In this document: positions 1-64,000 of the stretch, piece after piece
Position numbering within the stretch: position 1 is the stretch's first letter
Layout: every line of letters starts with the position of its first letter
Source: Escherichia coli
GTDB lineage: Bacteria; Pseudomonadota; Gammaproteobacteria; Enterobacterales; Enterobacteriaceae
DNA length: 64,000 nt
NCBI GenBank assembly: GCA_902500005.1
Contig: GCA_902500005.1_3678.1
Direction: 5' to 3' (one strand)
Notes under the pieces: generated by a model
Databases searched by the model: none
Told to the model about the DNA's origin: nothing
Seen by the model: only the letters and a program-made list of their open reading frames with translations
Made by a program: the position numbers and the translations under genes

Positions 1-250
1 GCTGCTGGCTAGGTCTGTGCGGGTATTCAGAGACAATACCTCAAATAGACATTGTTGTAGAAGCCTGTATGAAGCTACTGCAAAAGCACCACTTCATCAA
101 TGGGGATAATGTTTTAAACGGCTGCTGGGCAGTTTCTGATCCGGTGGGCTATCACTCTGGCGAAATCCTTCGCGGTCTGGGCCTTTATGCTCAATACCGT
201 GGATTGTACCTTTAACATAGGGGGCTGTTTGCCCCCTTTCAGGAGAAAGA

Positions 251-3200
251 ATGGCTGATATTAAAGTTGTCAGAATTGAATCTCTTCCTGCCACTACCGC
301 AGTGACAGAGGATGATTACCTGGTTGTTCAACAACCAGACCTGACCCGTCGTGTAAAAATTGGCGATGTTGTCCATGTGGATGGGACTGTTTCTCATGTA
401 ATCTCCTTTAAGGAAGGTGGTAAGTTAAACGGCCCAATGGATTTTGCCTATTTCGAAGAGGAAGATCTCTACCTGCGTTGGAAAGGCGAATTTCCACACA
501 CTGTTCCTGCACTATCTTCACCGTACTCCGATGGTGGGATTACTGACGCTGCATGGATGGTATATACTGACCCGTCCCTAAGGGAGGAGCTGGAATCTAC
601 CATTGGCGCATCTATGATCATGACAGCCGAAGGGCAGTCTGTCCAGGATGTAATGGATGTTACTGTTCAGACAGCTAACGATGCTAAAGCACTTGCACAG
701 CGTGTAGATTTTGGTACGGTGCACACTGTAGGTGATGTTATTCACCTTGATAACTTTGTGGGTCCTGCAGTTATTGAAGAGGGAAGAACCACCAACTACC
801 CTTCTGTAGCAGCTGGTGAAAAATTTCTGAACGGTGTGGTATCTCGTCGTGATACTACAACTGTTGATGGTATTTTCCGTGGCGCTACATCCGGAGCCAT
901 GTATACCATCGCAGTAACCAACGGTGTAGCAACAACAAAAAGAATAGCACTTCGTGATGAATTTAAACGCCTGGAGGCAAACAACCCAACAAGAACAGTT
1001 ATCCGTGCTGGAGATGATTTAAACACGGCAGGGTACTTGCAGCTTGACGCAACAGGCCGTTGGGGCATGTGGAACCAACAAACAGCCTCGTGGCAGCCTC
1101 TTGCTATAGAGCAAGGCGGTACGGGGGCCAGAGATGCCGCAGGTGCACGCATTAACTTAGGGGCTTTCTATAAGCAACGTGCAGCTCTTGAGTCAAATTT
1201 CAATATCAATAACTTGACTGGTAATCAGGATGGTGTATACTACCAGCCGATGACTGCTTATGCAACTGAGGCAAATGGTTACCCTGCAGGTTCTGGTGCT
1301 GGTCACTTGATTGTTTGGCAGAACAATGCTAACGGCGGTACAGGTTGTCGTCAGGAATACTATCCATTCTCTAACGTGGATGTTTGGTATTTGAGAACCT
1401 ATCAGGCCAACACAAACCAGTGGACTGCATGGCAGCCAATGGTCAGACCTCGTAACGATGATACCTTTAGATCGCACATCGGTCTCGGGTCTAGAAACTC
1501 CCCTACCTTCGGGCACCTTTACCTGTCTCAAAGTTCTGCTGATGTTAAGTCAGCATCAGGTATTGTTAACGGGGACAAATACAGCGCTGACGGTGTCCTT
1601 GAGCATGGATATAGGATCTACTCTGAGGTAAGAAACGACAATAAGGCTTGGTTGACAATCCACCTGCACAAAGGTGCAAAAGGATCTGAAACCCATAGAT
1701 ATTTAGGTTTCCGCGAAGACGGCGTGTTAGACTGTCCTAAATACATGCAGGTTGGGGATCTTACTGGTCAGCTGACAAACTGGGGACTTGGAGAGTGGAT
1801 TCGTAGTTCAGGAGCAGAAAGAGGCTTCTGGGGGTCCAAGAAAGCCGCCAAGATGGTTATCTGGGATGGTGGGATGGACGAATCCGGTAACGGCACTCTG
1901 GAATGGGGTGTTTATAACAACCGGAAGGCCAAGTGGGAACCTCTACCTCAAGCCGCAGGTGGCACCGGGGCTACAACTTTAGCAGATGCTCAGAATCTGT
2001 TCAAAGTTCCTATAGCAGCAGGTGTAAAAGACTTCTTAACACTGCCAAGAACTGCAGGAATGGAAGATGGGAAATACTACCCAATCATCGTTAGAACAGA
2101 TCCGTATTACGCCCCTTCGACAGGTACAGATATTACTATAGTCACCAGGTCTTCATCTGGAAATGACCCTATGAACTGTGCCACCCTGCAGTGTCACTAT
2201 AGAACTGGCGGCTGGACGGACAGGGGAGACTCTTTCTACGGGGTAGTAAATTTCTACCAGAATGAAAAAGCACTTCTTGGGATGGTTGCTCCAACAAGGG
2301 GTAAACAAGAGTATGTTGCTTTCTATGTAGAGGCTCGTGCTTTCCCTGTCAGCATATACGCAAGTAGAAATGTTGTCGAAGTGTTTACCAGAGAGCAAGA
2401 TTATCAAGTCGGCTCTGTAACAAACAATCAGGATGGGGTTAAGTTCGTTGCACCTCTTCAATCAGCAGATTTGAATCTTGCTATTCTTGGAGATAACAAC
2501 ACCAATACCAGACCTATTGTTGACTTCAAAGGTACTTCAGGATTCTACACTGGTGGCGGCACACAGTGGCACTATATAGGTTCTGCTGAACGCTATGCTG
2601 TGATGAGCAAAATGAATATGCCAAAAGTCGAGCTATGGGCAGACGGTCTTGACTATTTGTGCTACGGCAGTCCTAGAAAGGCGTTATTCTCTAATGCAGG
2701 ATTCCAGTGTGCATCCGATGGGACAGAGGATCTGACTAACGGTACGTTTACCTCTAAATGCGGTAATGGTGCTGGTCTCAAAGGTCAGGCAGAGTTCAGA
2801 TCTACTCCGGAAGCGGGTCAAGTTATTGTTCGCGATGTTGTAGGCACAGCTCATAGATTCTACAACTTCAACAAGGATGGTACTTTCTCAGCACCAGGTG
2901 GTTTTGTATGCCACACAGGTGCAGACTGGAACAACCAGTTCGGGAATAACAACCCTTCTAAAATAATGGCAGGCAATGTCAACGGACCTGAAGGATCGAT
3001 GGTTGTTGGTGGGTTGTCTGTGGCATTTTCTGGAAACTACGCTTTCCAGATGGCAGGTCGTTTAGATCAGCTGTACACTCGTTCCATAGAGCAGGGAAAC
3101 CACAGAGCGTGGAACAAAGTTATTCAGCACCGTGGTCAAGGGTTGGGAACTAATGACCTTAACGACTACAAGGCAGATCGTGAAGGGATTTACCATCAAG

Positions 3201-4690
3201 AGGCAAATGCCAACGCCACAGCGGAAAGAAATTACCCACCAGGGCAGCAGATGGCTGGTACGCTGATCGTTCTTAGAAACTCCGCTAACGAAGGAACAGG
3301 TTGTATCCAGATATATAAAATGTATCTTGGTGGAACATGGGAAAGGTATTACAATAACCTTGGCAGCGGAATGGCTTGGAGCCCTTGGAAGAGAACAAGC
3401 TTCCCAGAAAACACCACCGCTCCAGTTATGCCTGACTTGTGGTTGCCTTTAACCTCTAACCTAAAACCTGCACTGGGTGAAGGTGAGATGGTCTTCTCCA
3501 GACCTTCTACAGCAACCTATTTCACTAAGCGTGGTGTTATGGCTGTTGCACAAGCAAACCAACCACGTTTTGAAAGAGATGGTCTGCTTATTGAAGGGCA
3601 AAGGACAAACCTAATGCTTAACAGTGAAGACCCTAGTAAATGGGGAGCCAGTCAACAGATTACTGTTGGTGGTACTGTGACAAACACCAACGGCACAAAA
3701 GGTGCAAGATTTACAGTAAACACTGCATCCGGTGTGGAAACAACAGCGTTAAACCTTGCTACAGTTCCAGCCACCAGAGGTGCCGATGTAACAGGTGCTG
3801 AGAAATTCTGTACTGGGTCTATTATTGCAAGGGGAGGTAAAGCGAACCAGAGATTACGTATAAGATTCGACATGTACGACGGATCCACCACAACATTTCA
3901 AGGTGATGCTTATGTTAACCTGTCAACACTTGAAGTTAAAACAACAGGTGTTGCAGCGGGGAGAATTAAAGTAAAAGCTGAGAGATGGCAAACAGCCGGA
4001 CCTGCTTGGATAAGGGTTGTTGCTACGTTTGAGGCAGTGTCCTCTGACAGGAATATCGGTTGCCAGTTCCAGATTGCCCCGCCGGAGAGTTCTCAACATG
4101 CCGTAGGGGATTGGGTTGACGTTGCAATACCTCAGTTTGAGTTGGGATCTTGTGAGTCCTCGTTTATCCCTACAGGGTCTTCACCTGTAACCAGGGCGGC
4201 AGATCTTTGTAAATTCCCAATGACGGATAACCTAGCGCCCAGACCATTCACTATCGCCGCTACGGTTGATGCCAACTGGAGAGGCTGGGGCAAAGCTCCT
4301 AACGCAGCCCCTAGGGTTATTGATACAGAGGGTCATCAATCCGGTGCTGCATTTATCATGGGGTTTGGCTCTGCAACAAATATTGCGGAGGACGGTTATC
4401 CATACTGTGATATTGGAGGGTCAAACAGACGTGTTTACGAGATGGCTAAAGCCCGTAAATTGAAAATTGGGTTCAGGATAAAAGATGACGGTAAAACCTG
4501 CTCTTTTGCTAACGGACTGGTGAGCACGGAAACGCAGTCTTCTTGGGAATTCCTAGCAGGAGGCGCTTTCATCCGCATTGGTGGTCAAACGGCGACAGGT
4601 GAAAGACACTTATTTGGTCATATTAAGGACATAAGAGTTTGGAACTCTGCACTGACAGACACCCAGCTTATGATGGAGAGTGTTGAATAA
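251..4690 (+). CDS. long tail fibre / receptor-binding protein (1479 aa) with internal repeats and C-terminal LamG-like domain
   Basis: ATG 7 nt after AGGAG; Gly/Thr/Asn-rich; two copies of a ~50-aa motif (…ANGGTGCRQEYY… / …ANEGTGCIQIYK…); C-terminal …HLFGHIKDIRVWNSALTDTQL resembles LamG/ConA-like jelly-roll motif. Confidence 0.65.
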   Translation: MADIKVVRIESLPATTAVTEDDYLVVQQPDLTRRVKIGDVVHVDGTVSHVISFKEGGKLNGPMDFAYFEEEDLYLRWKGEFPHTVPALSSPYSDGGITDAAWMVYTDPSLREELESTIGASMIMTAEGQSVQDVMDVTVQTANDAKALAQRVDFGTVHTVGDVIHLDNFVGPAVIEEGRTTNYPSVAAGEKFLNGVVSRRDTTTVDGIFRGATSGAMYTIAVTNGVATTKRIALRDEFKRLEANNPTRTVIRAGDDLNTAGYLQLDATGRWGMWNQQTASWQPLAIEQGGTGARDAAGARINLGAFYKQRAALESNFNINNLTGNQDGVYYQPMTAYATEANGYPAGSGAGHLIVWQNNANGGTGCRQEYYPFSNVDVWYLRTYQANTNQWTAWQPMVRPRNDDTFRSHIGLGSRNSPTFGHLYLSQSSADVKSASGIVNGDKYSADGVLEHGYRIYSEVRNDNKAWLTIHLHKGAKGSETHRYLGFREDGVLDCPKYMQVGDLTGQLTNWGLGEWIRSSGAERGFWGSKKAAKMVIWDGGMDESGNGTLEWGVYNNRKAKWEPLPQAAGGTGATTLADAQNLFKVPIAAGVKDFLTLPRTAGMEDGKYYPIIVRTDPYYAPSTGTDITIVTRSSSGNDPMNCATLQCHYRTGGWTDRGDSFYGVVNFYQNEKALLGMVAPTRGKQEYVAFYVEARAFPVSIYASRNVVEVFTREQDYQVGSVTNNQDGVKFVAPLQSADLNLAILGDNNTNTRPIVDFKGTSGFYTGGGTQWHYIGSAERYAVMSKMNMPKVELWADGLDYLCYGSPRKALFSNAGFQCASDGTEDLTNGTFTSKCGNGAGLKGQAEFRSTPEAGQVIVRDVVGTAHRFYNFNKDGTFSAPGGFVCHTGADWNNQFGNNNPSKIMAGNVNGPEGSMVVGGLSVAFSGNYAFQMAGRLDQLYTRSIEQGNHRAWNKVIQHRGQGLGTNDLNDYKADREGIYHQEANANATAERNYPPGQQMAGTLIVLRNSANEGTGCIQIYKMYLGGTWERYYNNLGSGMAWSPWKRTSFPENTTAPVMPDLWLPLTSNLKPALGEGEMVFSRPSTATYFTKRGVMAVAQANQPRFERDGLLIEGQRTNLMLNSEDPSKWGASQQITVGGTVTNTNGTKGARFTVNTASGVETTALNLATVPATRGADVTGAEKFCTGSIIARGGKANQRLRIRFDMYDGSTTTFQGDAYVNLSTLEVKTTGVAAGRIKVKAERWQTAGPAWIRVVATFEAVSSDRNIGCQFQIAPPESSQHAVGDWVDVAIPQFELGSCESSFIPTGSSPVTRAADLCKFPMTDNLAPRPFTIAATVDANWRGWGKAPNAAPRVIDTEGHQSGAAFIMGFGSATNIAEDGYPYCDIGGSNRRVYEMAKARKLKIGFRIKDDGKTCSFANGLVSTETQSSWEFLAGGAFIRIGGQTATGERHLFGHIKDIRVWNSALTDTQLMMESVE

Positions 4691-5022
4691 TGAATACTTT
4701 TACCCTTGGGTTTACTGACAGGGAGGATTTTAACGGTTTCATGGACGAAATCGGCTTTTACGAGAATGAGGTGTTGCAAAACACCCTTCTTGTAGAGGTT
4801 GTCGGGTTCATTTACACAGAGACTGGAGACACTTATGAGGCCGAAGATGAATTTGGCAACATGGTTGTCTACCCGGTTTGCGAGAAAAGTGAATTGTTTT
4901 ATGTTAACGTTCTGGCTCTGGACGAGGATGCAGAAAACATCGTCTCTAAAAGCGGAAAAGTTGTAGATCCGATAAGGTTGAACATGTTCGACCCATCAGT
5001 ATCCACCTTGGAAGCACTTTAA
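4690..5022 (+). CDS. hypothetical protein (110 aa), translationally coupled to fibre gene
   Basis: ATG overlaps upstream stop (TAATG); followed by terminator hairpin. Confidence 0.45.
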   Translation: MNTFTLGFTDREDFNGFMDEIGFYENEVLQNTLLVEVVGFIYTETGDTYEAEDEFGNMVVYPVCEKSELFYVNVLALDEDAENIVSKSGKVVDPIRLNMFDPSVSTLEAL

Positions 5023-5028
5023 AGTATT

Positions 5029-5056
5029 GCCCTCGCTTCGGCGGGGGCTTTTTGTT
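5029..5056 (+). terminator. rho-independent terminator (GCTTCGGC-loop hairpin + T-run)
   Basis: gccctcgcttcggcgggggc followed by tttttgtttg. Confidence 0.55.
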
Positions 5057-5120
5057 TGTATTGCGTATTAACTTAAAATCTGGTAAAATAACTATCATGA
5101 TTGTTTAACCTGGAGGCACA

Positions 5121-5711
5121 ATGTTTTTATGGGAAAGGCCTAGATACCTTCCGGATATTAGATTGGAGCTGCTGGCAGATATTGTTATGTTTAAAAGTCC
5201 GTTTACAGGTAAAACGCAAAAAGTAACCTATGCCACACCTAATTGGAAAGGCACTTTGACAGTTTCCAATATCAGCGAGTCACAGTTGCTGGAGCTTAAG
5301 AGCTTTGTTGATCAGGTGTATAGAGATGGAAACATCTTTCTTATTAAAACTTACGGTCACTCAGTTACAGCTAATGAGCCAATCGCCCTTGGGCCTACTG
5401 GTAACGACGATTTTTTGAAGACGGTTGGGTGGGAGCCAAACAGAGACATAGCTAGAGCTGGGGATAAAATATCTGTCAATGATGAATTGAAAGTGGTAAC
5501 AGCTCCAGTGCGTAGCGATGGTGTTGGGTCTGCTGTTATAAGCATATCTCCAAGACTTAGAAAACCTATTGCCGCAGGGGACACTATGAAGATAATAACT
5601 CAATCCCCGAAGGGTAGGTTTCATATCAGAGATATTTATAAAATTAAGCAAAAAGTCGATGCTATGCAAAAAGGTGATAATATAGTTATCAACTTCTTTG
5701 AGGATTTCTAA
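5121..5711 (+). CDS. putative tail-tip associated protein (196 aa)
   Basis: ATG with GGAGG RBS; position immediately upstream of gpK-like/gpJ-like genes. Confidence 0.45.
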   Translation: MFLWERPRYLPDIRLELLADIVMFKSPFTGKTQKVTYATPNWKGTLTVSNISESQLLELKSFVDQVYRDGNIFLIKTYGHSVTANEPIALGPTGNDDFLKTVGWEPNRDIARAGDKISVNDELKVVTAPVRSDGVGSAVISISPRLRKPIAAGDTMKIITQSPKGRFHIRDIYKIKQKVDAMQKGDNIVINFFEDF

Positions 5712-5712
5712 G

Positions 5713-6264
5713 ATGATCAGAGCGCCATTAGATAATTTATTTCTTGAAAAGCTGGAGCTTGATGGTGTTGAGATCTTAATTGCTGCAAAGCTGGAGCTAC
5801 CGACAGGAACTGTCAGGGTGTGCTCAGGCACTGGTGTTGTAGTAATTGAGGGGCAACATTTTATAGGGATAGGTGGATCAGCAACGTTAACTGCTGTGTC
5901 TGAGAAAGATGCCACCAACTTCGGATCTGTGGTAGCGACATTGAACGGGTTTGATCCTAAGTATGTGGGTGATCTGCTAAAGACTGAGTATTCTGGTTGT
6001 CGTGCCACGTTGTACATTACCGCTATGGAGAATGGTCTGCCTGTTACAACTAATGGCTTGTTTGACGGCCTTATAACAGATATGGCTATTCAGACAGGTG
6101 AGAATAGCGCTTTGTCCATATCCATCTCTTCCATCTTTAACAGTTGGTTAAGAGGTTTTCCTTATCGGTACACGGAGGAAAGCCACAGCTCAAGAAACGA
6201 TAATGACAGATTTTTTAAATATGTGGATCAGGTGGCGAGCCGCCCGATCATTTGGGAGGTTTAA
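5713..6264 (+). CDS. putative tail-tip assembly protein (184 aa)
   Basis: Track start 5698 is TTG; in-frame ATG at 5713 sits 7 nt after GAGGA and 1 nt after upstream stop. Confidence 0.45.
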   Translation: MIRAPLDNLFLEKLELDGVEILIAAKLELPTGTVRVCSGTGVVVIEGQHFIGIGGSATLTAVSEKDATNFGSVVATLNGFDPKYVGDLLKTEYSGCRATLYITAMENGLPVTTNGLFDGLITDMAIQTGENSALSISISSIFNSWLRGFPYRYTEESHSSRNDNDRFFKYVDQVASRPIIWEV

Positions 6265-6689
6265 TGAGCACACACCCTCGTTTAGTGGATTGGCAAGAAA
6301 GATTGTGGAAAGTGTTTGACGAAGAGGCCACCATACCTTTTGAATGGGGATTCCACGATTGCTGCACCTTTGCAGCTAAGTGTGTTGATGCCCAATACGG
6401 AACAGATTTTCTTTCTAACTTCGAAGGAACGTATAAAACAGAGTTGGAAAGCAAAAGATGGTGCATGCTCCGTTTCAAAACCACACACCTGCCTACTATT
6501 TTTGATCTCTTTATGACTCGACTAGATACTCCTAAACAGGTTCAGCGTGGCGATATTGTTATCTTCGAAGGTCTGAACGGGCTCACCGCTGGTGTGTTCT
6601 GGAACAACCAGATTTGGGCGAAAGGTGATAAAGGGGTCTTTATGTTCGACATGAAAGATTCTATAGTTGTTGATGTCTGGAGGTATTAA
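6264..6689 (+). CDS. NlpC/P60-like tail-tip protein (similar to C-terminal half of lambda gpK)
   Basis: FEWGFHDCCTFAAKCVDAQY…GDIVIF matches lambda gpK FEHGVTDCYTLFRDAYH…GDVLL (recalled from memory); ATG overlaps upstream stop. Confidence 0.55.
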   Translation: MSTHPRLVDWQERLWKVFDEEATIPFEWGFHDCCTFAAKCVDAQYGTDFLSNFEGTYKTELESKRWCMLRFKTTHLPTIFDLFMTRLDTPKQVQRGDIVIFEGLNGLTAGVFWNNQIWAKGDKGVFMFDMKDSIVVDVWRY

Positions 6690-9600
6690 TGCCAATTGCA
6701 ATGATTGATAACATCGTTGCTTCTGCAAGATCTTCAAGTTATGACTGGAACGCATCCAAGGCAGCTCTGGCTGACAGCCTGAACACTGTTACCACCAGAA
6801 CTCTGGATAAGATTTTTGAGGGCAACAAATCTTACAGAAGTCAGCAAGATAGACAAAAGCTTCTCAGATCTTCTGCTGCACCCTGCTCTGTAGTGTATGG
6901 GAAGACACGCACATCCGGATTGCTTGCGTTTTTGGAGCAGGATAGCGACAGAACCCTCCATTGTGCTATTGTTCTTGCCAATCACCCTCTGGAAGGTATA
7001 GAAGATATACTTATCGACGGTAATCCTATTTCCTCGTATGGAGATCTGGTATCGTGGGAGCTACATAACGACAGAAAAACATCTGACCCTTTCATGGGTA
7101 CACACTGCCCATCATGGTCACCCGACATGATAGGTAGAGGGATCAGTTGGCTACGTGCCAGCTTCAGGTTTGACCCTAACAAGTTTCCTTTTGGGTTGCC
7201 AAACGTTACACTTGTCAAGGTTGGTAAAAAATGCTATGATCCTCGTATCAGTAAAGAGGTGTATACCAATAACGCGGCCTTGGTGATCCTAGACTATTTA
7301 AGAACGTACCTTAAATGTCCTGACGAAACCATTAACTGGGAGTCCTTCAAGGAGGCTGCCAACATATGCGACGAGGCGGTAAAAAACGCTGACGGAACCA
7401 GTGAGCGACGTTACACCATTAACGGTGAGTTTGACATGGATGAGGCCCCAGCAAGCATTATGGCAGAAATGCTGAAAGCTTGTGGTGCAGATCTCAGCTA
7501 TGTAGCTGGTAAGTATGGTTTGCTGGTTGGTGCATACTATGGCCCGGCAACAATGACACTGAGTGAGGATTGTGTCTGTGGTGAGGTCAAGATCTATCCG
7601 GAAGCCTCATTTGACAAAAGATCCAACACAATAACTGGCAGATTCACCAGTCCTACCAAAGGGTATTCTGAAACAGATTTTCCATCAGTGTTTGTCCCAG
7701 AGTGGATAGAGAAGGATGGAGAAAGAAAGATAATCGATATAGACTATCGCTTTGTTACCAGTCCTTATCAAGCTCAGCGTGTTTCTGCAATCTTCCTAAG
7801 ACGTGCCAGAGCTGGCAGGATTATTGAAGTCACCTGCAATATGCGAGGTTTCAAATTTAAACCTGGTCGTTACGTTACAATGGACCTCCCAAGTATTGGT
7901 ATAGTGGGCCAAGAAATGAGGGTTCTTGAATGGGAGTTCACCAAAAAGGGCGGTGTCAAGGTAAAACTTCGTCAAGATGCTAAAGAGTGGAATGATGCCA
8001 CAGGGCAACTTCCGGATTCCGGCGATGTAGATATTCCGATATCCCCGTCCGGTGTAGCTCAGCCGCAAAACTTCAGATACTCCGTTCTCCAAGCTGGGGA
8101 AGTAACTCACGGTGTTTTGGCTTGGGACAACGTTGGAACTTACGCTCAAAATATTGTGCAGGTAAGAAAGAACGGAGAGATTGTTTGGACAGCACAGACA
8201 GTTGAGCAGTTTGTCAAAGTAGAAGGCTTGACCAAAGGGTCATACACAGCAACCGTGGTTGCAACATCTTATAAAGGTGGTGTATCTCCGGAAGCATATT
8301 GTGAGTTCAACATTCAGGCACCTGAAGCTCCTGTTTCTGTGGAGGTTAAACAGGGATACTTTGCTATTACCCTGATCCCGCACAGCAGAGACTTGGCTAG
8401 TGTAAGCACCCAGTACGACTTTTGGACATCTGGGATGACAAGATTGCCAGATACCAGTGATGCAACCGTTACTTCAAAAGCCACTCGTATGGGTGTTGGT
8501 TCAACTTGGACATCTGAAGGTCTGCAGAACGATAAGATTTATTACTGGTATATCAGGACAACAAATGCTTTTGGTTCATCTGCTTTTGTGGAGTGTGCAG
8601 CCCACTGTTACACATCCATAGAAGATCTTATGCCACAGATTGATGCTGAGTTCAAAAAGACAGAGACTTATAAAGAGCTTACCGCCAATCTTGATAATGC
8701 AGTCAAGGAAATGGATAAAAATGTTGGTGCAGTCAATGACCGTGTTACTAGCATTTTTGAAGAGCTTGGGGATACAATAGAGGGTGTTGTCAGAGAGACG
8801 ACAGAAAAATTTACAGGGGTTAATGGAGAAATTTCTGCCCTTAACAGTAAGCTGGTAGCAGCTCAGCAATCATTTGACGATAAACTTGCAGCAGAGTCTG
8901 GTAGGCTTGGGTCACTAATCGAGACAACAAATAGATCAACCGTTGATCTTGTTAATCGTAAAACTCAAGCATTGAGTGAGCAAATAACTGCAACTCAAGG
9001 TACTCTGCGGGAAGAGTTGAAGAACACTGAGAGCAAACTTAACTCCTCTATTCAAGAAACCAACAAGGCAACAACAGATCTGCTAAATAAGACAACGGAA
9101 GCTATTAAGCAGGATCTGGTGGCAGCTACAGGGAAGATCACCAAGCTGGAAGATGATGTGCAGAAAGAGGTTGCCAATCTGCAAGCATCTATTCAAGAAA
9201 CTAATAGTACAACAGTCGATCTTGTTAATAATACAGCCACAGCGATCCGTCAAGAACTTACCTCTGCAAAACAAGAAATTGTTGACGAAATGGGTAATAT
9301 TGATGAGCTCAGGGCTACAGTATCTAATACCTCTAAAGCTGTAACAACACTTGATGGTAAAATAAATGCTCAGTGGGGAGCTAAGATTCAGGTAGACTCT
9401 GCAGGGAATAAGTATGTTGCAGGTATCCAGCTGGGCATGGAGGGGTCTGGAGGACAAGTTCAATCCTACTTCATGGTTAGTGCAAACAATTTTGCGGTAT
9501 ACAACCCTGGAAATGGAACAGCAACCCTTGCTTTCGCAATCAAGAACAACCAAGCGTTCTTGAAAGACGCTTTTATAGAGAATGGCACGATCTCCTCTGC

Positions 9601-10288
9601 CAAGATCGCACAAGAAATTTCGTCAAACAACTACGATGGCAACGGGTACCATAAATACGGTTGGTACATTAACAAGAACGGGCACGCCCAATTTATGGAT
9701 GTGTGGGTGAAAGGCAACATCAACGCCAGTTCTGGTAACTTCACAGGGGCAGTTAACGCCACCAGTGGTACCTTCCGTGGTGATGTTTATGCCAATAATG
9801 GTAGCTTTAGAGGCACCATAGATGCAACCGGAGGTACCTTCCGTGGTCGTGTAGAAGCTTCTGTTATCCGTGCTAACCAGTTCGAAGGTGCGATTGTTGC
9901 ACACAGGACTTACGGAGATTGTGCTCCAGTATATAACTCCCAGCAAAGGGTTTGCCGTTGGAGGTGGAGATACGTAGATAACGTTTCAGGTCAGGGTAAG
10001 AACGTAACATTCTTCTTTAAACTGAATGGTACTCTTGCCAGCTCCCAACTGAATGCATGGATAGCTGGTCATCAGATCCTTGCTGGCAAGAAGTATTTTA
10101 ACGACAACAACGGCATGTGTGCGGTAGGGATAACAGGTCTGGGTGAACAAACTATAGACATTGTTATCGAGATTTACACACCGTGGTCAACGTCGAGCGT
10201 GACAGGTGTCACAATCTCCTGTCCCACTGTGATCGTTAGTCGTTCTAACTCAAGCTTCCAGGGACCTTGGAACGAGTCTCACGACTAA
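6689..10288 (+). CDS. central tail fibre / host-specificity protein, lambda gpJ-like (1199 aa)
   Basis: Segments …APEAPVSVEVKQGYFAITLIPH…YYWYIRTTNAFGSSAFVE… and …KYVAGIQLGMEGSGGQ…FMVSANNFAVYNP… closely resemble lambda J FN3/C-terminal regions (from memory); internal coiled-coil repeats. Confidence 0.8.
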   Translation: MPIAMIDNIVASARSSSYDWNASKAALADSLNTVTTRTLDKIFEGNKSYRSQQDRQKLLRSSAAPCSVVYGKTRTSGLLAFLEQDSDRTLHCAIVLANHPLEGIEDILIDGNPISSYGDLVSWELHNDRKTSDPFMGTHCPSWSPDMIGRGISWLRASFRFDPNKFPFGLPNVTLVKVGKKCYDPRISKEVYTNNAALVILDYLRTYLKCPDETINWESFKEAANICDEAVKNADGTSERRYTINGEFDMDEAPASIMAEMLKACGADLSYVAGKYGLLVGAYYGPATMTLSEDCVCGEVKIYPEASFDKRSNTITGRFTSPTKGYSETDFPSVFVPEWIEKDGERKIIDIDYRFVTSPYQAQRVSAIFLRRARAGRIIEVTCNMRGFKFKPGRYVTMDLPSIGIVGQEMRVLEWEFTKKGGVKVKLRQDAKEWNDATGQLPDSGDVDIPISPSGVAQPQNFRYSVLQAGEVTHGVLAWDNVGTYAQNIVQVRKNGEIVWTAQTVEQFVKVEGLTKGSYTATVVATSYKGGVSPEAYCEFNIQAPEAPVSVEVKQGYFAITLIPHSRDLASVSTQYDFWTSGMTRLPDTSDATVTSKATRMGVGSTWTSEGLQNDKIYYWYIRTTNAFGSSAFVECAAHCYTSIEDLMPQIDAEFKKTETYKELTANLDNAVKEMDKNVGAVNDRVTSIFEELGDTIEGVVRETTEKFTGVNGEISALNSKLVAAQQSFDDKLAAESGRLGSLIETTNRSTVDLVNRKTQALSEQITATQGTLREELKNTESKLNSSIQETNKATTDLLNKTTEAIKQDLVAATGKITKLEDDVQKEVANLQASIQETNSTTVDLVNNTATAIRQELTSAKQEIVDEMGNIDELRATVSNTSKAVTTLDGKINAQWGAKIQVDSAGNKYVAGIQLGMEGSGGQVQSYFMVSANNFAVYNPGNGTATLAFAIKNNQAFLKDAFIENGTISSAKIAQEISSNNYDGNGYHKYGWYINKNGHAQFMDVWVKGNINASSGNFTGAVNATSGTFRGDVYANNGSFRGTIDATGGTFRGRVEASVIRANQFEGAIVAHRTYGDCAPVYNSQQRVCRWRWRYVDNVSGQGKNVTFFFKLNGTLASSQLNAWIAGHQILAGKKYFNDNNGMCAVGITGLGEQTIDIVIEIYTPWSTSSVTGVTISCPTVIVSRSNSSFQGPWNESHD

Positions 10289-10296
10289 CCTTTAAA

Positions 10297-10324
10297 GCCC
10301 CGCTTCGGCGGGGTTTATTTTTAT
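10297..10324 (+). terminator. rho-independent terminator
   Basis: gccccgcttcggcgggg hairpin + tttattttt. Confidence 0.55.
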
Positions 10325-10393
10325 GCTCAGATTGACTATTGTTACAAAATTTGGTAAAATACCTTGTAGAGATTTTCATACCGGAGGAGTGAC

Positions 10394-11884
10394 GTGGCTA
10401 AGTATGGATTGACAGAGGCTGGTTTCGTTATACCAACCCTAAATGACCTAATCGTTGAAACTAAGCAAAGCCTGATCCGTGCTTTTGGCGAAAACTTCAA
10501 CGTACAGAGTAACTCCGTTGCAGATAAGCTGACCACTATCTTCAACGAGCGAGAGTATCAACTTATTCTTATGGCAGCATCTGTATACGCATCACAGACG
10601 CTGTATGGGGCAGAAGGTATCTACCTAGATGAGCTTCTTGGAAGACAGGGTATTTACCGAAGAGGCCGTTCTAAATCATCAGGTACCTGCCAGTTGACAA
10701 TCAACACAACTGTGCCGTACAATATGATTTATGATTCCAAAACTTATACGCTGGACAGTGGCAACTTTGTTCTTAGCAACGATGTGCAAGTAGCAGGGAA
10801 TCTTATTGCTCACAGAATAAATGCTCCAGACCTAAGGATTGGGAAATACAACTTCCAAATTACCAACCAGACAGATGGAAGTATCAAAACAAAAAGCCTG
10901 GTTTTAACAGATAAATCTCTGGACTCTTCTGATTTGCCAAGCTTTTACGGAGAGATTAAGCAATTCATTGTCGATAATACAACCCTGTTGAACGACGATT
11001 TGATTCAGATCGATATGTTGACAGGAACGTTGTGGATAGGGTACAATTCGAATCTTGATCAAGTTGGACTTAACAGTAGGGTAGATTTCAGAGTATCCCC
11101 GATTGTAGGGGAAAGAACTATCACACTGGATGTTATCGCTAACGAGGCTGGTGAGCTGTCAAGAGAAGCAGAAACCGTGACAACAATGTCACCTACTCCT
11201 AGTGGATTTATCAAGCTTACCAACCGAGAAAGATTCAATGAGGGCAGGGATGTTGAGAAAGACTCAGAGTATCGCTTAAGAGCTTCCAGCACAAAACAGT
11301 TAACATCTAAGGCTACCCGTCCTGCAATCCTTAGCGCTGTAAGCGAGGTGAAAGGTGTTGAGAAAGTGAGAGTGTTCTCCAACAACACCGATAAAACTGA
11401 TGCTAAAGGTATACCTCCTTACAAGTTCCAAGTGGTTGTGTTTGGTGGTGCAACGGAAGACATTTGCCAAGCACTTTACCAAACTATAGCCTGTACGAAC
11501 AGGACTTATGGTAATATTTTCTACGATGTCACTACATCTGACGGTCAAACTGAAAGAATTTATTACTCCAAGGCAAACACCTACCGCCTAGATGTAAGAA
11601 TTACCTACTCCGGTGCTGCGCTTTCTACAACCGAAAAAGATGCCATTATAGAGGCTCTTTTGCAGGTTGTTAACGGACTGGATGTTGCAGATACGTTGTA
11701 TAATATCCAATTGGTAGGTGCTGCATCTGCTGCTGTGTCAATAGGCAGATTTAATAGGCTGGTAATTCAAGTTAAATCCGTAGGAGCTTCTGATGAAGCT
11801 TACACTACAAACGATATTGTTGCGAACATGACCGAGGTGTTTGACCTCGACGAAAGTAATATAACTTTCCAACAAACTATTTAA
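10394..11884 (+). CDS. tail/baseplate structural protein (496 aa)
   Basis: GTG start 5 nt after GGAGG; N-terminal region resembles baseplate-J-like proteins (weak, from memory). Confidence 0.45.
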   Translation: MAKYGLTEAGFVIPTLNDLIVETKQSLIRAFGENFNVQSNSVADKLTTIFNEREYQLILMAASVYASQTLYGAEGIYLDELLGRQGIYRRGRSKSSGTCQLTINTTVPYNMIYDSKTYTLDSGNFVLSNDVQVAGNLIAHRINAPDLRIGKYNFQITNQTDGSIKTKSLVLTDKSLDSSDLPSFYGEIKQFIVDNTTLLNDDLIQIDMLTGTLWIGYNSNLDQVGLNSRVDFRVSPIVGERTITLDVIANEAGELSREAETVTTMSPTPSGFIKLTNRERFNEGRDVEKDSEYRLRASSTKQLTSKATRPAILSAVSEVKGVEKVRVFSNNTDKTDAKGIPPYKFQVVVFGGATEDICQALYQTIACTNRTYGNIFYDVTTSDGQTERIYYSKANTYRLDVRITYSGAALSTTEKDAIIEALLQVVNGLDVADTLYNIQLVGAASAAVSIGRFNRLVIQVKSVGASDEAYTTNDIVANMTEVFDLDESNITFQQTI

Positions 11885-11895
11885 GGCGGCGAGAT

Positions 11896-12582
11896 ATGGC
11901 AGAGATTAAGTCGGATGTTAACCACATCCACACTCTGCCAGATTTTGTTCAGGGAGGTCTTGACTACCTGCCTGGAGATTTTCTGGCTGAGAAGGTTAAT
12001 TTAGTCACATTCTTAACCGTATACCTTAAAAGGTTGGAGGATGTTGATAAGATGCTGGTAGGTTTGGCTGAAGGAAGATTGCTTAACAATGCCAGCGGAA
12101 GATACCTTGACGAAGTTGGTAATCAACTTGGTATTCTTAGGAATGGACTTTCAGATGCTGATTTTCGTGCCACACTAATTATTCAGCAGGCCGCAGCATC
12201 AAGGGGCGGGACTCGCGAAGATGTCATCTCCACCTTGCGACAATTGTTCGGAAGAGACAATTTCGATACGTGGAAAGGAGACAACTTCAGGTTTGACATA
12301 AATATTAGAAAAACTTGCTTTGACATATTGCAGTCTATCGATCAGATCTTAGATATGCTACCATTGCCTTGTCATTTGCGTCTTACAGAATCGCAAGGGC
12401 AAGCTTTTGGTTTTGAAGGGGACTCTACAGCTCTTGGCTTCGGATCAGTATGGGAAGAAAACCAGTTTGGAGTTGGTGGGCTGGCTACTTTGCTGTATGT
12501 TCCTGACGTAAGACCTGATTGGGACACCACAACCATTTATTGTGAAAGTATTACAGTAAACGCAACTAGACAGGAGGGTTAA
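11896..12582 (+). CDS. tail structural protein (228 aa)
   Basis: ATG start; position between structural genes. Confidence 0.45.
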   Translation: MAEIKSDVNHIHTLPDFVQGGLDYLPGDFLAEKVNLVTFLTVYLKRLEDVDKMLVGLAEGRLLNNASGRYLDEVGNQLGILRNGLSDADFRATLIIQQAAASRGGTREDVISTLRQLFGRDNFDTWKGDNFRFDINIRKTCFDILQSIDQILDMLPLPCHLRLTESQGQAFGFEGDSTALGFGSVWEENQFGVGGLATLLYVPDVRPDWDTTTIYCESITVNATRQEG

Positions 12583-14654
12583 TGGCAACAGCTGTTTTTA
12601 AACCTTACCGTGATTACTCTACAATGGCTGCACGGTTTCATTACCGAACAGTTCAGGATACTGCCGTTCCTGGTAGGGATTATGATCATGTCGAGGGCGA
12701 TGTAACTATCCCAGTTGGGGCAACCAGTATTGAGATCCCCGTGGAAATTGTTGACAAATTACCCAACAGGTTGCCAAGAAGCTTCTTTATGGAGTTTTCA
12801 TCAAAATCTCAAGGGGTGATGATTGGAACACAAAGGGCGAAATGTACAATAGTTTCAGATGAGAATCTTGACAGGATATCTTGGGATACTGTTGAGGAGA
12901 GAATGTTTCACCCAAGATATTGGGTTACAACCACTCAGCAGACTGAAAGTACCTGTATTGTTGCAGATAACAACTGTTGTATTAACCGTTTAGTGTCAAG
13001 AACATATGGAGGTATGGCTGGGTGCATTTGGGAAACAGTTGACAAGTATGACCATTTCGGTATTGGGTTTGATGATCACTATGAGATGAGAAACACCAAG
13101 CTTTGGTTCAGAATGTCAATAACCAACGCCAGCAACTTCTCCACTCCTGAAAAGATGATTATGACTGTAGACCTTGTTGATGGCACAATCATCTATGTTC
13201 CTTTAGCTCAATATGCTGTCAGCATCTCAGAGGATAAGAATGTTGCAGAAATTCATATTGATTTTGAGGACTGCGTCGGGATGGACCAGAACAACAACAT
13301 GATGGGTGTTGATCCTCGGCAGGTGAGAAGGATTTTAATACCGCTTATGCCTAAAGACTGGGTAAGTAATAGCACAGACCCGAGAACGGAAAATGTAGAG
13401 TGTGAGTTGCGCCTAGATCTGCTTCAGCCAGACACAGGCTGGAAAATGATGCAACTTAACAATATCCAGGTGAGAGAGCACGATGTTGGGATCTGCACCG
13501 CATATGACGATATGTGGAACGTGTCTCCTTTAAGGGTGTTGAACAATATCAAGCGTCTGGGCTATACCGGAACCATAAACCATTATGTTGGTATGAGTCA
13601 TTATTATGACTACACATGGTCAGGAACCCAATGGTCTATAAACAGAACAGGAGCGCTAAACGCTGCAGCTTATAAATGGCATGATGATTTTATGTACAAT
13701 GCCAAACGACATAACTTCGACGTTATGCAATCTGTAAGTTTTGAGCTTTTCAGCGATGCCTGCCCGTTGGAATGGACCCAAAGAGACTGGAACGATAACT
13801 ACGCTAAAACAGGGTATACACCTTGTAGCTACCTCCTGTCTCCAACCATTGAAGAGGGTATGAATTTCCTTACTGCAGTATTTAAGAATTTTGCATCAGC
13901 CGCTATGAGAAACAACCTGCCAGTGATTATGCAGGTTGGTGAACCGTGGTGGTGGTACAATACCGATACTCGTAGACCTTGTATTTATGATTACCCTACA
14001 AAACAGGCGTTTTATGATGAGACAGGCGAGTATGCATTAGATATTGGGACTATTGACGATCCTAAAACTGGCGGTGTTTACGATAAGTATGTAGCATTTT
14101 GTCGTGGTAAGCTTGGCGCTCGTATTGCGGCTATTTCAAAGGCAATAAAGGCACACGCTGCATCAGCTCAGATGACAGCTCTGCTGTTTTTCCCAACCAT
14201 TATGGAAACCGAGCTTACGCAAAAGCTTAACCTTGCTGACCAATATAAAAAGGAAGCAGGTGCTCTTGATTTCTTCTGCACCGAGTGCTACGATTGGGTG
14301 ATGCAGGGAGGTATTGAAAAGGCAAAAGAGTCTGTAAACATACCTATCGTTAAGTTAGGTTGGCAACCGTCTGAAATACAATACCTTGCAGGGTTCGTTC
14401 CTAGTAAAGAGCTTGCTCCGGTATATGGTTACGACCCAACCAGGAATTACCAAGAATTTTTATGGAGATGTATTTGCGGAAACATGGCAACTATAGAGTA
14501 TAGATATCCTGAGGTAAAACAGTATGTGTGGGCATACCCGCAAGTAATGTCTGACAGCATCACTGTTACCGCTAGAGATTCTACCGTGCTTCATATGGGG
14601 CAGGTTGCTCTGAAAGGGTATGTAGAAGATGTTGTCCCGCCAGACTTCTCATAA
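12582..14654 (+). CDS. putative tail spike / receptor-binding protein (690 aa), possible carbohydrate-active domain
   Basis: ATG overlapping upstream stop, AGGAGGG RBS; N-terminal Calx-beta/Ig-like motif (GDVTIPVGATSIEIPVEIVD); Trp/Tyr-rich C-terminal region. Confidence 0.45.
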   Translation: MATAVFKPYRDYSTMAARFHYRTVQDTAVPGRDYDHVEGDVTIPVGATSIEIPVEIVDKLPNRLPRSFFMEFSSKSQGVMIGTQRAKCTIVSDENLDRISWDTVEERMFHPRYWVTTTQQTESTCIVADNNCCINRLVSRTYGGMAGCIWETVDKYDHFGIGFDDHYEMRNTKLWFRMSITNASNFSTPEKMIMTVDLVDGTIIYVPLAQYAVSISEDKNVAEIHIDFEDCVGMDQNNNMMGVDPRQVRRILIPLMPKDWVSNSTDPRTENVECELRLDLLQPDTGWKMMQLNNIQVREHDVGICTAYDDMWNVSPLRVLNNIKRLGYTGTINHYVGMSHYYDYTWSGTQWSINRTGALNAAAYKWHDDFMYNAKRHNFDVMQSVSFELFSDACPLEWTQRDWNDNYAKTGYTPCSYLLSPTIEEGMNFLTAVFKNFASAAMRNNLPVIMQVGEPWWWYNTDTRRPCIYDYPTKQAFYDETGEYALDIGTIDDPKTGGVYDKYVAFCRGKLGARIAAISKAIKAHAASAQMTALLFFPTIMETELTQKLNLADQYKKEAGALDFFCTECYDWVMQGGIEKAKESVNIPIVKLGWQPSEIQYLAGFVPSKELAPVYGYDPTRNYQEFLWRCICGNMATIEYRYPEVKQYVWAYPQVMSDSITVTARDSTVLHMGQVALKGYVEDVVPPDFS

Positions 14655-14666
14655 TCAGGAGATAAA

Positions 14667-15707
14667 ATGTCAAAACCTAGTTTTCCATTAGAGATTTGGG
14701 CAGAGGAGGATCAGGTTCTGCCTAACACCCACAGACAGAACAGGCTACGCCCGATTGATGATTTGTGGAGAAAAGGTTGGGATCTTGGTCAAAAGCCCTC
14801 ATGTGAAGAACTTAACTATATTTTCAATATGCTCGGGACTTGGGCAAAATACATTGCTGACGAGCAGATCCCAGCTCAAGAAGGCCGTTATCTGGTACGT
14901 GATAATAACTTGAGCGATCTTTTGAACATTCCTGTTGCCCGTAGAAACCTTGGGATTATCACTAAGGAAGAGGCAGACGCCAGGTATGTAAAAGTTACAG
15001 GTGATACAATGACAGGCCCCTTGGGGTTGCAACGTATCAACTTTAAAGCTGCCGAGACAGATAAGGCTTGGATAGAGACAACTATTGGCCCAGATAAGAC
15101 AACCCTCGACTTTGGGTTAAGTGATAATACCGGGTCGTTTGATGATGGTGGTACATCTACAGTAGATGCGTTTCGTTGGAGATTCCAGCCAACTCAGCCG
15201 GATATTAATCCAGAGTTCACTTTGATGTACCTTAACGCGATCACGGCTAATCGTGCGCTGTTGAAAGTGGTAGGCAATGTTGAAGTTGTCGATAACATGA
15301 GGTGCAATAACCTTACTATCAGCAATACAGCAACATTCACCAACTGTAATGTGGCCAGTCAGTTGACGGCTGGGTCAGTATATGTTAATGGTGGTGCAAG
15401 TTGTGACAGTATGGTTGTAAGAAGCCAGCACTGTGTTGTCGGTAACAGAAATGTGGTGCGCTCCGTGAATGGAGTGACGGCTAACGGTAACGGTGATGTA
15501 ACGATCACTATCCCGCAGACAGGTGTGCAAGACATCAGAATCGGTGCAAGACTTGTGGACGGCGTTTCTGAATCTCCAATCCGCAACGGCTACGTTGTCA
15601 CAGGCTGGCATTTCGGTGACAAAAAAGAGATGCGTGGTTCAACCTACTGGGCAGGACCTTTACAAAAACTTGTAAATGGTCAATGGATCACTGTTAATTA
15701 TGCATAG
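14667..15707 (+). CDS. tail fibre protein, paralog A (346 aa)
   Basis: Paralogous to 16722..17765 along its length; C-terminal …QKLVNGQWITVNYA shared. Confidence 0.6.
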   Translation: MSKPSFPLEIWAEEDQVLPNTHRQNRLRPIDDLWRKGWDLGQKPSCEELNYIFNMLGTWAKYIADEQIPAQEGRYLVRDNNLSDLLNIPVARRNLGIITKEEADARYVKVTGDTMTGPLGLQRINFKAAETDKAWIETTIGPDKTTLDFGLSDNTGSFDDGGTSTVDAFRWRFQPTQPDINPEFTLMYLNAITANRALLKVVGNVEVVDNMRCNNLTISNTATFTNCNVASQLTAGSVYVNGGASCDSMVVRSQHCVVGNRNVVRSVNGVTANGNGDVTITIPQTGVQDIRIGARLVDGVSESPIRNGYVVTGWHFGDKKEMRGSTYWAGPLQKLVNGQWITVNYA

Positions 15708-15721
15708 ATCGGAGGACTAGC

Positions 15722-16306
15722 ATGAAAATACTTCAAGAGTTTAAACTTTACCAACCGGGATCTGGCGAATACCACTCCAACAAGGAAACCAAGGAGCTGA
15801 CCCCTCAAGAGGTCGAGGATTACACCGCATACACTGGGTATTTTTTACGTAATGATGATGGTGATTGGTATGTGCAGTCACGAACATTACGACAAGAAAA
15901 TCCAGGGTGTATCTTCCTACTTGTTGACGAGAAGGGAATTCTTAAGACATCTACAGAAGAACCTGATGCCTTATGGCCTGCTCCAGGTCTTCGTGTGGTT
16001 ATCGCCAAAAAAGAAGAGGTACCAGAAAACATTATGCTTCACCACGACGCTTTGCGTTTAGTTGGTGATGAATTTGTCACAGACAATGAATTCTTTGTTC
16101 AACAGGCAGAGGGTGTCATAGAGACAGAACTTGCTTGGGCTACTGCTAGAATTGGTGCCTATCAAGACATGATTGACCTTGAATATGATCTTACTGATGA
16201 CCAGAAACGTAACATCAGAGATTTGAAAATGTACAGGGTAAAACTTCTTGAAATAGATACATCTAAAGCCCCTGACATTTTCTTCCCGGAGCGACCTACC
16301 CTCTAA
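15722..16306 (+). CDS. hypothetical fibre-associated protein (194 aa)
   Basis: ATG with GGAGG RBS; between the two fibre paralogs. Confidence 0.45.
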   Translation: MKILQEFKLYQPGSGEYHSNKETKELTPQEVEDYTAYTGYFLRNDDGDWYVQSRTLRQENPGCIFLLVDEKGILKTSTEEPDALWPAPGLRVVIAKKEEVPENIMLHHDALRLVGDEFVTDNEFFVQQAEGVIETELAWATARIGAYQDMIDLEYDLTDDQKRNIRDLKMYRVKLLEIDTSKAPDIFFPERPTL

Positions 16307-16317
16307 GAGGAGGTGTT

Positions 16318-16632
16318 GTGGAGTTGGATTTGGCGGCATTGTACGGTATCTGCATGGGTACCGTTGTCCCGATCTGTGTATGGGCTTTCAACCAGTGGCA
16401 CACCAAATGGAAAGGCATTTCCAAGAGGTTGGATGAGCTGGAGAAAGACCTCATCTTAGTGAAAAACAGTATGGTTACAAAAGATAAACTTGATTCCGTT
16501 ATAGAGACCCGGTTAAGCAAGCTAGAGGCCGATATTAACGACCTTAAGCAGGATGTCAGGACAGATGTCTCCGGCATCAGAGCCGATGTACAAAAGATTT
16601 TGCACATGCTCGTAGAGCATAGTAAAAGGTAA
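16318..16632 (+). CDS. small membrane/coiled-coil protein (104 aa)
   Basis: GTG start after GAGGAGG; hydrophobic N-terminus then heptad-like region. Confidence 0.4.
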   Translation: MELDLAALYGICMGTVVPICVWAFNQWHTKWKGISKRLDELEKDLILVKNSMVTKDKLDSVIETRLSKLEADINDLKQDVRTDVSGIRADVQKILHMLVEHSKR

Positions 16633-16721
16633 ACAAAGGTCAGAACGGAAAGGACTCCGTTCTTGCATTTTGTTCCCTAAAGTGTTAAAATAGTCCTAAG
16701 GAATTTTCTCAGGAGAACGTG

Positions 16722-17765
16722 ATGACTAAACCAGTTATCCCTCTTGATATTTGGGCCAATCAGGATGTTGTGCTTGAAAATACGGGAGAGTTGAATAAGT
16801 CTCAACCAAAAAAAGAAGAGAGATTGAAAGGTTGGGATATGACACAAAGAGTGGCATGTGAAGTTGTTAACTTTGAACTTCACATGCTTTCTGCGTGGTT
16901 AAAGCATTTAACAGAAGATGTTGTCCCAGGATGGGATAATAGATTCTTAAGGGTCACTAATAATCTAGCAGACGTTCCAGACAAAGCTGCTGCACGTCAA
17001 GTTCTCAATGTATACTCGCCTGAAGAAATGGACGATCTGTATGTTGACAAGTCTGGAGACATAATGACTCAGACTCAAACTTTAGGCCTTCAAAGAATCG
17101 AGTTTGCATCTGCGTCAACAGACAATGCGGCAATATATACCACCATAACTCCAGACAAGACGACGATGGATTTCTGGATTATGGACAACATCGGTGGTGC
17201 TGACGGCACAGACCTTGATGATCCTTCTCACCAAATAGACGGGTTCCGTTGGAGATTTCAACCTTCTGGTGGGCAGCCTGTGTTTTCGGCTATGAAGCTC
17301 AATGCTATAACTGCCAACCGTGCAAGACTGGCCATCCAAGGAAATCTTGAATGCAACGATGCAAAAAGTTCCTCTGCAAATGCCAATGCGGTCACGATAC
17401 CAAGAGCCACTGTTAACGGACAACAATCCTGCGGAAGCGCTCAAATAGGTGGAAGAGTTGATTGTAACGATGAAACAGTCAGGGGTCAATATGCAACAGT
17501 TGGTGGAAGAAACGTGGTCCGCAGGGTAAATGGTAACGGCGCAGACAGTAGTGGTAACCTTACTATCCCTATGCCCAGCAGAGGGGTTGATGATGTAAGG
17601 ATAGCAAACCGTTTCAAAACCACCTACAGAGAGTCAAGAGTCTACCCTGGACATGTGATGTGCTCTGGTAACTACGCTTATAAACACCCTTATCAAGGTG
17701 ATTACTGGACAGGTGCTATCCAAAAACTTGTAAATGGTCAATGGATCACTATATCTTATGCTTAA
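16722..17765 (+). CDS. tail fibre protein, paralog B (348 aa)
   Basis: ATG 6 nt after AGGAG (track start 16719 is GTG); paralog of 14667..15707. Confidence 0.6.
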   Translation: MTKPVIPLDIWANQDVVLENTGELNKSQPKKEERLKGWDMTQRVACEVVNFELHMLSAWLKHLTEDVVPGWDNRFLRVTNNLADVPDKAAARQVLNVYSPEEMDDLYVDKSGDIMTQTQTLGLQRIEFASASTDNAAIYTTITPDKTTMDFWIMDNIGGADGTDLDDPSHQIDGFRWRFQPSGGQPVFSAMKLNAITANRARLAIQGNLECNDAKSSSANANAVTIPRATVNGQQSCGSAQIGGRVDCNDETVRGQYATVGGRNVVRRVNGNGADSSGNLTIPMPSRGVDDVRIANRFKTTYRESRVYPGHVMCSGNYAYKHPYQGDYWTGAIQKLVNGQWITISYA

Positions 17766-17776
17766 AAAGAGGGTAA

Positions 17777-18043
17777 ATGAAACTAACTCAGTTTTTATGG
17801 GGACTGGTTGCGGCATCTGATGACCCTACGAAAGTGTCCCAAACTAAGCTATGGTCGAACATAGGCATGGCGGTGATGACTGGGGTGTTTATTCATATGG
17901 GGTATAATGATACGCTTCCTGAATGGTATGCGTGGATATACGCGCCTTCAGTAGCTTGCCCCCAGCTTATTAGCAAATTCATCTCGCTCCGGTGGGGTTG
18001 CCAGCACCCTGACCACGTTAAAAACGAAGAGCAAAAAGCTTAA
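17777..18043 (+). CDS. small hydrophobic protein (88 aa)
   Basis: ATG start; three hydrophobic segments. Confidence 0.4.
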   Translation: MKLTQFLWGLVAASDDPTKVSQTKLWSNIGMAVMTGVFIHMGYNDTLPEWYAWIYAPSVACPQLISKFISLRWGCQHPDHVKNEEQKA

Positions 18044-18052
18044 GGAGAAATC

Positions 18053-19798
18053 ATGGCGCAAGACATGACAAGCTTTGAGCAGGCGGTAGATCAAGTAATT
18101 GTTGATTCTGAACGTTTGCACTTGGTTGTCAACGGTAACGCTGTGGATGAAGTTGTCGTAGAGGATGGGACCACCATCCCTACGGTACGAAAAGCCATGC
18201 TTGACAACCTTTATTTTAAAACGCCACCGATCCCTTGGGCGTATGGTGCATCCACAACAGTTTTTAACCAGCTGTACGAGTTTAAAGGGGACACAGGCCC
18301 TCAGTGGTGGTACGCTCCCGCAGCATCAAAATCTAACCCGGTTAGAATGCCAGCAGATCCTTCACAATCTCCAAACTGGAGATTATATACCGACTCTGCA
18401 GTAATGGCAAAATACTACGCAAAACTTAACAGCCCGAGGTTCGAAGGTGACCCACGAGTACCTACACCTCCAATGGACGATAAGTCAGAGTCCATAGCAA
18501 ACACAGAGTTTGTTGTTGACTATGTTGATAGCATATTTAAAGCCATGGAGGGGATGAAAGTTACTGTAGGGTCTTTGGTGGTAAAAGGTCTTACAGAACT
18601 CGCTAACACTATAGTTGGTGGCACCCTTACCTTACATGGACCTGTTAATGGGGCAGATTCTACTGCACGCTTTAGGAATCTAATCCTCACGGCAAATACT
18701 TCTACACTTACTTTTGCGTGGAGCGATCCTAAGCATGCAGACTGGAGAAGTACAGAGCTGCAACCTCATGAAGTGTCCACCCACAGGGTTATAGCTGACA
18801 CTATAACTTCTGGGAAACCAGTGGCTAATAATAACGATGTGCATTTTGATGGTCTGGGTAATAACTTTTTTGACTACGTGTACATTCGTGGTAATGCCAT
18901 GAAGGCAGCAACCGAACCGACATTGCAGGTAGATGGGACCACCAGGGTTAAGAACCTTGAGGTGACAGGTACCGTTACAGGGATAACATACTCTGTCGAT
19001 GGCACCATGATCTACCCTAGCTATATTGAAAGCACTGGTGATGCATTGATAAATGGCGATTTGGAGGTTGGCGGGTCTGTAGTTATTCGAGGTACGGCCT
19101 CTATCCAAAACATAGCTCTGAATACCTTAAGAGTCAATGAGCGTGCAACTTTTGAAGGAGAAGGGCTTACAGCCAACAAAGGTGTAATTACCGAGCTGAC
19201 AACAACCACTTTAACTGCAACAACTGCAAACTCTGAAAACTGCAACGTTACCCGCAACTTGCAGGTAAATGGAGATGTCAGTTTAAACGCAGCAGGGACT
19301 GGCACCACCTCTGTTCACAACCTTGAAATATCCGGCACGGTGACTGGGTGGTTGCCTGACTTCTCTAATGTCAACTTTGTCTGTAATGGCATTAACTCCA
19401 GTGGCAAGATAACCACCTCTCAAGAAATTGAGGCGGGTAAAACCATTACTGCCCCTACTTTCCACGCAGGAAAGGTAGATTTTGATTTAGAGGAGGTTGA
19501 CGCGTCCAGTGGGACATGGACACCTAACGGGCAGGCCAGTATGTATGTTGTTCACGCGAAAGGGGATTTTACAATAGGACAGTGGCCTGGGACATCAGCG
19601 GAAGATAAACCTTATCCATTCACTGCGGTTATCTATGTAATTCAGGATGCTGTAGGTCACAACGTGACTTTGCACGATAAGTATGCTATCCTGTCGGCAA
19701 CACCTGTTATTAACAACAAGGCTAACAGTGTTACCTTGCTGCAATTAACGTATTGTGGTGTTGGTGATATCGTAGACGTAGTAATTGCACAACGTTAA
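18053..19798 (+). CDS. tail fibre/spike protein (581 aa)
   Basis: ATG after AAGGAG; repetitive T/G/N-rich beta-rich composition typical of fibre proteins. Confidence 0.5.
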   Translation: MAQDMTSFEQAVDQVIVDSERLHLVVNGNAVDEVVVEDGTTIPTVRKAMLDNLYFKTPPIPWAYGASTTVFNQLYEFKGDTGPQWWYAPAASKSNPVRMPADPSQSPNWRLYTDSAVMAKYYAKLNSPRFEGDPRVPTPPMDDKSESIANTEFVVDYVDSIFKAMEGMKVTVGSLVVKGLTELANTIVGGTLTLHGPVNGADSTARFRNLILTANTSTLTFAWSDPKHADWRSTELQPHEVSTHRVIADTITSGKPVANNNDVHFDGLGNNFFDYVYIRGNAMKAATEPTLQVDGTTRVKNLEVTGTVTGITYSVDGTMIYPSYIESTGDALINGDLEVGGSVVIRGTASIQNIALNTLRVNERATFEGEGLTANKGVITELTTTTLTATTANSENCNVTRNLQVNGDVSLNAAGTGTTSVHNLEISGTVTGWLPDFSNVNFVCNGINSSGKITTSQEIEAGKTITAPTFHAGKVDFDLEEVDASSGTWTPNGQASMYVVHAKGDFTIGQWPGTSAEDKPYPFTAVIYVIQDAVGHNVTLHDKYAILSATPVINNKANSVTLLQLTYCGVGDIVDVVIAQR

Positions 19799-19806
19799 TA
19801 TATCTA

Positions 19807-19832
19807 ACCGCTCCTGACGGGGCGGTTTTCTT
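19807..19832 (+). terminator. putative terminator/attenuator hairpin
   Basis: ccgctcctgacggggcgg hairpin + ttttctt. Confidence 0.35.
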
Positions 19833-19846
19833 ATCTGGAGAACACA

Positions 19847-22800
19847 ATGCTTCCAATCCCTTTGCTAAAACTTGGTCGTCATTTCCTCGATAAGAGGGGT
19901 GGAATTAAGGAACTTGCTGTTCTGTCATACCCAATAGACAACAGTGATGGTACAAGCAACACAGTATCCTATGTAAATAGCTTAGCTATACTTTTTGATG
20001 ATGGTCAGCTTAATATTACTGGCTATAACAAGTTCGGAGAGTGCCGCACTGGGGATCGTAGCCCTATAAACTATCCGAGCGAAACAGCCTGGAATGTTGA
20101 TCATGTGTGGAGAGCAGACCGCGCGTTTGTGATCCGGACTTTTGATAACCAGTTTTTCTACATCGGCTGCACTGCAGGTCTTATCGGATCCACTGCGGCA
20201 GGCGGTAATGATGTTTGCGTAAACGAGTGGACACCACTCCCAGAGCAGATTGTTAAAGGATTGCACCTTGACACCCACCCAGAACGCCTTATTGAGGTGA
20301 TGGGCGGTATTAACAACACTGTCTGGGTTATTGCAGAGGCAGAAGGTACTGGCATACTTAACCTGTATGGATCTGGTAACAACACCTACGGATCTTTGCA
20401 TGTAGATAAAAATCAGCATGCAACCCCTGTAAAGATTGGTGAGACATCGGAAAATCCTGAAACAGGCCCTTGGAAAAACCCAAGCATCAACTGTGAGGTG
20501 CATGACAACTCTGTTATTTTCGGTGGTCCTAGGGGTTTCTGGATTGCTGGATACGACTTTCTGAGAAATAACAGTAGAAACGACCTTGTTTGGCCTCCTG
20601 TGCAGATTACTCGTAACGATTTGAGGGGCATTCCTGCAGATGAGGAGTGGAAAGGGTTTATGTGTGGTCCTAACGGGGCAGTAATTGCTACACAGAGGAT
20701 GCATAGACCCGATGACCAGCAGCTTGTTAACGTATTTTATGGTCAAAACATTTGGGGAGATGATACATGGCGGGAACTGAATATCACCTACACCCATGAG
20801 GTAATGATGGCTCGTGGGTACGGCACAAGTGGCATTTTCTTCAATAATGGCACTAAGCAGTATCGTGGGTTCTCTCGCAACTTATGTAATGATATTGGTG
20901 CACAATCTGCAAACAATAGTCCTAGGGCCGATTTTATCCACTATCAAGCTCTTGCTACAGCTAAATATGTTGAGCAACGCCTGCCAGTCAGCTGGACAGA
21001 GAGTGTTTATTTCCAAGGCATCCACAGAGAAGGTTTCTTAGGGACCTTTACTGTTGTTAATGGTAAACTTTGGTGGTCAGGTATCCCAAGGGGAAGTTTT
21101 ACAGGCTCTAATAACCTGTTTGGCGGCAGACTTAATAGTCAGGGGTTCACAGAGGTTCCTGAGAATTGGTATAAAAATGTCCCAGTAGACAGTTGGGGCG
21201 TTGATGATATTTTCGACGTTAATGGTGTTAGCAGTGTTAGCAATATCTACATTGGTGACACGGTCAAGATGAAATTGAAGCCTCAGCCAGAGGGAGCTAC
21301 GTTCATCATTGACAAGATTGAACTGGTGAATGCTGCAGGTACGGTTGTTACAGATGCAAATTACCAATTCTCCACCAACTGGAACCACGGCGGGGCCAAC
21401 GAAGTTGTTGTTACCCAGTATAACAGAAATGTTAACAGACGTGGCCTGTACTCTGTAAAAATAACCTATCATGACAAGCATGGCACAGGCAGAACTCACA
21501 CGACAAGGACTTTGAACTGGAACACCATAGTTCCTGCGTATCCGTCCAACGGCAAGTGGCATACCGTTGGTAGAAACAAGCAGTTCCATGTTAACGATAC
21601 TGTATACTTTGGGCTGAATGGGACCCAGCCTGCAGTAGAAGGGGATACATCGTATATGGTCAGACTCCACAGAATGGATGCTGGATCAGTCACTTATGAT
21701 GTGACCCAAGAGATCTACGATCAAAGACGCGCCACGTATGACAATATTGTGAAAACACAAGCCTTGTGGGAGTTCAATCCTAATGGCAAGGGTGGTAAAA
21801 TGTTGCAGGTTAATGAGCAGAACGGAACGTCGTTGACTGTTCACGAACACCCAGACCCTTGGCCTGATCCTGGAAAACCTCACCCGGGAGCTCGTACACT
21901 GAAAATTGTCAGCCATGATGCAGGATATTTCGGAATACGCTGGGAAGCTACAGTAAGATATGTCGACGGGACAACAAACAACATAGGGATTACACTTGGC
22001 GGCACTAGTGAAGATAGCTCGCTGAAAATTGCCTACACGCCCAGAGGTATCTCTATTGATAATATGGATGTTGTTCGCAATGGTTACGGCGATGTGAATG
22101 TCAAAGTTACTCTTGGCGAACATCTTGGTGGGGAAAGGATCATCATGTATGCCTTTGATCATGATCCACGCACCAATGGAACTTATGCAAATCAGGCATG
22201 GAGTTACCTGATAAATGCACCTGAGCCGAATACTAAAGAGTTCTACTATGGTATGAAGCGAGATGTGTGCAAGAAAACAGGAACACATGACTGGATTGCT
22301 ATCTGCGTTAAAGATGAGCGCACAGCTTGGGATGAGCCTGTTAACAGATGGTTCATAGGTATTCCTACCAGAAGTGATAAGTATGTCGCAGAATATATTG
22401 TATGCATGGGCGGTACCAACCTAAACATGTGTTGGAACGAAGATGTAAACAAATACTCTGATTATGACTATATGAGGGATTACTCTTGTAATTTGTGGTT
22501 TAACCAAACTACAGGTTACCCTCCAAGACAGGCGAGAGTAAACCCTGCAATCTTCACAGACACGCAGGTTTTCTTGACAAAACAGGCCAACGAGGTTCAG
22601 ACCTTCAAGAATAAATACGATCCTAACAAGTGGTTCTACAACTGTTACGGCGCATTTTTCTGGGGACCTGGTGAGTTACCTGGTGGGGGATCTTGCTTGA
22701 ATGAGGCAACTTACGCAAGTGACTACATCATGGGGCAGGTCAAGAAGTATAAGATAATCCCCGGTCCTGAGACTTTGGGCAATGCCGTTGACCCTTATAT

Positions 22801-25483
22801 CATCATGACTGCACTGAGATCAAACATGGATGGGACATCCATGTCCATGCAAATTCCGGTAACAAACGGATACAAACGTGTTGTGATGATCATTAAGTGC
22901 GACCTGATAGGTAAACAAGTTCTTGCAGAAAACGGGACATCCACACATCCTTTTGAGATCGCTCTGCACTATCAGTTTGCTGACTCACCTTTTGCAGGGG
23001 ATAAGAGAATATCTGATACAGACGCACAGCGTTGTAAGAAAGTATTGTTGGGTGCAGGTTGGTGGTGGTATGAGTTTGATTTAACAGACAAATTCACCGA
23101 CACGTCTAAAGTTGTAACAGGACTTCGTCTAGACCTTGGCGAGAACATGCACAAAGCTGTTTGTGATGGCACCTATGGTGACCCTACAATATACCTAAAA
23201 TATGTTTCTTTTGAGCATCCGGAAGATGTTGTCTACGGTCCAAAACTGAGATTGTTTGGCAGCTGGATTGCAAAAGATAGGGTAGGCATGGGTAAGAAGG
23301 TAAGAGGGTTCTTGGTTGATGCAGGAACAGAAGACATGCTGGTTAATGCAGTATGGCCTGAATTACCTGGGACTCAGTGGGACAACTCAGCCAAATCTAT
23401 AAACTGGTTTAACATTCATAGGGCCATGTGGACCACTAACTGCTACTTGTGGAGAGAGCTTAACGATCAGGCCTTTGGATTCAGCGATGGTAGAAGGATG
23501 GCGATCATTTGCTGGACAACACTGCAAAGATGTTATGACCATGACTATGAGATTGGGGGCAGGGCATGGAAAAATATCAGGGATAGAATCATAACCAATT
23601 TTGCAGACGACAACGGTGGTGGAGCACATAACTTTGGCACAAGCCGACTCATCCATTTGAACGGATCCTCAGCCTACAAGAAAGAAGGTTACTCTGGGTC
23701 TATGATCGAGTGGGGTCTGGTGAAAGATGCTCGCGTATTGATGGGCCAGCAACTTGCTGCCGCAATAGGTCCCAGCGCAGTGCAGTCGGTTAAACCAGCG
23801 TGGTTCGATATTCCATTGTGGTCACCCGGAACACCGGGAACTGCTGCAATCAACCCTACCACTGGGGATCTAGAAATCTCCTGGGAGGACTTGAAGCAGG
23901 TCGGTGGTTGGGACAAAACAGGGTACCAGGTTCAGTGGTGGAGAGCTGATGGATCTTTAGCTGCTGATGAGTTTGTTAAGGACAATTTCTACACTATGTC
24001 CTCTGCAAAAGCACAGCAATTATTTGGTCAGGCAACTCCGTCAACGATCACCATGTCTATGTGCTGTAAAGACAACAGGACTGGAGCTTTGGGGCCAAGG
24101 GTTGCTAAAGTTTTCTCAGGTATTAAATGGAATCTACCTGTCCAAAGTATTTCATGGAAGCAAATAGGTGATAACAAGCTGCTGGTTACCCCTGCCTGTC
24201 AGTTCAACGCAACTCTTAACGTTGATCCTGCTGTTGCGGCAAACTCAGCTAAAGCTTCTGACTTCTCTGTGTCTAACACTGCTATGGCAGATGTGAGGAA
24301 GATTGACACGCTGAACGCCAGAATTACCTGTAAAAACACTTATGGCACATTCCAAATCATCAACAACTTCACAGATGCTGATTCTAAGGTAGTGAGGACA
24401 GCAAGCCAGACTCTGAGTTTAGGAACTCTGGCCTATGCGGCCCTGATCACCGAACAGTCGGCAACACTCCAAGGAGGTGGTGTAGGCAAGTCCATTACAA
24501 CACCTGTGTGGAAGCCAAATGAGTGGGTTGTGTTTGATTTGACTGTGGACTTCTCCAGCGATAATAACTGGACATGGGTAAGGAATTGCTTGTCACAACT
24601 GATGGGTGGTCCAAGCTCCGTTAGTGATAGCTACGACTCCACTGACCCGAGTGTGTTTCAGGTGGGTAAAACTCACCCGGAGACTGGAGCAACGTTGCCT
24701 GACAGGAAGTATGCTTTGGTTTGCATCTCTTACGGGAAGGCAGATGTCACCTTCTCAGGGACACACACTTATAACGGAACCTACAACTTCTCAAGGAAGT
24801 ATAGTCTCAAAGCAGGGAACATTATAGACGAGGTTGGTGTGCTGTATAATCCGGGCAACGGCATAGGGATTGTGGGTGGTAAACTGCAGATGCAGGAACC
24901 TTCTATTACCCCTTCCAACGTATCCGGGATTAGAAAGACTTGGGAAAGTAGTAATACCAACATTGCAACAGTGGATGCCACCACAGGACTGGTAACATTT
25001 AAAGCTACTGGGAATGTCACCATAAAGTTTGTAGTTACAGATGATGCAGGGCGCAAAACGTCTTCAACATCTTTTACTGTCAAACAGATGGCACCACAGT
25101 GGAGAATGTGGATAGGTACAGCAACAAACGGGGCATACCCTAATCCGGCAGGTACTTCTGGTATGAAGACTTTCTCTACAAGCAAACCGATGGAGTACGG
25201 CAGCGGTCCTAAGGTAGGGCAGATGGTGTACTTTGGTGCGTATATTCCTGAAATTATAGGGCTTCCGAGAAGTCAGCTTCAGTTGCTGTTTGGGGCTGGT
25301 GTTGACGATCTTGCCACTTTCGGGTATAGCGACAACATCGAGGCTGCAAGGAGTTCAGGATGGGTAGGGTTCAGAATGGAGTCTGGAAAGGAAGGCAGGA
25401 TTCTAGGGACAGCCTCTATAGGTGTTATGTTCCCTGGTGACCAGCAGTATCGTCTAGAAGCCTACGCAACCTTTTCTCGTTAA
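19847..25483 (+). CDS. giant tail fibre/adhesin-like protein (1878 aa) with Big_2 Ig-like domain
   Basis: ATG start; Big_2-like segment …SSNTNIATVDATTGLVTFKATGNVTIKFVVTDDAGRKTS… near C-terminus. Confidence 0.6.
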   Translation: MLPIPLLKLGRHFLDKRGGIKELAVLSYPIDNSDGTSNTVSYVNSLAILFDDGQLNITGYNKFGECRTGDRSPINYPSETAWNVDHVWRADRAFVIRTFDNQFFYIGCTAGLIGSTAAGGNDVCVNEWTPLPEQIVKGLHLDTHPERLIEVMGGINNTVWVIAEAEGTGILNLYGSGNNTYGSLHVDKNQHATPVKIGETSENPETGPWKNPSINCEVHDNSVIFGGPRGFWIAGYDFLRNNSRNDLVWPPVQITRNDLRGIPADEEWKGFMCGPNGAVIATQRMHRPDDQQLVNVFYGQNIWGDDTWRELNITYTHEVMMARGYGTSGIFFNNGTKQYRGFSRNLCNDIGAQSANNSPRADFIHYQALATAKYVEQRLPVSWTESVYFQGIHREGFLGTFTVVNGKLWWSGIPRGSFTGSNNLFGGRLNSQGFTEVPENWYKNVPVDSWGVDDIFDVNGVSSVSNIYIGDTVKMKLKPQPEGATFIIDKIELVNAAGTVVTDANYQFSTNWNHGGANEVVVTQYNRNVNRRGLYSVKITYHDKHGTGRTHTTRTLNWNTIVPAYPSNGKWHTVGRNKQFHVNDTVYFGLNGTQPAVEGDTSYMVRLHRMDAGSVTYDVTQEIYDQRRATYDNIVKTQALWEFNPNGKGGKMLQVNEQNGTSLTVHEHPDPWPDPGKPHPGARTLKIVSHDAGYFGIRWEATVRYVDGTTNNIGITLGGTSEDSSLKIAYTPRGISIDNMDVVRNGYGDVNVKVTLGEHLGGERIIMYAFDHDPRTNGTYANQAWSYLINAPEPNTKEFYYGMKRDVCKKTGTHDWIAICVKDERTAWDEPVNRWFIGIPTRSDKYVAEYIVCMGGTNLNMCWNEDVNKYSDYDYMRDYSCNLWFNQTTGYPPRQARVNPAIFTDTQVFLTKQANEVQTFKNKYDPNKWFYNCYGAFFWGPGELPGGGSCLNEATYASDYIMGQVKKYKIIPGPETLGNAVDPYIIMTALRSNMDGTSMSMQIPVTNGYKRVVMIIKCDLIGKQVLAENGTSTHPFEIALHYQFADSPFAGDKRISDTDAQRCKKVLLGAGWWWYEFDLTDKFTDTSKVVTGLRLDLGENMHKAVCDGTYGDPTIYLKYVSFEHPEDVVYGPKLRLFGSWIAKDRVGMGKKVRGFLVDAGTEDMLVNAVWPELPGTQWDNSAKSINWFNIHRAMWTTNCYLWRELNDQAFGFSDGRRMAIICWTTLQRCYDHDYEIGGRAWKNIRDRIITNFADDNGGGAHNFGTSRLIHLNGSSAYKKEGYSGSMIEWGLVKDARVLMGQQLAAAIGPSAVQSVKPAWFDIPLWSPGTPGTAAINPTTGDLEISWEDLKQVGGWDKTGYQVQWWRADGSLAADEFVKDNFYTMSSAKAQQLFGQATPSTITMSMCCKDNRTGALGPRVAKVFSGIKWNLPVQSISWKQIGDNKLLVTPACQFNATLNVDPAVAANSAKASDFSVSNTAMADVRKIDTLNARITCKNTYGTFQIINNFTDADSKVVRTASQTLSLGTLAYAALITEQSATLQGGGVGKSITTPVWKPNEWVVFDLTVDFSSDNNWTWVRNCLSQLMGGPSSVSDSYDSTDPSVFQVGKTHPETGATLPDRKYALVCISYGKADVTFSGTHTYNGTYNFSRKYSLKAGNIIDEVGVLYNPGNGIGIVGGKLQMQEPSITPSNVSGIRKTWESSNTNIATVDATTGLVTFKATGNVTIKFVVTDDAGRKTSSTSFTVKQMAPQWRMWIGTATNGAYPNPAGTSGMKTFSTSKPMEYGSGPKVGQMVYFGAYIPEIIGLPRSQLQLLFGAGVDDLATFGYSDNIEAARSSGWVGFRMESGKEGRILGTASIGVMFPGDQQYRLEAYATFSR

Positions 25484-25495
25484 CAAAGGGGTAAA

Positions 25496-25527
25496 TAAAA
25501 AGGGGCCAAACGGCCCCTTTCTTTTTA
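25496..25527. terminator. bidirectional rho-independent terminator between convergent blocks
   Basis: aaaaa-aggggccaaacggcccct-ttcttttt: hairpin flanked by A-run and T-run. Confidence 0.65.
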
Positions 25528-25530
25528 TAG

Positions 25531-25731
25531 TTAGTAATACTCCCAACATGCCCCATCTTCAGACGGCTTGACGCGCTTACCTTTATGGTCAACATAGGTA
25601 TAGCCACAACCTTCACAAATAACAGGTGCTGCATAGCCTTCCTTCCACTGATCCTCAGTGATCAGACCTTCCAAATCTTTGCAGTCAAAGCCAAACAACT
25701 CTTCAGAGCAATCTTTACAAAAATCAGCCAT
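25531..25731 (-). CDS. small zinc-ribbon protein (66 aa)
   Basis: ATG with GAGGA RBS; CKDC…CEGC cysteine pairs. Confidence 0.4.
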   Translation of the reverse strand: MADFCKDCSEELFGFDCKDLEGLITEDQWKEGYAAPVICEGCGYTYVDHKGKRVKPSEDGACWEYY

Positions 25732-25734
25732 TTC

Positions 25735-26142
25735 TCAGTCCTCGCATTTAACAAATTTTTCTATAGATCCACCAAGCACAGCTTGTTGTTTGATGGCACT
25801 TTCTTCATCATAGTGGATAGACTTATGTTCCGTACCTCCAAACTTACCTGTGTGGAAGGTGTGCACCCAAATCTCTTTAGGAAGGGATTTATTCTCTTCC
25901 TCCACCAACTCCCACATACCCCACAAGTGATCTGTGATATCTCTGATGAAATATCCCTCGCCGAGGTTTGTATTCACACTGTAAGCTGATTCGTGATCTC
26001 CGCAAATATAACGGAAGGCAGTGTACTCTTTACCTGGTGTGAAGTGAGTATCCATTAGTATGGCTGTTAAAGAATAAGGGTCTCGAAAGCCCAAGAACTT
26101 TAGTTTAACAATTTCGACATTTACATCTGCAAGATTATCCAT
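25735..26142 (-). CDS. hypothetical protein (135 aa)
   Basis: Track start 26199 is TTG; in-frame ATG at 26142 preceded by GAGGAG. Confidence 0.4.
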   Translation of the reverse strand: MDNLADVNVEIVKLKFLGFRDPYSLTAILMDTHFTPGKEYTAFRYICGDHESAYSVNTNLGEGYFIRDITDHLWGMWELVEEENKSLPKEIWVHTFHTGKFGGTEHKSIHYDEESAIKQQAVLGGSIEKFVKCED

Positions 26143-26303
26143 GACGATCTCCTCTGTTTGGTTGGTGAGAATTATATATAGATCTGGTGGTGGTGTCAAG
26201 CTTAATTTTAAGAGATCTGAGAGGGTATTTTATTCAGGAAGGCAATCGCACAGGGTGGAGAAATTTATGAAGGCACAGGCCTCGTTTGAGGCCTTAAATT
26301 CTA

Positions 26304-26684
26304 TTATGACACTTTGACATAGCGCTCTGACAAAGCTGGGAAGCCAAAAGTAGTGCCTATACTACCATAGGCTATCCACCATTGGAGTTCATCGTGACAC
26401 CATTTTCCGATCAGGAAGGTGCTGGGATAGCGGGTCAGTATTTTGGCATAAGCTTTAGGATCTGCATCTTCTGGGATAATGATGCTTGGAATATCTTTGT
26501 TATGACCACAGCAGCAGTTTAGCGTTTTCAAACCTGCTGCCCACAAACTCATGATAGGCTTAGCCATACACTTATCAAGGCACACACGTTTTTTGCCGTC
26601 ACGAAGATTTTTAGGCACATCAACGATAACATTTGGATGCTTGGCACCTTTCACTTTCCAATTATAGGATTTACACTTGCACAT
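26304..26684 (-). CDS. Cys-rich hypothetical protein (126 aa)
   Basis: ATG with GGAG RBS; CKCK…CLDKC…CCCGH cysteine clusters. Confidence 0.4.
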   Translation of the reverse strand: MCKCKSYNWKVKGAKHPNVIVDVPKNLRDGKKRVCLDKCMAKPIMSLWAAGLKTLNCCCGHNKDIPSIIIPEDADPKAYAKILTRYPSTFLIGKWCHDELQWWIAYGSIGTTFGFPALSERYVKVS

Positions 26685-26910
26685 TTAATCAGTCTCCGTC
26701 TAGAAAGCCGCACTATACGTTTTTGAGGTATACTTTACTTAAAGTCTTTATCACCTGCCACGATTGCATGAATCCACTCATTGTGATGCTCAATAGCGGT
26801 GAGATGTAACATGATGTAGTGATCGTCATTGCCAAACATGATATGATAGGCTTTGGCAGCATTTTGATATAACTTCCACATCAGGTAATGATATCTTCGC
26901 CTCATGGCTC

Positions 26911-27381
26911 TTACTCCGGTTCAGGATCTGGGTAATCTTCAATAATAAAGGGCCATCCGTTCCGCTTAGCCTCAGACTTATACTCAATCTCCTTCATTGC
27001 AAACTCTAACTGATTCTTAGCCGGAATACATGCCGGAGAATCATCAATCCAGATATCTGGGTAGATATCAAACTGCGCCAGGTAGGCTGCCTTCTGAACA
27101 CCACCTGTGTAGAACACACCAACATCGAGCTCCTTGCGCCAATACTCAATGTCTACATTGTCTTGAGTAATGAATCGGAAAGTCACAAGGTAGACTGTCC
27201 ACCCCTCCTTCTTCAGATCCCTGATCAGGCTGGAGAAGATGAAAGGGCTCGCATTAAACGTTCCATCAAAGTCGATGGCAATGATGTGCGTGCCGTGGCG
27301 AGTCTCATATGGATTGCTCGTGGTAAGATTGCTGTAATTAAAAGGGACTTCTTCCCCGCAGTAGCTGTAGTCCATATTCAC
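26911..27381 (-). CDS. HAD-superfamily phosphatase (possible nucleotidase / 3'-phosphatase)
   Basis: HAD motif I HIIAIDFDGTF near N-terminus; GTG start overlapping upstream stop (alternative ATG at 27375). Confidence 0.55.
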   Translation of the reverse strand: MNMDYSYCGEEVPFNYSNLTTSNPYETRHGTHIIAIDFDGTFNASPFIFSSLIRDLKKEGWTVYLVTFRFITQDNVDIEYWRKELDVGVFYTGGVQKAAYLAQFDIYPDIWIDDSPACIPAKNQLEFAMKEIEYKSEAKRNGWPFIIEDYPDPEPE

Positions 27382-27653
27382 ACCTTCTCGTTGATAAATT
27401 TACGGGCGGTTTGGTGAGTTGTTTCTGCTGTCTTCAGAATGATATTAATTTTATCGTCAAGATCATTCATCTCGGCAGTTAATTCAGGAATCTCTCCGGC
27501 ATGCATGGTGAAATCATACATAGACATGCCCAAGATCTCATTGATGCGGCGGTTGCATTCTGCAGCACGCTGGTTCATTTTCCAAGCTAACACCAAAGCC
27601 TCCTGCGTAGCCTCTAGTGCAAAATCTAATACGTCGGCCTCTTCTTTCGTCAT
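27378..27653 (-). CDS. hypothetical protein (91 aa)
   Basis: ATG with AGGAGAG RBS. Confidence 0.4.
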   Translation of the reverse strand: MTKEEADVLDFALEATQEALVLAWKMNQRAAECNRRINEILGMSMYDFTMHAGEIPELTAEMNDLDDKINIILKTAETTHQTARKFINEKV

Positions 27654-27710
27654 CTTAGTCTCTCCTGTTGTATTGTTGGTAGGTGTATGAATACCTTATA
27701 ACTCACCTTT

Positions 27711-28277
27711 TTATTCAAACTGCAATAGTAAGTCCACCACCGCGCTAGGTCTGTCAACAAATTCCCCAGGTCCACATGCCCACAGAGGGTATCCGTCTAC
27801 ATACCGCCAAATCCAACCTGCAGTGTGGAGTTCGAGCAGGGCAGTACCGTCCTTACTGTCAACCACTCTTTCCCACAGTGTCGGGCAGCGAAGCTTGAGG
27901 ATCGGATCCCCTCCCTTATACCCATCCATGTAGATACCCATTGCAAAGTTCAGCATCATCTTTTTGTGCACTGATCTTTTACTGAGGGTACTCATCACTT
28001 CCTCTTTGTGAATGTTTGTAAGCTTCTCCTTGGCTACCCGCAGATCGTTGCAACCATTGTTCAGCAGATCTTCCAGACACTTGATCCGAAGGTCGTGAAT
28101 GTCTTTGTCGTGTACCGTTGGCACAGGGTCGTAGCGGTATAGCACTGTTGATACAAGGTTGCTCGGGTGTGGGTCTGACAGCAACCCATAACCCCAATAC
28201 TCTTCTGTATCTGAAAGGACAAGACACCCAATGTCTCTGTCAAGCTTTCCTGTGTTGTAAGCCACATTGACCGCCAT
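27711..28277 (-). CDS. hypothetical protein (188 aa)
   Basis: ATG with GGAG RBS. Confidence 0.4.
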   Translation of the reverse strand: MAVNVAYNTGKLDRDIGCLVLSDTEEYWGYGLLSDPHPSNLVSTVLYRYDPVPTVHDKDIHDLRIKCLEDLLNNGCNDLRVAKEKLTNIHKEEVMSTLSKRSVHKKMMLNFAMGIYMDGYKGGDPILKLRCPTLWERVVDSKDGTALLELHTAGWIWRYVDGYPLWACGPGEFVDRPSAVVDLLLQFE

Positions 28278-28279
28278 GA

Positions 28280-28525
28280 CTATAGCTCCACTAGCAAAGT
28301 GCTTTCAAAGTGCCGTTCATGCAAACCGTTGTAAGGGACCACTTCTACAACGCCATCACGGACATATGGGGCCATCATGGTGGTATAATCTCCAAACGGG
28401 TTGGTATTGTCACTAACCACAACCACCTTCTGCCCTTCCTTGGCAGAGTGCCAAATAGATCTGCACTTCATCAGGTGTTCGAGAGCTCCAGGTAAAATTT
28501 TGTTACGTTCTTTACGGGTCTTCAT
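28280..28525 (-). CDS. hypothetical protein (81 aa)
   Basis: ATG overlapping upstream stop (ATGA). Confidence 0.35.
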   Translation of the reverse strand: MKTRKERNKILPGALEHLMKCRSIWHSAKEGQKVVVVSDNTNPFGDYTTMMAPYVRDGVVEVVPYNGLHERHFESTLLVEL

Positions 28526-28971
28526 AACAGATATAGCTCCTTATGAAAGTGGTCTTTTAATTTCTCACTGAGAAACTTCTTGATACCTTCCTCTAAAGTG
28601 TTTTCGATGTAGTCCAGCTTAACTGCTTCGATGGACATATCATAGATTGCCAGCTCTAAGCTGTCAAGTCCCATCATAGCATGAACCATAAGATTTTCAT
28701 CTTCAGATACATTCAGGGGACTTCCTATAACATCTGGAGGCAGAATAGTTTCCCAATTATTCTGGGTGGTAGTTCTCCCGCCATCTACTTTACGGCGCAG
28801 TTCGAATGTGTTCTTAGTGTAGAACACTTCATAAGAAACGATACGACTGTCACTCTCATAATAAACGAAGTTCAGGTAGGAGCCTAGCCGCAGTCGGCAA
28901 ACTTCCACCCCAAACCATTGTTTCTTATAAGAATTCAGGCTAATGCTGTCGCATTCACGTTTGCTCAACAC
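28522..28971 (-). CDS. hypothetical protein (149 aa)
   Basis: GTG start 6 nt after AAGGAG. Confidence 0.4.
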   Translation of the reverse strand: MLSKRECDSISLNSYKKQWFGVEVCRLRLGSYLNFVYYESDSRIVSYEVFYTKNTFELRRKVDGGRTTTQNNWETILPPDVIGSPLNVSEDENLMVHAMMGLDSLELAIYDMSIEAVKLDYIENTLEEGIKKFLSEKLKDHFHKELYLL

Positions 28972-28987
28972 GGCTATCTCCTTTTTG

Positions 28988-29221
28988 TTAATCTTCGTAA
29001 ATCAGGATTTCTGCTTTAGGTTTTCGTGCTTTCAGGTCCAGCTCTATCCAGTGCACCATAGCTGTTTCAAGAAAAACAGCTTGGATGCATCCGTCCTCAG
29101 CGTGCCCCACCAACATAACGAGATCTTCACCTTCGTCATCTGCATCACGAACATAAAGAATCTCTCCAGATTCGAAGTCTTTCACAACCTGATTGCTAGA
29201 TAATTTTCTAATTTTTGCCAT
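28988..29221 (-). CDS. small paralog family member 4 (77 aa)
   Basis: Fourth gene of tandem, translationally coupled array; shares G(E/T)(I/V)… and acidic patches with the other three. Confidence 0.45.
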   Translation of the reverse strand: MAKIRKLSSNQVVKDFESGEILYVRDADDEGEDLVMLVGHAEDGCIQAVFLETAMVHWIELDLKARKPKAEILIYED

Positions 29222-29222
29222 A

Positions 29223-29486
29223 TCAGAAACCCTCTAAAAAGCTCTTGTAGAAAACAATCTCAGTATCCACACCAGTCACAATCTTGTCGTTCCTGATTTC
29301 ATCGGTAAGATAGGTGTCAAAACGCAGAACCTGTGTGGTGTTGTCACACATCCACTCAGCTGTGACCATTGCGAAAATCTTAGCATCTTCATTATCTGGT
29401 GTGAATGTTACCACCTCACCGCACTTAAACTTTTCGATAGGCTGAGTGTTAGCTTTCGGTTCTGCGATAGTGATTTTTGTGGTCAT
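29223..29486 (-). CDS. small paralog family member 3 (87 aa)
   Basis: …KCGEVVTF… / …VTGVDTEIVF… align with members 1 and 2. Confidence 0.5.
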   Translation of the reverse strand: MTTKITIAEPKANTQPIEKFKCGEVVTFTPDNEDAKIFAMVTAEWMCDNTTQVLRFDTYLTDEIRNDKIVTGVDTEIVFYKSFLEGF

Positions 29487-29749
29487 TATTCTCCTCCTTC
29501 TTTTGAATAGCTTGTCTCTCCAAGGATGGTAATTTTGGTGTCAAGCTCTGTAACTTTCATGTTTGGCGGCAGATCGTACAACTCATTATTTTCTAAATCG
29601 AACCCCCACACACAATGTTCTCCTGTTTTGACAATCATAACTATGTTTTGAATGCCGTCTCCGTCGCAACTTACCACGGTCCCACACGGAAAACTGTCTG
29701 CACGCTTTTTGTTCTTCACCTTAGAATTGAATACAATGCTGGTAGCCAT
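29486..29749 (-). CDS. small paralog family member 2 (87 aa)
   Basis: MAT…K.KK…GTVV…IVK…FDL…LP…VTELD..ITILGE shared with member 1. Confidence 0.5.
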   Translation of the reverse strand: MATSIVFNSKVKNKKRADSFPCGTVVSCDGDGIQNIVMIVKTGEHCVWGFDLENNELYDLPPNMKVTELDTKITILGETSYSKEGGE

Positions 29750-30012
29750 TATTGTTCCTCCACCATAACTTCGCCAAGAATTTCTATGCAGGCATCCATT
29801 TCTGTAACAACCAAACTGTGAGGTAGTTCTACAAACACCTTTCTGAACAGATCAAATACCCCAACATATATGTTTGCAGGATGTGATTTTACAACAAGTG
29901 CTGTATTCACATCCCCAAGTTCATCAACAAACATCACCACAGTGCCTGGAGCTACTGAGGACAGATACTTCTTAGTTTTACGGTTTGATGCAAATTTTAA
30001 CTCTGTTGCCAT
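29749..30012 (-). CDS. small paralog family member 1 (87 aa)
   Basis: ATG after GAGGAGG; same length and motifs as member 2. Confidence 0.5.
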   Translation of the reverse strand: MATELKFASNRKTKKYLSSVAPGTVVMFVDELGDVNTALVVKSHPANIYVGVFDLFRKVFVELPHSLVVTEMDACIEILGEVMVEEQ

Positions 30013-30027
30013 AAATAACCTCCTCTC

Positions 30028-31488
30028 TTACTTAGCGTACTCGATTAATTCCACAGTTTTCCCAAAGCTCGGGATATAATTTTTATTATACCCCTCAGTG
30101 AGGACCCATAGAGTATCGTACTTTTTCCACTTGTTGTCAACAACCTTTTGTTCAAAGTTATGCTCAAAGTATAGGTCGGTCAGGACGATGACATCTTTTG
30201 CATTAGGTATGTTGGCATCCAGATACTCGAACACGCAAGCAGCTGTTGTGCCCCATGTTGAGTGGACCTCATAGTTGATCATCTCATCTATGTTACCGCG
30301 AGTGTATACTTTAACCTCTCCAACCTCAGTTGACCAACAGAACATTGTAACCTTAAACTCTTTATACAGATTGCACAATCCGGTGATTTCATTGAACATT
30401 TTCTTTAAAGTTCTTTGAGAGATCGAGCCAGAAACGTCTAAAGCTACAACAATATCTATGGTGTTTTCCGGATTACGACCAGGAACAATAACGTGCTGGT
30501 TCTTGTTTATAGCCCCAACTTTTCGCATTGTGCTGGTCAAAGACCCAGATCGGCGACCAGGTTTTCTGTAGGTCAGTTCAGCCTTTCGTTTAGACAACAT
30601 GCGTTGCTTAATGATGTCTATATAGTTGATTACAGGCTTACCCCTGTTCTTGACAAACTCACGCACCGCCTCAGGGCAACGACCTCCGGAAGCTTGCATT
30701 GCTGCCTCCAGCATATCACCAGAGTCCTGCATGGCCTGATCTTTATCAGATTGACTGATTACAGGTTGTGGCTGATCATACCCCATAGCCTTTCCAAGAT
30801 TATCACTGGTGCCACCGTTCCCACTCATGTGATCATCGGTTTGTCGCTTATCACTTTGAGAGTTCTCACCTTTACCGTTCTTACTTTTACCGTTATTCTG
30901 ATCTCTTTGCTTATCAAGAACTGCATAAACGTTCTCAGCAATCCATCCATGAAACTTCATGTCGCAGTAGCAGCTGGCTAAGAAGCCAAAAGGCTTACCT
31001 TTCATGAACGTAGTGCTTTTCCCCTTCGGGAAGAAAACACAAGGAGGTTTGCTAAAGTCAACCACAAGGCCTGTGTTGATAACGTGATCACAAGCAATAT
31101 TGAACAGTTCCGGCTCAAAGCTTTTACCACGGACTAGGTGATCACAGATAATATGCCCCACCTCATGTGACAGAAGGAAGGCCACCTCTTTCACAGATTT
31201 TGGGGAATAGAAAACTTCAGCCATCTCAAACTGCTCGTCAGTTAGAGAAGCCTTAAGAATAGCCTTGCGCTCATCAGCCAATCCCATAATGAACTCAGGA
31301 CTGTAATAGATGCGTTTATGGTCGGTTGCCATGGTGGAGCACCATGTGTGGTTTTCTACGAACTGCAACCCTGACAGTAGTGTGCCATAAAACGGCAGCT
31401 TTTCAAGGAGATACATACGTGCAGCCTGCAACATTCTCAGGGCATCATCTTTTTGTGAGGCAATGATTTCTGAACTTCTGCTATCCAT
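30028..31488 (-). CDS. metallopeptidase-domain + von Willebrand A domain protein (DUF2201-like)
   Basis: HExxH motif (SHEVGHIICDH) in N-terminal half; vWA MIDAS motif (VVALDVSGS) in C-terminal half; ATG at 31488 after GGAG (track start is TTG). Confidence 0.65.
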   Translation of the reverse strand: MDSRSSEIIASQKDDALRMLQAARMYLLEKLPFYGTLLSGLQFVENHTWCSTMATDHKRIYYSPEFIMGLADERKAILKASLTDEQFEMAEVFYSPKSVKEVAFLLSHEVGHIICDHLVRGKSFEPELFNIACDHVINTGLVVDFSKPPCVFFPKGKSTTFMKGKPFGFLASCYCDMKFHGWIAENVYAVLDKQRDQNNGKSKNGKGENSQSDKRQTDDHMSGNGGTSDNLGKAMGYDQPQPVISQSDKDQAMQDSGDMLEAAMQASGGRCPEAVREFVKNRGKPVINYIDIIKQRMLSKRKAELTYRKPGRRSGSLTSTMRKVGAINKNQHVIVPGRNPENTIDIVVALDVSGSISQRTLKKMFNEITGLCNLYKEFKVTMFCWSTEVGEVKVYTRGNIDEMINYEVHSTWGTTAACVFEYLDANIPNAKDVIVLTDLYFEHNFEQKVVDNKWKKYDTLWVLTEGYNKNYIPSFGKTVELIEYAK

Positions 31489-31521
31489 TAAAACTCCAGA
31501 AGGGGCCAATGGCCCCTGTCA

Positions 31522-32562
31522 TTATTTAACGTGTTTGAAAATACCTGCCAACTCGGTCATTGTCATGCGGGTGGTCTTCATAAGATCTGTCATAGCTTTC
31601 TCCATAATTGGAGATACTACCATAAAGTTTCCTTTAGTGAAACCTTTATTCCAGTCGGTCACCAACAGGGGTTTAAGTCCAGCTCCAAGACGTTCACCAG
31701 TTAAAGCACAGCATTTGCGAATATACGAACTCTTAAATTGGCTGAACGACAGATCAACTTTCATACCTACATCGTAGAACGTTTGGCAATAGAAAGTGTA
31801 AGCTTTGGCAATCTCAACATCATCAGGTAGTGCAGGAACCTCTTCTGTAAGCTCCTCTTCGACCCCTTGAGTCTCTTTTTCCTCTTCATGCACCTGTTGC
31901 GTCATTTCTTCAATCTCTTCTGTGATAGGCTCGTTTACAATGTCGGAAATGTGCTTCTTGGGTGCACGATAAGTAACTTTAGACATCGGTAGCATATCTT
32001 CCTCCTCTTCTTCGTCAAAGAGTGCTAGTTTATCCTCTTCCGTTCCATATTGCAAGATGAAATCTTCAAAAGTATAATCACCTTTCAATTTCTCCATACG
32101 CTCTTCGCTCAGGTGGAGCATCATCTGCTGGACAATTTTTCGATCAGTTTCGTCTTTAATCAAGACTGCAGTCTTTTTATCTACCAGACAGTCCTTTAGA
32201 GAGTTGCATCTCAATCCCACCACACAACAGTTATCAACCGCATAAGGACCTTCATCATCTATCCGCTCCAGAGATGGGTAGAAAGGATTCCCCAGCCCGT
32301 TTTCATCTGTGTGCATGTCAAAAGGTATAAGGGTATAGTCGCATACTCCATCTCCTAAAAGTTTTTTACCAAATAGGAGGTATTCTTCCCATGACAGGTC
32401 GAACTCTATATCTCGTTTCCGTGCGTTATTCTGTTTGCGTCTATATTTTTTGAGCAAGCGCTCTAACTCTTCTGGTGTATAATATTTTTCAAGATTCATG
32501 AGTCGTCTCTCGTGCTCTGTAAGTGAAGAAATCGTATCAATTGTCTCAACAGATGTCAACAT
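31522..32562 (-). CDS. HNH-like (His-Me finger) domain protein with acidic linker (347 aa)
   Basis: …PSLERIDDEGPYAVDNCCVVGLRCNSLK resembles HNH endonuclease signature (from memory); poly-Glu linker; internal Met preceded by GAGGAGG. Confidence 0.45.
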   Translation of the reverse strand: MLTSVETIDTISSLTEHERRLMNLEKYYTPEELERLLKKYRRKQNNARKRDIEFDLSWEEYLLFGKKLLGDGVCDYTLIPFDMHTDENGLGNPFYPSLERIDDEGPYAVDNCCVVGLRCNSLKDCLVDKKTAVLIKDETDRKIVQQMMLHLSEERMEKLKGDYTFEDFILQYGTEEDKLALFDEEEEEDMLPMSKVTYRAPKKHISDIVNEPITEEIEEMTQQVHEEEKETQGVEEELTEEVPALPDDVEIAKAYTFYCQTFYDVGMKVDLSFSQFKSSYIRKCCALTGERLGAGLKPLLVTDWNKGFTKGNFMVVSPIMEKAMTDLMKTTRMTMTELAGIFKHVK

Positions 32563-32572
32563 CAAAAACGTG

Positions 32573-32601
32573 TTGACTTTACTCTAACTCCACAATATAG
32601 T
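32573..32601 (+). promoter_or_regulatory. sigma70-like promoter in divergent intergenic region
   Basis: TTGACT-17 nt-TATAGT, about 40 nt upstream of 32642 gene. Confidence 0.45.
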
Positions 32602-32641
32602 GCACCCATTCGAAAGAAAACTAACATAGGAGCACTTACTT

Positions 32642-33541
32642 ATGGCAAATCTTAACAGTTTTAGTACGCGGTGGAAACAGGACATAACAACCAATCTTTC
32701 AGCTGGGGACATCCTTTCTGCAATTTACGAGGCTTTAGATGATAAAGCTACTTCAAAAGCGGTTTGTACCAACCCATTAATTCCTATAGTGATGAAGGTT
32801 ATTGAGCGTAGATTGGTATCTGGGTCTGATAAGTGGACATATTTAGATAATGAAGGACACACCTATTCCAATGGGTATGTCGATATAAAAGTAGAATACG
32901 CGGTATCATACCGCCGGAGCGGTTCTGTAACTTTCAACTTCTCTGGAGGTTTTCGATCTCTGGCTACCTCACCTTTTGTTTCCTCAGAGGAGAAGTATGA
33001 GCTGCCATTTCTTTGGATGATGGCTAACGCGACAGGAAAAACCCCCGTTAGCATCCGAGTAAAATACAACTACAACGGATCTAGTAAGATCTATGCCGAA
33101 AGTGTCTCAGCAAGTTTTTATTTTGTGATGGGGGATGGAATCCTTAAACATATAAAGATGTGCGATATGCATGATGTTATAAATGAAGTGACTGATAAGA
33201 ATGTTCTAGTGAAAGACCTCAACAATTTTTATACACCCGGAGACTATTACGTCAGCCGTCCACTGTGCATCTTTAATGCCGCACACCCTCTAGGTGAGTA
33301 TTTGATCGCCAATAGCGATATTGCCAATAACCGCTTCGAGGTAGCAAGAGTTCAGAATGAGGTATTGACATCTTGCAAGAGCGGTGATAAGTTTACCGAA
33401 GAAGAGATGGGTGTTTTAGAAATGATGGGATATAAGTGTAGCCTTTGGGTAGATGAGGTGTTTAATGATTGCATCTATGGACAGGATATTTACCCATTAA
33501 AGAAGTATACTGATACAAGTTTAATTTATGCGAGGGTTTGA
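32642..33541 (+). CDS. hypothetical protein (299 aa)
   Basis: ATG with TAGGAG RBS; first gene of rightward block. Confidence 0.5.
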   Translation: MANLNSFSTRWKQDITTNLSAGDILSAIYEALDDKATSKAVCTNPLIPIVMKVIERRLVSGSDKWTYLDNEGHTYSNGYVDIKVEYAVSYRRSGSVTFNFSGGFRSLATSPFVSSEEKYELPFLWMMANATGKTPVSIRVKYNYNGSSKIYAESVSASFYFVMGDGILKHIKMCDMHDVINEVTDKNVLVKDLNNFYTPGDYYVSRPLCIFNAAHPLGEYLIANSDIANNRFEVARVQNEVLTSCKSGDKFTEEEMGVLEMMGYKCSLWVDEVFNDCIYGQDIYPLKKYTDTSLIYARV

Positions 33542-33543
33542 CT

Positions 33544-33816
33544 ATGATGAAGGCATGTGGTAATGTATATTACGTCGGTGAACATGTTCAGGCAGACAGT
33601 GTGTGGAAATCTATTAAGTCCACCACTGACGATGCCTTTCTGAGTGGACTATGTTTCCCCAATCCGGGAGACATCCTCCCTCATCCTGGAGATTTTGTTG
33701 TCAACAAGATGGACGGTTATACCGTGTGCCTGATGGTTGAAAAAATCTTTTTAGACACTAGACACAATCACCGTCTTGTGTTAAAATTTCAAGAATGTAA
33801 AATGACAATTGCCTAA
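33544..33816 (+). CDS. hypothetical protein (90 aa)
   Basis: ATG 7 nt after GAGGG (track start 33538 is TTG). Confidence 0.4.
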   Translation: MMKACGNVYYVGEHVQADSVWKSIKSTTDDAFLSGLCFPNPGDILPHPGDFVVNKMDGYTVCLMVEKIFLDTRHNHRLVLKFQECKMTIA

Positions 33817-33829
33817 GGAGACCTTACCG

Positions 33830-34186
33830 ATGTCTAAAGTTACTTATCGTGCAGCTATTTACTGCAATGAACACCCAATCAATAATGATGGTCACTGCCT
33901 TTTTAAAGAAAATCAATTGGGCTGTATTGTCCTCCCTGATGAAGGGGAAGGTTATCTTATTGCATTGACAGGGTTTGAACCTGAGGCTCTGGAAGCCAAT
34001 CTGGACTACCTGGTAGAAGAGGGTGCTGCAGACCTGGTTGCCAATGGCCTCTCCATAAGCCTTGACGAAGTAGAGCGCTTCATGGGCAATTACCGTGTAG
34101 TGCGTGAGTTTACTATCGAGGTGGAAACTCCGGAGTGGGGTAGCCATGAAACTAATGCCGAAGAAAAAGAAGAGGAGGTAGAATAA
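33830..34186 (+). CDS. acidic hypothetical protein (118 aa)
   Basis: ATG 8 nt after AAGGAG (track start 33809 is TTG); acidic C-terminus. Confidence 0.45.
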   Translation: MSKVTYRAAIYCNEHPINNDGHCLFKENQLGCIVLPDEGEGYLIALTGFEPEALEANLDYLVEEGAADLVANGLSISLDEVERFMGNYRVVREFTIEVETPEWGSHETNAEEKEEEVE

Positions 34187-34443
34187 TGAAAGTGCAGATC
34201 TTGACTAATGCCGAGAAGATGTTTATTGAAGATACACCTTTTGAAGCTGGTGAGCTACAGTTCATTTATTTTGTTGACTTAGATAAGGTGTTCCCTGCAC
34301 TGAATCTTGGTCTGGATGAAGTTCCTCATAAGGTTTTGTGCCAAGTTGTTCGTGCATTAGCGGCAGATGGGGAGTTCCACACCCTTGAAGATGTCCAGAC
34401 CTACGGGTATCTTGAACTACAACGAGAAGAAGAGGTGGACTGA
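34186..34443 (+). CDS. acidic hypothetical protein (85 aa)
   Basis: ATG overlapping upstream stop. Confidence 0.4.
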   Translation: MKVQILTNAEKMFIEDTPFEAGELQFIYFVDLDKVFPALNLGLDEVPHKVLCQVVRALAADGEFHTLEDVQTYGYLELQREEEVD

Positions 34444-34445
34444 TA

Positions 34446-34826
34446 ATGGCCCAGTGGAAGACAACAGTTGACCTTCATGATCAGTGGTTAGGACGCATCG
34501 CTGAAGACGGGAAGCTAGTGGAGTGGGACAATAAGCATGTTAGCGAGTTGGCAAGTATTGTAGCTGGCAAGTTACGCTCCAAGTTCCCTGAACAACTGGA
34601 TCCTGATAGTTCAAAGTTCGATCCTGAGTTAGAGGATGTTGTATACTACTTCGACACCGTTGATGACTACGACGCGTGGTTTGCAGCACGGGAGCTTTAC
34701 CCACAAGGCTCTGCTATGCGCCAGATGGAAGAAGATTATCCTCCGTGTGAGCAATTCAATAGTGCAATGACTTGCCTCTATGATTGGGCAGATAAGAACC
34801 TTGTCTGGATTCGGACTGCATTTTAG
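34446..34826 (+). CDS. hypothetical protein (126 aa)
   Basis: ATG start immediately after upstream stop. Confidence 0.45.
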   Translation: MAQWKTTVDLHDQWLGRIAEDGKLVEWDNKHVSELASIVAGKLRSKFPEQLDPDSSKFDPELEDVVYYFDTVDDYDAWFAARELYPQGSAMRQMEEDYPPCEQFNSAMTCLYDWADKNLVWIRTAF

Positions 34827-34870
34827 TGGGCAGGAATGGCGGCAAGGATGCTGCTTAAGGAGTAGTAGAG

Positions 34871-35140
34871 ATGTTATACCAGCAATATGAACTTCGTGCA
34901 GAAAAAGAGTTAAATTTTGACAAAGATATTCACAGATATTATTATGGGAAAGTTAGAGGGCAAGCAAGAAAGTGTACTCCAACACTCTTTTATGCCAGCA
35001 GACGACTAGCGCCAGAAGAGGCAACAGCAGAAAGGGTTGCGTACAACTGGAGAGTCACGTATGATATTGACAGATTCGATGTGATATCTGTTTTGGAAAA
35101 CTTTGAAAACACTTACACACAAGTAGAGGACTTTTACTAA
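34871..35140 (+). CDS. hypothetical protein (89 aa)
   Basis: ATG with GGAG RBS. Confidence 0.4.
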   Translation: MLYQQYELRAEKELNFDKDIHRYYYGKVRGQARKCTPTLFYASRRLAPEEATAERVAYNWRVTYDIDRFDVISVLENFENTYTQVEDFY

Positions 35141-36324
35141 TGTCAAGAAACGTATTCGAAAGTGGTCAAATCACTGTCCGTGAGTTGCCAGCTATTATTC
35201 AGTTTGCCCAACGTCATAGCCGATCTGTCCTAATTTTGGGACCAATGGGTGTGGGTAAAAGCCAGGTGATGAAGCAGATCGCTGATAATATGTTCGGTGA
35301 GCGAGATGACAACCTTGTTGACGTGCGACTGTCAGATAAAGATCCTGCCGACTTATCTGGGCTACCTATCCCTGTAGAAGCGGATGGAACTACACGTACA
35401 GTGTTTGCAATTCCAGAATTTTGGCCTGCGGATCCTGACTGGAGCGGAATTATCTTTCTGGATGAGCTCACTCATGCAGATAACTACCTGCAAAAGGTTG
35501 CAATGCAAATTATGCTTGACCACAAGTGCGGCACCTATGCATTCCCTAAGGGTTCTGTTTTTGTGGCTGCGGGTAACCGTTCTACAGATGGTGCGGTTCT
35601 TTCGGCGCTCGAAGCCCCTCTGGCTAACCGTTTTATCATTGTAGAGGTTACAAGCAATGCAGAGGTGTTTATTGAGGACTACGCATTCCTTAATGGGGTG
35701 CATTCCTCTGTAATTGGATATTTGAAAAGAGTTCCATCAGCTATTGATAATTATGAGGCTATGGCTGAGATTAATTGTCCATCTTTTGCCACACCACGAT
35801 CTTGGGTTGCTGCATCTGACATCTTGCACGATTTTGACAGCGGTATTATTTCTGACGCTATGGCCCGTGTTCTTCTGCAAGGTGCTATTGGTCACACTGC
35901 AGCGGTAGAGATCTGGACATACCACACCAAGAAACGCAATTTACCGGAAATCGGTCGGATTATGGCAGGTGGCTGCAAAGAATACGTAGGTCCTAAGCAG
36001 CCAGACATTTTGTGGATTCTTGGATCTGAAGGTTGTATCGCTATTCGTAATATGATGGAAAATGCAAGTATCTCAGACGAAGATCTTGTCAGCTGCGTGG
36101 CAAACTTCCTCGATTTCCTTTGGGAAAACTTCAAGGACGAGAACCGAGATTTTGTATTCTCAGTCTTTATGGCGATGATGAAACCTAATGCCTTAGGAAA
36201 TGCCTTGCTTATCGGTAAAGGGCGTGACAAGATTGTTGCTCAGCTGATCAAAGCATACCCAAACCTGATGAAGATTGTAAAAGAGTTTGGTGAAGAGTTT
36301 AGCGCCATTTTGGCTAAAGCTTAA
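35140..36324 (+). CDS. AAA+ ATPase, MoxR/CbbQ (AAA_5) type
   Basis: Walker A ILGPMGVGKSQ; Walker B IIFLDELTHA; sensor-1 VFVAAGNRS. Confidence 0.75.
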   Translation: MSRNVFESGQITVRELPAIIQFAQRHSRSVLILGPMGVGKSQVMKQIADNMFGERDDNLVDVRLSDKDPADLSGLPIPVEADGTTRTVFAIPEFWPADPDWSGIIFLDELTHADNYLQKVAMQIMLDHKCGTYAFPKGSVFVAAGNRSTDGAVLSALEAPLANRFIIVEVTSNAEVFIEDYAFLNGVHSSVIGYLKRVPSAIDNYEAMAEINCPSFATPRSWVAASDILHDFDSGIISDAMARVLLQGAIGHTAAVEIWTYHTKKRNLPEIGRIMAGGCKEYVGPKQPDILWILGSEGCIAIRNMMENASISDEDLVSCVANFLDFLWENFKDENRDFVFSVFMAMMKPNALGNALLIGKGRDKIVAQLIKAYPNLMKIVKEFGEEFSAILAKA

Positions 36325-36334
36325 GGGGGGTTGT

Positions 36335-36715
36335 ATGGCTAAAGTAGGTAAGCGGGGAAACTACCTGGTGGTATTGACCGAGGAGCCGGAGAAGGAGTAC
36401 GAATGCAGCTCCACTTGCGTGATCGATATCCGAGAAAAAGATGTAGATGAAATCTGGTTTAAAATATTGGACGCTTGCGATAGCAGTGATTATTTCTTCA
36501 TTTATGTCAACGATAAGGCTGGATTCTTCCATGACGACGGAGAGTTGCCGTATGAAATCTATGAACTTGTAGAGGCTTGCCATCGTGGAGATGCGGAGTT
36601 GTTTGGCCTACGGCTGAAAAGCGGTAAATTCTTCTATCAAGATGAGTGCATGAATCTTCATAACTTTGTAGAGGGAACTTGCAACGATGGAGAGATTTTG
36701 GCACACTACGATTAA
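36335..36715 (+). CDS. hypothetical protein (126 aa)
   Basis: ATG after AAGGGGGG (track start 36287 is TTG). Confidence 0.4.
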   Translation: MAKVGKRGNYLVVLTEEPEKEYECSSTCVIDIREKDVDEIWFKILDACDSSDYFFIYVNDKAGFFHDDGELPYEIYELVEACHRGDAELFGLRLKSGKFFYQDECMNLHNFVEGTCNDGEILAHYD

Positions 36716-36725
36716 TTTCTAAGAC

Positions 36726-36754
36726 CTCCCCCGCTTCGGCGGGGATTTTCTATT
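36726..36754 (+). terminator. rho-independent terminator
   Basis: cccccgcttcggcgggg hairpin + attttctattt. Confidence 0.5.
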
Positions 36755-36764
36755 TGGAGTCATT

Positions 36765-37265
36765 GTGAAAATTAAGATCTTTGCTATTATTTTGAGCGCA
36801 CTTTTATCGCTGCCTGTTGTTGCAGCACCAAAACAAAAAGTATATCATACTTGCAAGCCCTCAGATACTAAGGAAAACATTCTGGCATGCAATATCTACA
36901 GGGAGGCTAGAGGGGATGGCACGATGGGTATGCTGGCATCAGGGTTTGCCACACTAAACAGGAAATCTCACCCCAAATACCCAGACACTATAAGAAAGAT
37001 TGTCTACCAACCTAATCAGTTTTCGTGGACAAACCACGGCAAAACTTTTAAGGTGACAGAAAAAGATTCATGGGATCACGCTAAAAGTCTTGCAAAGATG
37101 CTTCTAAAGGTCTATAATAACAACCATGTTGCATACATGGCTATGGACATAACAGGTGGAGCAACACACTACCATACAACCAAAGTACGACCGAAATGGG
37201 CAAAAAAGATGCAGAGGACAGCTCAATTCGGGAGTCATATCTACTACAAGGAGCGCAATAAATGA
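36765..37265 (+). CDS. secreted SleB-like cell-wall hydrolase (166 aa)
   Basis: GTG start after GGAG; signal peptide MKIKIFAIILSALLSLPVVAAP; SleB-family motifs (IYREARGDG, ATLNRKSHP, VYQPNQFSWT). Confidence 0.55.
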   Translation: MKIKIFAIILSALLSLPVVAAPKQKVYHTCKPSDTKENILACNIYREARGDGTMGMLASGFATLNRKSHPKYPDTIRKIVYQPNQFSWTNHGKTFKVTEKDSWDHAKSLAKMLLKVYNNNHVAYMAMDITGGATHYHTTKVRPKWAKKMQRTAQFGSHIYYKERNK

Positions 37266-39244
37266 TTGTAAACAGTAATGAAACTAAAGCAGTACTAACC
37301 GGAAATATGGAGGTCACCAGGGGCTCAATTTCTCTGAACAAAGAGACTTTTGGGCTAATCATTAAAGGGATTTACGAAGATAAGGTGCTGGCAAGCTGCC
37401 GTGAACCAATCTTCAATGCTGTGGACTCTCATGTTGAGTCTGGACGGGGTGATGTACCGATCATCATTCACTCCCCTACAGACCTTGAACCATACTTCTT
37501 TGTGCAGGACGTTGGATTGGGCATGTCAGAAGAGATGGTCCGCAACACTTTCATGAACCTCGGGGAGTCAACCAAGCGCAACAGCAACGCTCTGGTAGGT
37601 AATAAAGGTGTTGGTTCAAAGGCTCCGTTCAGCATGGTGGACACTTTCGATGTTATCAGTGTGCACAATGGTGTTGAAAGCACATATCTATTGTTCTTGG
37701 ATCAGGGTATCCCAAACGTTACCAAGATCCGCGAGCGGAAGACTGAAGAGCACAACGGGGTAAAAGTTCAGTTCCATGTTAAGAAAGAGCATGTCCTGAA
37801 ATATCGCACTGCTATTGCGTCATGCCTACGCTATGCAAAGTTTCCGTTTACCGTTACCGACCCTATGACCAGTAAGATGCTGGAAGGTGACAAGGTTGAG
37901 GCGCAGTATCACTACGAGAAGGATGGTTGGAAAATGACCATCCTGAAAGGTTATACCAGCTCTGATGAGAGCCGTGTGGTGATGGGACACCAACCTTACC
38001 GCTCTAAGTTTCTGGAAACATTGACAGACTACCCTGCAATCTGTGTAGAGATCCCTATCGGGGATTGCAATATTAACCCTGGGCGCGAATGGACCATAGA
38101 GGGGCACGACGATGGTGGATTCCAAGAGCGTCTGGAGGCTTTTGTCAAAGAGGGTATCCGTCTTCGTGGGGCAGAAGTTGTTGCGGAATTGGAGACAGCA
38201 AAAACATCCTCAGAAGCACGTGAGATGATGAAGAACAGTGGAGTGTTCGGGCACATCTTCGGTAAGAATTTTATGTGGGACAGATGGGAAGAAACAGGGC
38301 TTGGCGACTTAGGCGATTGTGAAATTTTCGCTGGAGGCTTAAATAAAGGCCGCATAGGCTATGCTCGTTACGGAAAGTCGGAGTTCTTACGAGGTGTATA
38401 CCTTGTATTTAACGACGGAGATGGCAAATATAACCGAAATAAGTGTAACTATTTAAGCGAAATCACCGGACGCAACGTTTTCTATTGCCGGAACACGGAC
38501 CTAGTGAAAGAGTTTAAAGAGGCGGCACACCATCCGTTCTTTGCAGATACTGTCAAATTGTTATCAGAGCTCCCTCGCCGACCTGCGAAGAAAGGTGAAA
38601 CAAAAACTCATTACGAGCCAGGTTATTGGGTTAAAAAGCTTGAGAAGGATGGTTACTTCCGTCGTGAACGTATTACTAAGGCAGAGTTCAAGAAGATTAA
38701 GCACTGCATTCCTTATGAGGGTGATATCCAACGTGGAAGTTGTTGGCTGGGACAGCTGAGTAACATCTACCAGCAAAATTATGACCGTGTGCGTGCGGCA
38801 CTCCAGATTCCTGAAGGGGAAGACCTGTACCTGGTATCAGAATCCCGTCTGCTTTGGACTGATCCTGATTGCCAGTATGTTACAGAGAAAAATGTGGAAC
38901 ATTTGTTGAAAGAGGACGCCTGGAAATTCTTACTGACTCGCGCAGCAAATGAAACTTCATATGACAGCCTGTATAGACAATTAGGGAAAATTATCCCCAT
39001 GCAGGATTTTGGAAATTATCGGCCACATTTCCACAAGTGGGAAGGTAACACCGCGTGGAAGCACAGTGAGCTAAATCATCGTGCCAAAATCTTAATCGCC
39101 AACCGGGTTAAGTGCGGGAAGGCCTATATTGCAAGATTGGAAAAGAAATATCCACTTTTGAAGCATGTGGGCTTGAAATATTGGGACACTCCTGCTATGA
39201 TTGAATACCGTGAACTGATTGATACAAAGAATAACATCAAATAA
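37262..39244 (+). CDS. GHKL-superfamily ATPase (Hsp90/MORC-like), 660 aa
   Basis: Bergerat-fold motifs in order: N-box REPIFNAVDS, G1 VQDVGLGMS, G2 GNKGVGSKAPF; C-terminal two thirds unassigned. Confidence 0.6.
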   Translation: MIVNSNETKAVLTGNMEVTRGSISLNKETFGLIIKGIYEDKVLASCREPIFNAVDSHVESGRGDVPIIIHSPTDLEPYFFVQDVGLGMSEEMVRNTFMNLGESTKRNSNALVGNKGVGSKAPFSMVDTFDVISVHNGVESTYLLFLDQGIPNVTKIRERKTEEHNGVKVQFHVKKEHVLKYRTAIASCLRYAKFPFTVTDPMTSKMLEGDKVEAQYHYEKDGWKMTILKGYTSSDESRVVMGHQPYRSKFLETLTDYPAICVEIPIGDCNINPGREWTIEGHDDGGFQERLEAFVKEGIRLRGAEVVAELETAKTSSEAREMMKNSGVFGHIFGKNFMWDRWEETGLGDLGDCEIFAGGLNKGRIGYARYGKSEFLRGVYLVFNDGDGKYNRNKCNYLSEITGRNVFYCRNTDLVKEFKEAAHHPFFADTVKLLSELPRRPAKKGETKTHYEPGYWVKKLEKDGYFRRERITKAEFKKIKHCIPYEGDIQRGSCWLGQLSNIYQQNYDRVRAALQIPEGEDLYLVSESRLLWTDPDCQYVTEKNVEHLLKEDAWKFLLTRAANETSYDSLYRQLGKIIPMQDFGNYRPHFHKWEGNTAWKHSELNHRAKILIANRVKCGKAYIARLEKKYPLLKHVGLKYWDTPAMIEYRELIDTKNNIK

Positions 39245-39254
39245 GGAGACCAAG

Positions 39255-40460
39255 ATGATTTTCATCTACGAACATTTCAAAACCCGTAAAGAAGCACGAG
39301 ACCGCCGTGCAGAACTTGAGAAGAAGGGTTTCACATGTGCCATTGAGAAAGGCGACACAACCTGGACACTGGCAGTTGGTGCCCCAGAGTTGTTCGATCC
39401 TGACCGTGACAGCGTCTGCTACACCCGTGAGGATTTTGAAACCCGCGAAGAGGCCCGTTTATTTCGATACGGTCTGGAAGATAACGGTAAGTACGCTATG
39501 ATCTTAGATTTAGGCGAAGGTTCCGTTAAACGTTGGGGCGTGGTATACCCACTGTGTGTTGTTCACGGTGTGGGGTTCACTGGGGTAGCAATCAAGTCAG
39601 AAGAACCTTTAGTAGAAGTCAAAGATCCGGTGCTGGAGGTGGTGAGCAGTGTGTCTCAGCAACAGACTCGAAGCATCGAGCCTTTGGTAGTTATTTGTGG
39701 GGAACTCCTCCAGATCACCTGCAACGAAGGCATTTTTGAAATTCGCCGCAGCGAAAGTGAGGAAGTTTACCAGAAAGTCTTCGACCATATCTCTGTTCAG
39801 GAATATGACGAGGCAATTGGTGAAATCCTTGTCTGGTTGGAACGCAAGAATGAGTTCACCACACTTGCAGACAACCTGATCATGAAGGATGGTAAGCTCT
39901 ACTACTACGGTGTAGAGATGCGATCCACCATTGCAAAGAAAATTGAGAAAGATTATGCAGACGGAACACTGGATGACCGCTATGTGAAATTCCTAGTTCG
40001 CCTGCTACGCAATCCTTCTGCAAAATCTGTAAACATGCTCTACGATTTTATGCAGGCCAACGATATCCAGATTGCAGAAGATGGTCGAATCATTTGCTAC
40101 AAAGGGGTTCAGTTTAACGGCAGCAAGTGGGTGGATTGGCACAGTGGTAAAGTTCCACAATACCAGGGTGCTTTTGTATCCATGCCTCGTAACTTTGTAG
40201 AGGATGATCCGGAAGCTGCGTGCTCCTATGGCTTACACTGCGCCAGCAAAGAGTATGCAAAGAGCTACGGCACTGTAATGACTGTTATGGTTGATCCTGC
40301 AGATGTGGTTAGTGTGCCATACCAACACAATAGCGCTAAGTGCCGTGCATGCCGCTATGAGATTGTGGTAGCTCCGGAAGCACGCAAAGATGGAGACCCT
40401 ATTGAATATGTAGTTGATCGTGACGGTAACACTATCGACATTCTTTACGAGGAGGCGTAA
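39255..40460 (+). CDS. hypothetical protein with two N-terminal repeated small domains (401 aa)
   Basis: ATG after AAGGAGACC; residues 1-40 and ~55-95 are internal repeats (…TRKEARDRRAELEKKGFT… / …TREEARLFRYGLEDNGKY…). Confidence 0.5.
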   Translation: MIFIYEHFKTRKEARDRRAELEKKGFTCAIEKGDTTWTLAVGAPELFDPDRDSVCYTREDFETREEARLFRYGLEDNGKYAMILDLGEGSVKRWGVVYPLCVVHGVGFTGVAIKSEEPLVEVKDPVLEVVSSVSQQQTRSIEPLVVICGELLQITCNEGIFEIRRSESEEVYQKVFDHISVQEYDEAIGEILVWLERKNEFTTLADNLIMKDGKLYYYGVEMRSTIAKKIEKDYADGTLDDRYVKFLVRLLRNPSAKSVNMLYDFMQANDIQIAEDGRIICYKGVQFNGSKWVDWHSGKVPQYQGAFVSMPRNFVEDDPEAACSYGLHCASKEYAKSYGTVMTVMVDPADVVSVPYQHNSAKCRACRYEIVVAPEARKDGDPIEYVVDRDGNTIDILYEEA

Positions 40461-41830
40461 TGGAAAAAGGGCAGTATGATGTAGGCACAGATGCTGCCCT
40501 CGTTGCAATCATGAGCGGTGAGAATGTCTTCGTTTCAGGACCCGCAGGTTGTGGGAAGACGTACCTCATCAACATGATCCAGTCAATGTATGGAGACTCT
40601 TGCATAACGGTTGCCCCGACAGGGGTTGCCGCTTTAAACGTTAATGGAGCAACAGCACACCGAACCTTCGATCTTGCAGCAGGTGTGAGCATGGAGTCAG
40701 ACTGGACTGCAATAAGGGCAAAAACAGCAAAGCCTTTGAAAAGCAAGGCATTTACCATCCTAATTATCGATGAAATCTCTATGATCCGTGCTGATAAGTT
40801 TATAGAGATGGATAGGAAACTCCGCTTCCTTCGAAAAAATGACAAACCTTTCGGAGGCATACAGGTCATATTGTTTGGCGATTTTTACCAGGCACCTCCT
40901 GTTGTCTCTTCTATGGAGAAGGAAGCCTACTTCAACTTCTACCATACGGATCTGTGTTGCTATACCGAATCTTGGAAAGAGCTTGACCTCCACAACATAG
41001 CCCTAATAGATCAGTTCCGACAGGAGTCTATTCGATTTGCCACAATGCTCAACTGTGTTCGTGAAGGTCGCCGCATAAAAGAGGTTGTAGCAGAACTTAA
41101 TGCTCGCTGTTACAAAGGTGGTGTACCAACAGATGCTCTCACAATTTGCGCCACCAACAAACAAGCAGAGGAGGTGAACAGAAGGTTCTATGATGCCATC
41201 AACGCCCCAGAGAAGGTATACACTGGTGAAATGAAGGGTAAGTTTCCCTCCACCCTGCCAGTTGAGCAGGAGATGAAGTTGAAAATTGGCATGAAAGTTA
41301 TGATAACCGCCAACGATGTTGACCCGACGCACAAAGTACCTTATTATGTTAACGGAACACGTGCCACAATTGTTAAATTTAAGAACAAGGCAGTGGTGGT
41401 AGAGCTTGAAGATGGAACTCAGGTTGACATAGAGCAGAGGTTGTGGGAGAATAACGAGTATAAGCCATCTCAGAGATACAACATTGCAGAAAGGAAGATG
41501 GAGAAGTTTATAGAGAGGGTAGTGATTGGGTCATACAAGCAACTTCCTCTGAAATCTGGGTATGCCGTAACATCTCATAAAAGTCAAGGACTTACGCTAG
41601 ATTGTTACAACCTAGACCTTGGAAAGAACGGAGCTTTCTCTCCTGGGATGACGTATGTTGCTTTGAGTCGAGTTAAGACAATACAAGGAATAAACTTGTT
41701 GCGTCCACTAAGAGAAGTTGACATTATTGTTGACCCGCGAGTCGTAGAGTTTTACAATACAACATTCCCTGACTTAGACAAAATTGTCAGGAAAGATTTT
41801 GAAACCAGAGCAGAAGAGGGGGACGTATGA
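40460..41830 (+). CDS. SF1B DNA helicase, Dda/RecD/Pif1-like
   Basis: Walker A GPAGCGKTY; motif II IIDEISMI; motif V VTSHKSQGLTLD. Confidence 0.8.
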   Translation: MEKGQYDVGTDAALVAIMSGENVFVSGPAGCGKTYLINMIQSMYGDSCITVAPTGVAALNVNGATAHRTFDLAAGVSMESDWTAIRAKTAKPLKSKAFTILIIDEISMIRADKFIEMDRKLRFLRKNDKPFGGIQVILFGDFYQAPPVVSSMEKEAYFNFYHTDLCCYTESWKELDLHNIALIDQFRQESIRFATMLNCVREGRRIKEVVAELNARCYKGGVPTDALTICATNKQAEEVNRRFYDAINAPEKVYTGEMKGKFPSTLPVEQEMKLKIGMKVMITANDVDPTHKVPYYVNGTRATIVKFKNKAVVVELEDGTQVDIEQRLWENNEYKPSQRYNIAERKMEKFIERVVIGSYKQLPLKSGYAVTSHKSQGLTLDCYNLDLGKNGAFSPGMTYVALSRVKTIQGINLLRPLREVDIIVDPRVVEFYNTTFPDLDKIVRKDFETRAEEGDV

Positions 41831-42168
41831 GTTTGTGGAGAAATATAGTTAACTACGTGTGTGGCAATCCAACTCCTGAAGAGAAGGATGTTGTGATTCA
41901 CGATTTTACTAAAAGATCTCGTGAAAAAGATCTACTGCTGACAAAGGTGACTGATAAAGATCCTGCAGTAGGTGACTGGGCGGGTTTTGCATTTACATCG
42001 GACAAATACACCTTTAACAAAGGTGACTACCTTGTTGTGGATTTTAACGAAGACATCGAGGGTGCTGAACCTTACTATCAGACCCTTATTGTTGCAGGGT
42101 GTGTTGATCTCTCTGCAGGCATGCACAGTTTGATTCTTTTTGAGCTTGACTCTGAAGACCTTGAGTAG
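41827..42168 (+). CDS. hypothetical protein (113 aa)
   Basis: ATG overlapping upstream stop. Confidence 0.4.
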   Translation: MSLWRNIVNYVCGNPTPEEKDVVIHDFTKRSREKDLLLTKVTDKDPAVGDWAGFAFTSDKYTFNKGDYLVVDFNEDIEGAEPYYQTLIVAGCVDLSAGMHSLILFELDSEDLE

Positions 42169-42228
42169 TAAGATGTGAGTCTAAAGGGGAGGCACTCCTC
42201 CCCACAAAAACTAAGGAAGCACTAAACG

Positions 42229-42531
42229 ATGAAACGTTATAAACCATACACTTTTGAAATCGATTTCGAACTTGACGATATGTTTACTGTGGAAGCTCAG
42301 GCAGTTGTCCAGTTGCCAGACCCGGAGTGCCGTGATTCTGATGTTGACTATTACGGATTTAGACAAATTACCGATGTGCATGTTTACCGCAACGGTGAAG
42401 AGGTGGACTTCCACCAACTGCCAAACGATATGCGCCACTCAATTTACAAACGTGCAGCCCGTGAACTAGAGTCCTATCTGGATGCAGCGACGACAGCAGC
42501 TGCATTTGCCGAAGAAGTGGGAGGTTTCTGA
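42229..42531 (+). CDS. hypothetical protein (100 aa)
   Basis: ATG with AAGGAAG RBS. Confidence 0.4.
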   Translation: MKRYKPYTFEIDFELDDMFTVEAQAVVQLPDPECRDSDVDYYGFRQITDVHVYRNGEEVDFHQLPNDMRHSIYKRAARELESYLDAATTAAAFAEEVGGF

Positions 42532-42929
42532 TGATTACAGGTGTGAAGATTCTCCAATACCACTTAACCAAATTGGAAGATGCTGAAAAAGAGCTTGCAG
42601 AAGTTCTGAATAGTGGATATACTTTGCTATCATGCGCCTGCTCAGACACCTACGTTGTGTGGACACTTATCCGGAAGGAAGAGCCTGCAGGGATCTTGGT
42701 GCCAAACCCTAAGATTATTAGTGAGGTGGATGACTATTCCCAGGACGGCCTGCCAGAAGGCTGGGAAGTATGGGAAGGTGGTGAAAACCCTGCACCAGGT
42801 AAGTGGGTAAAATATAAACTACGTAGTGGTGCACAGTACGCTGACTACTCTGATGACCTAGACTGGAGTCATTCTTCACCAGGATCGTCTGCAAGTTCAT
42901 ATGATATCGTTGCTTTTCAGGAAGAATAA
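42531..42929 (+). CDS. hypothetical protein (132 aa)
   Basis: ATG overlapping upstream stop (TGATG). Confidence 0.4.
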   Translation: MITGVKILQYHLTKLEDAEKELAEVLNSGYTLLSCACSDTYVVWTLIRKEEPAGILVPNPKIISEVDDYSQDGLPEGWEVWEGGENPAPGKWVKYKLRSGAQYADYSDDLDWSHSSPGSSASSYDIVAFQEE

Positions 42930-42941
42930 GGAGATAGTGTT

Positions 42942-43424
42942 ATGTCAGATTTTATGTGGAAAGTAGGTTACGCAGCTCCTGAAATGTGTGAGGCTTGCTT
43001 TGTGAAAATAGGCCGCGAGGATATCGACAAAGTGATCCTTAAGTTTCGTGATGTGGCTGTGATCGGCAACCGAGTGCTTAAGCACTTAAAGAATCTGAAG
43101 CTCACCAAAAAGAAATTCTTCGGGCTTTTCGAAGAGAAAGTTGATGCTTGGACCCATTGCATTCAGGAAGCTAAATCTCACTACAGTGCTATCGTTACCC
43201 CAGAACGGGTAGCCAAGATGGAAGGACTCATCAACAGCACAGAGTTTGAGTGTCTGAAAGCTGCACTCGATAGTTATCCGAAATGCCTCAAGCACTTGGA
43301 CAAGTATGTAGAAAAGGATGGGGAAATGTATCTCACCCTGGACGCATATTATGAGATGCAAGAAATTTTAAATTTAGATTTGACATTGGTATCCACCGAG
43401 TATACAATAGGTATCCGGGTTTAA
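42942..43424 (+). CDS. hypothetical protein (160 aa)
   Basis: ATG with AAGGAG RBS. Confidence 0.45.
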   Translation: MSDFMWKVGYAAPEMCEACFVKIGREDIDKVILKFRDVAVIGNRVLKHLKNLKLTKKKFFGLFEEKVDAWTHCIQEAKSHYSAIVTPERVAKMEGLINSTEFECLKAALDSYPKCLKHLDKYVEKDGEMYLTLDAYYEMQEILNLDLTLVSTEYTIGIRV

Positions 43425-43430
43425 CACTAG

Positions 43431-43457
43431 GCCCTGCCCGAAAGGGTGGGGCTTTTT
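43431..43457 (+). terminator. rho-independent terminator (GAAA tetraloop hairpin), copy 1 of 2
   Basis: gccctgcccgaaagggtggggc + tttttg; identical hairpin at 55048. Confidence 0.55.
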
Positions 43458-43475
43458 GCATTAGGAGACAGCAAA

Positions 43476-44240
43476 TTGAAATTTATCTACAAAGAACACT
43501 ACCACAAAGGTGTTGTGTGGAGCCTATTTGACGGATCTGGTGGTGCAGTCATTGACTGGGCAAAAGCTGGGTATCTGTGCCTGTGCTTTAATGCAGAAGG
43601 TGCTGATCACGGCAGTTATGCAGAGGTGATAACCGATCATCCCAACATTCACTATGTGGATTATTGGATTGACCCATGGTTCCCTCAGGAAACTTTTTGC
43701 ATGTACCCAGCTCCAGACTTTATTCTTGCATTTCCTCCGTGCACGCATTTAGCGGTATCAGGTGCTGCACATTTTAAGAAAAAGCTGGCTAAGGACCCCA
43801 TGATCCAAATTAATGCTGTAAGGGATGCTCGGGTTGCGGAAGAGCTGGGAGAGATTTACGATTGCCCGTGGCATGTAGAGAATCCTGTAGGTGTTATGTC
43901 CACACTGTGGCGCAAACCTGATTACCGTTTTCATCCTTCTGACTATGGCGGGTATTTACCGGAAGATGATGTAAACCCATGGTTTCCTGAATTTATAGCT
44001 CCACGTGATGCCTATCCAAAAATAACTTGCGGCTGGATAGGTAATGGATTTATAATCCCGGCCACAAAACCTGTCCCGCAAATAGTTGACGTGGTTAGCG
44101 GGTATTCCATGCAACACGCCAAGCTGGGTGGAAAGAGTGCAAGAACGAAGATGATTCGAAGCCTCACACCACGTGGCTGGGCAAAAGCCGTATTCTTAGC
44201 AAACGAGCCTGTAGTAAGGAGCAGAATTAATGGGAAGTAA
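43476..44240 (+). CDS. compact DNA cytosine-C5 methyltransferase-like protein (~254 aa)
   Basis: Motif I LFDGSGGA (FxGxGG), motif IV FPPCTHLAVSGA (PC catalytic Cys), motif VI HVENPVG (ENV); only in-frame start after the terminator is TTG 43476, 8 nt after AGGAG. Confidence 0.55.
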   Translation: MKFIYKEHYHKGVVWSLFDGSGGAVIDWAKAGYLCLCFNAEGADHGSYAEVITDHPNIHYVDYWIDPWFPQETFCMYPAPDFILAFPPCTHLAVSGAAHFKKKLAKDPMIQINAVRDARVAEELGEIYDCPWHVENPVGVMSTLWRKPDYRFHPSDYGGYLPEDDVNPWFPEFIAPRDAYPKITCGWIGNGFIIPATKPVPQIVDVVSGYSMQHAKLGGKSARTKMIRSLTPRGWAKAVFLANEPVVRSRINGK

Positions 44241-46308
44241 ATTTATGGCATCTGCATACAACCGTTTCGGTGAGCCAAACCCGAAAGCAACTAAGTATAA
44301 AAGTGGGGGAAGTGTGAAACGAGACTATCGTGATGAAAAAGAAGTTGAAACTGTAGAGACTGTTTTAGAAAATACTAAAATTGTCCCTGTCCCACAACAA
44401 AATATCGGTCTGATGGCTGCACAATATTTTGGTGTGCGATCAGCATTATCCCAAGAAGATGGTGTGACAGTCACTGCAACATATTTCCCATATTACGACC
44501 GCTACGGAAATCTGTCCGGTTTCAAAAAGCGTGACTGGACGATTCCTAAAGAGCAAAGAGGCCATTTCTCCGTTGTTGGCATAGTAAAGGCTAACTCTCA
44601 GATGTTTGGTCAAAAGCTGTGTGCATCTTCCAACAACCGTAAGCAGATTAACGTTTGTGAGGGAGAAGGTGATGTTATTGCAGCATGGCAGGCTGCATAT
44701 CAGATACAAGTAAAAGGGATTCTCACCAACGCTAAAGCCCCGGCAAAGGTGAAACAGTGGGCTAAAGAGGTCCAGGACGGGATCGATGCAGTTATCAACG
44801 GTGGTGATCTGGCAGGAAAACCATGCCTGCCTTTTGTTGGAATTAACTGTGGATGTGCAAACGCAGTAGATACTTTTGCAAACAATGAGAAGTTTATCCG
44901 TAGCTATGGAACAGTTGTGCTGGCAATGGATAACGATGCAGCTAACGAGGTAGAGAAGCAAAAACACGTCATTAAAGGTGTTGAGGCCACGCACAATATC
45001 GCAGCATTTTTGATGGCTGATAACGTTTACCACGTAGAATACCCCGGTGAGGTAAACGATCCTGACGGTGTAAAAGATATCCGTGACATGCTAAAGGCTA
45101 AAAAGCTGGAAGATATTGTAAACATGTTCCGGCATCCTGTTAAGTATGTGCCTGATGCTGTGTCGGATTTAGAAGACTTCTCTATCGAATCTTTGCGGAA
45201 AAAGACTTCCAACGGGGTAGATATCAGCGCAGAGTTTCCAAAACTGCAAAAAATGCTAAAAGGCTTGCACAAAGGGACACTCGTAATGCTTACAGGGCCA
45301 TCAGGGGGCGGTAAAACAACTGTAGCTAAAAAACTGGAACATTGTATTGCAAGATACTTGATGGACCCGACATGCCCGAAGGCCGATGACTATGAAGAGG
45401 ATGATCGTCTATGCATGATCCATCTTGAGGAGGACCCAGAGGAAGCAATTAACTCCTTGTATGCAAACCAGCTAGGGTTTGATGTTAAAGAGTTTGTTGA
45501 AGATCCTAGCCAGTTTTTAACTGATCAAGAACACGCAGAGATTCACCAATCATGGGCAAAAGCTGGAAAAATCAAAGTGTTCAAACATTTCGGGTCTATT
45601 CCGGTGGACGAGTTGATTACCAAGCTTAAGCAAATGGTTTGCCTGTACCATTGCCGTTATATTGTGCTGGATCACCTGTCCATGGTAATTTCGGGGCTTA
45701 ATGTTAAGGATGAGCGAAAAGAACTGGACATGGCTATGACCCAGCTGGCTGCGTTTTGTAAGCAGTTCAATGTGTTTATCTTGGTGATCGCTCACCTCAA
45801 ACGTACAGAGATTGTGCCTCCTAAGGACAAGGATGGTAACCCGTTACCTTTCTGGTATCCTGTGCGAAAAGAGAATTTGCGAGGATCGGCTGGGCTTGAA
45901 CAGTTGAGTTGGGTAGTCATAGGTGTCGAGGCCGAAGAAATGGTGGATCGTTCTCGTGGGCGTGTCCGACTGGTAGGTCTTAAAAACCGTCCAGCAAAAA
46001 CTTTAGGTATTGCAGACACTTTGGTTATGGACCCACATACAGGTAAGTTCCATGATGCCAGTAATTGGTACTGGGACAAAGAAATGCAAATGTTTACAGA
46101 TGGAGAAGGTGGGGAGGTTGTTTGGAGACCTCAGGCTATGTTTGAGGATCAGGAGCATGCAGTTGTAGAAACACCTATGGGTAAGGTTGTGGCTGATAAG
46201 GTTGTAACACCCACTGTCAAGCCTATTGACACGCAGGAAGACCTCCAATACGATGATCCATCCTCTGATCCGGTCCCTGGTTTTGAGGATGATGAAACAC
46301 CTTTTTAA
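44230..46308 (+). CDS. DNA primase-helicase (Toprim + DnaB-like helicase, T7 gp4-like organisation)
   Basis: Toprim EGEGD and MDNDAAN motifs in N-terminal half; Walker A GPSGGGKTT and Walker B IVLDHLS in C-terminal half. Confidence 0.8.
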   Translation: MGSKFMASAYNRFGEPNPKATKYKSGGSVKRDYRDEKEVETVETVLENTKIVPVPQQNIGLMAAQYFGVRSALSQEDGVTVTATYFPYYDRYGNLSGFKKRDWTIPKEQRGHFSVVGIVKANSQMFGQKLCASSNNRKQINVCEGEGDVIAAWQAAYQIQVKGILTNAKAPAKVKQWAKEVQDGIDAVINGGDLAGKPCLPFVGINCGCANAVDTFANNEKFIRSYGTVVLAMDNDAANEVEKQKHVIKGVEATHNIAAFLMADNVYHVEYPGEVNDPDGVKDIRDMLKAKKLEDIVNMFRHPVKYVPDAVSDLEDFSIESLRKKTSNGVDISAEFPKLQKMLKGLHKGTLVMLTGPSGGGKTTVAKKLEHCIARYLMDPTCPKADDYEEDDRLCMIHLEEDPEEAINSLYANQLGFDVKEFVEDPSQFLTDQEHAEIHQSWAKAGKIKVFKHFGSIPVDELITKLKQMVCLYHCRYIVLDHLSMVISGLNVKDERKELDMAMTQLAAFCKQFNVFILVIAHLKRTEIVPPKDKDGNPLPFWYPVRKENLRGSAGLEQLSWVVIGVEAEEMVDRSRGRVRLVGLKNRPAKTLGIADTLVMDPHTGKFHDASNWYWDKEMQMFTDGEGGEVVWRPQAMFEDQEHAVVETPMGKVVADKVVTPTVKPIDTQEDLQYDDPSSDPVPGFEDDETPF

Positions 46309-46366
46309 TGTTTAACAAAGAGTGGGAGGGGTAGTACAACCGCCTCCCCTTTAAGGAGAACTGTAT

Positions 46367-48790
46367 ATGAGCATGTGGTCGTTCGATTTTGAGTCATCCG
46401 GTTTGCTGGAAGACCCAGATCTTTATTATCATTGCGGCCTGTTTAAAGAGCTGAATAAGAACCGTTTTATGCTGTTCCTTCCTCTAAATGACCGCACACA
46501 CTACTCCGAGGAGGATATAGAGAAGGCTAAGAACTTTATTCTGGCAAAGAAAACTCTTTATAAAGATTTTGAAGTTCGCATAGCAGATTTTTCGGAGTTG
46601 GAAGGTTGGCTTACAGGAAATTCCGACTGGTCACCAACAGCTTTGAACTGCCATAACTGCTACAGTTATGACTTTATGCTGATGGAGAGATTATCTGGTA
46701 TTCATTTTGATATGTTCCGTGATCCTAAATGTATGGGGACTATCAACGACCACCAGGTTAACCTGTTCGATACGTTGGCGATGAGCCGAATCTTGTGGCC
46801 TGATCGCCCTTTACCAAAAGGTTGTCCGGACTCTGTATTCAACCCGGTTACTAAGAAAATGCAGCCTGTTGGTCCTCACGGCCTTATGGCATGGGGCTAC
46901 GCTCTTGGTAACCAGAAAGTTCAAATTGATGACTGGCGCGATCTTCCGCTGTGGAAGTATGTGGATCGTGTATTCGAGGACGTTATCATCCAGGAGTTGC
47001 TCTGGAAAGAGCTGGTAGCGGAATCAAAAGGTGTATTCTACGGCAAATCTGACATGCAGAACTTTATGTACGATCCTGCCAAAGAGAAGCCAAAAGGGTT
47101 CAAGAAGATCACCTGGAAGAACGCATTACGCCGAGGCATGCTGCAGCACTTCCTGATGGAGCTGCAGGCCCGTCAGGGTGTGTATTTCGACATAGACGGG
47201 GCTATTGCTTTACGTGACCGTTGCGATGCGTGGATGAAAGAAATAGCTGATCGTGTTGAACCACAACTACCTTTAAAAGAGCTGTCAATGTCTCAGCGGC
47301 CCAAGTTCCCTGAAAAGCCGTTTAACCAAGATGGGACAATCTCCAATAATGGTTGGAAATGGTTAAAAGATAAGCTTGGCTATCCTGTAGACATGAGCGC
47401 TTTAGAGTTCAAAGCCCCACCTAAGCGAGCATTTACCTCCACAGGAGATGTCAGTAAAATGGGGATAAAATGGTGTGAAGAGATGGGCTGCAAAGACCCA
47501 GACAAGATGGCTGATTTCTTGAGAGGTTATATTAAGGGCACCTCCACACCACAACCTTTACCTAAAGAGCTGATGGATCAGGCAATAAGCGATCTGCAGC
47601 AGAAGCGAATGCCTGACTGCAAGATACCTATGAAAATCAGCAATCAGGACGATATTAAGCGATACCTGATCAGTGCTGGTTGGCTTCCGACAATGTGGAG
47701 AACTAAGGATGTAACTAAAGACAGCAAGAAGAAAGCTCTACCTGATGCAGATGTTGATGCACGAGTATATGCATATATGGACGAGCTTTTAGAGTCAGAG
47801 TATTGTGACCTGATTATCAACTTCTGGAACAAAACTGATGCTAAGTTCCAGACAACCGTGCACAAGTTCCGAAGCTTTCCTAACTCCGAAAGGATTAAAA
47901 AGGAAGTATTCGGGAAAATACGTAGAAAAGCCAGGGCACTTATTACTTCTCCGCAACTGAAAGATACGTTTGGACACCTATGTCCGAATCTTGAAAAATT
48001 GAACGGAGAGATGGCTAAAGATATCGTCTTGTGGTTATCATTGCGAAACCGCAGATCGGTCCTTGATCCAATTAAGGAGGATAAGGTTGATACTGGTCTT
48101 CTTAATCACCCACGTTTGAAGATTGACCATAAGCTTCCTGCTAAAAGCTCTGGATTAACAAACACTTCCAGACAGAAACACAGTATTTGTGCAAACATGC
48201 CTAAACCATCTCCTAAAGTGGTTATGGGTAAAGAGATGCGTAGTCTGTGGGGTGTTCCTCCAGGATACTTTGAGATCGGTATTGACGGGTCCAACTTAGA
48301 GCAGCTTATCGGGGCTTGGGGTGCCTTTGAGTTCGACAACGGCTTGTATTATGATGTTGTAAGTAACGGGGACGCACACCAAAACAATGCTGAGGCATAT
48401 ACAAAAGTAGCAGGCAGAGAGGTGTCTCGTAACGACGGTAAACCTATCACGTATGGGGTTATGTACGGGGCACAAAAAGATAAAGTTGCAGATATGCTGG
48501 ACATCTCTCCAGAGTTGGGACAAAGGGTGATCGATGCACTTTGGGATGCCAACCCTGGTCTTAAGGGGCGTAAAGAGGATCTGGAGAAATTCTGGGAAGC
48601 AACGGGTAAGAAGTTTATCTACTCTTTTGATGGTCATGCCATCTGGACCCGATCTAAACACTCTTTACTTAATGCATACCAACAGAATGGTGGTGCATCG
48701 CTGTGTGACTTAGTTGGGATACTTATGCACCACCAAATGGTGAAGCGTGGGTGGTACGATGAAGGTGTTCGTCGTATTATCTATTACCAT
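46367..48790 (+). CDS. DNA polymerase, family A, exon 1 (808 codons; 3'-5' exonuclease + polymerase motifs A and B)
   Basis: Exo I FDFESSG; motif A DGSNLEQ; motif B RNDGKPITYGVMYG; ORF stops 2 codons after …IIYYH, just before the expected motif C. Confidence 0.85.
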
Positions 48791-49633
48791 AAATAACATT
48801 GTGGCTTCATAGAGTGATCTATGTCGAATAACCTCTTTAATCGACGGGAAAGCTAAGTTGACTTTTACACCTGAGTATGGTAAAAGCTCAATATGCTAAT
48901 CCGCAGCGAAGACTAAAGGGGTGTAGTTAAAATGGCTAGAACAGCTGATTATCACGGGTATACCGTGTTTGATGATGGAACAATACCTTTATCGAAACGT
49001 GATCATACAACAATGTTTTGTTTTGATAATGGTAGAGGTTACCTTTGCGTAACCATGCTAATCGAGGGGAAGCAGTGCACAAAAGGTGTCCACCACCTGG
49101 TTGCTGAATGCTTTGTATCAAACCCAGATCCTGAAAGGCTCACATGGGTGAACCATAAGGATGGGAATAAGTACAACAATGCATACTGGAACCTGGAATG
49201 GACCACCCCTGGTGGAAATATCAAGCACGCCTATGATAATGACCTCAGAGTAAGGCCAGTTGGTGAGTATAATGCCAACGCTGTGCTGACAGAAGATGAG
49301 GTAATAGAGATTTGCGAACTGTTGCAGAGTGGTCTACGACAATGCGAGATTAGGGATCTTGGATATCCTTATGAGACCGTCAGGGCTATAAAGCAAAGAA
49401 GACAGTGGAAACATATCTCTAAAAACTACACCTGGTAGTAACGTTCAGAGACTATCGAAAGCATAGCGCCAACATAAATTGGTGCGAAGAAGCGAGTAGA
49501 GTAGGCCAGCAAGTGCGGTCGAAATGGGAGGTGCCTTGGTAACAAGGTAGTGAGATAGTCCGATCCATACAGGAAACTGTATGGCTGTGCACGTAATGGT
49601 GCGGGGTAGCTTAACGACCTACCTGAACTATTG
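48791..49633 (+). mobile_element. group I self-splicing intron interrupting the DNA polymerase gene, carrying an HNH homing endonuclease ORF
   Basis: Conserved elements P-like gacgggaaag (48842), Q aatccgcagc (48898), R gttcagagacta (49443), S agatagtcc (49553; P7 gacta/tagtc pairing); 5' exon ends in U, intron ends in G; IGS gtgg (48801) pairs with exon end ccaT; splicing joins …IIYYH to DEYQLQV… restoring motif C. Confidence 0.75.
48932..49438 (+). CDS. HNH homing endonuclease (HNH_3-type), intron-encoded
   Basis: …VHHLVAECFVSNPDPERLTWVNHKDGNKYNNAYWNLEWTT… classic HNH motif; ORF sits between intron Q and R elements. Confidence 0.8.
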   Translation: MARTADYHGYTVFDDGTIPLSKRDHTTMFCFDNGRGYLCVTMLIEGKQCTKGVHHLVAECFVSNPDPERLTWVNHKDGNKYNNAYWNLEWTTPGGNIKHAYDNDLRVRPVGEYNANAVLTEDEVIEICELLQSGLRQCEIRDLGYPYETVRAIKQRRQWKHISKNYTW

Positions 49634-49987
49634 GATGAGTACCAACTTCAAGTCCCTGACACGCCTAAGTATAAGACTGTGTACACCTTCGACACAATTG
49701 AAGAACTGGAAGCATTTAAGGCAGAGCAGGAAGCCAAACTTCATGTGTTCGACGGTCATAAGTACAAAAAGGCACGCAAGGATGAGGACGGAAACGAAGT
49801 GGTTGACAGAGACGGAAACACGGTGTACGATCCTATCCTGAACGATGACGGAAAGCTTGAACTTATCTGGAGCCCTGTGGGTGAAATGGTGGTGCATTGC
49901 TTCTGGCAAGCTTCTAAAATGATGGGAGTCCCGTTCCAGATCACAGGTGAATACTTGTGTGGTCGTAACTGGGGTGATTGTCACTAA
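49634..49987 (+). CDS. DNA polymerase, family A, exon 2 (117 codons; motif C to C-terminus)
   Basis: Begins DEYQLQV (HDE motif completed by exon-1 His); ends …GRNWGDCH, matching T7 DNAP C-terminus …GPNWAICH (from memory). Confidence 0.75.
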   Translation, partial: DEYQLQVPDTPKYKTVYTFDTIEELEAFKAEQEAKLHVFDGHKYKKARKDEDGNEVVDRDGNTVYDPILNDDGKLELIWSPVGEMVVHCFWQASKMMGVPFQITGEYLCGRNWGDCH

Positions 49988-50036
49988 TGTAAACTATCAG
50001 CACAGGGAGGTGCTGTTGAGCAAAGAGGAGACTTTT

Positions 50037-50321
50037 ATGGTAGTAGAGCCAACAAAAACATTTACATCCATGACCATTCCTGTTATTATGCAGGTGGAGT
50101 GTGTTCAGGTATCTCAAGTGTGGCCTGGCACCAAAATCCCAACAGGGCCTGATTTCTTTCAGGTTGGGAAAGTGTACAATGTCTGGAAGGCACCAGATTG
50201 TTACCCTTTCATTAAAGATGACCGTGGGATGCTGTGGTATCTTGGAAATGACTTGACACTGCACCTTGGGAATGCTATTATTGCAGTATTCAGACTTAAC
50301 AAGAAGGAGACCGATCAATGA
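50037..50321 (+). CDS. hypothetical protein (94 aa)
   Basis: ATG 6 nt after GAGGAG; track start 49947 is GTG inside polymerase exon 2. Confidence 0.35.
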   Translation: MVVEPTKTFTSMTIPVIMQVECVQVSQVWPGTKIPTGPDFFQVGKVYNVWKAPDCYPFIKDDRGMLWYLGNDLTLHLGNAIIAVFRLNKKETDQ

Positions 50322-50545
50322 CGACTTTGGTTAAAGCTACCTTTGTAGAAGAAAAGATGACAGACCTGTCATTCTTTAAAGAAGGAAAGACCTACGAGGT
50401 TTATTACGATAAAGCTCGTGCAAACAAAATGATTAAAGACGAGGAAGGGGTTGCCTGGTATATCTCTCACCTGGCAAACGGTGAGTATCATATCTACGGA
50501 ACCACTTTGCTTGCCAAGTTTGTAGTTGTTGAAGAGGACCTATGA
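50318..50545 (+). CDS. hypothetical protein (75 aa)
   Basis: ATG after AAGGAG, overlapping upstream stop. Confidence 0.4.
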   Translation: MTTLVKATFVEEKMTDLSFFKEGKTYEVYYDKARANKMIKDEEGVAWYISHLANGEYHIYGTTLLAKFVVVEEDL

Positions 50546-50736
50546 AAGTAAAGTATCTTGCTGAAGGTATGAATAGGTATTTTACCCTTGGGGAAGAATA
50601 TTGGCCCTTTACAAGCAACGGCGATGTCTACGTGAAAGATAATTTCGGCACGCCGTGGTTTCTGCACTCTAATGGGCTGGGATACTCCATTTACTGTGGT
50701 GCAGTGAACAACACAACCCTTGCAGAGTTCGTTTAG
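50542..50736 (+). CDS. hypothetical protein (64 aa)
   Basis: ATG overlapping upstream stop. Confidence 0.4.
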   Translation: MKVKYLAEGMNRYFTLGEEYWPFTSNGDVYVKDNFGTPWFLHSNGLGYSIYCGAVNNTTLAEFV

Positions 50737-50746
50737 AGGAGGTAGG

Positions 50747-51118
50747 ATGTTAGTAAAAGGTACCCACACAGTCAAACAACGTATTGAAGTTGAGATTGAT
50801 GATTGTGAGCTGAAGCATATTTTACGGTCATGCTCCAACGTTTTGCTCCTTAGTATTCTTCAGGAGCGAGCGGAGAATGAGTTCTTAAATGCATTGGCAG
50901 GCCGTCCCGGTGACTTCTGTGTGCGTAAGCGTGGTGACAACAAGTCATGGTTGTGGGAAATCGATGCCGACTGGGATTACCACAAAAATGAGGGTATAGA
51001 TGAGCCTATTCGTGAACTGACTGAAAACGAAGTTCAGATGTACGAAGATGTTTGCCAGTGGGCAAAAAGTCAACAAACCTACCTTGATCCTTGGTGGATG
51101 ATTGAAAATAGTCGTTGA
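50747..51118 (+). CDS. hypothetical protein (123 aa)
   Basis: ATG after AGAGGAGG (track start 50720 is TTG). Confidence 0.4.
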   Translation: MLVKGTHTVKQRIEVEIDDCELKHILRSCSNVLLLSILQERAENEFLNALAGRPGDFCVRKRGDNKSWLWEIDADWDYHKNEGIDEPIRELTENEVQMYEDVCQWAKSQQTYLDPWWMIENSR

Positions 51119-51143
51119 CAAGAAGTAAGGTTAGATGTAAGAT
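51115..51143 (+). promoter_or_regulatory. sigma70-like promoter
   Basis: TTGACA-17 nt-TAAGAT upstream of 51195 gene. Confidence 0.5.
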
Positions 51144-51194
51144 ACTCCTCACAAACAGAGTATTGATTGTTAAATAATTAAGGAGACCTCTAAG

Positions 51195-51449
51195 ATGAAA
51201 ATCATGTTGAAACCAGAATGCGTTGCAAACGACCGAGCTTTTAAAGATTGCACACTTGGCGCTACTTATGAAGCAGAGTTTTGTGAGAACCCTTTGGTAA
51301 AAGCCCTTTTGGAAGAAGGGGCCCCTCTATCACAAGAAGAGCTTGATGAGCTGGAAAACTCAGCACAGTGCCTTACCTTTAAAGATGATGAAGGAGACTC
51401 TGTCTGGTGCACTGTTAACGAAGTAGTTTTTGTAAAAACTGAACATTAA
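51195..51449 (+). CDS. hypothetical protein (84 aa)
   Basis: ATG after AAGGAGACC. Confidence 0.45.
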   Translation: MKIMLKPECVANDRAFKDCTLGATYEAEFCENPLVKALLEEGAPLSQEELDELENSAQCLTFKDDEGDSVWCTVNEVVFVKTEH

Positions 51450-51452
51450 TAC

Positions 51453-51481
51453 TTGACAACAGCGATAGGACCTAATACAAT
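51453..51481 (+). promoter_or_regulatory. sigma70-like promoter
   Basis: TTGACA-17 nt-TACAAT. Confidence 0.5.
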
Positions 51482-51512
51482 GGTCCTATCAAAACGAAAG
51501 GGGACCACAGCA

Positions 51513-51773
51513 ATGACCAAACAATATCAACGAATTAAAGCCAAGGTTAAGCCAGACTATCTAGAGAAGGACTCTGCTTTTCGGGACTGCACAGCCGACA
51601 AAGTTTACACAGGGGCTGTCCTGTTGAACGATAAACTTGAAGTAGATGTGCTGGGTAAAGAGGCCGTTATCGAGGATGACAACGGTGACTGTGTTTTCTG
51701 CACCACACGAGAGCTAGAAGTCTTAGAATATTTCGGTGAAATCTTCAACTCCTTAGACGACGAGGAAGCGTGA
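51513..51773 (+). CDS. hypothetical protein (86 aa)
   Basis: ATG downstream of promoter; track start 51453 is TTG inside the -35 element. Confidence 0.4.
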   Translation: MTKQYQRIKAKVKPDYLEKDSAFRDCTADKVYTGAVLLNDKLEVDVLGKEAVIEDDNGDCVFCTTRELEVLEYFGEIFNSLDDEEA

Positions 51774-52162
51774 TGAAAAATATTTGGGATATCGATATCT
51801 TTGAAGCCTCTAAGCTTGACGGTGCTGATGGAGTGATTATGGTGTCTGATGGCAAGGCAACACTAACTTCCGGAGATATCATCTATGCCTTGGACGAGCT
51901 GGCGCTTCTGAAATCTACCGGTAACACTTTGGAGGAGCGTCTTCAAGGATTCGCTTTCAAAGAAGGTACAAATACAGCCATGATGTGCACCACACGGACA
52001 GTTCAGGTTGGTAACGGTGTCTATATGATTATTGCTGTGTGTCCTAAATTCAGCAACGTCAACAAAGATGATGCTGACGCGGTCAACGATGTGGTTGTTC
52101 TCTTCGTGGGTGACGCTATGGCAGATCTGATGAATGCAGGAGAAGCAGCAAATGAAGACTGA
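51770..52162 (+). CDS. hypothetical protein (130 aa)
   Basis: ATG overlapping upstream stop (GTGATGA). Confidence 0.45.
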   Translation: MMKNIWDIDIFEASKLDGADGVIMVSDGKATLTSGDIIYALDELALLKSTGNTLEERLQGFAFKEGTNTAMMCTTRTVQVGNGVYMIIAVCPKFSNVNKDDADAVNDVVVLFVGDAMADLMNAGEAANED

Positions 52163-52454
52163 AAACATCACCCCAGCAGGGTTCTTAAAAGTATACCGTG
52201 AACTGCTATATACTACAGAGGACAGTGTTCTAGAGTATCCAGAATATCTTTTGCTGTATAAGTATCTGCAGGAGGCTGGTGAAAATCTGCCAGTTAGTGC
52301 AGAAGGTGGTCCAAACTGGATATACAGCGCATGGAGAAAGGTTGACATTCTCCCAGACCCAGGTAAAGATATGGTAGTTTGGCAGCTTATCAACAACATC
52401 GGGATTCCAATCTTTGATGAAGCTGTTAAAATCTATTTTGAACTTGACGATTAA
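52152..52454 (+). CDS. hypothetical protein (100 aa)
   Basis: ATG after AGGAG; overlaps upstream gene by 11 nt. Confidence 0.4.
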   Translation: MKTENITPAGFLKVYRELLYTTEDSVLEYPEYLLLYKYLQEAGENLPVSAEGGPNWIYSAWRKVDILPDPGKDMVVWQLINNIGIPIFDEAVKIYFELDD

Positions 52455-52471
52455 TATCAGGAGACCTTAAG

Positions 52472-52717
52472 ATGACTGAAGCAGTTGCTCGCGCAGGACA
52501 GAAAGTACGTTGTGTTGAAGTAGGTTTTGGTGGCAAAGGGTGTCAAAACTTGACTCAAGGCAAGGAATATGCTGTTATCTCTGGGGGTGGCGACGAAAGT
52601 ATTGTGTTCGAGGGCCACATCCTGGATGCTGAAAACTTTGAAATCTTTGACGACGATGGGGATCCGATCACCTGCCTGCTGGACGGGAATTGGGGAACTT
52701 TCGAAGTGATTGGCTAA
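52472..52717 (+). CDS. hypothetical protein (81 aa)
   Basis: ATG after CAGGAGACC. Confidence 0.45.
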   Translation: MTEAVARAGQKVRCVEVGFGGKGCQNLTQGKEYAVISGGGDESIVFEGHILDAENFEIFDDDGDPITCLLDGNWGTFEVIG

Positions 52718-52800
52718 CAAATACCTATTGTAATTTACAGAAGGGGATGCTAAAATAGTGTCTCCTTCTATGTTGTTCAAATAAAATCGGAGATTCCATA

Positions 52801-53166
52801 ATGGAACAAATGAACGATCAAGCGTCGGTTGCGATGAACGAGCAAGAACAACCTCAAGAATTTTTCTTAGGGTTAAGTAAAGATCAAGTGTCTCTTCTGC
52901 TAGTGCTTTCTTCTTTCATGGGAAGACTTCAGGAGCTTACACAACAGCCAGAGGCTGAACAATTATTCCAGGCTCTGCGTGAAGAAGAAAAATATCGTCG
53001 TTTGGACTATGCCTTAGGTTGGGTAGCTCAACAACGAGATATGCTGATGGCCCTCTCTGGGACCACAAGTTTTGCAATGGGCCTGTTGGCTCAAGTTCAG
53101 GACAAATTAATTCAAGCAGGGTTTGCACACACGGCAAACACTAACGAAGAACAAGGAGATAAATAA
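52801..53166 (+). CDS. hypothetical protein (121 aa)
   Basis: ATG after GGAG. Confidence 0.45.
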   Translation: MEQMNDQASVAMNEQEQPQEFFLGLSKDQVSLLLVLSSFMGRLQELTQQPEAEQLFQALREEEKYRRLDYALGWVAQQRDMLMALSGTTSFAMGLLAQVQDKLIQAGFAHTANTNEEQGDK

Positions 53167-54437
53167 TGAGCGTTATTCAACAATTCGCTAACCCGATGAA
53201 TCCGCGTGAAACTGTTTTACTAGCTCACGGCATGATTAAACGTGTCAGCATCAAGCCTATCAAAGGTGCTGATCCTACAACAGGTATTAAAACCACTGTG
53301 TGGCAAGGTAAGAAAATTGAATCCAGCCACACCATCTCTTTACTGATTTCTGAACTGGATTCCTCTGATAACCTACTTCAAGGTGGTGAAGAAGTTTGGA
53401 TCAGTATGGGCGATAAGCTGCTTAAACCGGGTCATCAAGACTCTGTCTCTGTTAAAATTGATGACAAGTGGGAAACCGTAACGCCAGGATGGATCGTAAA
53501 TATCCCTTTGAAGGCAAACGAGCATAACGGTAAGACCTACTACAAAGGCTCACTGGCTAAGATGGTTAAGCTGGGTGCAGGAGAGGCTCCAGCAGCGACT
53601 CAGCAGCAAAAACAGCAACAAGGTGCACAATCACAAGGCCAGAAGCAGAAACCTCAGCAGAATGCCAATCAGGACGTTTTACGCATCTATGGTGATGTGA
53701 CTCAGATTGTTGGCAACGTGGTTACTGTTAATGACCACAAGATTGGTGAAGGTGCTATGGTTGTAACTGATGAGCAGCTTAAAGACCTGGTGGTAGGTGG
53801 TCGTGTTGCAGCCATTGTTGACAAAGACACCGGAAACATTATCAGTGGTTTCAAAGCCTATCCTCCTAAGGCAGAGAACGGTACTCAAGGCTCCGGTGGC
53901 AAGCGTAAATCCTCTTACGACCCTATCGGTGTGGAAACGGGGCATAGCATCAATGCGTTGCAGATCATCCTGGATCGCGGGTTTAAGGTAGACGACCCAC
54001 TGGGCGTGGCTAAAACACTGCACGTAGTCACCATTGAGCTTAAGAAAGAGTATGCTCAAGCCACCAACCGAACTGAAGATGAAGTAGGTGCCAGTGTCGG
54101 TAATGCGGTGTTGAACGCTTGTCGCCGTATTGACAAGAAAACGAAAGTTGATGATTTTGCAGTGGCAATTACTGCAGAAGCAAAAGATGTCTTGACTAAT
54201 CTAGCTGAGCCGTTGTACGATTGGATCAAGAACGGTGCTGAGTCCACTGACCATCAAGAACCTCAGGCTGCCAAACAGGAAGCAGCTCCACAGCAAAACA
54301 CTGTAGACGCTCCTCCTGTAAATGATGCGGAAGATGACCCAATGGATCAGAATCCAGCACAGTATGACTTCTGTGATGACATACCTTTCGCTCCGGTGGG
54401 TTTGCAATATGGCAAAAGTAGAATCCACGCATTGTAA
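53166..54437 (+). CDS. putative single-stranded DNA-binding protein (SSB-like acidic tail)
   Basis: Gln-rich low-complexity linker; …DFCDDIPF near C-terminus resembles the bacterial SSB tail DDDIPF but is followed by 15 extra residues. Confidence 0.4.
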
Positions 54438-55032
54438 GAGGTGCATCAAGTGCGGAGAGGTGAAAAACCTCTCCGAGTTCTACAAACACCCAAAGATGTC
54501 TGACGGTCATCTTAATAAGTGCAAAGAGTGTTGTAAGAAGGCCAGCAGGGAGGCTGACCAATTTTCCCACGACTCTTCAGAAAAAGGTGTGATCCGCGTG
54601 TTGTACAAGACTCAAAAGTGCAACAGTAAGAAGAGAGGTCACCCGCCTCCGACTTACACCAAAAAGGAGTTTAAGGAGTGGCTATACCTGAACGGTTACA
54701 AAGAGTTGTATGATCAGTGGGTAGCCAGCGGATACGACAAAAGGAAAAAGCCTTCTTGTGATAGGATAGATGATTTCAAAGGGTACTCTTTTGATAATAT
54801 CCGTTTAACGACCTGGGGAGAAAATAAAGACAAGCAGACGGAGGATATTCTGTTGCATAGAAGCACCAGCGGTAGACGGTGTAAAAATGTAAGGAGGCTG
54901 GACATGAATGGTAACGTTCTTAAAGAATGGGTATCCCACAATTCTTGTAGAAGAGAAACCGGAATATGTGTTGATTACTACATTCATGAAAAAATTCCAG
55001 CTCCCGATGGATACCTCTATGAATACTTTTAG
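54409..55032 (+). CDS. zinc-ribbon nuclease-like protein (possible HNH/EndoVII-type homing endonuclease)
   Basis: CKRCIKCG…H…DGH…CKECC zinc-binding cluster; C-terminal …[14 protein letters not shown]-like tail; ATG 54409 overlaps SSB-like gene 3' end. Confidence 0.35.
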
Positions 55033-55047
55033 CACCTAACTGACATA

Positions 55048-55076
55048 GCCCTGCCCGAAAGGGTGGGGCATTTTTG
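55048..55076 (+). terminator. rho-independent terminator, copy 2 of identical hairpin
   Basis: gccctgcccgaaagggtggggc + atttttg. Confidence 0.55.
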
Positions 55077-55094
55077 TATAAGGAGATCTGAAAA

Positions 55095-55511
55095 ATGACA
55101 TTAGAAGATATCATTGTTAAACCTGAGAACTATGACCAATACAACCTGTCAACTCAATCTGTAGACCTCGGATGCGCCACAGTCAGTGCATGGCTGGTTA
55201 ACGGAAAAGAGCTTGACGAGTGCCTGGAAGCACACATGTCGGTGAATAAATTTCTTGATGAAAATACCCACTGGCTAGAGGGTGCAGGAGTATATGCTTC
55301 ATGGTTGGAGAGTATGGGATTCGACTACCAATCTGAAGAGGGGTGGTGGAGCTATCTGGCTATCTGTCCAGAAACACTACAATGCTTCATGAAATACTCT
55401 GAAGATCTTGAGTACCGGGCGGTGGTTGATAGTGCTATTGCCCGTTATAGCCGTAAACCTTTTTCCCACGACATTAAAACTGTGGAAGAGTTTGTTGAAG
55501 TTTTCTGTTGA
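55095..55511 (+). CDS. hypothetical protein (138 aa)
   Basis: ATG after AAGGAG. Confidence 0.45.
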   Translation: MTLEDIIVKPENYDQYNLSTQSVDLGCATVSAWLVNGKELDECLEAHMSVNKFLDENTHWLEGAGVYASWLESMGFDYQSEEGWWSYLAICPETLQCFMKYSEDLEYRAVVDSAIARYSRKPFSHDIKTVEEFVEVFC

Positions 55512-55537
55512 CACAGGTTGAAAGGTGTGCAATTATA
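55508..55537 (+). promoter_or_regulatory. sigma70-like promoter
   Basis: TTGACA-17/18 nt-AATTAT/ATTATA. Confidence 0.4.
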
Positions 55538-55607
55538 ACTTCATATGACTGGAGGACGTGATGAACGAAGAAAACTGGGATGTATAACTAACAGGAGGCC
55601 ACTGCCC

Positions 55608-55805
55608 ATGATTTATCGAATCCGTGTAAGAGAAGATGCACCAGGCTGTTACTTTGACTGGCGTGGGTGGTGGTTTCTCCACCCAATGGATGGACTCACA
55701 GATAGAATGCTGGATGCTGCCCTTTATACAGATACCGACATAGAGTATAATCTCTATCTGAAGGACGGTATAGATAACGGCCTGTTTGAAGCAATTCCTG
55801 TGTAA
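55608..55805 (+). CDS. hypothetical protein (65 aa)
   Basis: ATG 9 nt after AGGAGG; the track's upstream ATG lies at the predicted transcript start. Confidence 0.35.
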   Translation: MIYRIRVREDAPGCYFDWRGWWFLHPMDGLTDRMLDAALYTDTDIEYNLYLKDGIDNGLFEAIPV

Positions 55806-55873
55806 GAGACTGTGATAGCTATGTTTTATGATCTTCCTGTAGCACCACCACCTGTTGAACCCGGAGAACTAAG

Positions 55874-56299
55874 ATGATCTATGAAATGCCAAAACTGATT
55901 CGTGACGATGCCCAAAACGCTCACACCATTATTATGGGCAAACGCATGGATATTATTTGTCATAAAGATTTCTGGGAAGGAAGTTACTTCACAGAGTATT
56001 TTGGTAAACTGGACAATGGTCTGCTGATCCAGTTCTACACCGATGCGGAAAACAACATTCACTGGGAGTTCGAAACTGAAGATATCCATAAACTTTTCAC
56101 CTTCCTCGGTATTAAGGTTGAGGCCAAGTTTGAAGAAGGTGAGTGCGACGATTGTGGATTCTATGAGGTAACAGATTTCTATCTCCCGAGTGGTGAGAAC
56201 CTTTACTATGAAAGCCACTTCGGTAACTCCAATATGCCACAGTGCTGGACTGAGTTTTTTGAAATTGCGGAAGAGGAGCTGGCATACCGTGATTATTGA
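55874..56299 (+). CDS. hypothetical protein (141 aa)
   Basis: ATG after GGAG. Confidence 0.45.
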   Translation: MIYEMPKLIRDDAQNAHTIIMGKRMDIICHKDFWEGSYFTEYFGKLDNGLLIQFYTDAENNIHWEFETEDIHKLFTFLGIKVEAKFEEGECDDCGFYEVTDFYLPSGENLYYESHFGNSNMPQCWTEFFEIAEEELAYRDY

Positions 56300-56747
56300 T
56301 ACTGTAGAGGGAGATTTAATCTCCCTTTTTAAGAGCGGTGCTGGTCACCTGATCCACGGTTGTAACTGCTTTCACACAATGGGTGCAGGTATAGCGAAAG
56401 ATATTGCCCGTGAGTTCCCTCAAGCACTGGCAGCCGACAAAGAGACTGCTTATGGTAATCTAGACAAGCTGGGTATGTTTTCTTGTTGGGAGCATTTTGC
56501 CAAGAACAGGGTCGTATATGGAATCAACCTGTATACCCAGTTCTACCCAGGGCCCAATGCTGAATACTTCTCAATCATGAAAGGTTTTGAGCGAGTCAAC
56601 GAGGTATTCAAAGGTGTGTCATTGCCGTTCTACATTCCTAAAATCGGATGCGGTATTGGCGGTCTAAAGTGGGAACATGTGGAAGATGTAATTAATCTTG
56701 CAACCACAGATATTGATGTGGTTGTAGTAGAGTACAAAAAGTGTTGA
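56289..56747 (+). CDS. macro-domain protein (ADP-ribose binding/processing)
   Basis: …HLIHGCNCFHTMGAGIAKDIAREFP… and …IGCGIGGL… resemble macro-domain signature motifs; GTG start overlapping upstream stop (track ATG at 56190 lies inside upstream gene). Confidence 0.6.
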   Translation: MIIDTVEGDLISLFKSGAGHLIHGCNCFHTMGAGIAKDIAREFPQALAADKETAYGNLDKLGMFSCWEHFAKNRVVYGINLYTQFYPGPNAEYFSIMKGFERVNEVFKGVSLPFYIPKIGCGIGGLKWEHVEDVINLATTDIDVVVVEYKKC

Positions 56748-56772
56748 CGACCATCTTCTGAGGTGATATAGT
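56744..56772 (+). promoter_or_regulatory. sigma70-like promoter
   Basis: TTGACG-17 nt-TATAGT. Confidence 0.5.
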
Positions 56773-56801
56773 TTCCACAACAACTAAGAGAGGAGAGCAC
56801 T

Positions 56802-57002
56802 GTGGAGACTAAAATCTTAATTCTTGCTGTGGTAGATACAACCGAAGGAGCTATATTCGAATCTGCAGGAGGGTATTTCTACCTACCATACGGAAAAAGA
56901 ACTTCCGAGCCAAGTAAAGATTCAATCCTCAAAGTGTTCCCGTGTGCTTTCTGGCTGGAGATTCTGGTAGAAGATTGCAGAGGATTAGGGAGAAAATTAT
57001 GA
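56802..57002 (+). CDS. hypothetical protein (66 aa)
   Basis: GTG after AGAGGAGAG. Confidence 0.35.
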   Translation: METKILILAVVDTTEGAIFESAGGYFYLPYGKRTSEPSKDSILKVFPCAFWLEILVEDCRGLGRKL

Positions 57003-57193
57003 GAAACAAGAAAGAACTTTACTCCGGTGAGTGGATCAACGATCAACAGGTGGGAGAGGTAACCTGCTTCCGATGTTTTACCAGGTACAATCTTAAAACT
57101 GCACCAAAAAGTGTTCCAAAGACTGACGGTTATTACATAAAAGAACCTCATTGCCCAAAATGTAAATGCCGATTGTACTGGAGCAATCTATAA
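56999..57193 (+). CDS. zinc-ribbon protein (64 aa)
   Basis: ATG after AGGGAG; CFRC…CPKCKC cysteine pairs. Confidence 0.4.
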   Translation: MRNKKELYSGEWINDQQVGEVTCFRCFTRYNLKTAPKSVPKTDGYYIKEPHCPKCKCRLYWSNL

Positions 57194-57197
57194 GAGG

Positions 57198-57225
57198 TTG
57201 ACATCTGAAAACTGCAGTGTATAGT
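57198..57225 (+). promoter_or_regulatory. sigma70-like promoter
   Basis: TTGACA-16 nt-TATAGT. Confidence 0.5.
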
Positions 57226-57256
57226 ATACGCATAAACTAACAGAGAGCGATGTATT

Positions 57257-57448
57257 ATGGTAATTTTTAACCGGGATGGTATCATAGTTAGACAGCACCC
57301 GTTCCTTGAATACTATCAAATTGAGCAATGGTGCTACGGGGATTGCAGTCACTCCTATGGGCAAAGTTGGGGATATCGTACAGTTTTTGAATCCACAGAC
57401 CTTGACAAAGTAAAACAGAAAGTTTTAGAACTTCTTAACAACAAGTGA
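57257..57448 (+). CDS. hypothetical protein (63 aa)
   Basis: ATG start downstream of promoter. Confidence 0.4.
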   Translation: MVIFNRDGIIVRQHPFLEYYQIEQWCYGDCSHSYGQSWGYRTVFESTDLDKVKQKVLELLNNK

Positions 57449-57458
57449 GTATCGTGCC

Positions 57459-57791
57459 ATGGTAACATTGGAAAGACGTAAAGCTATTGCCGCCACACTG
57501 GCAGACATCTTTTGGGATTGTAATTTAAAATCTACCCGAAATTGTGGTGCATCTGTAGATGTATTATTCCCACGGCCTACTATTGTTGCAATGGGCAACC
57601 TGCTCGATGTGGTATATGGAGCATGGGACAAGGAAGGTGGATTCTATATCTGGCAACCTGACTACGGGACTTGGAAAGAGGTTAGTGGTTCTTCGGACTT
57701 CACTCCTGCAGTGGCTAAAATGGATGGCTGGAAAATCTATGTCGGTAACGACATGGAACTGAAAGGCGAAATTGTTTACTGGTTACCTTAA
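57459..57791 (+). CDS. hypothetical protein (110 aa)
   Basis: ATG start. Confidence 0.45.
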   Translation: MVTLERRKAIAATLADIFWDCNLKSTRNCGASVDVLFPRPTIVAMGNLLDVVYGAWDKEGGFYIWQPDYGTWKEVSGSSDFTPAVAKMDGWKIYVGNDMELKGEIVYWLP

Positions 57792-57812
57792 GAAAGTCCA
57801 GGAGATAAAGTT

Positions 57813-58058
57813 ATGAACAAAGGGTGGACATTTGTAGACGGCGTTAAAAACATGCCTCTAGGAAAGTATATTGTAGCCATGGCAGATGAGAATGGCAAGG
57901 TTGATTTCGGAGTTTGCGAGGTTGTTCTTGCAGGATCTGGTGACTATGCTCACAAAACTGGGATAATTAACGGTCATTTCTACTTTGATTACAACCCTGT
58001 TGTGGCGTATATGGCTATGCCAGAGTTCGAGCTCCCAAAGGAAGGTGCAGATGTTTAA
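57813..58058 (+). CDS. hypothetical protein (81 aa)
   Basis: ATG after AGGAG. Confidence 0.4.
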   Translation: MNKGWTFVDGVKNMPLGKYIVAMADENGKVDFGVCEVVLAGSGDYAHKTGIINGHFYFDYNPVVAYMAMPEFELPKEGADV

Positions 58059-58248
58059 GCTTAAATCTGCATGGAACATCGCTGTGGGGGACGAGATCCG
58101 TATCCCAGGTGGAAAGACCATTATGAAAATATCTCGTATCGAGTACGAAGGTGATCGTGTATTTCATATCTTTGCAGAAGATGGTCGAGAAATTTATATA
58201 CAGGCAGGCTCTCACATCTATATTCGTAAGAAAGGGGAGGACAAATGA
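58051..58248 (+). CDS. hypothetical protein (65 aa)
   Basis: ATG after AAGGAAGG; overlaps upstream stop. Confidence 0.35.
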   Translation: MFKLKSAWNIAVGDEIRIPGGKTIMKISRIEYEGDRVFHIFAEDGREIYIQAGSHIYIRKKGEDK

Positions 58249-58574
58249 CAGAGATCATCATTTCAACTGCAGGGTATGTATTCCTGACAATCATTGCGCT
58301 GGCTATTCTGGTGGCGGTGTATGGATTTGTTATCCTTCCTATTCTTGAGACATTTAGTTTGTGTCGGTGTTGGAGAAAAGCTTACGGTCCACAACCATGG
58401 AAGGACTGGCCCCACCTGGTGCGCTTAGCGTTCTCTTATGCTTACGATCACTCCAGTAGTGCATGCATAACCGGATACCACGCCCACAACTGGAGCTGGG
58501 AAGGGTTGAGGAAATGGAATGTTACAAAGACCATACCTCTGCGCATGTACAAACCTAAAAACAAAGACAACTGA
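58245..58574 (+). CDS. small membrane protein (109 aa)
   Basis: ATG after AGGGGAGG; hydrophobic segment YVFLTIIALAILVAVYGFVILPIL. Confidence 0.4.
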   Translation: MTEIIISTAGYVFLTIIALAILVAVYGFVILPILETFSLCRCWRKAYGPQPWKDWPHLVRLAFSYAYDHSSSACITGYHAHNWSWEGLRKWNVTKTIPLRMYKPKNKDN

Positions 58575-58599
58575 TACTTGAAAATTCCTGGCATATCAA

Positions 58600-59110
58600 G
58601 TATAAGGGGGATTTCTAAAATGGATTTCCTCCTTTTGATATTTCACCGGGCTGGATATTTTAAAATTCTTAGAAAATCAGAAAATGGATCGAAAACTAAA
58701 ATGGATTTTTCAGAGTAGGCGCGACAAGCTGAATAACTCATCCTATCGTTTGCACCATATTCCAGACCACCATTATAGATTTCCCACACATGCTAACCTC
58801 CCTCTACTAGAACTTCCTCCACTTACCCTTGACCTTCTATGGTAACAATCTAACCACTATCTTGAAGTTGCGGTGCAGCTTTCCAGGTACTCGATCTACT
58901 TTTCATTTCAGGGCTTGGATTTTCTGAAAATTTTTCTCGATAAATTTCTCAGTACTCGATCTGTTTTTCGTTTTCTGAATCGGATTTTCTGGAAATCGTT
59001 CCGGATCTCGACCTGAAATTTTTGGGGACGAAATCTATTTTTCGTTTTCAGAAATGGATTTTTAAAATTTCTATATGGGAATATTTTATGGGGCACTGTT
59101 TTATAGGAAA
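58600..59110. repeat. ORF-poor AT-rich region with iteron-like direct repeats
   Basis: ~22-nt unit tactcgatct(a/g)ttttc(a/g)ttt at 58888 and 58953 (related copy 59030); 15-nt unit ggattttctg(a/g)aaat at 58917 and 58982; (a)aaatggat variants at 58617, 58681, 58697, 59052. Confidence 0.55.
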
Positions 59111-59206
59111 TTGTTACGGAGGGTAATTAGCATGCTAATTAAATTTATTAAATGCGAGGGATTCTTATTTAGAATTTTGAATGATAATTATTCTCGTTTG
59201 CAGAAT

Positions 59207-59386
59207 AACGGGCAGGCCCGGTGATTGTCTCCCGGCCCCTGCTGCCCCGGCTTGTTATTATAGTATCACACAGGACAAAGAAGGCAAGGATTTTTTGCAT
59301 AAATTTTTAAATGATAATGATAACCGTTCTCATTTTATGAAGCGCCCATCCCCGGTGGTTGTCTCCCCCGTCACCGGTGCCTGCCG
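59207..59386. repeat. GC-rich repeat elements (two direct copies); inverted copy at 63888-63931
   Basis: ggcaggcccggtgattgtctccc (59207) and ccggtggttgtctcccccgtcaccggtgcctgcc (59350); reverse complement at 63890-63931. Confidence 0.5.
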
Positions 59387-59539
59387 TCCTTTCGATAGGT
59401 ATATTATGCCGCCTGGCGGGGCCGCTGTCAACACTTTTCAAAAAATTTTTCTAACCTGATGCGCTAACCGTTGCAACCTGGCGGGGCCAGCCTGGCAGGT
59501 CCGCACTATAAAGTAAACAGCTACAGAAGAGGTACAAAA

Positions 59540-59713
59540 ATGAAAGGTAATGCTACTCGCCTGGGAAATGTAGTGATTAATGATACGGAAGCTATCGCCC
59601 TGGTTGAAAAGGTTATGGCGGGAGCGTTGGAACATAAAGAAGAGTACGAAAAAATGGTGGTTAACCTGGCGGGGGCGGCAGGTGGATTCTATCATAAAAA
59701 TAATTTAAAATAG
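59540..59713 (+). CDS. hypothetical protein (57 aa)
   Basis: ATG after AGAAGAGG; track start 59471 lies in repeat region. Confidence 0.35.
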   Translation: MKGNATRLGNVVINDTEAIALVEKVMAGALEHKEEYEKMVVNLAGAAGGFYHKNNLK

Positions 59714-59716
59714 TCG

Positions 59717-59744
59717 TTGACAACAAGGTTAATCATGGTATTAT
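59717..59744 (+). promoter_or_regulatory. sigma70-like promoter
   Basis: TTGACA-16 nt-TATTAT. Confidence 0.5.
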
Positions 59745-59794
59745 TACCCTACAAGGTGAACAACACCGCACTAACCAGTAAAGAGGATAAATTT

Positions 59795-59992
59795 ATGAAC
59801 GCATACGGGATCAAAGTACGTCGCAACACTCGCCAGGTGGTCACCAATCAAGTGATTTGCCGGGTGGATGTAACCATCAACAACGGGCAAGGCCTTTATA
59901 AATTTCGTCGCGGTCATAGCTATACCCTGCAACAGCTTAATCGTTGCGCCCTGACAAAAGGTCAGATCAACCACTGGTTTAATAAAAAATAA
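59795..59992 (+). CDS. hypothetical protein (65 aa)
   Basis: ATG after AAGAGGA; track start 59717 is TTG of the -35 element. Confidence 0.4.
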   Translation: MNAYGIKVRRNTRQVVTNQVICRVDVTINNGQGLYKFRRGHSYTLQQLNRCALTKGQINHWFNKK

Positions 59993-59995
59993 GTA

Positions 59996-60024
59996 TTGAC
60001 ATACAGTCCGACACCAAATACACT
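59996..60024 (+). promoter_or_regulatory. sigma70-like promoter
   Basis: TTGACA-17 nt-TACACT. Confidence 0.5.
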
Positions 60025-60056
60025 AAAAGCACAAAAGACACTAAGAGGATAAAATC

Positions 60057-60455
60057 ATGAAAACCACTACCTTTAATTTTGATAATGCAGACTTTTCTTT
60101 TTCTGATGTCAAGAACTGCCGCCGTGATCGTGGATTTTACAAGGCTTATAATCTGGTGGGCCTGGACGATGACAATAATTTGCACGAAGTAGCTGAGATC
60201 CGGTATTATGCCGCCGCCAGCGGGAACACTCACTACTGCGTGTTTTGGATTCACGACAACAAGAACAATAAGTACGGTTATACTGGCGGCAAGGCGAGCG
60301 GTCACGGTTACGATAAAGCTAACGCAGCACTTGAGAGCGCATTAAATGCTATGGGGATCACTGCCGACGGCTGGATCTACGAAGAAGAGTTTTTGTCGGC
60401 ACTTGCTGACCACCTGGGCTATAAAAAACACATTGTAACATGCGCCCACGAATAA
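60057..60455 (+). CDS. hypothetical protein (132 aa)
   Basis: ATG after AAGAGGA. Confidence 0.45.
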   Translation: MKTTTFNFDNADFSFSDVKNCRRDRGFYKAYNLVGLDDDNNLHEVAEIRYYAAASGNTHYCVFWIHDNKNNKYGYTGGKASGHGYDKANAALESALNAMGITADGWIYEEEFLSALADHLGYKKHIVTCAHE

Positions 60456-60461
60456 AAATCA

Positions 60462-60489
60462 TTGACACGCTGCAAAATTTAAGTAAACT
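60462..60489 (+). promoter_or_regulatory. sigma70-like promoter
   Basis: TTGACA-16 nt-TAAACT; followed by leader hairpin ggcgggaatgtttcccgcc. Confidence 0.5.
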
Positions 60490-60537
60490 AGACACAAAAG
60501 GCGGGAATGTTTCCCGCCAGCACAAAGGAAAAAGATC

Positions 60538-60933
60538 ATGAATAAGAACGTACGCCGCATCATGAACGAACTGGCAAACGATGAAAAAATTATTGATATG
60601 CATTTGGTCAACATTTGCCGCCGTTGTGTAACATATAACAACCGCGCCGCAAAAGCGCGTGAGATGAACGCAAAAGGCACCTTAAAGCCCTTTCAGGTGG
60701 TTGTAAAATCTATAACTAGCGCAGCAGGCCAGGCGCAGGACCACAACAACGAGAGCGCTAATATTGATCCGTCTTACGTAATGAAACGGATCCGGACTTG
60801 CAAGAATAAAGAGCAGGTATATAACGTCATAGATTGGCTGGACTCCCTGGGCGATGTGGTTTACAATAGGTTTTCTGCAGCTATCGAGATCCAGCTTGAC
60901 AGATTGGACGGGAAAGTACTAAAAACTTATTGA
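60538..60933 (+). CDS. hypothetical protein (131 aa)
   Basis: ATG after AAGGAAAAAG. Confidence 0.45.
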   Translation: MNKNVRRIMNELANDEKIIDMHLVNICRRCVTYNNRAAKAREMNAKGTLKPFQVVVKSITSAAGQAQDHNNESANIDPSYVMKRIRTCKNKEQVYNVIDWLDSLGDVVYNRFSAAIEIQLDRLDGKVLKTY

Positions 60934-60951
60934 GTTTATTTTTAGATGGCC

Positions 60952-60981
60952 TTGACACCAGGGCCATCAATAAAGTAAACT
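60952..60981 (+). promoter_or_regulatory. sigma70-like promoter inside a palindrome (copy 1 of a 45-bp direct repeat)
   Basis: ATGGCC-TTGACACCAG-GGCCAT; -10 TAAACT; 45-bp repeat 60936-60980 = 61557-61601. Confidence 0.5.
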
Positions 60982-61013
60982 AACCACAGTTGAGCGGAAA
61001 AGGAGGCTTAAAG

Positions 61014-61133
61014 ATGAGCACTACACGCCAGCACACAAAGGTAACCATCATCGTTTGCATCATTGGGTACATCCTGGCGCAAATGTTGATGGGTAGCGCC
61101 AACGGTGTCGCAAAATTTTTCTTAAACTTTTAA
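61014..61133 (+). CDS. small hydrophobic protein (39 aa)
   Basis: ATG 7 nt after AAGGAGG; not in ORF track (below its size cutoff); predicted TM segment. Confidence 0.3.
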   Translation: MSTTRQHTKVTIIVCIIGYILAQMLMGSANGVAKFFLNF

Positions 61134-61161
61134 TTGACAAGCTAACTTAAATCGATATAAT
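61134..61161 (+). promoter_or_regulatory. sigma70-like promoter (consensus)
   Basis: TTGACA-16 nt-TATAAT. Confidence 0.55.
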
Positions 61162-61212
61162 AAGCACATAAACGGGAAAACTTCCCAGAACACACAAAAG
61201 GAGAAAAACACC

Positions 61213-61554
61213 ATGACTACTATGACCGCCTCAGAAAAAGCTATGCAGATCGCTGAACTGAAAAAACAGATCGCAGACCTTGAGAATAAGATCGATAACT
61301 TTGAAATCGACGAGGACAAGTACGACGAAAACTATGATGAATGGTTAGACGAGATCTACGGCGAAATTATGATCGGAAACATTTCTTTTCTTCCGTCGCG
61401 TATCCTCAAGGAGCTAGATCCTATCGCTTACCGCTGCGGATTTAGCGACTACATCGACAGCCTGGATATTGAGGACGATGAAGAATACCAGGAATTACAG
61501 ACAGAGTTAGAAGAAGCAAAAGAAGAGCTTGCGGAGCTGGAAGAAAACGAGTAA
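61213..61554 (+). CDS. highly acidic coiled-coil protein (113 aa)
   Basis: ATG after AAGGAG; Asp/Glu-rich (…DEDKYDENYDEWLDEIYGE…DIEDDEEYQELQTELEEAKEELAELEENE). Confidence 0.45.
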   Translation: MTTMTASEKAMQIAELKKQIADLENKIDNFEIDEDKYDENYDEWLDEIYGEIMIGNISFLPSRILKELDPIAYRCGFSDYIDSLDIEDDEEYQELQTELEEAKEELAELEENE

Positions 61555-61572
61555 GCTTATTTTTAGATGGCC

Positions 61573-61602
61573 TTGACACCAGGGCCATCAATAAAGTAAA
61601 CT
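61573..61602 (+). promoter_or_regulatory. sigma70-like promoter inside a palindrome (copy 2 of the 45-bp direct repeat)
   Basis: Identical to 60936-60980 element. Confidence 0.5.
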
Positions 61603-61643
61603 TTATACTGTTAACACTGAACTAATGCATAGGAGTTAAAACC

Positions 61644-61889
61644 ATGGCAGCACTAATCACCAAATATTATGCCCCTACCAACACCAAAAGCGCCCGTATC
61701 ATGGTAAAAGGCTTCGGACGTAAAAAGGTGTACACCTGGGATTATGCCTTAGACACGGAAGACAACTACACCAACGCAATGACCGATTTTATTAATGAAC
61801 TAAATAAGCAGATCTTGACAAGTTATAAAGTGACCGATATTGCTTATATAGGTGAAGGCGGGATCTGTTTTGTAGGCATTGTGAAATAG
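61644..61889 (+). CDS. hypothetical protein (81 aa)
   Basis: ATG after TAGGAG. Confidence 0.45.
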   Translation: MAALITKYYAPTNTKSARIMVKGFGRKKVYTWDYALDTEDNYTNAMTDFINELNKQILTSYKVTDIAYIGEGGICFVGIVK

Positions 61890-61963
61890 TTATTTTTTCG
61901 GTGGTCCTGGTTGCAGGGCCATCTATAAAGATAATTTATTAACACCATGAAAGGAGAAAGTAC

Positions 61964-62317
61964 ATGATCAGCGGGGCAAGTTTTATTATTGGCGCTATTG
62001 CTACGGCTTTAATTGTAAATAAGATCCAGGATAAAAAGGAAAGAGGAAGTACCGCCCTTGCAGAATATCCATTTTGGGCATTCAACGATAACGAAGATTA
62101 TATTATAAAGTATAAAAATAAAGAAGGTGACCAAGTAACACCGCGACCGATCCCGGCTTACAAAATGCAGGAAACACTATACCGCCTGGAGGCGGGGGGC
62201 GCAAAAATTGTAGACTTTTGGGGATACGACCACACAGATCAGGAAGTTATAAAGCGCCGTATCCGGGCTATTCAGGCCAATATTGAAGTTAGCAAGGGGG
62301 GAATATATGAAAATTAA
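61964..62317 (+). CDS. hypothetical protein with N-terminal TM segment (117 aa)
   Basis: ATG after AAAGGAGAAAG. Confidence 0.45.
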   Translation: MISGASFIIGAIATALIVNKIQDKKERGSTALAEYPFWAFNDNEDYIIKYKNKEGDQVTPRPIPAYKMQETLYRLEAGGAKIVDFWGYDHTDQEVIKRRIRAIQANIEVSKGGIYEN

Positions 62318-62504
62318 TTTCGAGAAAATTGTAAAGCGCCCTCATGATTCCGAAGAGCTGCCAGAACGCCGCCAGCGTAACAATAAACTGAATAAGCCAA
62401 AAAGGTTTGGGAAGATCTGGCGTAATCATTATGATCGTAAATTGCCCGGCCTACTTTTGGAACGTGAACGACAGGCAGAACGATACCGCCATAAAGACAA
62501 ATAA
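62307..62504 (+). CDS. basic hypothetical protein (65 aa)
   Basis: ATG after AAGGGGGG (track start 62283 is further upstream). Confidence 0.35.
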   Translation: MKINFEKIVKRPHDSEELPERRQRNNKLNKPKRFGKIWRNHYDRKLPGLLLERERQAERYRHKDK

Positions 62505-62510
62505 CAACCA

Positions 62511-62540
62511 ACGCCCCGCCATTGTGCGGGGCTTTTTATT
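62511..62540 (+). terminator. rho-independent terminator
   Basis: gccccgccattgtgcggggc + tttttatttc. Confidence 0.6.
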
Positions 62541-62661
62541 TCTATCCTACGAATAGCGCCCCTGGTTGGCCCTGTAAGCGCCAAAAAGGCCCCCACCTAT
62601 GCAATCGCCCCTTTAACCTGAAAACATCGCCCAGGGCCGTTTCATGGCGTTAAAAATATCA

Positions 62662-62689
62662 TTGACATCGTCAACAGGTTAGCTATACT
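62662..62689 (+). promoter_or_regulatory. sigma70-like promoter
   Basis: TTGACA-16 nt-TATACT. Confidence 0.5.
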
Positions 62690-62721
62690 AACCACATCAA
62701 AGAGAGAAAGGAGTAAACGCC

Positions 62722-62982
62722 ATGCGTAAATTAAAAAATTTTGATAAAGTTGATGTTATCCTGAATAATTTTTACTACTGCAACAACAAGGCTATTTGGT
62801 GGCGTGATAGTTCCACCGATAAAGTCAGGGCGCGCTTTCTTCAGGGGCACTGGCAAGGCCGCCCAGTGATTAAAATCATGGGGCAATTGGTAGCGTTTAA
62901 AAATTGCCGCCGTGTTGATGACGTTGAGGAGATTTTAAACATTTTGCGCCACAATAATTTAAAAAATAGTGTTGACAAGTAA
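62722..62982 (+). CDS. hypothetical protein (86 aa)
   Basis: ATG after AAAGGAG. Confidence 0.45.
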   Translation: MRKLKNFDKVDVILNNFYYCNNKAIWWRDSSTDKVRARFLQGHWQGRPVIKIMGQLVAFKNCRRVDDVEEILNILRHNNLKNSVDK

Positions 62983-62999
62983 GCCTCAATAAGTATACT
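62972..62999 (+). promoter_or_regulatory. sigma70-like promoter
   Basis: TTGACA-16 nt-TATACT; followed by leader hairpin ggcgggaaaacttcccgcc. Confidence 0.5.
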
Positions 63000-63056
63000 T
63001 AAACACACAGGCGGGAAAACTTCCCGCCACTAACAAAGAAAATAGGAGAAAATATC

Positions 63057-63194
63057 ATGACCACCGTTAACATTACCGCAGGTTACAATTTATCTTTCGA
63101 CGTGCTGACCGACGAACAAAAAGAAAAAGCCGTTGAAATGGTCCGCGAAAGAGAAGAACACAGCGGGGATAACTTTTTTGCAGAAAGAGGATAG
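63057..63194 (+). CDS. small acidic protein (45 aa)
   Basis: ATG after TAGGAG; not in ORF track (below its size cutoff). Confidence 0.3.
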   Translation: MTTVNITAGYNLSFDVLTDEQKEKAVEMVREREEHSGDNFFAERG

Positions 63195-63199
63195 ACACA

Positions 63200-63484
63200 A
63201 TGAAAAAGATGATCGCAGTAGTTGCCCTGGTTGTTGGACTTAATGCGCCTGTAATGGCTAAAGAGCTGGCAAAAGAGGTTGATCTAACGGATATCCATGC
63301 CGTCAATCAAATCGGGGTTACTTATCGCTTATGCCTTGCCGCTAAAACTTTTAATGACGGTACAACAGAGTACTACGGATTCGAGGGTATCCGGTGCGGT
63401 GAGCTTGCTCGCGACCTTAAGGAAGATCCAGACCTGGAGGATCTACCCATAACCGTGAACGGTAAAGCTTACGTTAACCGTTAA
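63200..63484 (+). CDS. secreted small protein with signal peptide (94 aa)
   Basis: MKKMIAVVALVVGLNAPVMA-KE: Sec-type signal with AxA-like site. Confidence 0.45.
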   Translation: MKKMIAVVALVVGLNAPVMAKELAKEVDLTDIHAVNQIGVTYRLCLAAKTFNDGTTEYYGFEGIRCGELARDLKEDPDLEDLPITVNGKAYVNR

Positions 63485-63633
63485 CCGTGAAAAAGATAAT
63501 CATTACCTTGGGGATTGTGGCGGGATCGCTGGCGCTCTTTCCCCTTATGGTTAGATATGTGCTGATCAGTATTGTCCTGGTGGTCAGTGATCTACTAGAA
63601 ACGGTTGGCACCTTGTTTTAAAGAGCGATAAAA

Positions 63634-63825
63634 ATGAATGTTGAACAAGTTAGAAAGGTATTGGCGGTACTGCGTTATCATAATCATAGAAAGGTCATAG
63701 ACGATCCTGATTATGTTGATTCAAGTCTGGAAGAGGATACACTACAAGCCATAAGTAACATGCAAGAATTGCTAAAGCGCATGACAGAGAAAAACCGACC
63801 GGACTACATAGGCGAAAAAATATAA
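63634..63825 (+). CDS. hypothetical protein (63 aa)
   Basis: ATG start. Confidence 0.4.
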   Translation: MNVEQVRKVLAVLRYHNHRKVIDDPDYVDSSLEEDTLQAISNMQELLKRMTEKNRPDYIGEKI

Positions 63826-63841
63826 TCCTTATTAACTAGAA

Positions 63842-63872
63842 AACAGGGCTTGCAATGGTCCTGTTTTTTGTT
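63842..63872 (+). terminator. rho-independent terminator
   Basis: acagggcttgcaatggtcctgt + tttttg. Confidence 0.5.
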
Positions 63873-63887
63873 ATACTTATTACACGG

Positions 63888-63931
63888 CAGGCACCTGGCG
63901 ACGGGGGGGGGGGAGACAATCACCGGGCCTG
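63888..63931. repeat. inverted copy of the 59.2-59.4 kb GC-rich element, containing a G11 homopolymer tract
   Basis: cggcaggcacctggcgacg-G11-agacaatcaccgggcctgcc is the reverse complement of the 59350/59207 elements; G-run 63903-63913. Confidence 0.5.
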
Positions 63932-63958
63932 CCTGTCATATAAGAACTATAAAAACCG

Positions 63959-63987
63959 TTGACATCTGCCAGGTGGTGGGGTAACAT
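63959..63987 (+). promoter_or_regulatory. sigma70-like promoter
   Basis: TTGACA-17 nt-TAACAT. Confidence 0.4.
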
Positions 63988-64000
63988 TTATCTTGAAGGG

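Follow-up and report, generated by a model that had tools for sequence, protein, structure and literature searches.

Concerted evolution by gene conversion occurs in duplicated bacterial genes, for example tufA and tufB in Salmonella. Phage fibre genes are said to be mosaic in general (Sandmeier 1994), and in T-even phages the distal tail fibre locus gp37/gp38 reportedly undergoes recombination between conserved motifs (Tetart et al. 1998).

The tail fibres S and S′ of phage Mu, with the assembly proteins U and U′ (PDB 5YVQ, 8JU3), carry two alternative tips for LPS recognition, which are encoded by two 3′ gene halves of opposite orientation and switched by Gin inversion of the G segment, each half having its own chaperone that stays on the fibre tip. 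The short tail fibre of Pectobacterium phage phiTE (9CUY; Certrevirus, Vequintavirinae) is a 554-aa protein with a coiled coil and Ig-like domains that is attached to the baseplate wedge, on which residues 3–92 form the joint docking (PMC11972413). For rV5 itself, the parts of the literature considered here (Kropinski et al. 2013, PMC3606486; Maffei et al. 2021, PMC8594841) already give a fibre paralogy of 42.3%, the presence of both proteins in virions and the homology to Mu GpS/GpU; within those parts the paralogy is given at the protein level only, and an identical 30-nt block, an excess of identity at synonymous sites and conversion from one paralogue to the other go unmentioned.

Two fibre paralogues and a single chaperone gene

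The window, the whole 64-kb stretch of DNA analysed, is 100% identical to Escherichia phage CarlMeissner (Bas48, a BASEL phage of Vequintavirus), and the locus holds two paralogous short tail fibres of this rV5-like myovirus. Copy A (14667–15707, + strand, 346 aa) is an orthologue of rV5 gp33 and 100% identical to CarlMeissner bas48_0035, annotated ‘short tail fiber protein’; copy B (16722–17765, + strand, 347 aa) is an orthologue of rV5 gp30 and of the identically annotated bas48_0038. Both open reading frames match phrog_4465 (tail fiber) end to end (E = 1.8e-171 and 4.1e-166), and they are diverged paralogues, as had been predicted, with 43% protein identity (BLASTP, E = 2e-94) and 52% DNA identity in a codon alignment. 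The sizes of rV5 gp33–gp28 in the supplementary tables of that phage, with the numbering confirmed (346/194/104/347/88/581 aa), equal those of the genes at the window locus; no per-protein proteomics rows were found under gp names in these tables. The original prediction had named virion proteomics in which only one paralogue is structural as evidence that would speak against it, an objection that is inapplicable, as gp30 and gp33, along with the Tfa gene product gp32, are listed among the proteins detected in rV5 virions in the proteomics account of PMC3606486.

Judged by homology, each copy starts with a domain for docking on the baseplate, continues as a shaft and ends in a C-terminal tip domain of the Mu-GpS type. 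The first of these, in copy A, spans aa 1–108 (14667–14990, + strand) and matches residues 1–111 of the phiTE short tail fibre (phmmer against 9CUY, E = 1.4e-19), whereas Mu S aligns only from residue 75 on. The tip domain of copy A (aa 286–343; 15522–15695, + strand) aligns by phmmer to residues 440–501 of Mu tail fibre protein S (5YVQ); that of copy B (17583–17753, + strand), placed by a BLASTP alignment and by its membership of the C-terminal domain profile, is diverged from it save for the block described below. When nine C-terminal domains, those of both paralogues among them, are combined into a profile, it matches Mu S (5YVQ) at E = 6.8e-10, its counterpart S′ (8JU3) at E = 3.2e-6 and the short tail fibre of phiTE at E = 8.5e-4. 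The terminal ~14 residues, which include the motif QKLVNGQWIT, have as aligned counterparts RPVQKNINGTWYNV in Mu S, RPIQYCINGTWYN in Mu S′ and KPIQKKVNGVWVTI in the phiTE fibre. The fibres thus share with phiTE a homologous docking domain and the same C-terminal motif; the searches gave a single matching place in the phiTE record, where no counterpart of the A/B pair was seen.

The predicted small downstream genes are present, all on the + strand. The 194-aa product of the first (15722–16306), the rV5 gp32 orthologue, is a Tfa tail fibre assembly chaperone (Pfam Caudo_TAP PF02413, E = 9e-12, above the curated cut-off; phrog_136, E = 2.2e-36). The second (16318–16632; phrog_5345, unknown function, E = 1.1e-48) encodes a 104-aa protein corresponding to rV5 gp31, hydrophobic in an N-terminal segment and coiled-coil-like over the rest, which Table S3 of the rV5 supplement annotates as ‘1 TMD’. 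An 89-nt gap 5′ of copy B holds a predicted terminator-like hairpin followed by a T-rich run (16642–16663, + strand), called by a consensus scan and unannotated in the Murica record. The 88-aa protein encoded 3′ of copy B (17777–18043; rV5 gp29; phrog_1322 ‘membrane protein’, E = 1.1e-32) has no Pfam match.

These genes do not form the duplicated cassette that had been proposed. Among the eight ORFs scanned in 11896–19798, only the gene directly 3′ of copy A has a Tfa-family match, the other seven having none, and copy B is followed instead by the 88-aa membrane protein gene. The single-fibre relatives Av-05, GAP31 and NINP13076 have the order fibre, Tfa, 104-aa, 157-aa and 88-aa membrane genes, and a fibre gene that follows the baseplate genes and precedes Tfa and small membrane genes is found in Av-05, NINP13076, GAP31 and PaulScherrer alike, so that copy B is extra. 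It occupies the site of the relatives’ 157-aa membrane gene, which is absent from the window. The 104-aa and 88-aa proteins are 32% and 52% identical to the syntenic 104-aa and 87-aa products of Av-05, respectively. Because the single-fibre relatives carry them, the membrane genes are a pre-existing conserved trio rather than accessories of each fibre; synteny with the single-fibre genera shows that only the fibre gene was duplicated.

In its homologous tip domain and terminal motif, its Caudo_TAP chaperone gene downstream of copy A and its two alternative tips for LPS recognition, the locus resembles Mu S/S′ with U/U′, and the detection of gp32 among virion proteins in the rV5 account may parallel the retention of the Mu chaperone on the fibre tip. 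Unlike in Mu, there are two complete co-oriented genes, both of whose products are reported from rV5 virions, with a single chaperone gene and a direct repeat. An invertible-segment switch of the Mu G, P1 C or shufflon-like type was rejected: each gene is complete, with a start codon of its own, the two are read from one strand and the repeat of 30 nt is direct. No match to an invertase family, such as Gin, Cin or Min, was found among the eight ORFs scanned in 11896–19798, and the CarlMeissner annotation lists no serine invertase at record positions 24004–53904. A diversity-generating retroelement was rejected likewise: its VR/TR pair would be ~100–150 nt long with adenine-specific changes, whereas the repeat is 30 nt long, exact and coding in both copies, with flank mismatches of all kinds (G/A, A/T, C/G, T/A and others); no RT-like ORF was present among the same eight ORFs.

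An identical 30-nt block in two diverged genes

The window contains exactly two copies of the 30-mer CAAAAACTTGTAAATGGTCAATGGATCACT, both on the + strand (15663–15692 in copy A and 17721–17750 in copy B), confirming the identical 3′ blocks of the original prediction. No further match was found in the window with up to 3 mismatches permitted, and 0 of 100 dinucleotide-preserving shuffles yielded any match. Both blocks are in frame and encode QKLVNGQWIT, four codons before the stop of the 346-aa and 347-aa ORFs. The block is the longest exact direct repeat found within coding sequence of the window; between the two genes the second-longest exact run is 12 nt, and the C-terminal domains are only 27–40% identical in amino acids (30-aa windows over alignment columns 286–345). 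More than 100 Vequintavirus genomes, sequenced independently, carry the repeat, which is therefore no assembly artefact.

At the protein level, comparison across the family indicates that QKLVNGQWIT is the conserved last segment of the tip domain, kept by purifying selection as far as Mu S and S′; in single-copy orthologues the segment reads QYLVNGQWVT or QKYINGGWYT, and its codons differ. Membership of a conserved domain accounts for the identity of the amino acids and leaves the identical codons unexplained. Purifying selection on ten residues, combined with codon bias and chance, could in principle have produced these codons without recombination, given that the motif is conserved as far as Mu S, that AAA, CAA and AAT are common in the module and that codon homozygosity is ~0.5 for K, Q and N. 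However, the same codon is used at 9/9 degenerate positions inside the block and at only 43/134 (32%) identical degenerate residues outside it (P = 3.6e-5 against that fraction), and the joint probability of ten identical codons under the codon usage of the tail module is 1.3e-4. For L, V and T, moreover, the codon is shared at just 2/30 conserved positions outside the block. In an uncultured sister lineage whose genes are arranged in the same order (A′, Tfa, 104-aa gene, B′, 88-aa gene), A′ and B′ both encode QKLVNGQWIT with synonymous differences at 7/30 positions, arguing that there is no nucleotide-level constraint on the block. We therefore reject chance or codon bias as the sole cause (P ~1e-4 to 4e-5) and regard an origin without recombination as very improbable.

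The block could alternatively be a functional nucleotide element, such as an internal promoter or translational coupling signal for the next gene, which lies 27–30 nt downstream, an RNA structure, or a protein-binding or dedicated recombination site. Its distance to the next start is similar in both copies (29 nt to 15722 and 26 nt to 17777), and the sequence around copy A has a better fold than shuffled versions of it (z = -3.0); but the two contexts fold differently, that of copy B no better than shuffles (z = -0.8), no + strand sigma-70-like promoter was called at either copy, and the block has no Rfam match. Synonymous changes in the block of HMD-6, SYGMH1, L010 and L029, the 7 differences between A′ and B′ despite the same downstream genes, and the other codons of the single-copy orthologues all speak against such an element, which we rejected and consider most improbable.

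Base-by-base inspection covered ~11 A and ~9 B alleles of rV5-like genomes. The two blocks are identical at 30/30 positions in the window, in three other genomes of its type (L014, L023, L026/L028) and in Aya, which has AAC in both copies, and at 28/30, 27/30 and 26/30 positions in L010, HMD-6 and SYGMH1, respectively. Synonymous substitutions, and even a change from L to F, are tolerated in the block of rV5-like genomes. Both paralogues are polymorphic for T/C at block position 15, which speaks for exchange between them but could also reflect parallel third-position transitions. As no unconverted rV5-like genome was found, we infer conversion in this lineage rather than observe it.

Exchange between the paralogues of a sister lineage

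No cultured representative of the sister lineage was found; INPHARED contains no DNA match to its contigs at ≥85% identity, and the proteins reach at most 74% identity to a record in that collection. In two independent assemblies, A′ (A′_L018 and A′_L025) departs from A′_L013 at 21 of its last 255 nt; at 18 of these sites it equals the genome’s own B′. At 3 of those 18 sites B′_L018 itself differs from B′_L013, such that the donor bears variants specific to the same genome’s paralogue. Within gene positions 916–996, all 17 differences of A′_L018/A′_L025 from A′_L013 match B′, and exact A′/B′ runs of 59 and 39 nt in L018 correspond to a region of 75% identity in L013. A shorter B′-matching patch is present in A′_L017, while A′_L013, which equals A′_L019 over the last 255 nt, is without these patches, and A′_L011 and A′_L020 agree with B′ in that region at no more than one or two isolated sites. 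Patches of ~20–80 nt from one paralogue are thus found in the other in some genomes of the sister lineage and are absent from others. Tracts that are present or absent in this way, with the same genome’s paralogue as donor, were seen in the sister lineage only, the rV5-like genomes showing just the shared T/C polymorphism.

A cluster of 21–22 differences between A′_L013 and A′_L018 at nt 351–493 was considered as a second B′-derived tract and rejected, since 8 sites match B′ against 6 that match the alternative; it is probably an exchange between A′ alleles.

Phylogenies of the two ends of the proteins disagree. The tree built from the N-terminal 110 aa joins B to B′ (199/200 bootstrap replicates) and A to A′ (200/200), whereas the one built from the C-terminal 61 aa unites A′ with B′ (200/200). 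In the sister lineage, the entire C-terminal domain has been exchanged between the paralogues and homogenised. Recent horizontal acquisition of copy B was rejected on the same N-terminal grouping, together with the finding that its closest relative outside Vequintavirus is less than 40% identical.

Independent uptake of the same tip segment by both genes from a third phage, through mosaic recombination between phages, has some precedent in horizontal sharing of the tip module: residues 287–344 of copy A are 57–59% identical to fibres of ~52-kb Salmonella/Escherichia phages (BP63, JEP7), and an unrelated 42-kb contig has a fibre ending in IQKLVNGQWITVGQL followed by a Tfa-like gene. Nevertheless, the same 30 nt are found in none of the third-party sequences: L016 differs from the block at 9/30 positions, no phage record outside Vequintavirus matches more than ~23 nt of the 30, and no donor lineage with the exact 30-mer was seen in INPHARED, IMG/VR or JGI/ENA metagenomes. 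A single exchange between genes lying 2 kb from each other is also more parsimonious than two independent gains of one exact 30-nt tract, and the donor in the sister lineage is the same genome’s paralogue; a third-phage origin is therefore improbable.

Origin of the block and its bearing on fibre evolution

Taken together, we consider it likely that the identical 30 nt are the silent footprint of short-tract ectopic gene conversion between the two fibre genes in the rV5-like lineage, seeded at their most conserved segment. The protein-constrained segment would already have been the most similar DNA between the copies (~23/30 positions, as in the sister lineage) and may have seeded heteroduplex formation or template switching, with the strongly diverged flanks halting extension and limiting the tract to at most 30 nt. 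Such an event would probably date to near the base of the rV5-like radiation. Because both copies already coded for the same ten residues, it would have been silent and probably neutral. A tract of at most 30 nt amid very divergent flanks is short for RecA-type recombination, and conversion within one genome is not fully separable from ectopic exchange with a co-infecting relative.

Conversion probably ran from B into A, as the rV5 block differs from B′ at 3–4 sites and from A′ at 6–7, a comparison that rests on few sites; part of the similarity behind this call could be ancestral, because Av-05 also has AATGGTCAATGG.

Conversion may instead be non-neutral, a reading that we regard as possible but doubtful. 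The one Tfa encoded after copy A would have to fold and cap both fibres, and conversion would be favoured because it keeps their chaperone-docking tip elements compatible (‘chaperone-constrained concerted evolution’). This would explain why tracts cluster in the last ~60 codons, why the tip domain of the sister lineage is wholly homogenised, and why the Tfa of two-fibre lineages has an N-terminal insertion that the single-fibre genera are without.

Gene conversion of this kind has parallels in both settings outlined at the outset. As in tufA/tufB, paralogues of one genome exchange short tracts, leaving identity patches, shared polymorphisms and segment-wise phylogenetic incongruence; the tuf copies are near-identical throughout, whereas here DNA identity is 52% and only the 3′ end, kept similar by protein constraint, undergoes conversion. 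As in T-even gp37/gp38, short conserved segments in diverged receptor-binding genes are places of homologous exchange; T-even exchange takes place between different phages and swaps adhesin specificity, whereas that at our locus is between paralogues of one genome and silent, and that in the sister lineage homogenises. Ongoing module exchange, as originally predicted, is upheld in part, as far as recombination or conversion at the 3′ ends is concerned, through the synonymous excess, the sister-lineage patches and the partitioned trees; as the converted tract alters no amino acid in this phage, it is a silent footprint by which no specificity was exchanged.

Fibre paralogy has long been known in this phage group, and no new system is revealed here. 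What is added is a sequence-level demonstration that duplicated receptor-binding genes within one phage genome exchange short tracts, with natural genomes caught with and without such tracts and one lineage in which the whole tip domain is homogenised. For rV5-like therapeutic phages, and for the prediction or engineering of host range, this means that the two fibre tips are evolutionarily non-independent; in fibre-gene phylogenies, segments have different histories. The finding is also relevant to designs that insert repeated sequences in phage genomes. The single-chaperone constraint, if true, would connect the sharing of a chaperone with how evolvable multi-fibre phages are.

The fibre locus and its 30-nt repeat

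Over bases 14000-19900 the window matches Escherichia phage CarlMeissner (Bas48, MZ501054.1, Vequintavirus murica) at 100% identity and 117 other rV5-like genomes at 90-100%, 103 of the 117 at 95% or above. The locus comprises fibre A (14667-15707, 346 aa, rV5 gp33), the tail fibre assembly chaperone Tfa (15722-16306, 194 aa, gp32), a 104-aa protein with one transmembrane domain (gp31), fibre B (16722-17765, 347 aa, gp30), an 88-aa protein (gp29) and a 581-aa protein (gp28); the BASEL annotation names both fibres short tail fiber proteins and gp32 a tail fiber chaperone. Junctions in this gene run measure 9-15 nt, except that 89 nt separate the 104-aa gene from fibre B. This spacer contains AGAACGGAAAGGACTCCGTTCT, a terminator-like hairpin with a T-rich run after it (16642-16663; a consensus match only, and without annotation in the phage Murica record), which suggests that fibre B may start its own transcription unit.

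The two fibre genes are paralogues: their proteins share 43% identity (E 2e-94), and their codon-aligned DNA 52%. Outside the repeat, the same codon is used at 43 of 134 (32%) conserved degenerate residues, so their synonymous sites are essentially randomised. Against this background, a 30-mer encoding QKLVNGQWIT occurs exactly twice, at 15663-15692 and 17721-17750, with zero occurrences expected by chance. Within this block, all nine degenerate residues share a codon (P = 3.6e-5 from the A/B same-codon rate, or 1.3e-4 from tail-module codon usage). The next-longest exact run between A and B is 12 nt, and the block is the longest exact direct repeat inside coding sequence in the whole window. 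The identical stretch in diverged paralogues that the original prediction had pointed out is therefore statistically real, by exact matching as well as codon statistics.

Several observations concern the wider window and the database records. The 690-aa protein upstream of fibre A (12582-14654), which other annotations call a lateral tail fibre bearing glycosidase/deacetylase domains, matches the TIM-barrel (E 4e-80) and N-terminal domain (E 7e-13) families that Pfam names 'non-contractile tail sheath protein', with a Calx-beta hit below threshold (25.6 bits, cut-off 27). A large lateral tail fibre gene contains an internal tandem repeat of coding sequence (9725-9852), made of two neighbouring 62-nt units with a spacing of 66 nt and 71% identity. 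A 49-nt element with an internal palindrome (GATGGCC...GGCCATC) and TTGACA occurs three times (60933-60981, 61554-61602 and 61888-61936; two copies 98% identical, the third 71%), probably as repeated regulatory sites. Sixteen GenBank records titled 'Campylobacter phage' match this locus of rV5-like E. coli phages, 15 of them with Campylobacter jejuni as host; four named records, MG065635, MG065647 and MG065654 among them, do so at 98.7-98.8% identity, and these host labels look doubtful.

Conservation of the peptide and drift of its codons

Fibre A residues 286-343 align to the C-terminal domain of the Mu tail fibre protein S (5YVQ), and a profile built from nine C-terminal domains retrieves Mu S (E 6.8e-10), Mu S' (8JU3, 3.2e-6) and the phiTE short tail fibre (9CUY, 8.5e-4). 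In the fibres as in these three proteins, the last ~14 residues contain P-[LIV]-Q-x-x-[IV]-N-G-x-W-x-x-[IV]. The N-terminal 108 residues of fibre A match the N-terminal domain of the phiTE fibre, which docks on the baseplate wedge (PMC11972413). Single-copy orthologues carry related peptides (QYLVNGQWVT in Avunavirus, QKYINGGWYT in Seunavirus, QYYINGSWIT in Justusliebigvirus), encoded by codons that differ from the rV5 block at 6-14 of 30 positions. QKLVNGQWIT is therefore a long-standing structural part of the tip domain, explained by selection at the protein level.

The tip module is also found in unrelated smaller phages: on a 42-kb viral contig (L016, 9568-11762) a 556-aa fibre terminates in IQKLVNGQWITVGQL and its gene precedes a Tfa-like one, and the ~52-kb Salmonella/Escherichia phages KM366099 (BP63) and MT764207 (JEP7) have fibres that share 57-59% identity with residues 287-344 of fibre A. 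It thus appears that the Mu-S-type tip is shared horizontally.

By scanning IMG/VR and metagenome contigs with a degenerate pattern for the block peptide, we recovered further rV5-like contigs together with an uncultured sister lineage (contigs L011, L012/L017, L013, L018, L019/L024, L020, L025 and L027; 86-140 kb in length, with a single fragment of 2.4 kb). Searches of INPHARED gave this lineage no match in DNA at 85% identity or more, and its proteins are at most 74% identical to any record there; its gene order, A'-Tfa-104aa-B'-88aa, is that of the rV5-like phages. Both A' and B' encode QKLVNGQWIT, yet 7 of 30 sites differ synonymously, which shows that the nucleotide sequence is not constrained. 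The block drifts among rV5-like genomes too: the copies agree at 30/30 positions in the window and in L014, L023 and L026/L028, at 30/30 in Aya (AAC replacing AAT in both), at 28/30 in L010, at 27/30 in HMD-6, and at 26/30 in SYGMH1 and L015, including an L-to-F change in B. The block region has zero Rfam family matches, no plus-strand promoter-like site was called at either copy, and RNA folding of the two contexts gave no common fold.

Probable conversion between the paralogues

The reading of recombination or gene conversion between the paralogues is supported mainly by comparison within the sister lineage. Over the final 255 nt of A' and B', A'_L018 and A'_L025, which come from independent assemblies, differ from A'_L013 at 21 sites, and A'_L019 is identical to A'_L013. 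At 18 of the 21 the base is that of the genome's own B', including three sites at which B'_L018 is itself unlike B'_L013. Between gene positions 916 and 996, all 17 differences are of this B'-matching kind, and across the ~105-nt segment holding the tract A' and B' are 91% identical in L018 versus 75% in L013. In A'_L017 the patch is shorter: 29 nt match B' exactly, with a diagnostic part of ~19 nt; A'_L011 and A'_L020 lack these patches, sharing no more than one or two isolated sites with B' there. Whether a natural genome of this lineage carries a B'-to-A' tract, and how long that tract is, therefore varies.

The otherwise 95% identical A' genes of L013 (7634-8674) and L018 (6151-7191) also differ at 21-22 clustered sites in gene positions 351-493. 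These differences are not derived from B'; they probably reflect recombination between A' alleles of different phages.

Neighbour-joining trees were built for separate segments, with support out of 200. The tree of residues 1-110 places B alongside B' (199/200) and A alongside A' (200/200). Its A clade adjoins the single-copy fibres of Avunavirus and Seunavirus, so the duplication predates the split of the rV5-like and sister lineages. In the tree of residues 286-346, A' instead pairs with B' (200/200), adjoining rV5 A, which indicates that homogenisation in the sister lineage took in the entire tip domain. The rV5-like tips stayed distinct, with 27-40% identity in 30-aa windows over alignment columns 286-345, just before the block, and the block is the only part they have in common there.

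We consider it probable that the block arose by conversion and became fixed close to the start of the rV5-like radiation. It differs from B' at 3-4 positions versus 6-7 from A', which suggests B as the donor. As the most similar DNA between A and B, this segment may have seeded the exchange, which divergent flanks would have held to 30 nt; since both copies presumably already encoded the same peptide, the event would have changed no amino acid. A T/C polymorphism at block position 15, present in both A (L029, Aya, HMD-6) and B (Aya, SYGMH1, L015, HMD-6), could reflect either further exchange or parallel transitions.

Gene context and the shared chaperone

Synteny with single-fibre relatives indicates that the fibre gene alone was duplicated, so the proposed duplicated cassette with fibre-specific small membrane proteins is not borne out. 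A Caudo_TAP gene directly follows copy A only. The single-fibre Vequintavirinae Av-05, NINP13076 and GAP31 have one fibre, then Tfa, then three consecutive small membrane genes (104, 157 and 87-89 aa; L002 5638-6701 and L004 5650-6719, compared with window 16318-18043), and PaulScherrer has a fibre, Tfa and one 113-aa gene. The window keeps its 104-aa gene (32% identity to the Av-05 counterpart) and its 88-aa gene (52%), with copy B between them in place of the polytopic 157-aa gene, which has no homologue within the 64-kb window.

This is a well-known and documented locus. Kropinski et al. (2013, PMC3606486) give 42.3% identity between gp30 and gp33, list both with gp32 among virion-detected proteins and propose recognition of two LPS chemotypes; Maffei et al. 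(2021, PMC8594841) describe two paralogous short tail fibres with one chaperone, homologous to the phi92-like single fibre and ultimately to Mu GpS/GpU. In the passages retrieved, neither paper mentions the nucleotide block or conversion, and the new element is a small evolutionary point of a type already familiar.

From homology and this literature, both fibres would trimerise and dock on the baseplate through their N-terminal domains; the Mu-S-type tips would fold with the help of gp32, which probably remains on the tip as in Mu. The LPS core is the presumed target of both, and the diverged A and B tips would be compatible with different core variants.

The Tfa proteins of the two-fibre lineages (window 15722-16306; L013 8689-9306; L018 7206-7820) carry a ~12-19-residue insertion near the N-terminus that is absent from Tfa of single-fibre Av-05, NINP13076, GAP31 and PaulScherrer. 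In Mu Tfa, the N-terminal domain is the fibre-binding part.

It seems unlikely that selection homogenised the tips because both fibres use the single chaperone gp32; if copy B does depend on gp32, this common chaperone would provide a selective reason to homogenise them.

Follow-up and report, generated by a model that had tools for sequence, protein, structure and literature searches.

A conserved leftward transcription unit, probably expressed early, in a Vequintavirus (rV5-like) phage genome

Background

Virulent phages have variable early-gene 'accessory regions' in which anti-defence genes cluster. N4-like, rV5-like and jumbo phages also carry MoxR AAA+/vWA pairs (N4 gp24-gp25-like), in which the vWA protein is of the DUF2201 zincin type. 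The closest described locus is that of phage rV5: according to the genome paper (Kropinski et al. 2013, Virol J 10:76; PMC3606486), genes 11-26 form one transcription unit, terminators t026/t027 and promoters P010, P011 and P025 are listed (Table S4), gp11 is already named as a Srd homologue and gp12 is tied to DUF2201_N. Table S3 of the same paper marks none of the products of genes 11-26 as virion proteins. As for Srd itself, the account in PMC4980113, citing Qi et al. 2015, presents the T4 protein as a stimulator of RNase E and a factor of host takeover. T4 Srd is an early protein that binds RNase E and speeds host mRNA decay, and it was earlier proposed to be a sigma-70/sigma-38 decoy.

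Here we analyse a leftward gene block in a stretch of 64,000 nucleotides (the window) which, judging by its sequence, belongs to a Vequintavirus (rV5-like) phage; phages pangalan, CarlMeissner and Murica match it at 99.6% identity. The architecture of the block is already known: it is the leftward rV5 transcription unit of genes 11-26, with the same locus, genus, gene order, bidirectional terminator and promoters. The window differs from rV5 in that it has an extra paralogue (g12), its P025 is a perfect consensus as opposed to 10/12 in rV5, and the linker of g15 has a 29-nt patch copied from the neighbouring operon.

Layout of the block

Fifteen minus-strand genes are found between positions 25531 and 32499 (Table 1), and the gene calls are the same as in CarlMeissner (bas48_0042-0056). 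The window indeed has no other minus-strand block, as an earlier sequence-only reading had noted; all other annotated genes across the span are on the plus strand, and GC skew is negative over 25-33 kb only. The right-hand end given in that reading, 32562, came from the longest open reading frame, which starts at TTG 32565. This start is rejected because it overlaps with the -35 box of the promoter from which the gene is read and because related phages annotate ATG 32499, the true start. The placement of the block between tail and replication modules is approximate: a tail-fibre gene does lie at the left, but the right neighbour is a rightward unit with small genes, the MoxR ATPase, endolysin and rIIA/B, and it is only ~8 kb further along that the replication genes begin.

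Both predicted boundaries, a bidirectional terminator at the left and divergent promoters at the right (32531-32601), were located, and promoters and terminator were detected in the window independently of the rV5 listing. The terminator, AAAGGGGCC-AAAC-GGCCCCTTT, has a 9-bp GC-rich stem with an A-run before and a T-run after it, so that it can terminate in both directions. The back-to-back promoters are of the sigma-70 type and their -35 boxes are 13 bp apart, inside a palindrome. Tight translational coupling, also predicted, is seen in spacers of at most 5 nt at 9 of the 14 gene junctions, 4 of which overlap. Because of hairpins past g15 and past g03, genes along the unit could be expressed unevenly. 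The former may be an attenuator or an RNA-stabilising element; the Murica annotators call it a terminator, and it is not in the rV5 list. The latter, which a simple terminator scan did not report (weak T-run), is a possible weak terminator closing unit A, i.e. genes g15 to g03.

Host sigma-70 type promoters imply early expression, and it is from the promoter type that we infer early (or early-to-middle) expression of the block. Late promoters of rV5 have the motif TGGTAAAATA, which is enriched on the plus strand of the structural region (9/14 matches). Upstream of the block genes there is no match to it, and on the minus strand there is one, with 1 mismatch, within the g15 coding sequence.

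Table 1. Features of the leftward block and its surroundings, in order of position in the window.
Feature	Position	Strand	Remarks
Bidirectional intrinsic terminator	25499..25520	.	Between tail-fibre gene (+) and block (-); = rV5 t026/t027 (Table S4)
g01, 66 aa, acidic, zinc-ribbon-like (rV5 gp26; T5.062 / wV8 gp011 family)	25531..25731	-	PHROG 2210
g02, 135 aa, mosaic two-module protein (rV5 gp25)	25735..26142	-	PHROG matches split: residues 12-81, 91-135
Internal promoter for g02-g01 (rV5 P025)	26171..26199	-	Perfect TTGACA-17-TATAAT, 12/12; rV5 Table S4
Hairpin GGCCTC-AAAC-GAGGCC	26276..26291	-	Just past g03 stop; read from sequence; also in FFH2
g03, 126 aa, basic, Cys-rich (rV5 gp24)	26304..26684	-	Genus-restricted
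g04, 56 aa, ORFan (rV5 gp22)	26735..26905	-	PHROG 12006 only; annotated in CarlMeissner, Murica
g05, 156 aa, minimal HAD-like putative phosphatase (rV5 gp21)	26911..27381	-	Conserved across genera
g06, 91 aa, acidic helical ORFan (rV5 gp20)	27378..27653	-	PHROG 12604 only; pI 4.7
g07, 188 aa, ORFan (rV5 gp19)	27711..28277	-	PHROG 12232 only
g08, 81 aa (rV5 gp18)	28280..28525	-	PHROG 4868
g09, 149 aa (rV5 gp17)	28522..28971	-	PHROG 6790; kept in Seunavirus at syntenic place
g10, 77 aa, acidic	28988..29221	-	Possible distant array member; local alignment to g11 z 3.9, marginal
g11, 87 aa, acidic	29223..29486	-	Marginal g12 paralogue (z 4.3, colinear from residue 1); own PHROG 12861
g12, 87 aa, paralogue	29486..29749	-	Presence/absence polymorphism in genus; absent from rV5
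g13, 87 aa	29749..30012	-	g12 paralogue; PHROG 10698
g14, 486 aa, zincin metallopeptidase + vWA (rV5 gp12; N4 gp25-like)	30028..31488	-	DUF2201_N + DUF2201
Palindromic hairpin AGGGGCC-ATT-GGCCCCT	31501..31517	-	Between g15 and g14; weak T-run
g15, 325 aa (rV5 gp11)	31522..32499	-	Two Srd-N-type (degenerate HNH) domains, acidic linker between
Leftward block promoter (rV5 P011)	32531..32559	-	TTGACA-17-TACGAT, extended -10 TG; rV5 Table S4
Rightward promoter of divergent unit (rV5 P010)	32573..32601	+	TTGACT-17-TATAGT; rV5 Table S4
MoxR-type AAA+ ATPase (rV5 gp4)	35140..36324	+	Outside block; PHROG 1297 2e-110; annotated MoxR ATPase

The terminal cassette

Genes g02 and g01 (unit B) are the sole part of the block that behaves like an exchangeable accessory cassette, i.e. 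it is self-promoted and mosaic. The pair has its own consensus promoter, with an AGGAG ribosome-binding site in its context, as well as an upstream hairpin and a downstream terminator, and in FFH2-type phages a different promoter and different upstream genes are found at the same site. Two alleles of g02 occur in the genus, namely the window form (86 records at >=90% identity) and a gene pair of 72 aa + 109 aa; the other records match the N-terminal module alone, at ~50%. The window allele is replaced in FFH2, bov10K2 and DrSchubert, and its C-terminal module is common to sipho- and podoviruses. The zinc ribbon that had been read in g01 is borne out by a CxxC...CxxC pattern (C5, C8, C39, C42) that is invariant across rV5-, FelixO1- and T5-like homologues. 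Nucleotide identity of g01 between genus members is ~76%, as opposed to >95% in the flanking genes, and by tblastn 836 phage records contain the family. They belong to rV5-like, FelixO1-like, T5-like and some Pseudomonas phages, and at least three families of virulent phages that are unrelated to one another are represented; the gene is always one of the small genes of the early region.

One could argue from these features that only this cassette, from its promoter to the terminator, is a horizontally exchanged 'moron' whose product or products target a defence or host factor that enterobacteria have in common, and that all else in the block is core. We find this possible but doubtful: g01 is present in nearly all complete Vequintavirus genomes examined, which suggests an origin that was mobile but is now fixed in the genus, and nothing favours defence over general host takeover as its role.

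Srd-like, zincin-vWA and other proteins

The lead gene g15 matches PHROG 3118 (1.8e-112), the Srd PHROG 1400 (6e-10) and PHROG 4592, 'decoy of sigma70' (9e-13). In BLASTP the N domain aligns with the N-terminal ~130 residues of T4 Srd at 24% identity (E 3e-7), and the C domain matches with E 1e-3. Both proteins show the pattern C..Y..F...ER.D...Y..N..V...N, that of an HNH-like domain without its His, and in each phage the gene is located in an early region, downstream of a promoter of host type. On the other hand, g15 has the domain twice, with the acidic linker between, and has no equivalent of the C-terminal half of T4 Srd. In all homologues, T4 Srd included, Arg stands where the catalytic His would be. 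The earlier label 'HNH-like' is correct in that an HNH/Srd-type domain is present, twice over, but the domain is degenerate. Host takeover, as proposed for the block, is supported in part by the homology of g15 to a known host-takeover factor. Since the homology is limited to the N-terminal 130 residues and the C-terminal half is absent, the RNase E-stimulating activity may not transfer. A Srd-like binding of a host factor of RNA metabolism or transcription, RNase E or sigma, is the most likely activity of g15.

The metallopeptidase-vWA assignment of g14 was confirmed by Pfam (DUF2201_N 4.4e-28, DUF2201 6.1e-11, both above gathering scores), and with HEVGH and DVSGS in the translation the HExxH and MIDAS DxSxS motifs are intact. 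Homologues occur in 621 phage records, N4-like and jumbo phages among them. The MoxR ATPase of the divergent operon (Walker A GPMGVGKS, Walker B FLDE) is conserved alongside g14 in 4/4 other-genus loci, and in Cronobacter phage CR8 the g14 homologue adjoins the ATPase on the same strand. The two proteins are presumed to be partners: as in the known MoxR/vWA pairs, Pfam domains and both motifs are present, and all related genomes examined conserve a MoxR-type ATPase as well. The likeness is structural, not mechanistic, and in the window the genes are on opposite strands, in divergent operons 3.6 kb apart.

The block could also be chiefly a DNA/nucleotide-metabolism auxiliary unit that belongs functionally with the replication module, where MoxR-vWA-zincin would mature or remodel an enzyme of replication or nucleotide metabolism and the HAD-like protein would dephosphorylate nucleotides. 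In N4-like phages, homologues of g14, annotated N4 gp25-like, do lie in the early/replication regions, and helicase, primase and polymerase are encoded on the arm which the block faces. The phosphatase reading of g05 is partly upheld, as all four HAD catalytic motifs are conserved in a family of 935 representatives, two of which weakly match the Pfam 5'-nucleotidase model, but g05 itself has no Pfam match and its fold match is non-specific. We hold such a unit to be unlikely because it fits just 2 of the 15 genes and the Srd-like lead gene points to RNA and transcription, not DNA. The PHROG label of g14, 'DNA, RNA and nucleotide metabolism', stems from the name 'HNH endonuclease' and is contradicted by Pfam.

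Among the smaller proteins, g03 is Cys-rich as previously read (8 Cys in 126 aa), and g07 has no match in Pfam, NCBIfam or PADLOC. A tblastn match of g09 in SalP219 lies directly after the vWA gene; its database label, 'tail protein', is unsupported, and rV5 Table S3 has no mass-spectrometry flag for gene 17. The supposed paralogue array g10-g13 is clear for g12 and g13 (39% identity, E 6e-11, z 16.8) but marginal for g11 and g10 (z about 4). The g12 gene is present (>=95% identity) in 43/118 records and missing from JES2013, FFH2, bov10K2 and S127.

Conservation of gene content

The block had been read as a hypervariable island, the main site of gene-content variation, with alignment to related phages as the check and gene-for-gene conservation, next to individual essentiality, as evidence to the contrary. 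The alignment shows conservation. At least 80% of the block is kept by 113 of 122 related genomes, and each of three control segments of the same length is kept to the same extent by 111; the identity spectrum of the block falls between those of the controls. A gene-by-gene check of seven genomes found differences at g02 and g12 only. Of the eight indel sites of ~200 bp or more among these seven, just two are in the block, and the largest (4.3-4.7 kb, 1.33 kb and 843 bp) are all outside it; the larger differences elsewhere include methyltransferase and homing-endonuclease indels. In the other Vequintavirinae genera, tblastn against the syntenic loci from Seunavirus, Mydovirus and Certrevirus detected no counterpart for 11 of the 15 genes, but the neighbouring rightward genes are equally genus-specific. 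Seunavirus keeps the order g15, g14, g09, g05 and Mydovirus g15, g14, g05, while g03 was found in 116 Vequintavirus records. The anti-defence content did not materialise either: apart from the Srd/sigma-decoy matches of g15, the block proteins have no match in the PHROG anti-defence category and none among PADLOC models.

Compared by concept with the known accessory regions, the block is similar in its small, mostly acidic ORFans behind host-type promoters and in its one promoter-gene-terminator cassette with alternative alleles and horizontally shared parts; it is different in that its gene content is stable across >110 genomes, it has no known anti-defence homologue and its variation is not above that of control segments. 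Although the genus-specific genes, the small acidic products (like many known inhibitors), the patchy g12, the two alleles of g02 and the wide sharing of g01 would suit it, the view that the whole block is a hypervariable island collecting defence inhibitors and nucleotide-metabolism modifiers, with fast gene turnover between close relatives, is largely contradicted by these data and highly improbable. The block is an unremarkable operon, probably early, and belongs to the conserved genome of the genus.

Proposed role of the unit

Beyond the anatomy, homologies and conservation demonstrated above, we consider it probable that the block as a whole acts as a leftward early (or early-to-middle) transcription unit, rV5 genes 11-26, and not as a variable island. 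Unmodified host sigma-70 RNA polymerase would start at the leftward promoter of the back-to-back pair and the 13 translationally coupled genes from g15 to g03 would be read as unit A, while the second, consensus promoter would drive g02-g01 up to the bidirectional terminator shared with the tail-fibre operon. Among the products of unit A would be a minimal phosphatase of the HAD type and some ten small genus-specific proteins, most of them acidic. The zincin-vWA protein and the MoxR ATPase most likely form an ATP-driven pair for remodelling and proteolysis, like those of N4-like and jumbo phages. The double Srd-type protein with which unit A opens would, most likely by binding RNase E or sigma, favour the expression of the phage.

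Conservation of the leftward block within Vequintavirus

The leftward block consists of 15 genes, here called g01 (leftmost) to g15 (rightmost). A megablast search with its sequence (25400-32700) matched 122 phage records; the closest relatives, Escherichia phages pangalan, ime, CarlMeissner, nimi and Murica (99.6% identity), all belong to Vequintavirus, i.e. they are rV5-like myoviruses of approximately 137 kb (CarlMeissner positions, accession MZ501054, are converted to window positions by subtracting 22004). Sixteen GenBank records titled 'Campylobacter phage' (host C. jejuni) also match the block, at 96-99% identity; host labels or samples were probably mixed up in these records.

The sequence-only reading had taken the block for a hypervariable island. 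We compared it with three control segments of equal length, counting the records that cover at least 80% of the query. The block is retained to this extent in 113 of 122 genomes as against 111 for each control, and its identity spectrum is intermediate among those of the controls, so hypervariability is not borne out. Gene order and content are the same in the annotations of CarlMeissner, Murica, JES2013, FFH2, bov10K2, DrSchubert and S127, with the exception of g02 and g12. The 135-aa g02 gene is replaced by a pair of genes (72 and 109 aa) in FFH2-type phages, and its 135-aa allele occurs at 90% identity or more in 86 records (tblastn). As for g12, just 43 of 118 records have a copy with an identity of at least 95%, and rV5 itself is without the gene. 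The g03 gene is present in 116 Vequintavirus records and hardly anywhere else.

When the window was compared base by base with seven genomes, eight sites with indels of about 200 bp or more emerged, two inside the block and six outside it, among the latter a tail-fibre segment. As most of these sites, the largest ones included, are outside the block, it is elsewhere that gene content mainly varies, and the check proposed with the sequence-only reading, alignment with relatives, goes against that reading.

The largest gene-content difference in the comparison is a stretch of 4.3-4.7 kb in the small-gene arm (at about 63180-63187), which is present in JES2013, FFH2 and CarlMeissner and missing from the window. 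An N6-adenine DNA methyltransferase gene (1.33 kb, at about 42224-42232) is found in all seven relatives and not in the window, a clean presence/absence of an anti-restriction-type gene. A 726-bp HNH gene (at about 46368) occurs in JES2013 and FFH2 and is missing from the window, while a 638-bp insert (54389-55026, ORF 54322-55032) is shared by the window and JES2013, where it is annotated as 'endonuclease VII', and is not found in FFH2 and CarlMeissner; both of these look mobile. The DNA polymerase gene (46367-49987) is split into ORFs of 809 and 118 aa by an 843-bp insert (48791-49633) that is absent in JES2013, bov10K2, DrSchubert, S127 and CarlMeissner. This insert has no Rfam intron match and holds a 168-aa ORF, called an HNH endonuclease in the FFH2 annotation, that has no Pfam match.

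Organization and predicted expression of the block

Tail, baseplate and lateral tail-fibre genes lie to the left of the block, the last one encoding a 1878-aa intimin-domain fibre (19847-25483). On the right the + strand carries six small genes, a MoxR ATPase, endolysin, rIIA/rIIB, helicase, methyltransferases, primase-helicase and DNA polymerase, and beyond these there are dozens more small genes. No RNA genes were detected in the whole window with Rfam and tRNA scans. The anatomy described earlier is largely confirmed. The 15 genes fill 25531-32499 as the sole minus-strand block, there being no other annotated minus-strand gene in the span of the window; the coding density is 95%, and the GC skew falls below zero over this stretch alone. 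Coupling is tight, with a spacer of 5 nt or less at 9 of the 14 junctions, four of them overlapping. The left boundary is a hairpin with an A-run before and a T-run after it, i.e. a terminator that works both ways, and on the right there are two back-to-back sigma-70-type promoters, the -35 boxes of which are 13 bp apart within a palindrome. As to the extent of the block, the left end and the gene content hold, whereas the right end had been taken from a TTG-initiated ORF that overlaps its own promoter; the true start of g15 is the ATG at 32499.

Positions of the features and segments discussed in the text (records: matched by megablast, and those covering at least 80% of the query)
Feature	Position	Strand	Description
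Tail fibres (control segment)	17500-24800		124 records, 111 covering
Block (query segment)	25400-32700		122 records, 113 covering
Rightward early unit (control segment)	33000-40300		125 records, 111 covering
Small-gene arm (control segment)	52000-59300		120 records, 111 covering
Bidirectional terminator	25499-25520		9-bp GC-rich hairpin, A-run 5', T-run 3'
g01	25531-25731	-	zinc ribbon
g02	25735-26142	-	
Unit B promoter	26199-26171	-	perfect consensus TTGACA-17-TATAAT
g03	26304-26684	-	Cys-rich
g05	26911-27381	-	HAD-like
g09	28522-28971	-	
g10-g13	28988-30012	-	small acidic proteins
g14	30028-31488	-	zincin-vWA
Palindromic hairpin between g15 and g14	31501-31517		followed by weak T tract holding g14 ribosome-binding site
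29-nt inverted repeat, g15 arm	31963-31991	-	
Leftward promoter	32559-32531	-	TTGACA-17-TACGAT, extended -10 TG
Rightward promoter	32573-32601	+	TTGACT-17-TATAGT
First rightward gene	32642-33541	+	
29-nt inverted repeat, other arm	33825-33853	+	
MoxR-type AAA+ ATPase	35140-36324	+	PHROG 1297, 2e-110

The block is made up of two units, unit A, running from the leftward promoter through g15 to g03, and unit B, comprising g02 and g01. Downstream of g03 there is a hairpin, then a consensus promoter, an AGGAG ribosome-binding site, g02, g01 and the terminator, in that order. Much of this was described for rV5, whose genome paper proposed four transcription units, one of them being 'genes 11-26' (PMC3606486). 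The sequences of P010, P011, P025, t026 and t027, listed in Table S4 of that paper (PMC3606486), agree with elements found in the window; the proposed P020 promoter, which has a spacer of 21 nt, was not recovered by our promoter scan. Table S3 of the same paper relates gp12 to DUF2201_N, gp21 to a phiEco32 homologue, gp25 to an RTP homologue and gp26 to wV8 gp011, and sets the virion mass-spectrometry flag on none of genes 11-26 (PMC3606486).

Both leftward promoters, i.e. those of units A and B, are of the sigma-70 (host) type. Of 14 matches to the rV5 late motif TGGTAAAATA, 9 fall on the + strand of the structural region, an enrichment over the approximately 6 expected; the one match on the strand of the block has 1 mismatch and lies within the g15 coding sequence. 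Upstream of the block genes the motif was not matched at all, and a late-promoter role was rejected on this basis. Literature searches turned up no transcriptome of any rV5-like phage; from the promoters we infer that the block is probably an early operon.

Conservation across genera

In the Seunavirus phages SalP219 and LNA4 and in the Mydovirus phage KB57, the order and orientation of g15, g14 and g05 downstream of a divergent promoter region are preserved, and on the other side of that region the gene r05 and the MoxR ATPase have been retained; g09 is also kept in SalP219, not in LNA4. The only block gene found in Certrevirus CR8 is g14, situated directly downstream of the MoxR ATPase on the same strand. 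For the eleven other block genes, as for most small rightward genes, no equivalent is present at the syntenic loci of Seunavirus, Mydovirus and Certrevirus; these eleven are genus-specific but fixed.

The description of g14 as a metallopeptidase-vWA protein stands. Both Pfam domains score above threshold (PF13203, 99.1 bits with a cut-off of 23.2; PF09967, 43 bits with a cut-off of 26.4), and the zinc site HExxH (HEVGH) and the MIDAS motif DxSxS (DVSGS) are intact in the translation. There are 621 phage records with a homologue, among them those of N4-like phages (annotated as N4 gp25-like) and jumbo phages. The labels 'HNH endonuclease' or 'anti-sigma factor' given to the gene look mistaken; we reject the former (RefSeq/PHROG) as the Pfam matches are confined to DUF2201_N, DUF2201 and, weakly, Peptidase_M48 and VWA_CoxE. 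The MoxR ATPase is co-conserved with g14 in SalP219, LNA4, KB57 and CR8, and the two form a widely conserved pair of putative partners. Their genes adjoin on one strand in Cronobacter phage CR8 (12680-15542) and lie in divergent operons flanking the promoter region in Vequintavirus, Seunavirus and Mydovirus.

The Srd-like protein g15

The earlier description of g15 as HNH-like is correct in so far as the protein contains an HNH-type domain of the Srd family, in two copies, but the catalytic His is lacking. With BLASTP, g15 matches T4 Srd at E 3e-7 over 143 residues, its C-terminal domain matches the same Srd region at E 1e-3, and PHROG 1400, 'Srd anti-sigma factor', is matched at 6e-10. The alignment is limited to residues 4-133 of T4 Srd and the full-length architecture of the latter is not found in g15, which has a second N-type domain where T4 Srd has its C-terminal half. 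The pattern C..Y..F...ER.D...Y..N..V...N is invariant among g15 homologues. The HNH endonuclease label can be dismissed: at the catalytic-His position of the beta-beta-alpha-metal motif, as assigned by our own reading of the HNH motif, Arg (LERID) is present in 7 out of 7 aligned homologues including T4 Srd. No Pfam HNH model matches g15 at E 0.1 or better. T4 Srd is reported to bind RNase E through the catalytic (N-terminal) half of the latter and to speed host mRNA decay (Qi et al., 2015, cited after PMC4980113). We regard g15 as a candidate host-takeover protein.

One arm of a perfect 29-nt inverted repeat (chance expectation 0 matches) lies in g15. Both copies encode MSKVTYRA, the one in g15 within the acidic linker and the other where the gene 33830-34186 begins. 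The + arm is found genus-wide; the g15 arm is found only in the lineage of Murica, FFH2 and the window, where it replaces another linker sequence. It looks like the result of a micro gene-conversion between the two divergent operons. An invertible segment or a regulatory element was rejected, given that the g15 arm is confined to a single lineage and that none of the genomes retrieved showed an inverted arrangement.

The HAD-like protein g05

All four motifs of a HAD phosphatase, as g05 had been described, are present, but a match to a curated profile is not: Pfam and NCBIfam gave none at E 0.1 or better. In 7 sequences the motif residues (DxDxT; S/T; K; DD: D37, D39, T41, T67, K97, D113 and D114) do not vary, and across 59 diverse family members each is conserved to at least 90%; 2 of these members match PF06189 5'-nucleotidase weakly (E 0.0014). 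A profile search against PDB gave 2obb as the best match, full-length and weak (E 0.015), and the fold search is consistent with HAD, but non-specific. Among 1.84 billion proteins the family has 935 representatives with an E-value not above 0.001, mostly of 90-130 aa, which retain DxDxT, T, K and DD and have no Pfam model; one of them carries a fused cREC_REC domain. The family, made up of minimal HAD-like putative phosphatases of about 100 aa, is large and uncurated. The predicted zincin-vWA and HAD-like products belong to families extending far beyond Vequintavirus.

Small genes and search for anti-defence genes

The zinc-ribbon assignment of g01 is upheld by CxxC...CxxC, invariant in three phage families. 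The 66-aa protein belongs to the T5.062 / wV8 gp011 family, whose 836 records come from rV5-like, FelixO1-like and T5-like virulent phages and whose members are always among the small genes of the early region. The C-terminal module of g02 also occurs in sipho- and podoviruses. One could speculate that the terminal cassette (26199-25531) is a horizontally exchanged host-takeover or counter-defence module in which g01 would act on a host factor or immune system shared by Enterobacteria and its variable partner g02 would tune it; we consider this unlikely. As described earlier, g03 is Cys-rich (8 Cys in 126 residues). The paralogue array of g10-g13 is certain only in part: g12 and g13 share 39% identity (E 6e-11, z 16.8), but the similarities of g11 to g12 (z 4.3) and of g10 to g11 (z 3.9) are marginal. 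The 'tail protein' label on g09 looks wrong, there being no virion mass-spectrometry evidence in rV5, and so does the 'alpha 1-3 fucosyltransferase' label on the first rightward gene, which is without Pfam or NCBIfam support.

The proposal of an anti-defence island found no backing, as there was no anti-restriction, anti-CRISPR or similar match in PHROGs and no PADLOC match. The only block protein matching the PHROGs 'host takeover' category is g15 (Srd/sigma decoy), and the matches of the remaining block genes are confined to small PHROG families of unknown function. Pfam, NCBIfam and PADLOC gave nothing besides DUF2201 for the block proteins. PDB sequence searches with g05, g14, g15 and a 7-sequence g05 profile gave either no match or noise, and a word-indexed homologue search yielded 5 matches for g05 and 11 for g03, close relatives only. 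The literature on Vequintavirus anti-defence genes, rV5-like transcriptomes, phage DUF2201 and phage EdH4 CRISPRi held no data on the block genes.

Significance

The block is a conserved, genus-core operon, early by prediction, and not a hypervariable island. A host-takeover or accessory role is suggested for its two ends, the Srd-like g15 and the mosaic, horizontally shared terminal cassette, but not for the block as a whole. The observation of the block was correct, yet it re-describes a feature published for rV5 in 2013 and nothing in it is new in kind; with the architecture published and the block being genus-core, its weight as a discovery is small. The true sites of gene-content variation in these therapeutic-candidate phages are the methyltransferase and homing-endonuclease insertions, the small-gene arm, the tail fibres, g02 and g12. 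Three propagated annotations are corrected, i.e. 'HNH endonuclease' (the zincin-vWA gene), 'tail protein' (g09) and 'fucosyltransferase' (the first rightward gene). We point to several conserved proteins as worthy of functional work, namely the double Srd-like protein, the MoxR/zincin-vWA pair, the minimal HAD family (approximately 900 representatives) and the widespread T5.062-type zinc ribbon.

Follow-up and report, generated by a model that had tools for sequence, protein, structure and literature searches.

We describe an array of four small phage genes, p1 to p4, that are anciently diverged paralogs of one small protein and whose members evolve at strikingly different rates. The variable part of the array is restricted to the slot upstream of p3, which is occupied by p1 and p2 or by a single gene of the gp014 or s83 type, and which changes mainly by cassette replacement and an elevated rate of evolution. 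No other gene of the operon is as well conserved as p3 and p4. Our results join three PHROG families of unknown function in one superfamily with a predicted fold, that of a small beta-barrel. An accessory, host-interaction role for this array is plausible.

Organisation of the array and its operon

The window, a stretch of 64,000 nucleotides, is from a Vequintavirus, an rV5-like myovirus of the murica type. The 2 kb around the array are 99.6% identical to Vequintavirus Escherichia phages such as HdK5, CarlMeissner/Bas48 and Murica, and the CarlMeissner counterparts of the four ORFs, bas48_0051 to bas48_0054, are annotated as hypothetical proteins.

As an earlier note on this DNA had described, four ORFs of 77-87 aa follow one another on the minus strand. 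The first, p1 (29749-30012, minus strand, 87 aa), is a fast-evolving member of phrog_10698 that is confined to the four-gene (‘murica-type’) configuration, and p2 (29486-29749, minus strand, 87 aa), of the same PHROG, is the second fast-evolving member. They are followed by p3 (29223-29486, minus strand, 87 aa; phrog_12861), a distant paralog under very strong purifying selection, and by p4 (28988-29221, minus strand, 77 aa; phrog_12046), the most distant paralog, which is also conserved. A Shine-Dalgarno-like GGAGG or GAGGG stands ahead of each of the four genes. The overlapping stop and start codons reported in the same note are found at two of the three junctions, p1/p2 and p2/p3, where stop and start share one base (TAATG), but not at p3/p4, where TGA and ATG are separated by a one-base spacer. 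These tight junctions are nothing special to the paralogs, since the whole operon is equally packed. The products of p1-p4 and their relatives are all acidic, with a pI of 4.2-5.7 and a net charge of -1 to -9.

Upstream of the array lies a gene that combines a DUF2201_N metallopeptidase domain with a DUF2201 VWA-like domain (30028..31509, minus strand; Pfam PF13203, E 4e-28, and PF09967, E 6e-11). Downstream, a 149-aa gene (28522..28971, minus strand; phrog_6790, labelled ‘tail protein’) is conserved across Vequintavirinae. A sigma70-type promoter-like site on the minus strand (32531..32559; TTGACA, 17 nt, TACGAT, with an extended -10 TG) is located ahead of an Srd-like gene and is the counterpart of promoter P11 of the rV5 annotation. 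The operon then runs from this Srd-like ‘anti-sigma’ gene through the metallopeptidase-VWA gene, p1-p4, the 149-aa gene and more small genes to a terminator-like site near 27350. In rV5, genes 11-26 form a single transcription unit with P11 at its head (Kropinski et al. 2013, PMC3606486). By the sigma70-like promoter and this rV5 unit, p1-p4 are part of an early operon driven by the host RNA polymerase.

Sequence evidence for one family

The relationship between p1 and p2 is readily detected, with 36.8% identity over 87 aa (E 2.7e-12) and full-length matches of both to phrog_10698 in PHROGs (E 7.6e-43 for p1 and 4.8e-41 for p2); all own-PHROG matches of the window proteins are full length, with E-values of 1e-41 to 1e-62. 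The phrog_10698 HMM matches p3 at E 0.078 only and does not match p4, so that by this criterion the family would comprise p1 and p2 only. Only a Gly and a hydrophobic pattern are common to p3 and p4 and to p1 and p2.

Comparison of profiles goes further. When p3 was compared by hhalign with profiles of the p1, p2, gp014 and s83 types, the probability rose with enrichment from 75% (P 2.5e-5) through 88% to 93-95% (P 4e-7 to 5e-8), and the match was full length and colinear at every enrichment stage. For p4, the match to the early, thin profiles was not significant (P 0.06-0.1), and it reached 77-88% (P 2e-5 to 3.4e-6) over 67 colinear columns once the single-copy s83 type had been added. An HMM built from p1/p2/gp014-type sequences and containing neither p3 nor p4 was also run over every ORF of the window that reaches 40 aa, 448 in all; p3 ranked next after p1 and p2 (E 1e-5), followed by p4 (E 0.065). 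Pairwise Smith-Waterman shuffling gave p4 z-scores of about 3-4, barely above those of unrelated control proteins, so that its place in the family relies on the profile comparisons, on the predicted fold and on where the gene lies.

Altogether, the common scaffold that the earlier note had seen across the four ORFs holds, directly for p1 and p2 and through enriched profiles for p3 and p4, and the profile alignments do not uphold the possibility, also raised there, that the similarity arose by chance. In a distance tree, the p1, p2, gp014 and s83 types group separately and p3 and p4 form long branches. The invariant columns of a 23-sequence alignment (M, T, G, T, V, D, L, E, I and G) look like core or turn positions, with a structural rather than a catalytic role.

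Predicted fold and searches for known domains

The AlphaFold2 model of p1 (pLDDT 78, pTM 0.67), computed from a shallow 4-sequence alignment that includes p3, is an all-beta barrel with strands at residues 2-8, 14-16, 25-29, 35-42, 49-54, 59-64 and 68-79. The model of p4 (pLDDT 72, pTM 0.58), computed from its own close relatives only (8 sequences), has the same strand order. As in SH3-like barrels, five or six strongly bent antiparallel strands form a closed barrel in these models, and p1 and p4 are accordingly predicted to be small beta-barrels of the SH3/Tudor/KOW-like kind, a fold common to both.

The fold does not by itself provide a functional lead, because hundreds of unrelated SH3-like barrels score equally. 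Sequence profiles of Pfam, NCBIfam and the PDB gave nothing significant for the family, and PHROGs lists its members under ‘unknown function’, so the earlier view that no function is recognisable from the sequence stands. More precisely, Pfam returned nothing at E <=1 for p1-p4 and nothing at E <=10 for the s83 and gp014 types. The best PDB sequence matches, to the Spt5 KOW domain (top, E 0.46) and to eS4, are weak, and a fold search of BFVD found uncharacterised small phage proteins only. One s83-type protein carries the label ‘DUF1883’ in its source, which Pfam did not reproduce at E up to 10.

Several known classes were considered and set aside. Tudor readers are recognised by a conserved aromatic cage of 4-5 residues. 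No such cage is present here, the single (nearly) conserved aromatic residue of the 23-sequence alignment being one Phe, and we rejected a reader of methyl-lysine or methyl-arginine. Regarding the KOW domain (PF00467 and relatives), there was no match to a KOW HMM, and the G-x-V-V...G pattern is visible by eye only. Sm, LSm and Hfq proteins are characterised by an N-terminal helix, the Sm1 and Sm2 motifs, a basic RNA-binding face and assembly into rings. The models presented here open with a strand and not with a helix, the pI is 4.2-5.7 and there is no Pfam LSM match; this class was rejected as well.

Distribution and copy number

The family is lineage-specific and very narrow, limited to rV5-like phages and their relatives. 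When 1.84 billion representative proteins were searched exhaustively by HMM, 7 matches came out, 5 of which are p1-, p2-, gp014- and p3-type proteins. The others are a low-complexity repeat protein (P0011), judged spurious, and a secreted protein with four SH3/KOW-like repeats (P0013), whose match is too weak to be used. By tblastn of a phage collection, the family was found in 118 records, all of them Vequintavirus. Every one (118/118) contains both p3 (at least 90% identity) and p4 (at least 80% identity), always together. The slot upstream of p3 holds p1 and p2 in 44/118 records, making four copies, and a single gp014-type gene in 74/118, making three. A scan anchored on p3 retrieved three metagenome contigs, all with one of these two configurations. 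The four genes are present too in a more distant lineage, represented by contigs L004-L006, in which the metallopeptidase is 82% identical.

Further away, four IMG/VR phages with a metallopeptidase that is 61-62% identical possess one member only, of the s83 type (HMM E 1e-9 to 7e-11), placed between the metallopeptidase and 149-aa genes, and have neither p3 nor p4. In two of these four phages, an extra gp014-like copy is found in another variable region, which corresponds to about 54.1-56.3 kb of the window. No HMM-detectable member was found at the equivalent loci of Seunavirus, Mydovirus, Certrevirus and UPEC06 (unclassified Vequintavirinae), the Mydovirus locus having entered the HMM scan only. 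The homologue of the 149-aa gene comes directly after the metallopeptidase gene in Seunavirus; an unrelated small gene takes this place in Certrevirus and UPEC06. This series of 0, 1, 3 and 4 copies across lineages supports growth of the array by tandem duplication and, together with the profile links, is in agreement with the repeated duplication and divergence of a small domain that had been proposed from the sequence. We found no description in the literature of the single-copy s83 type or of the lineage-wise copy series.

A swapped cassette upstream of p3

In the slot of p1 and p2, rV5 holds one 85-aa gene, gp014, which is 39.5% identical to p1 and 40.7% identical to p2 at the protein level. 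By blastn, the stretch at 29498..29997 has no nucleotide match to rV5, while its flanks align to rV5 with 96.1% and 97.5% identity. The match breaks off within the first five or so codons of p1 and the last four or so codons of p2. The cassette has been replaced by recombination at conserved gene ends.

Contrasting rates of evolution within the array

Selection was estimated from pairwise Nei-Gojobori dN/dS (omega), with few sequences and with some comparisons saturated. With omega values of 0.01-0.24 against homologues, p1-p4 are all real genes. The amino acid identity between the window and the L006 lineage is 98% for p3 and 95% for p4, against 56% for p1 and 64% for p2; it is 82% for the metallopeptidase and 61%, 67%, 55% and 37% for the 149-aa, 81-aa, 188-aa and 91-aa genes, respectively. 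The omega of p3 is 0.009-0.02, with 20 synonymous changes to 1 non-synonymous change when compared to rV5 and 44 to 7 when compared to phage Aya, and that of p4 is 0.03-0.13.

By contrast, omega is 0.15-0.24 for p1 and p2 (about 0.15 for p2), compared to 0-0.08 for neighbouring genes between close relatives. The dN of s83, in the lineage with a single copy, is 10-15 times as high as that of flanking genes at a similar dS, with an omega of 0.31-0.53, and the s83 type forms about 60 clusters at 90% identity in the protein database. No gene and no 21-codon segment has a pairwise omega above 1, the maximum being 0.94 in a segment of s83 with very few changes. Thus, the diversifying selection invoked in the earlier note is not borne out, neither gene-wide nor by segment, and p3 and p4, being strongly conserved, show the reverse of it. 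What the pairwise omega values demonstrate is accelerated evolution of the upstream slot and not positive selection.

The synonymous divergence of p3 and p4 against L006 is about 0.65, below that of their saturated neighbours, while among close relatives no stretch differs more in its nucleotides than p3. These two observations suggest recombinational mosaicism around a constant protein.

Transposon data in a three-gene relative

The essentiality of the genes of Bas54 (phage MaxBurger), a Vequintavirus of the three-gene configuration, was mapped by HIDEN-SEQ transposon sequencing (bioRxiv 10.1101/2025.11.20.689424). We confirmed that bas54_0054 is of the gp014 type (98% identical to rV5 gp014), that bas54_0053 is p3 with one substitution and that bas54_0052 is identical to p4. 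All three are non-essential on K-12, with insertions in 17/17, 13/15 and 12/12 TA sites, respectively, as are the metallopeptidase gene bas54_0055 (81/86) and the MoxR ATPase gene bas54_0063 (60/64). More generally, the operon genes bas54_0045 to bas54_0056 are all non-essential on K-12 (bioRxiv 10.1101/2025.11.20.689424). The dispensability of the orthologues on K-12 indicates that the family is accessory.

The same study also used CFE311, a urinary-tract clinical isolate, and confirmed an anti-defence function of the MoxR ATPase gene against the predicted defence system DS-28 (bioRxiv 10.1101/2025.11.20.689424). When CFE311 is compared to K-12, the log2 fold change is +0.46 for the gp014-type gene (q 1), +0.33 for p3 (q 1) and -1.32 for p4 (q 0.68), and it is -2.20 for the metallopeptidase (q 0.009) and -7.23 for the MoxR ATPase (q 0); these values come from one phage and one clinical strain, and the command line of CFE311 also stands in the supplement sheet that is labelled CFE303. 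MoxR/metallopeptidase function in CFE311 can therefore do without at least two of the orthologues, the gp014-type gene and p3. The Bas54 result neither proves nor excludes an anti-defence role, as one strain cannot exclude it. In the literature, we found no mention of the locus tags, no rV5 transcriptomics and nothing on DUF2201 in phages.

Possible roles of the array

Tentatively, and as the best of several explanations, we propose that p1-p4 may be non-enzymatic, protein-binding accessory factors that are made early in infection and aimed at host proteins. The family started from one gene inserted between the VWA-metallopeptidase and 149-aa genes and was amplified by tandem duplication, from none to one and then to three or four copies. 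Its members are acidic cytoplasmic proteins of 77-88 aa, each a single predicted barrel, that would be produced early and bind host proteins; their acidic composition argues for protein rather than nucleic-acid partners. Given the contrast in rates, the upstream slot would face a variable target, and p3 and p4 a conserved partner. The genes of the upstream slot (p1 and p2, gp014 or s83), which evolve fast and are swapped between phages, would fit a variable host target, for which strain-specific defence or surface-exclusion factors are candidates, and the co-occurring and near-invariant p3 and p4 would probably act jointly on a conserved partner. Protein binding, the nature of the partners and any counter-defence role of the array are all inferred. 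Several observations speak against the proposal: omega never exceeds 1, so that no arms race is demonstrated; none of the three orthologues is significantly depleted in CFE311; and it is surprising that p3, which the laboratory phage loses at no cost, should hardly change at all.

A bolder version of this proposal is a two-tier counter-defence kit made of Tudor/KOW-like barrels, in which a p3/p4 heterodimer would form a core on an invariant host machine and the swappable upstream barrels would serve as decoys or inhibitors of polymorphic E. coli defences, the phages re-arming by recombination at the conserved gene ends. We regard it as a speculative and rather unlikely extension.

Similarly doubtful is the idea that a MoxR-ATPase/VWA-metallopeptidase counter-defence machine uses the small barrels as adaptors, regulators or substrates, and that its target range is diversified by the array. 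Every copy of the array directly follows the VWA-metallopeptidase gene and shares an operon with it, both the MoxR ATPase and the metallopeptidase are conditionally required by Bas54 in CFE311 (log2 fold changes of -7.2 and -2.2), and p4 and the 149-aa gene are mildly depleted in this strain (-1.3 and -2.3), neither of them significantly after correction. However, the gp014-type gene and p3 tolerate insertions there without depletion, the family is absent beside the metallopeptidase homologues of Seunavirus, Certrevirus, jumbo and N4-like phages, and the dispersed copy of two relatives sits in an unrelated variable region.

We consider it quite improbable that the array encodes Tudor-like mimics that dock on the host RNA polymerase, as the C-terminal Tudor domains of UvrD/PcrA or the Mfd/CarD interaction domains do, and redirect transcription together with the Srd-like anti-sigma protein. 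The early operon is common to the array and to the Srd-like gene, and a highly conserved host target would account for the near-constant p3 and p4. Nonetheless, the matches to such domains do not stand out from dozens of others, to unrelated Tudor, KOW and L2 structures, there is no sequence similarity to the UvrD/PcrA or Mfd/CarD domains, and the array genes are dispensable on K-12. An equally slim chance is given to RNA- or DNA-binding proteins of the KOW/Sm/Hfq-like type, possibly assembled in a hetero-oligomeric ring, that would control translation or RNA stability. While the Spt5 KOW domain and eS4 are the best, albeit weak, PDB sequence matches and a heteromer would go well with four tightly co-expressed paralogs, the net negative charge of all members, the lack of Pfam KOW or LSM matches and the initial beta-strand in place of the Sm N-terminal helix speak against a nucleic-acid-binding role.

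Finally, the reading of the genes as fortuitous ORFs, as decaying duplicates or as virion components that play no part inside the cell is effectively refuted by the selection data, their dN/dS being low with many synonymous changes, even though they are non-essential in the laboratory and the neighbouring 149-aa gene is labelled ‘tail protein’ in some records. In addition, p3 and p4 are kept in all 118 genomes, and the array belongs to an early operon; its products are not named among the rV5 virion proteins in the text of PMC3606486 and gave no match in a gene-name search of five supplementary files.

Taken as it stands, this is an accessory gene family of the kind common in phages, in which only the split between fast-evolving and almost frozen members deserves note, and it leaves the view of phage biology unchanged. 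If the proposed host-binding role were true, it would offer a compact natural experiment, in which one 9-kDa scaffold is nearly frozen in two copies and diversified or swapped in the others. The array is an easy target for such work, being dispensable and hence deletable, with a transposon library available for the group. The rV5-like phages are used in therapy and in O157 typing.

Comparison with known systems

The accessory-gene hot spots of lytic phages are variable regions that hold small, fast-evolving genes for anti-defence or host takeover, as described in a study whose scope does not include rV5-like phages (bioRxiv 10.1101/2023.04.06.535777). The array resembles them in consisting of small genes between conserved anchors that are expressed early and dispensable in the laboratory, and it too shows presence/absence and cassette polymorphism among near-identical genomes. 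It differs from them in that half of it, p3 and p4, is invariable and in that none of its members has been paired with a defence system.

When compared to other SH3-like barrels, namely Tudor domains (SMN, TDRD3), KOW domains (Spt5/NusG), the C-terminal domain of ribosomal protein L2 and domain I of EF-P, the array proteins have no significant sequence similarity to any of them. They are also acidic and not basic, lack a conserved aromatic cage, have an extra N-terminal strand and stand alone as single domains. The C-terminal Tudor domain of UvrD/PcrA binds RNA polymerase; the array proteins have no sequence relation to it, and their match to this domain is no better than those to eukaryotic Tudor domains.

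Among phage protein families, PHROGs already groups p1 and p2 in phrog_10698 and labels this family, phrog_12861 and phrog_12046 alike as ‘unknown function’. While p3 and p4 each have a PHROG of their own that is linked to no other, our profile comparisons and the predicted fold tie both of them to phrog_10698.

Results

The gene for p3 (29223-29486), one of the four small paralogs p1-p4, is the most divergent nucleotide stretch of the operon when compared with close relatives, its identity being 80-92% and that of the adjacent genes 95-100%, yet the p3 proteins of these relatives remain 93-99% identical. The pattern is inverted in the more distant lineage represented by contig L006, which carries the same four genes: there, p3 retains 90% nucleotide identity, the downstream neighbours only 59-66% and the metallopeptidase gene 74%. 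With nucleotide divergence above that of its neighbours among close relatives and below it towards this distant lineage, and with a nearly constant protein, the sequence comparisons suggest that p3 consists of old alleles that have been shuffled by recombination under tight constraint on the protein.

An independent pointer to the nature of the family came from the search of representative proteins, in which the profile built on p1, p2 and p3 matched P0013 (E 1.5e-5), a secreted protein of 277 aa in which a 'FKVGETVTY...' unit occurs four times. P0013 in turn matches the Pfam models of the RimP C-terminal SH3 domain and of KOW, a hint that the profile of the family has an SH3/KOW-like character.

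Downstream of the array lies a gene of 149 aa (28522-28971, minus strand), which is labelled 'tail protein' through phrog_6790 despite its location in the early operon. Its orthologue bas54_0051 in the related phage Bas54 was reported to be dispensable on K-12 and to show mild depletion in the clinical isolate CFE311 (log2FC -2.28, p 0.028, q 0.195; bioRxiv 10.1101/2025.11.20.689424). The 149-aa gene also contains the best sigma70 consensus match of the region (28639-28667, minus strand; TTGACA and TATGAT separated by 17 nt, 11/12 positions), and this site may be an internal promoter driving the downstream genes.

A second variable region (about 54135-56290, plus strand), bounded by an SSB-like gene of 423 aa and a macro-domain gene, is occupied in the window by an HNH/AP2-like endonuclease of 236 aa together with three small genes. 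Two IMG/VR relatives carry a dispersed copy of the family in the equivalent region; this copy is similar to gp014 (the single rV5 gene found in place of p1 and p2) and adjoins a homologue of the gene that lies at 26464-26684 in the window.

Some public records call for comment. Sixteen phage-collection records (MG0656xx, such as MG065662 and MG065635) are named 'Campylobacter phage' with Campylobacter jejuni as host; they are near-identical rV5-like coliphage genomes, and are probably mislabelled or derived from contaminated lysates. In Extended Data Table 8 (S6/S7) of bioRxiv 10.1101/2025.11.20.689424, the sheet for K-12 versus CFE303 repeats the command line and input files of the CFE311 sheet, and the CFE303 comparison may be absent from the deposited table.

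Discussion

The VWA-metallopeptidase gene (30028-31509, minus strand) lies directly upstream of the array. Its label differs between records ('HNH endonuclease', 'anti-sigma factor', 'VWA-like' or 'metallopeptidase'), and in the rV5 reference (NC_011041, L002 1757-3218) it is broken into gp012 and gp013, probably by a frameshift. From homology with bas48_0063 of phage CarlMeissner, the phage MoxR ATPase is presumably encoded at about 35.1-36.3 kb of the window, on the plus strand. Homologous metallopeptidase genes occur in 621 records of the phage collection, jumbo and N4-like phages among them. The metallopeptidase/MoxR module looks to be of greater interest than the small paralogs. In Bas54, both its genes were conditionally required in CFE311, and for the MoxR ATPase gene an anti-defence role against the predicted defence system DS-28 was validated (bioRxiv 10.1101/2025.11.20.689424).
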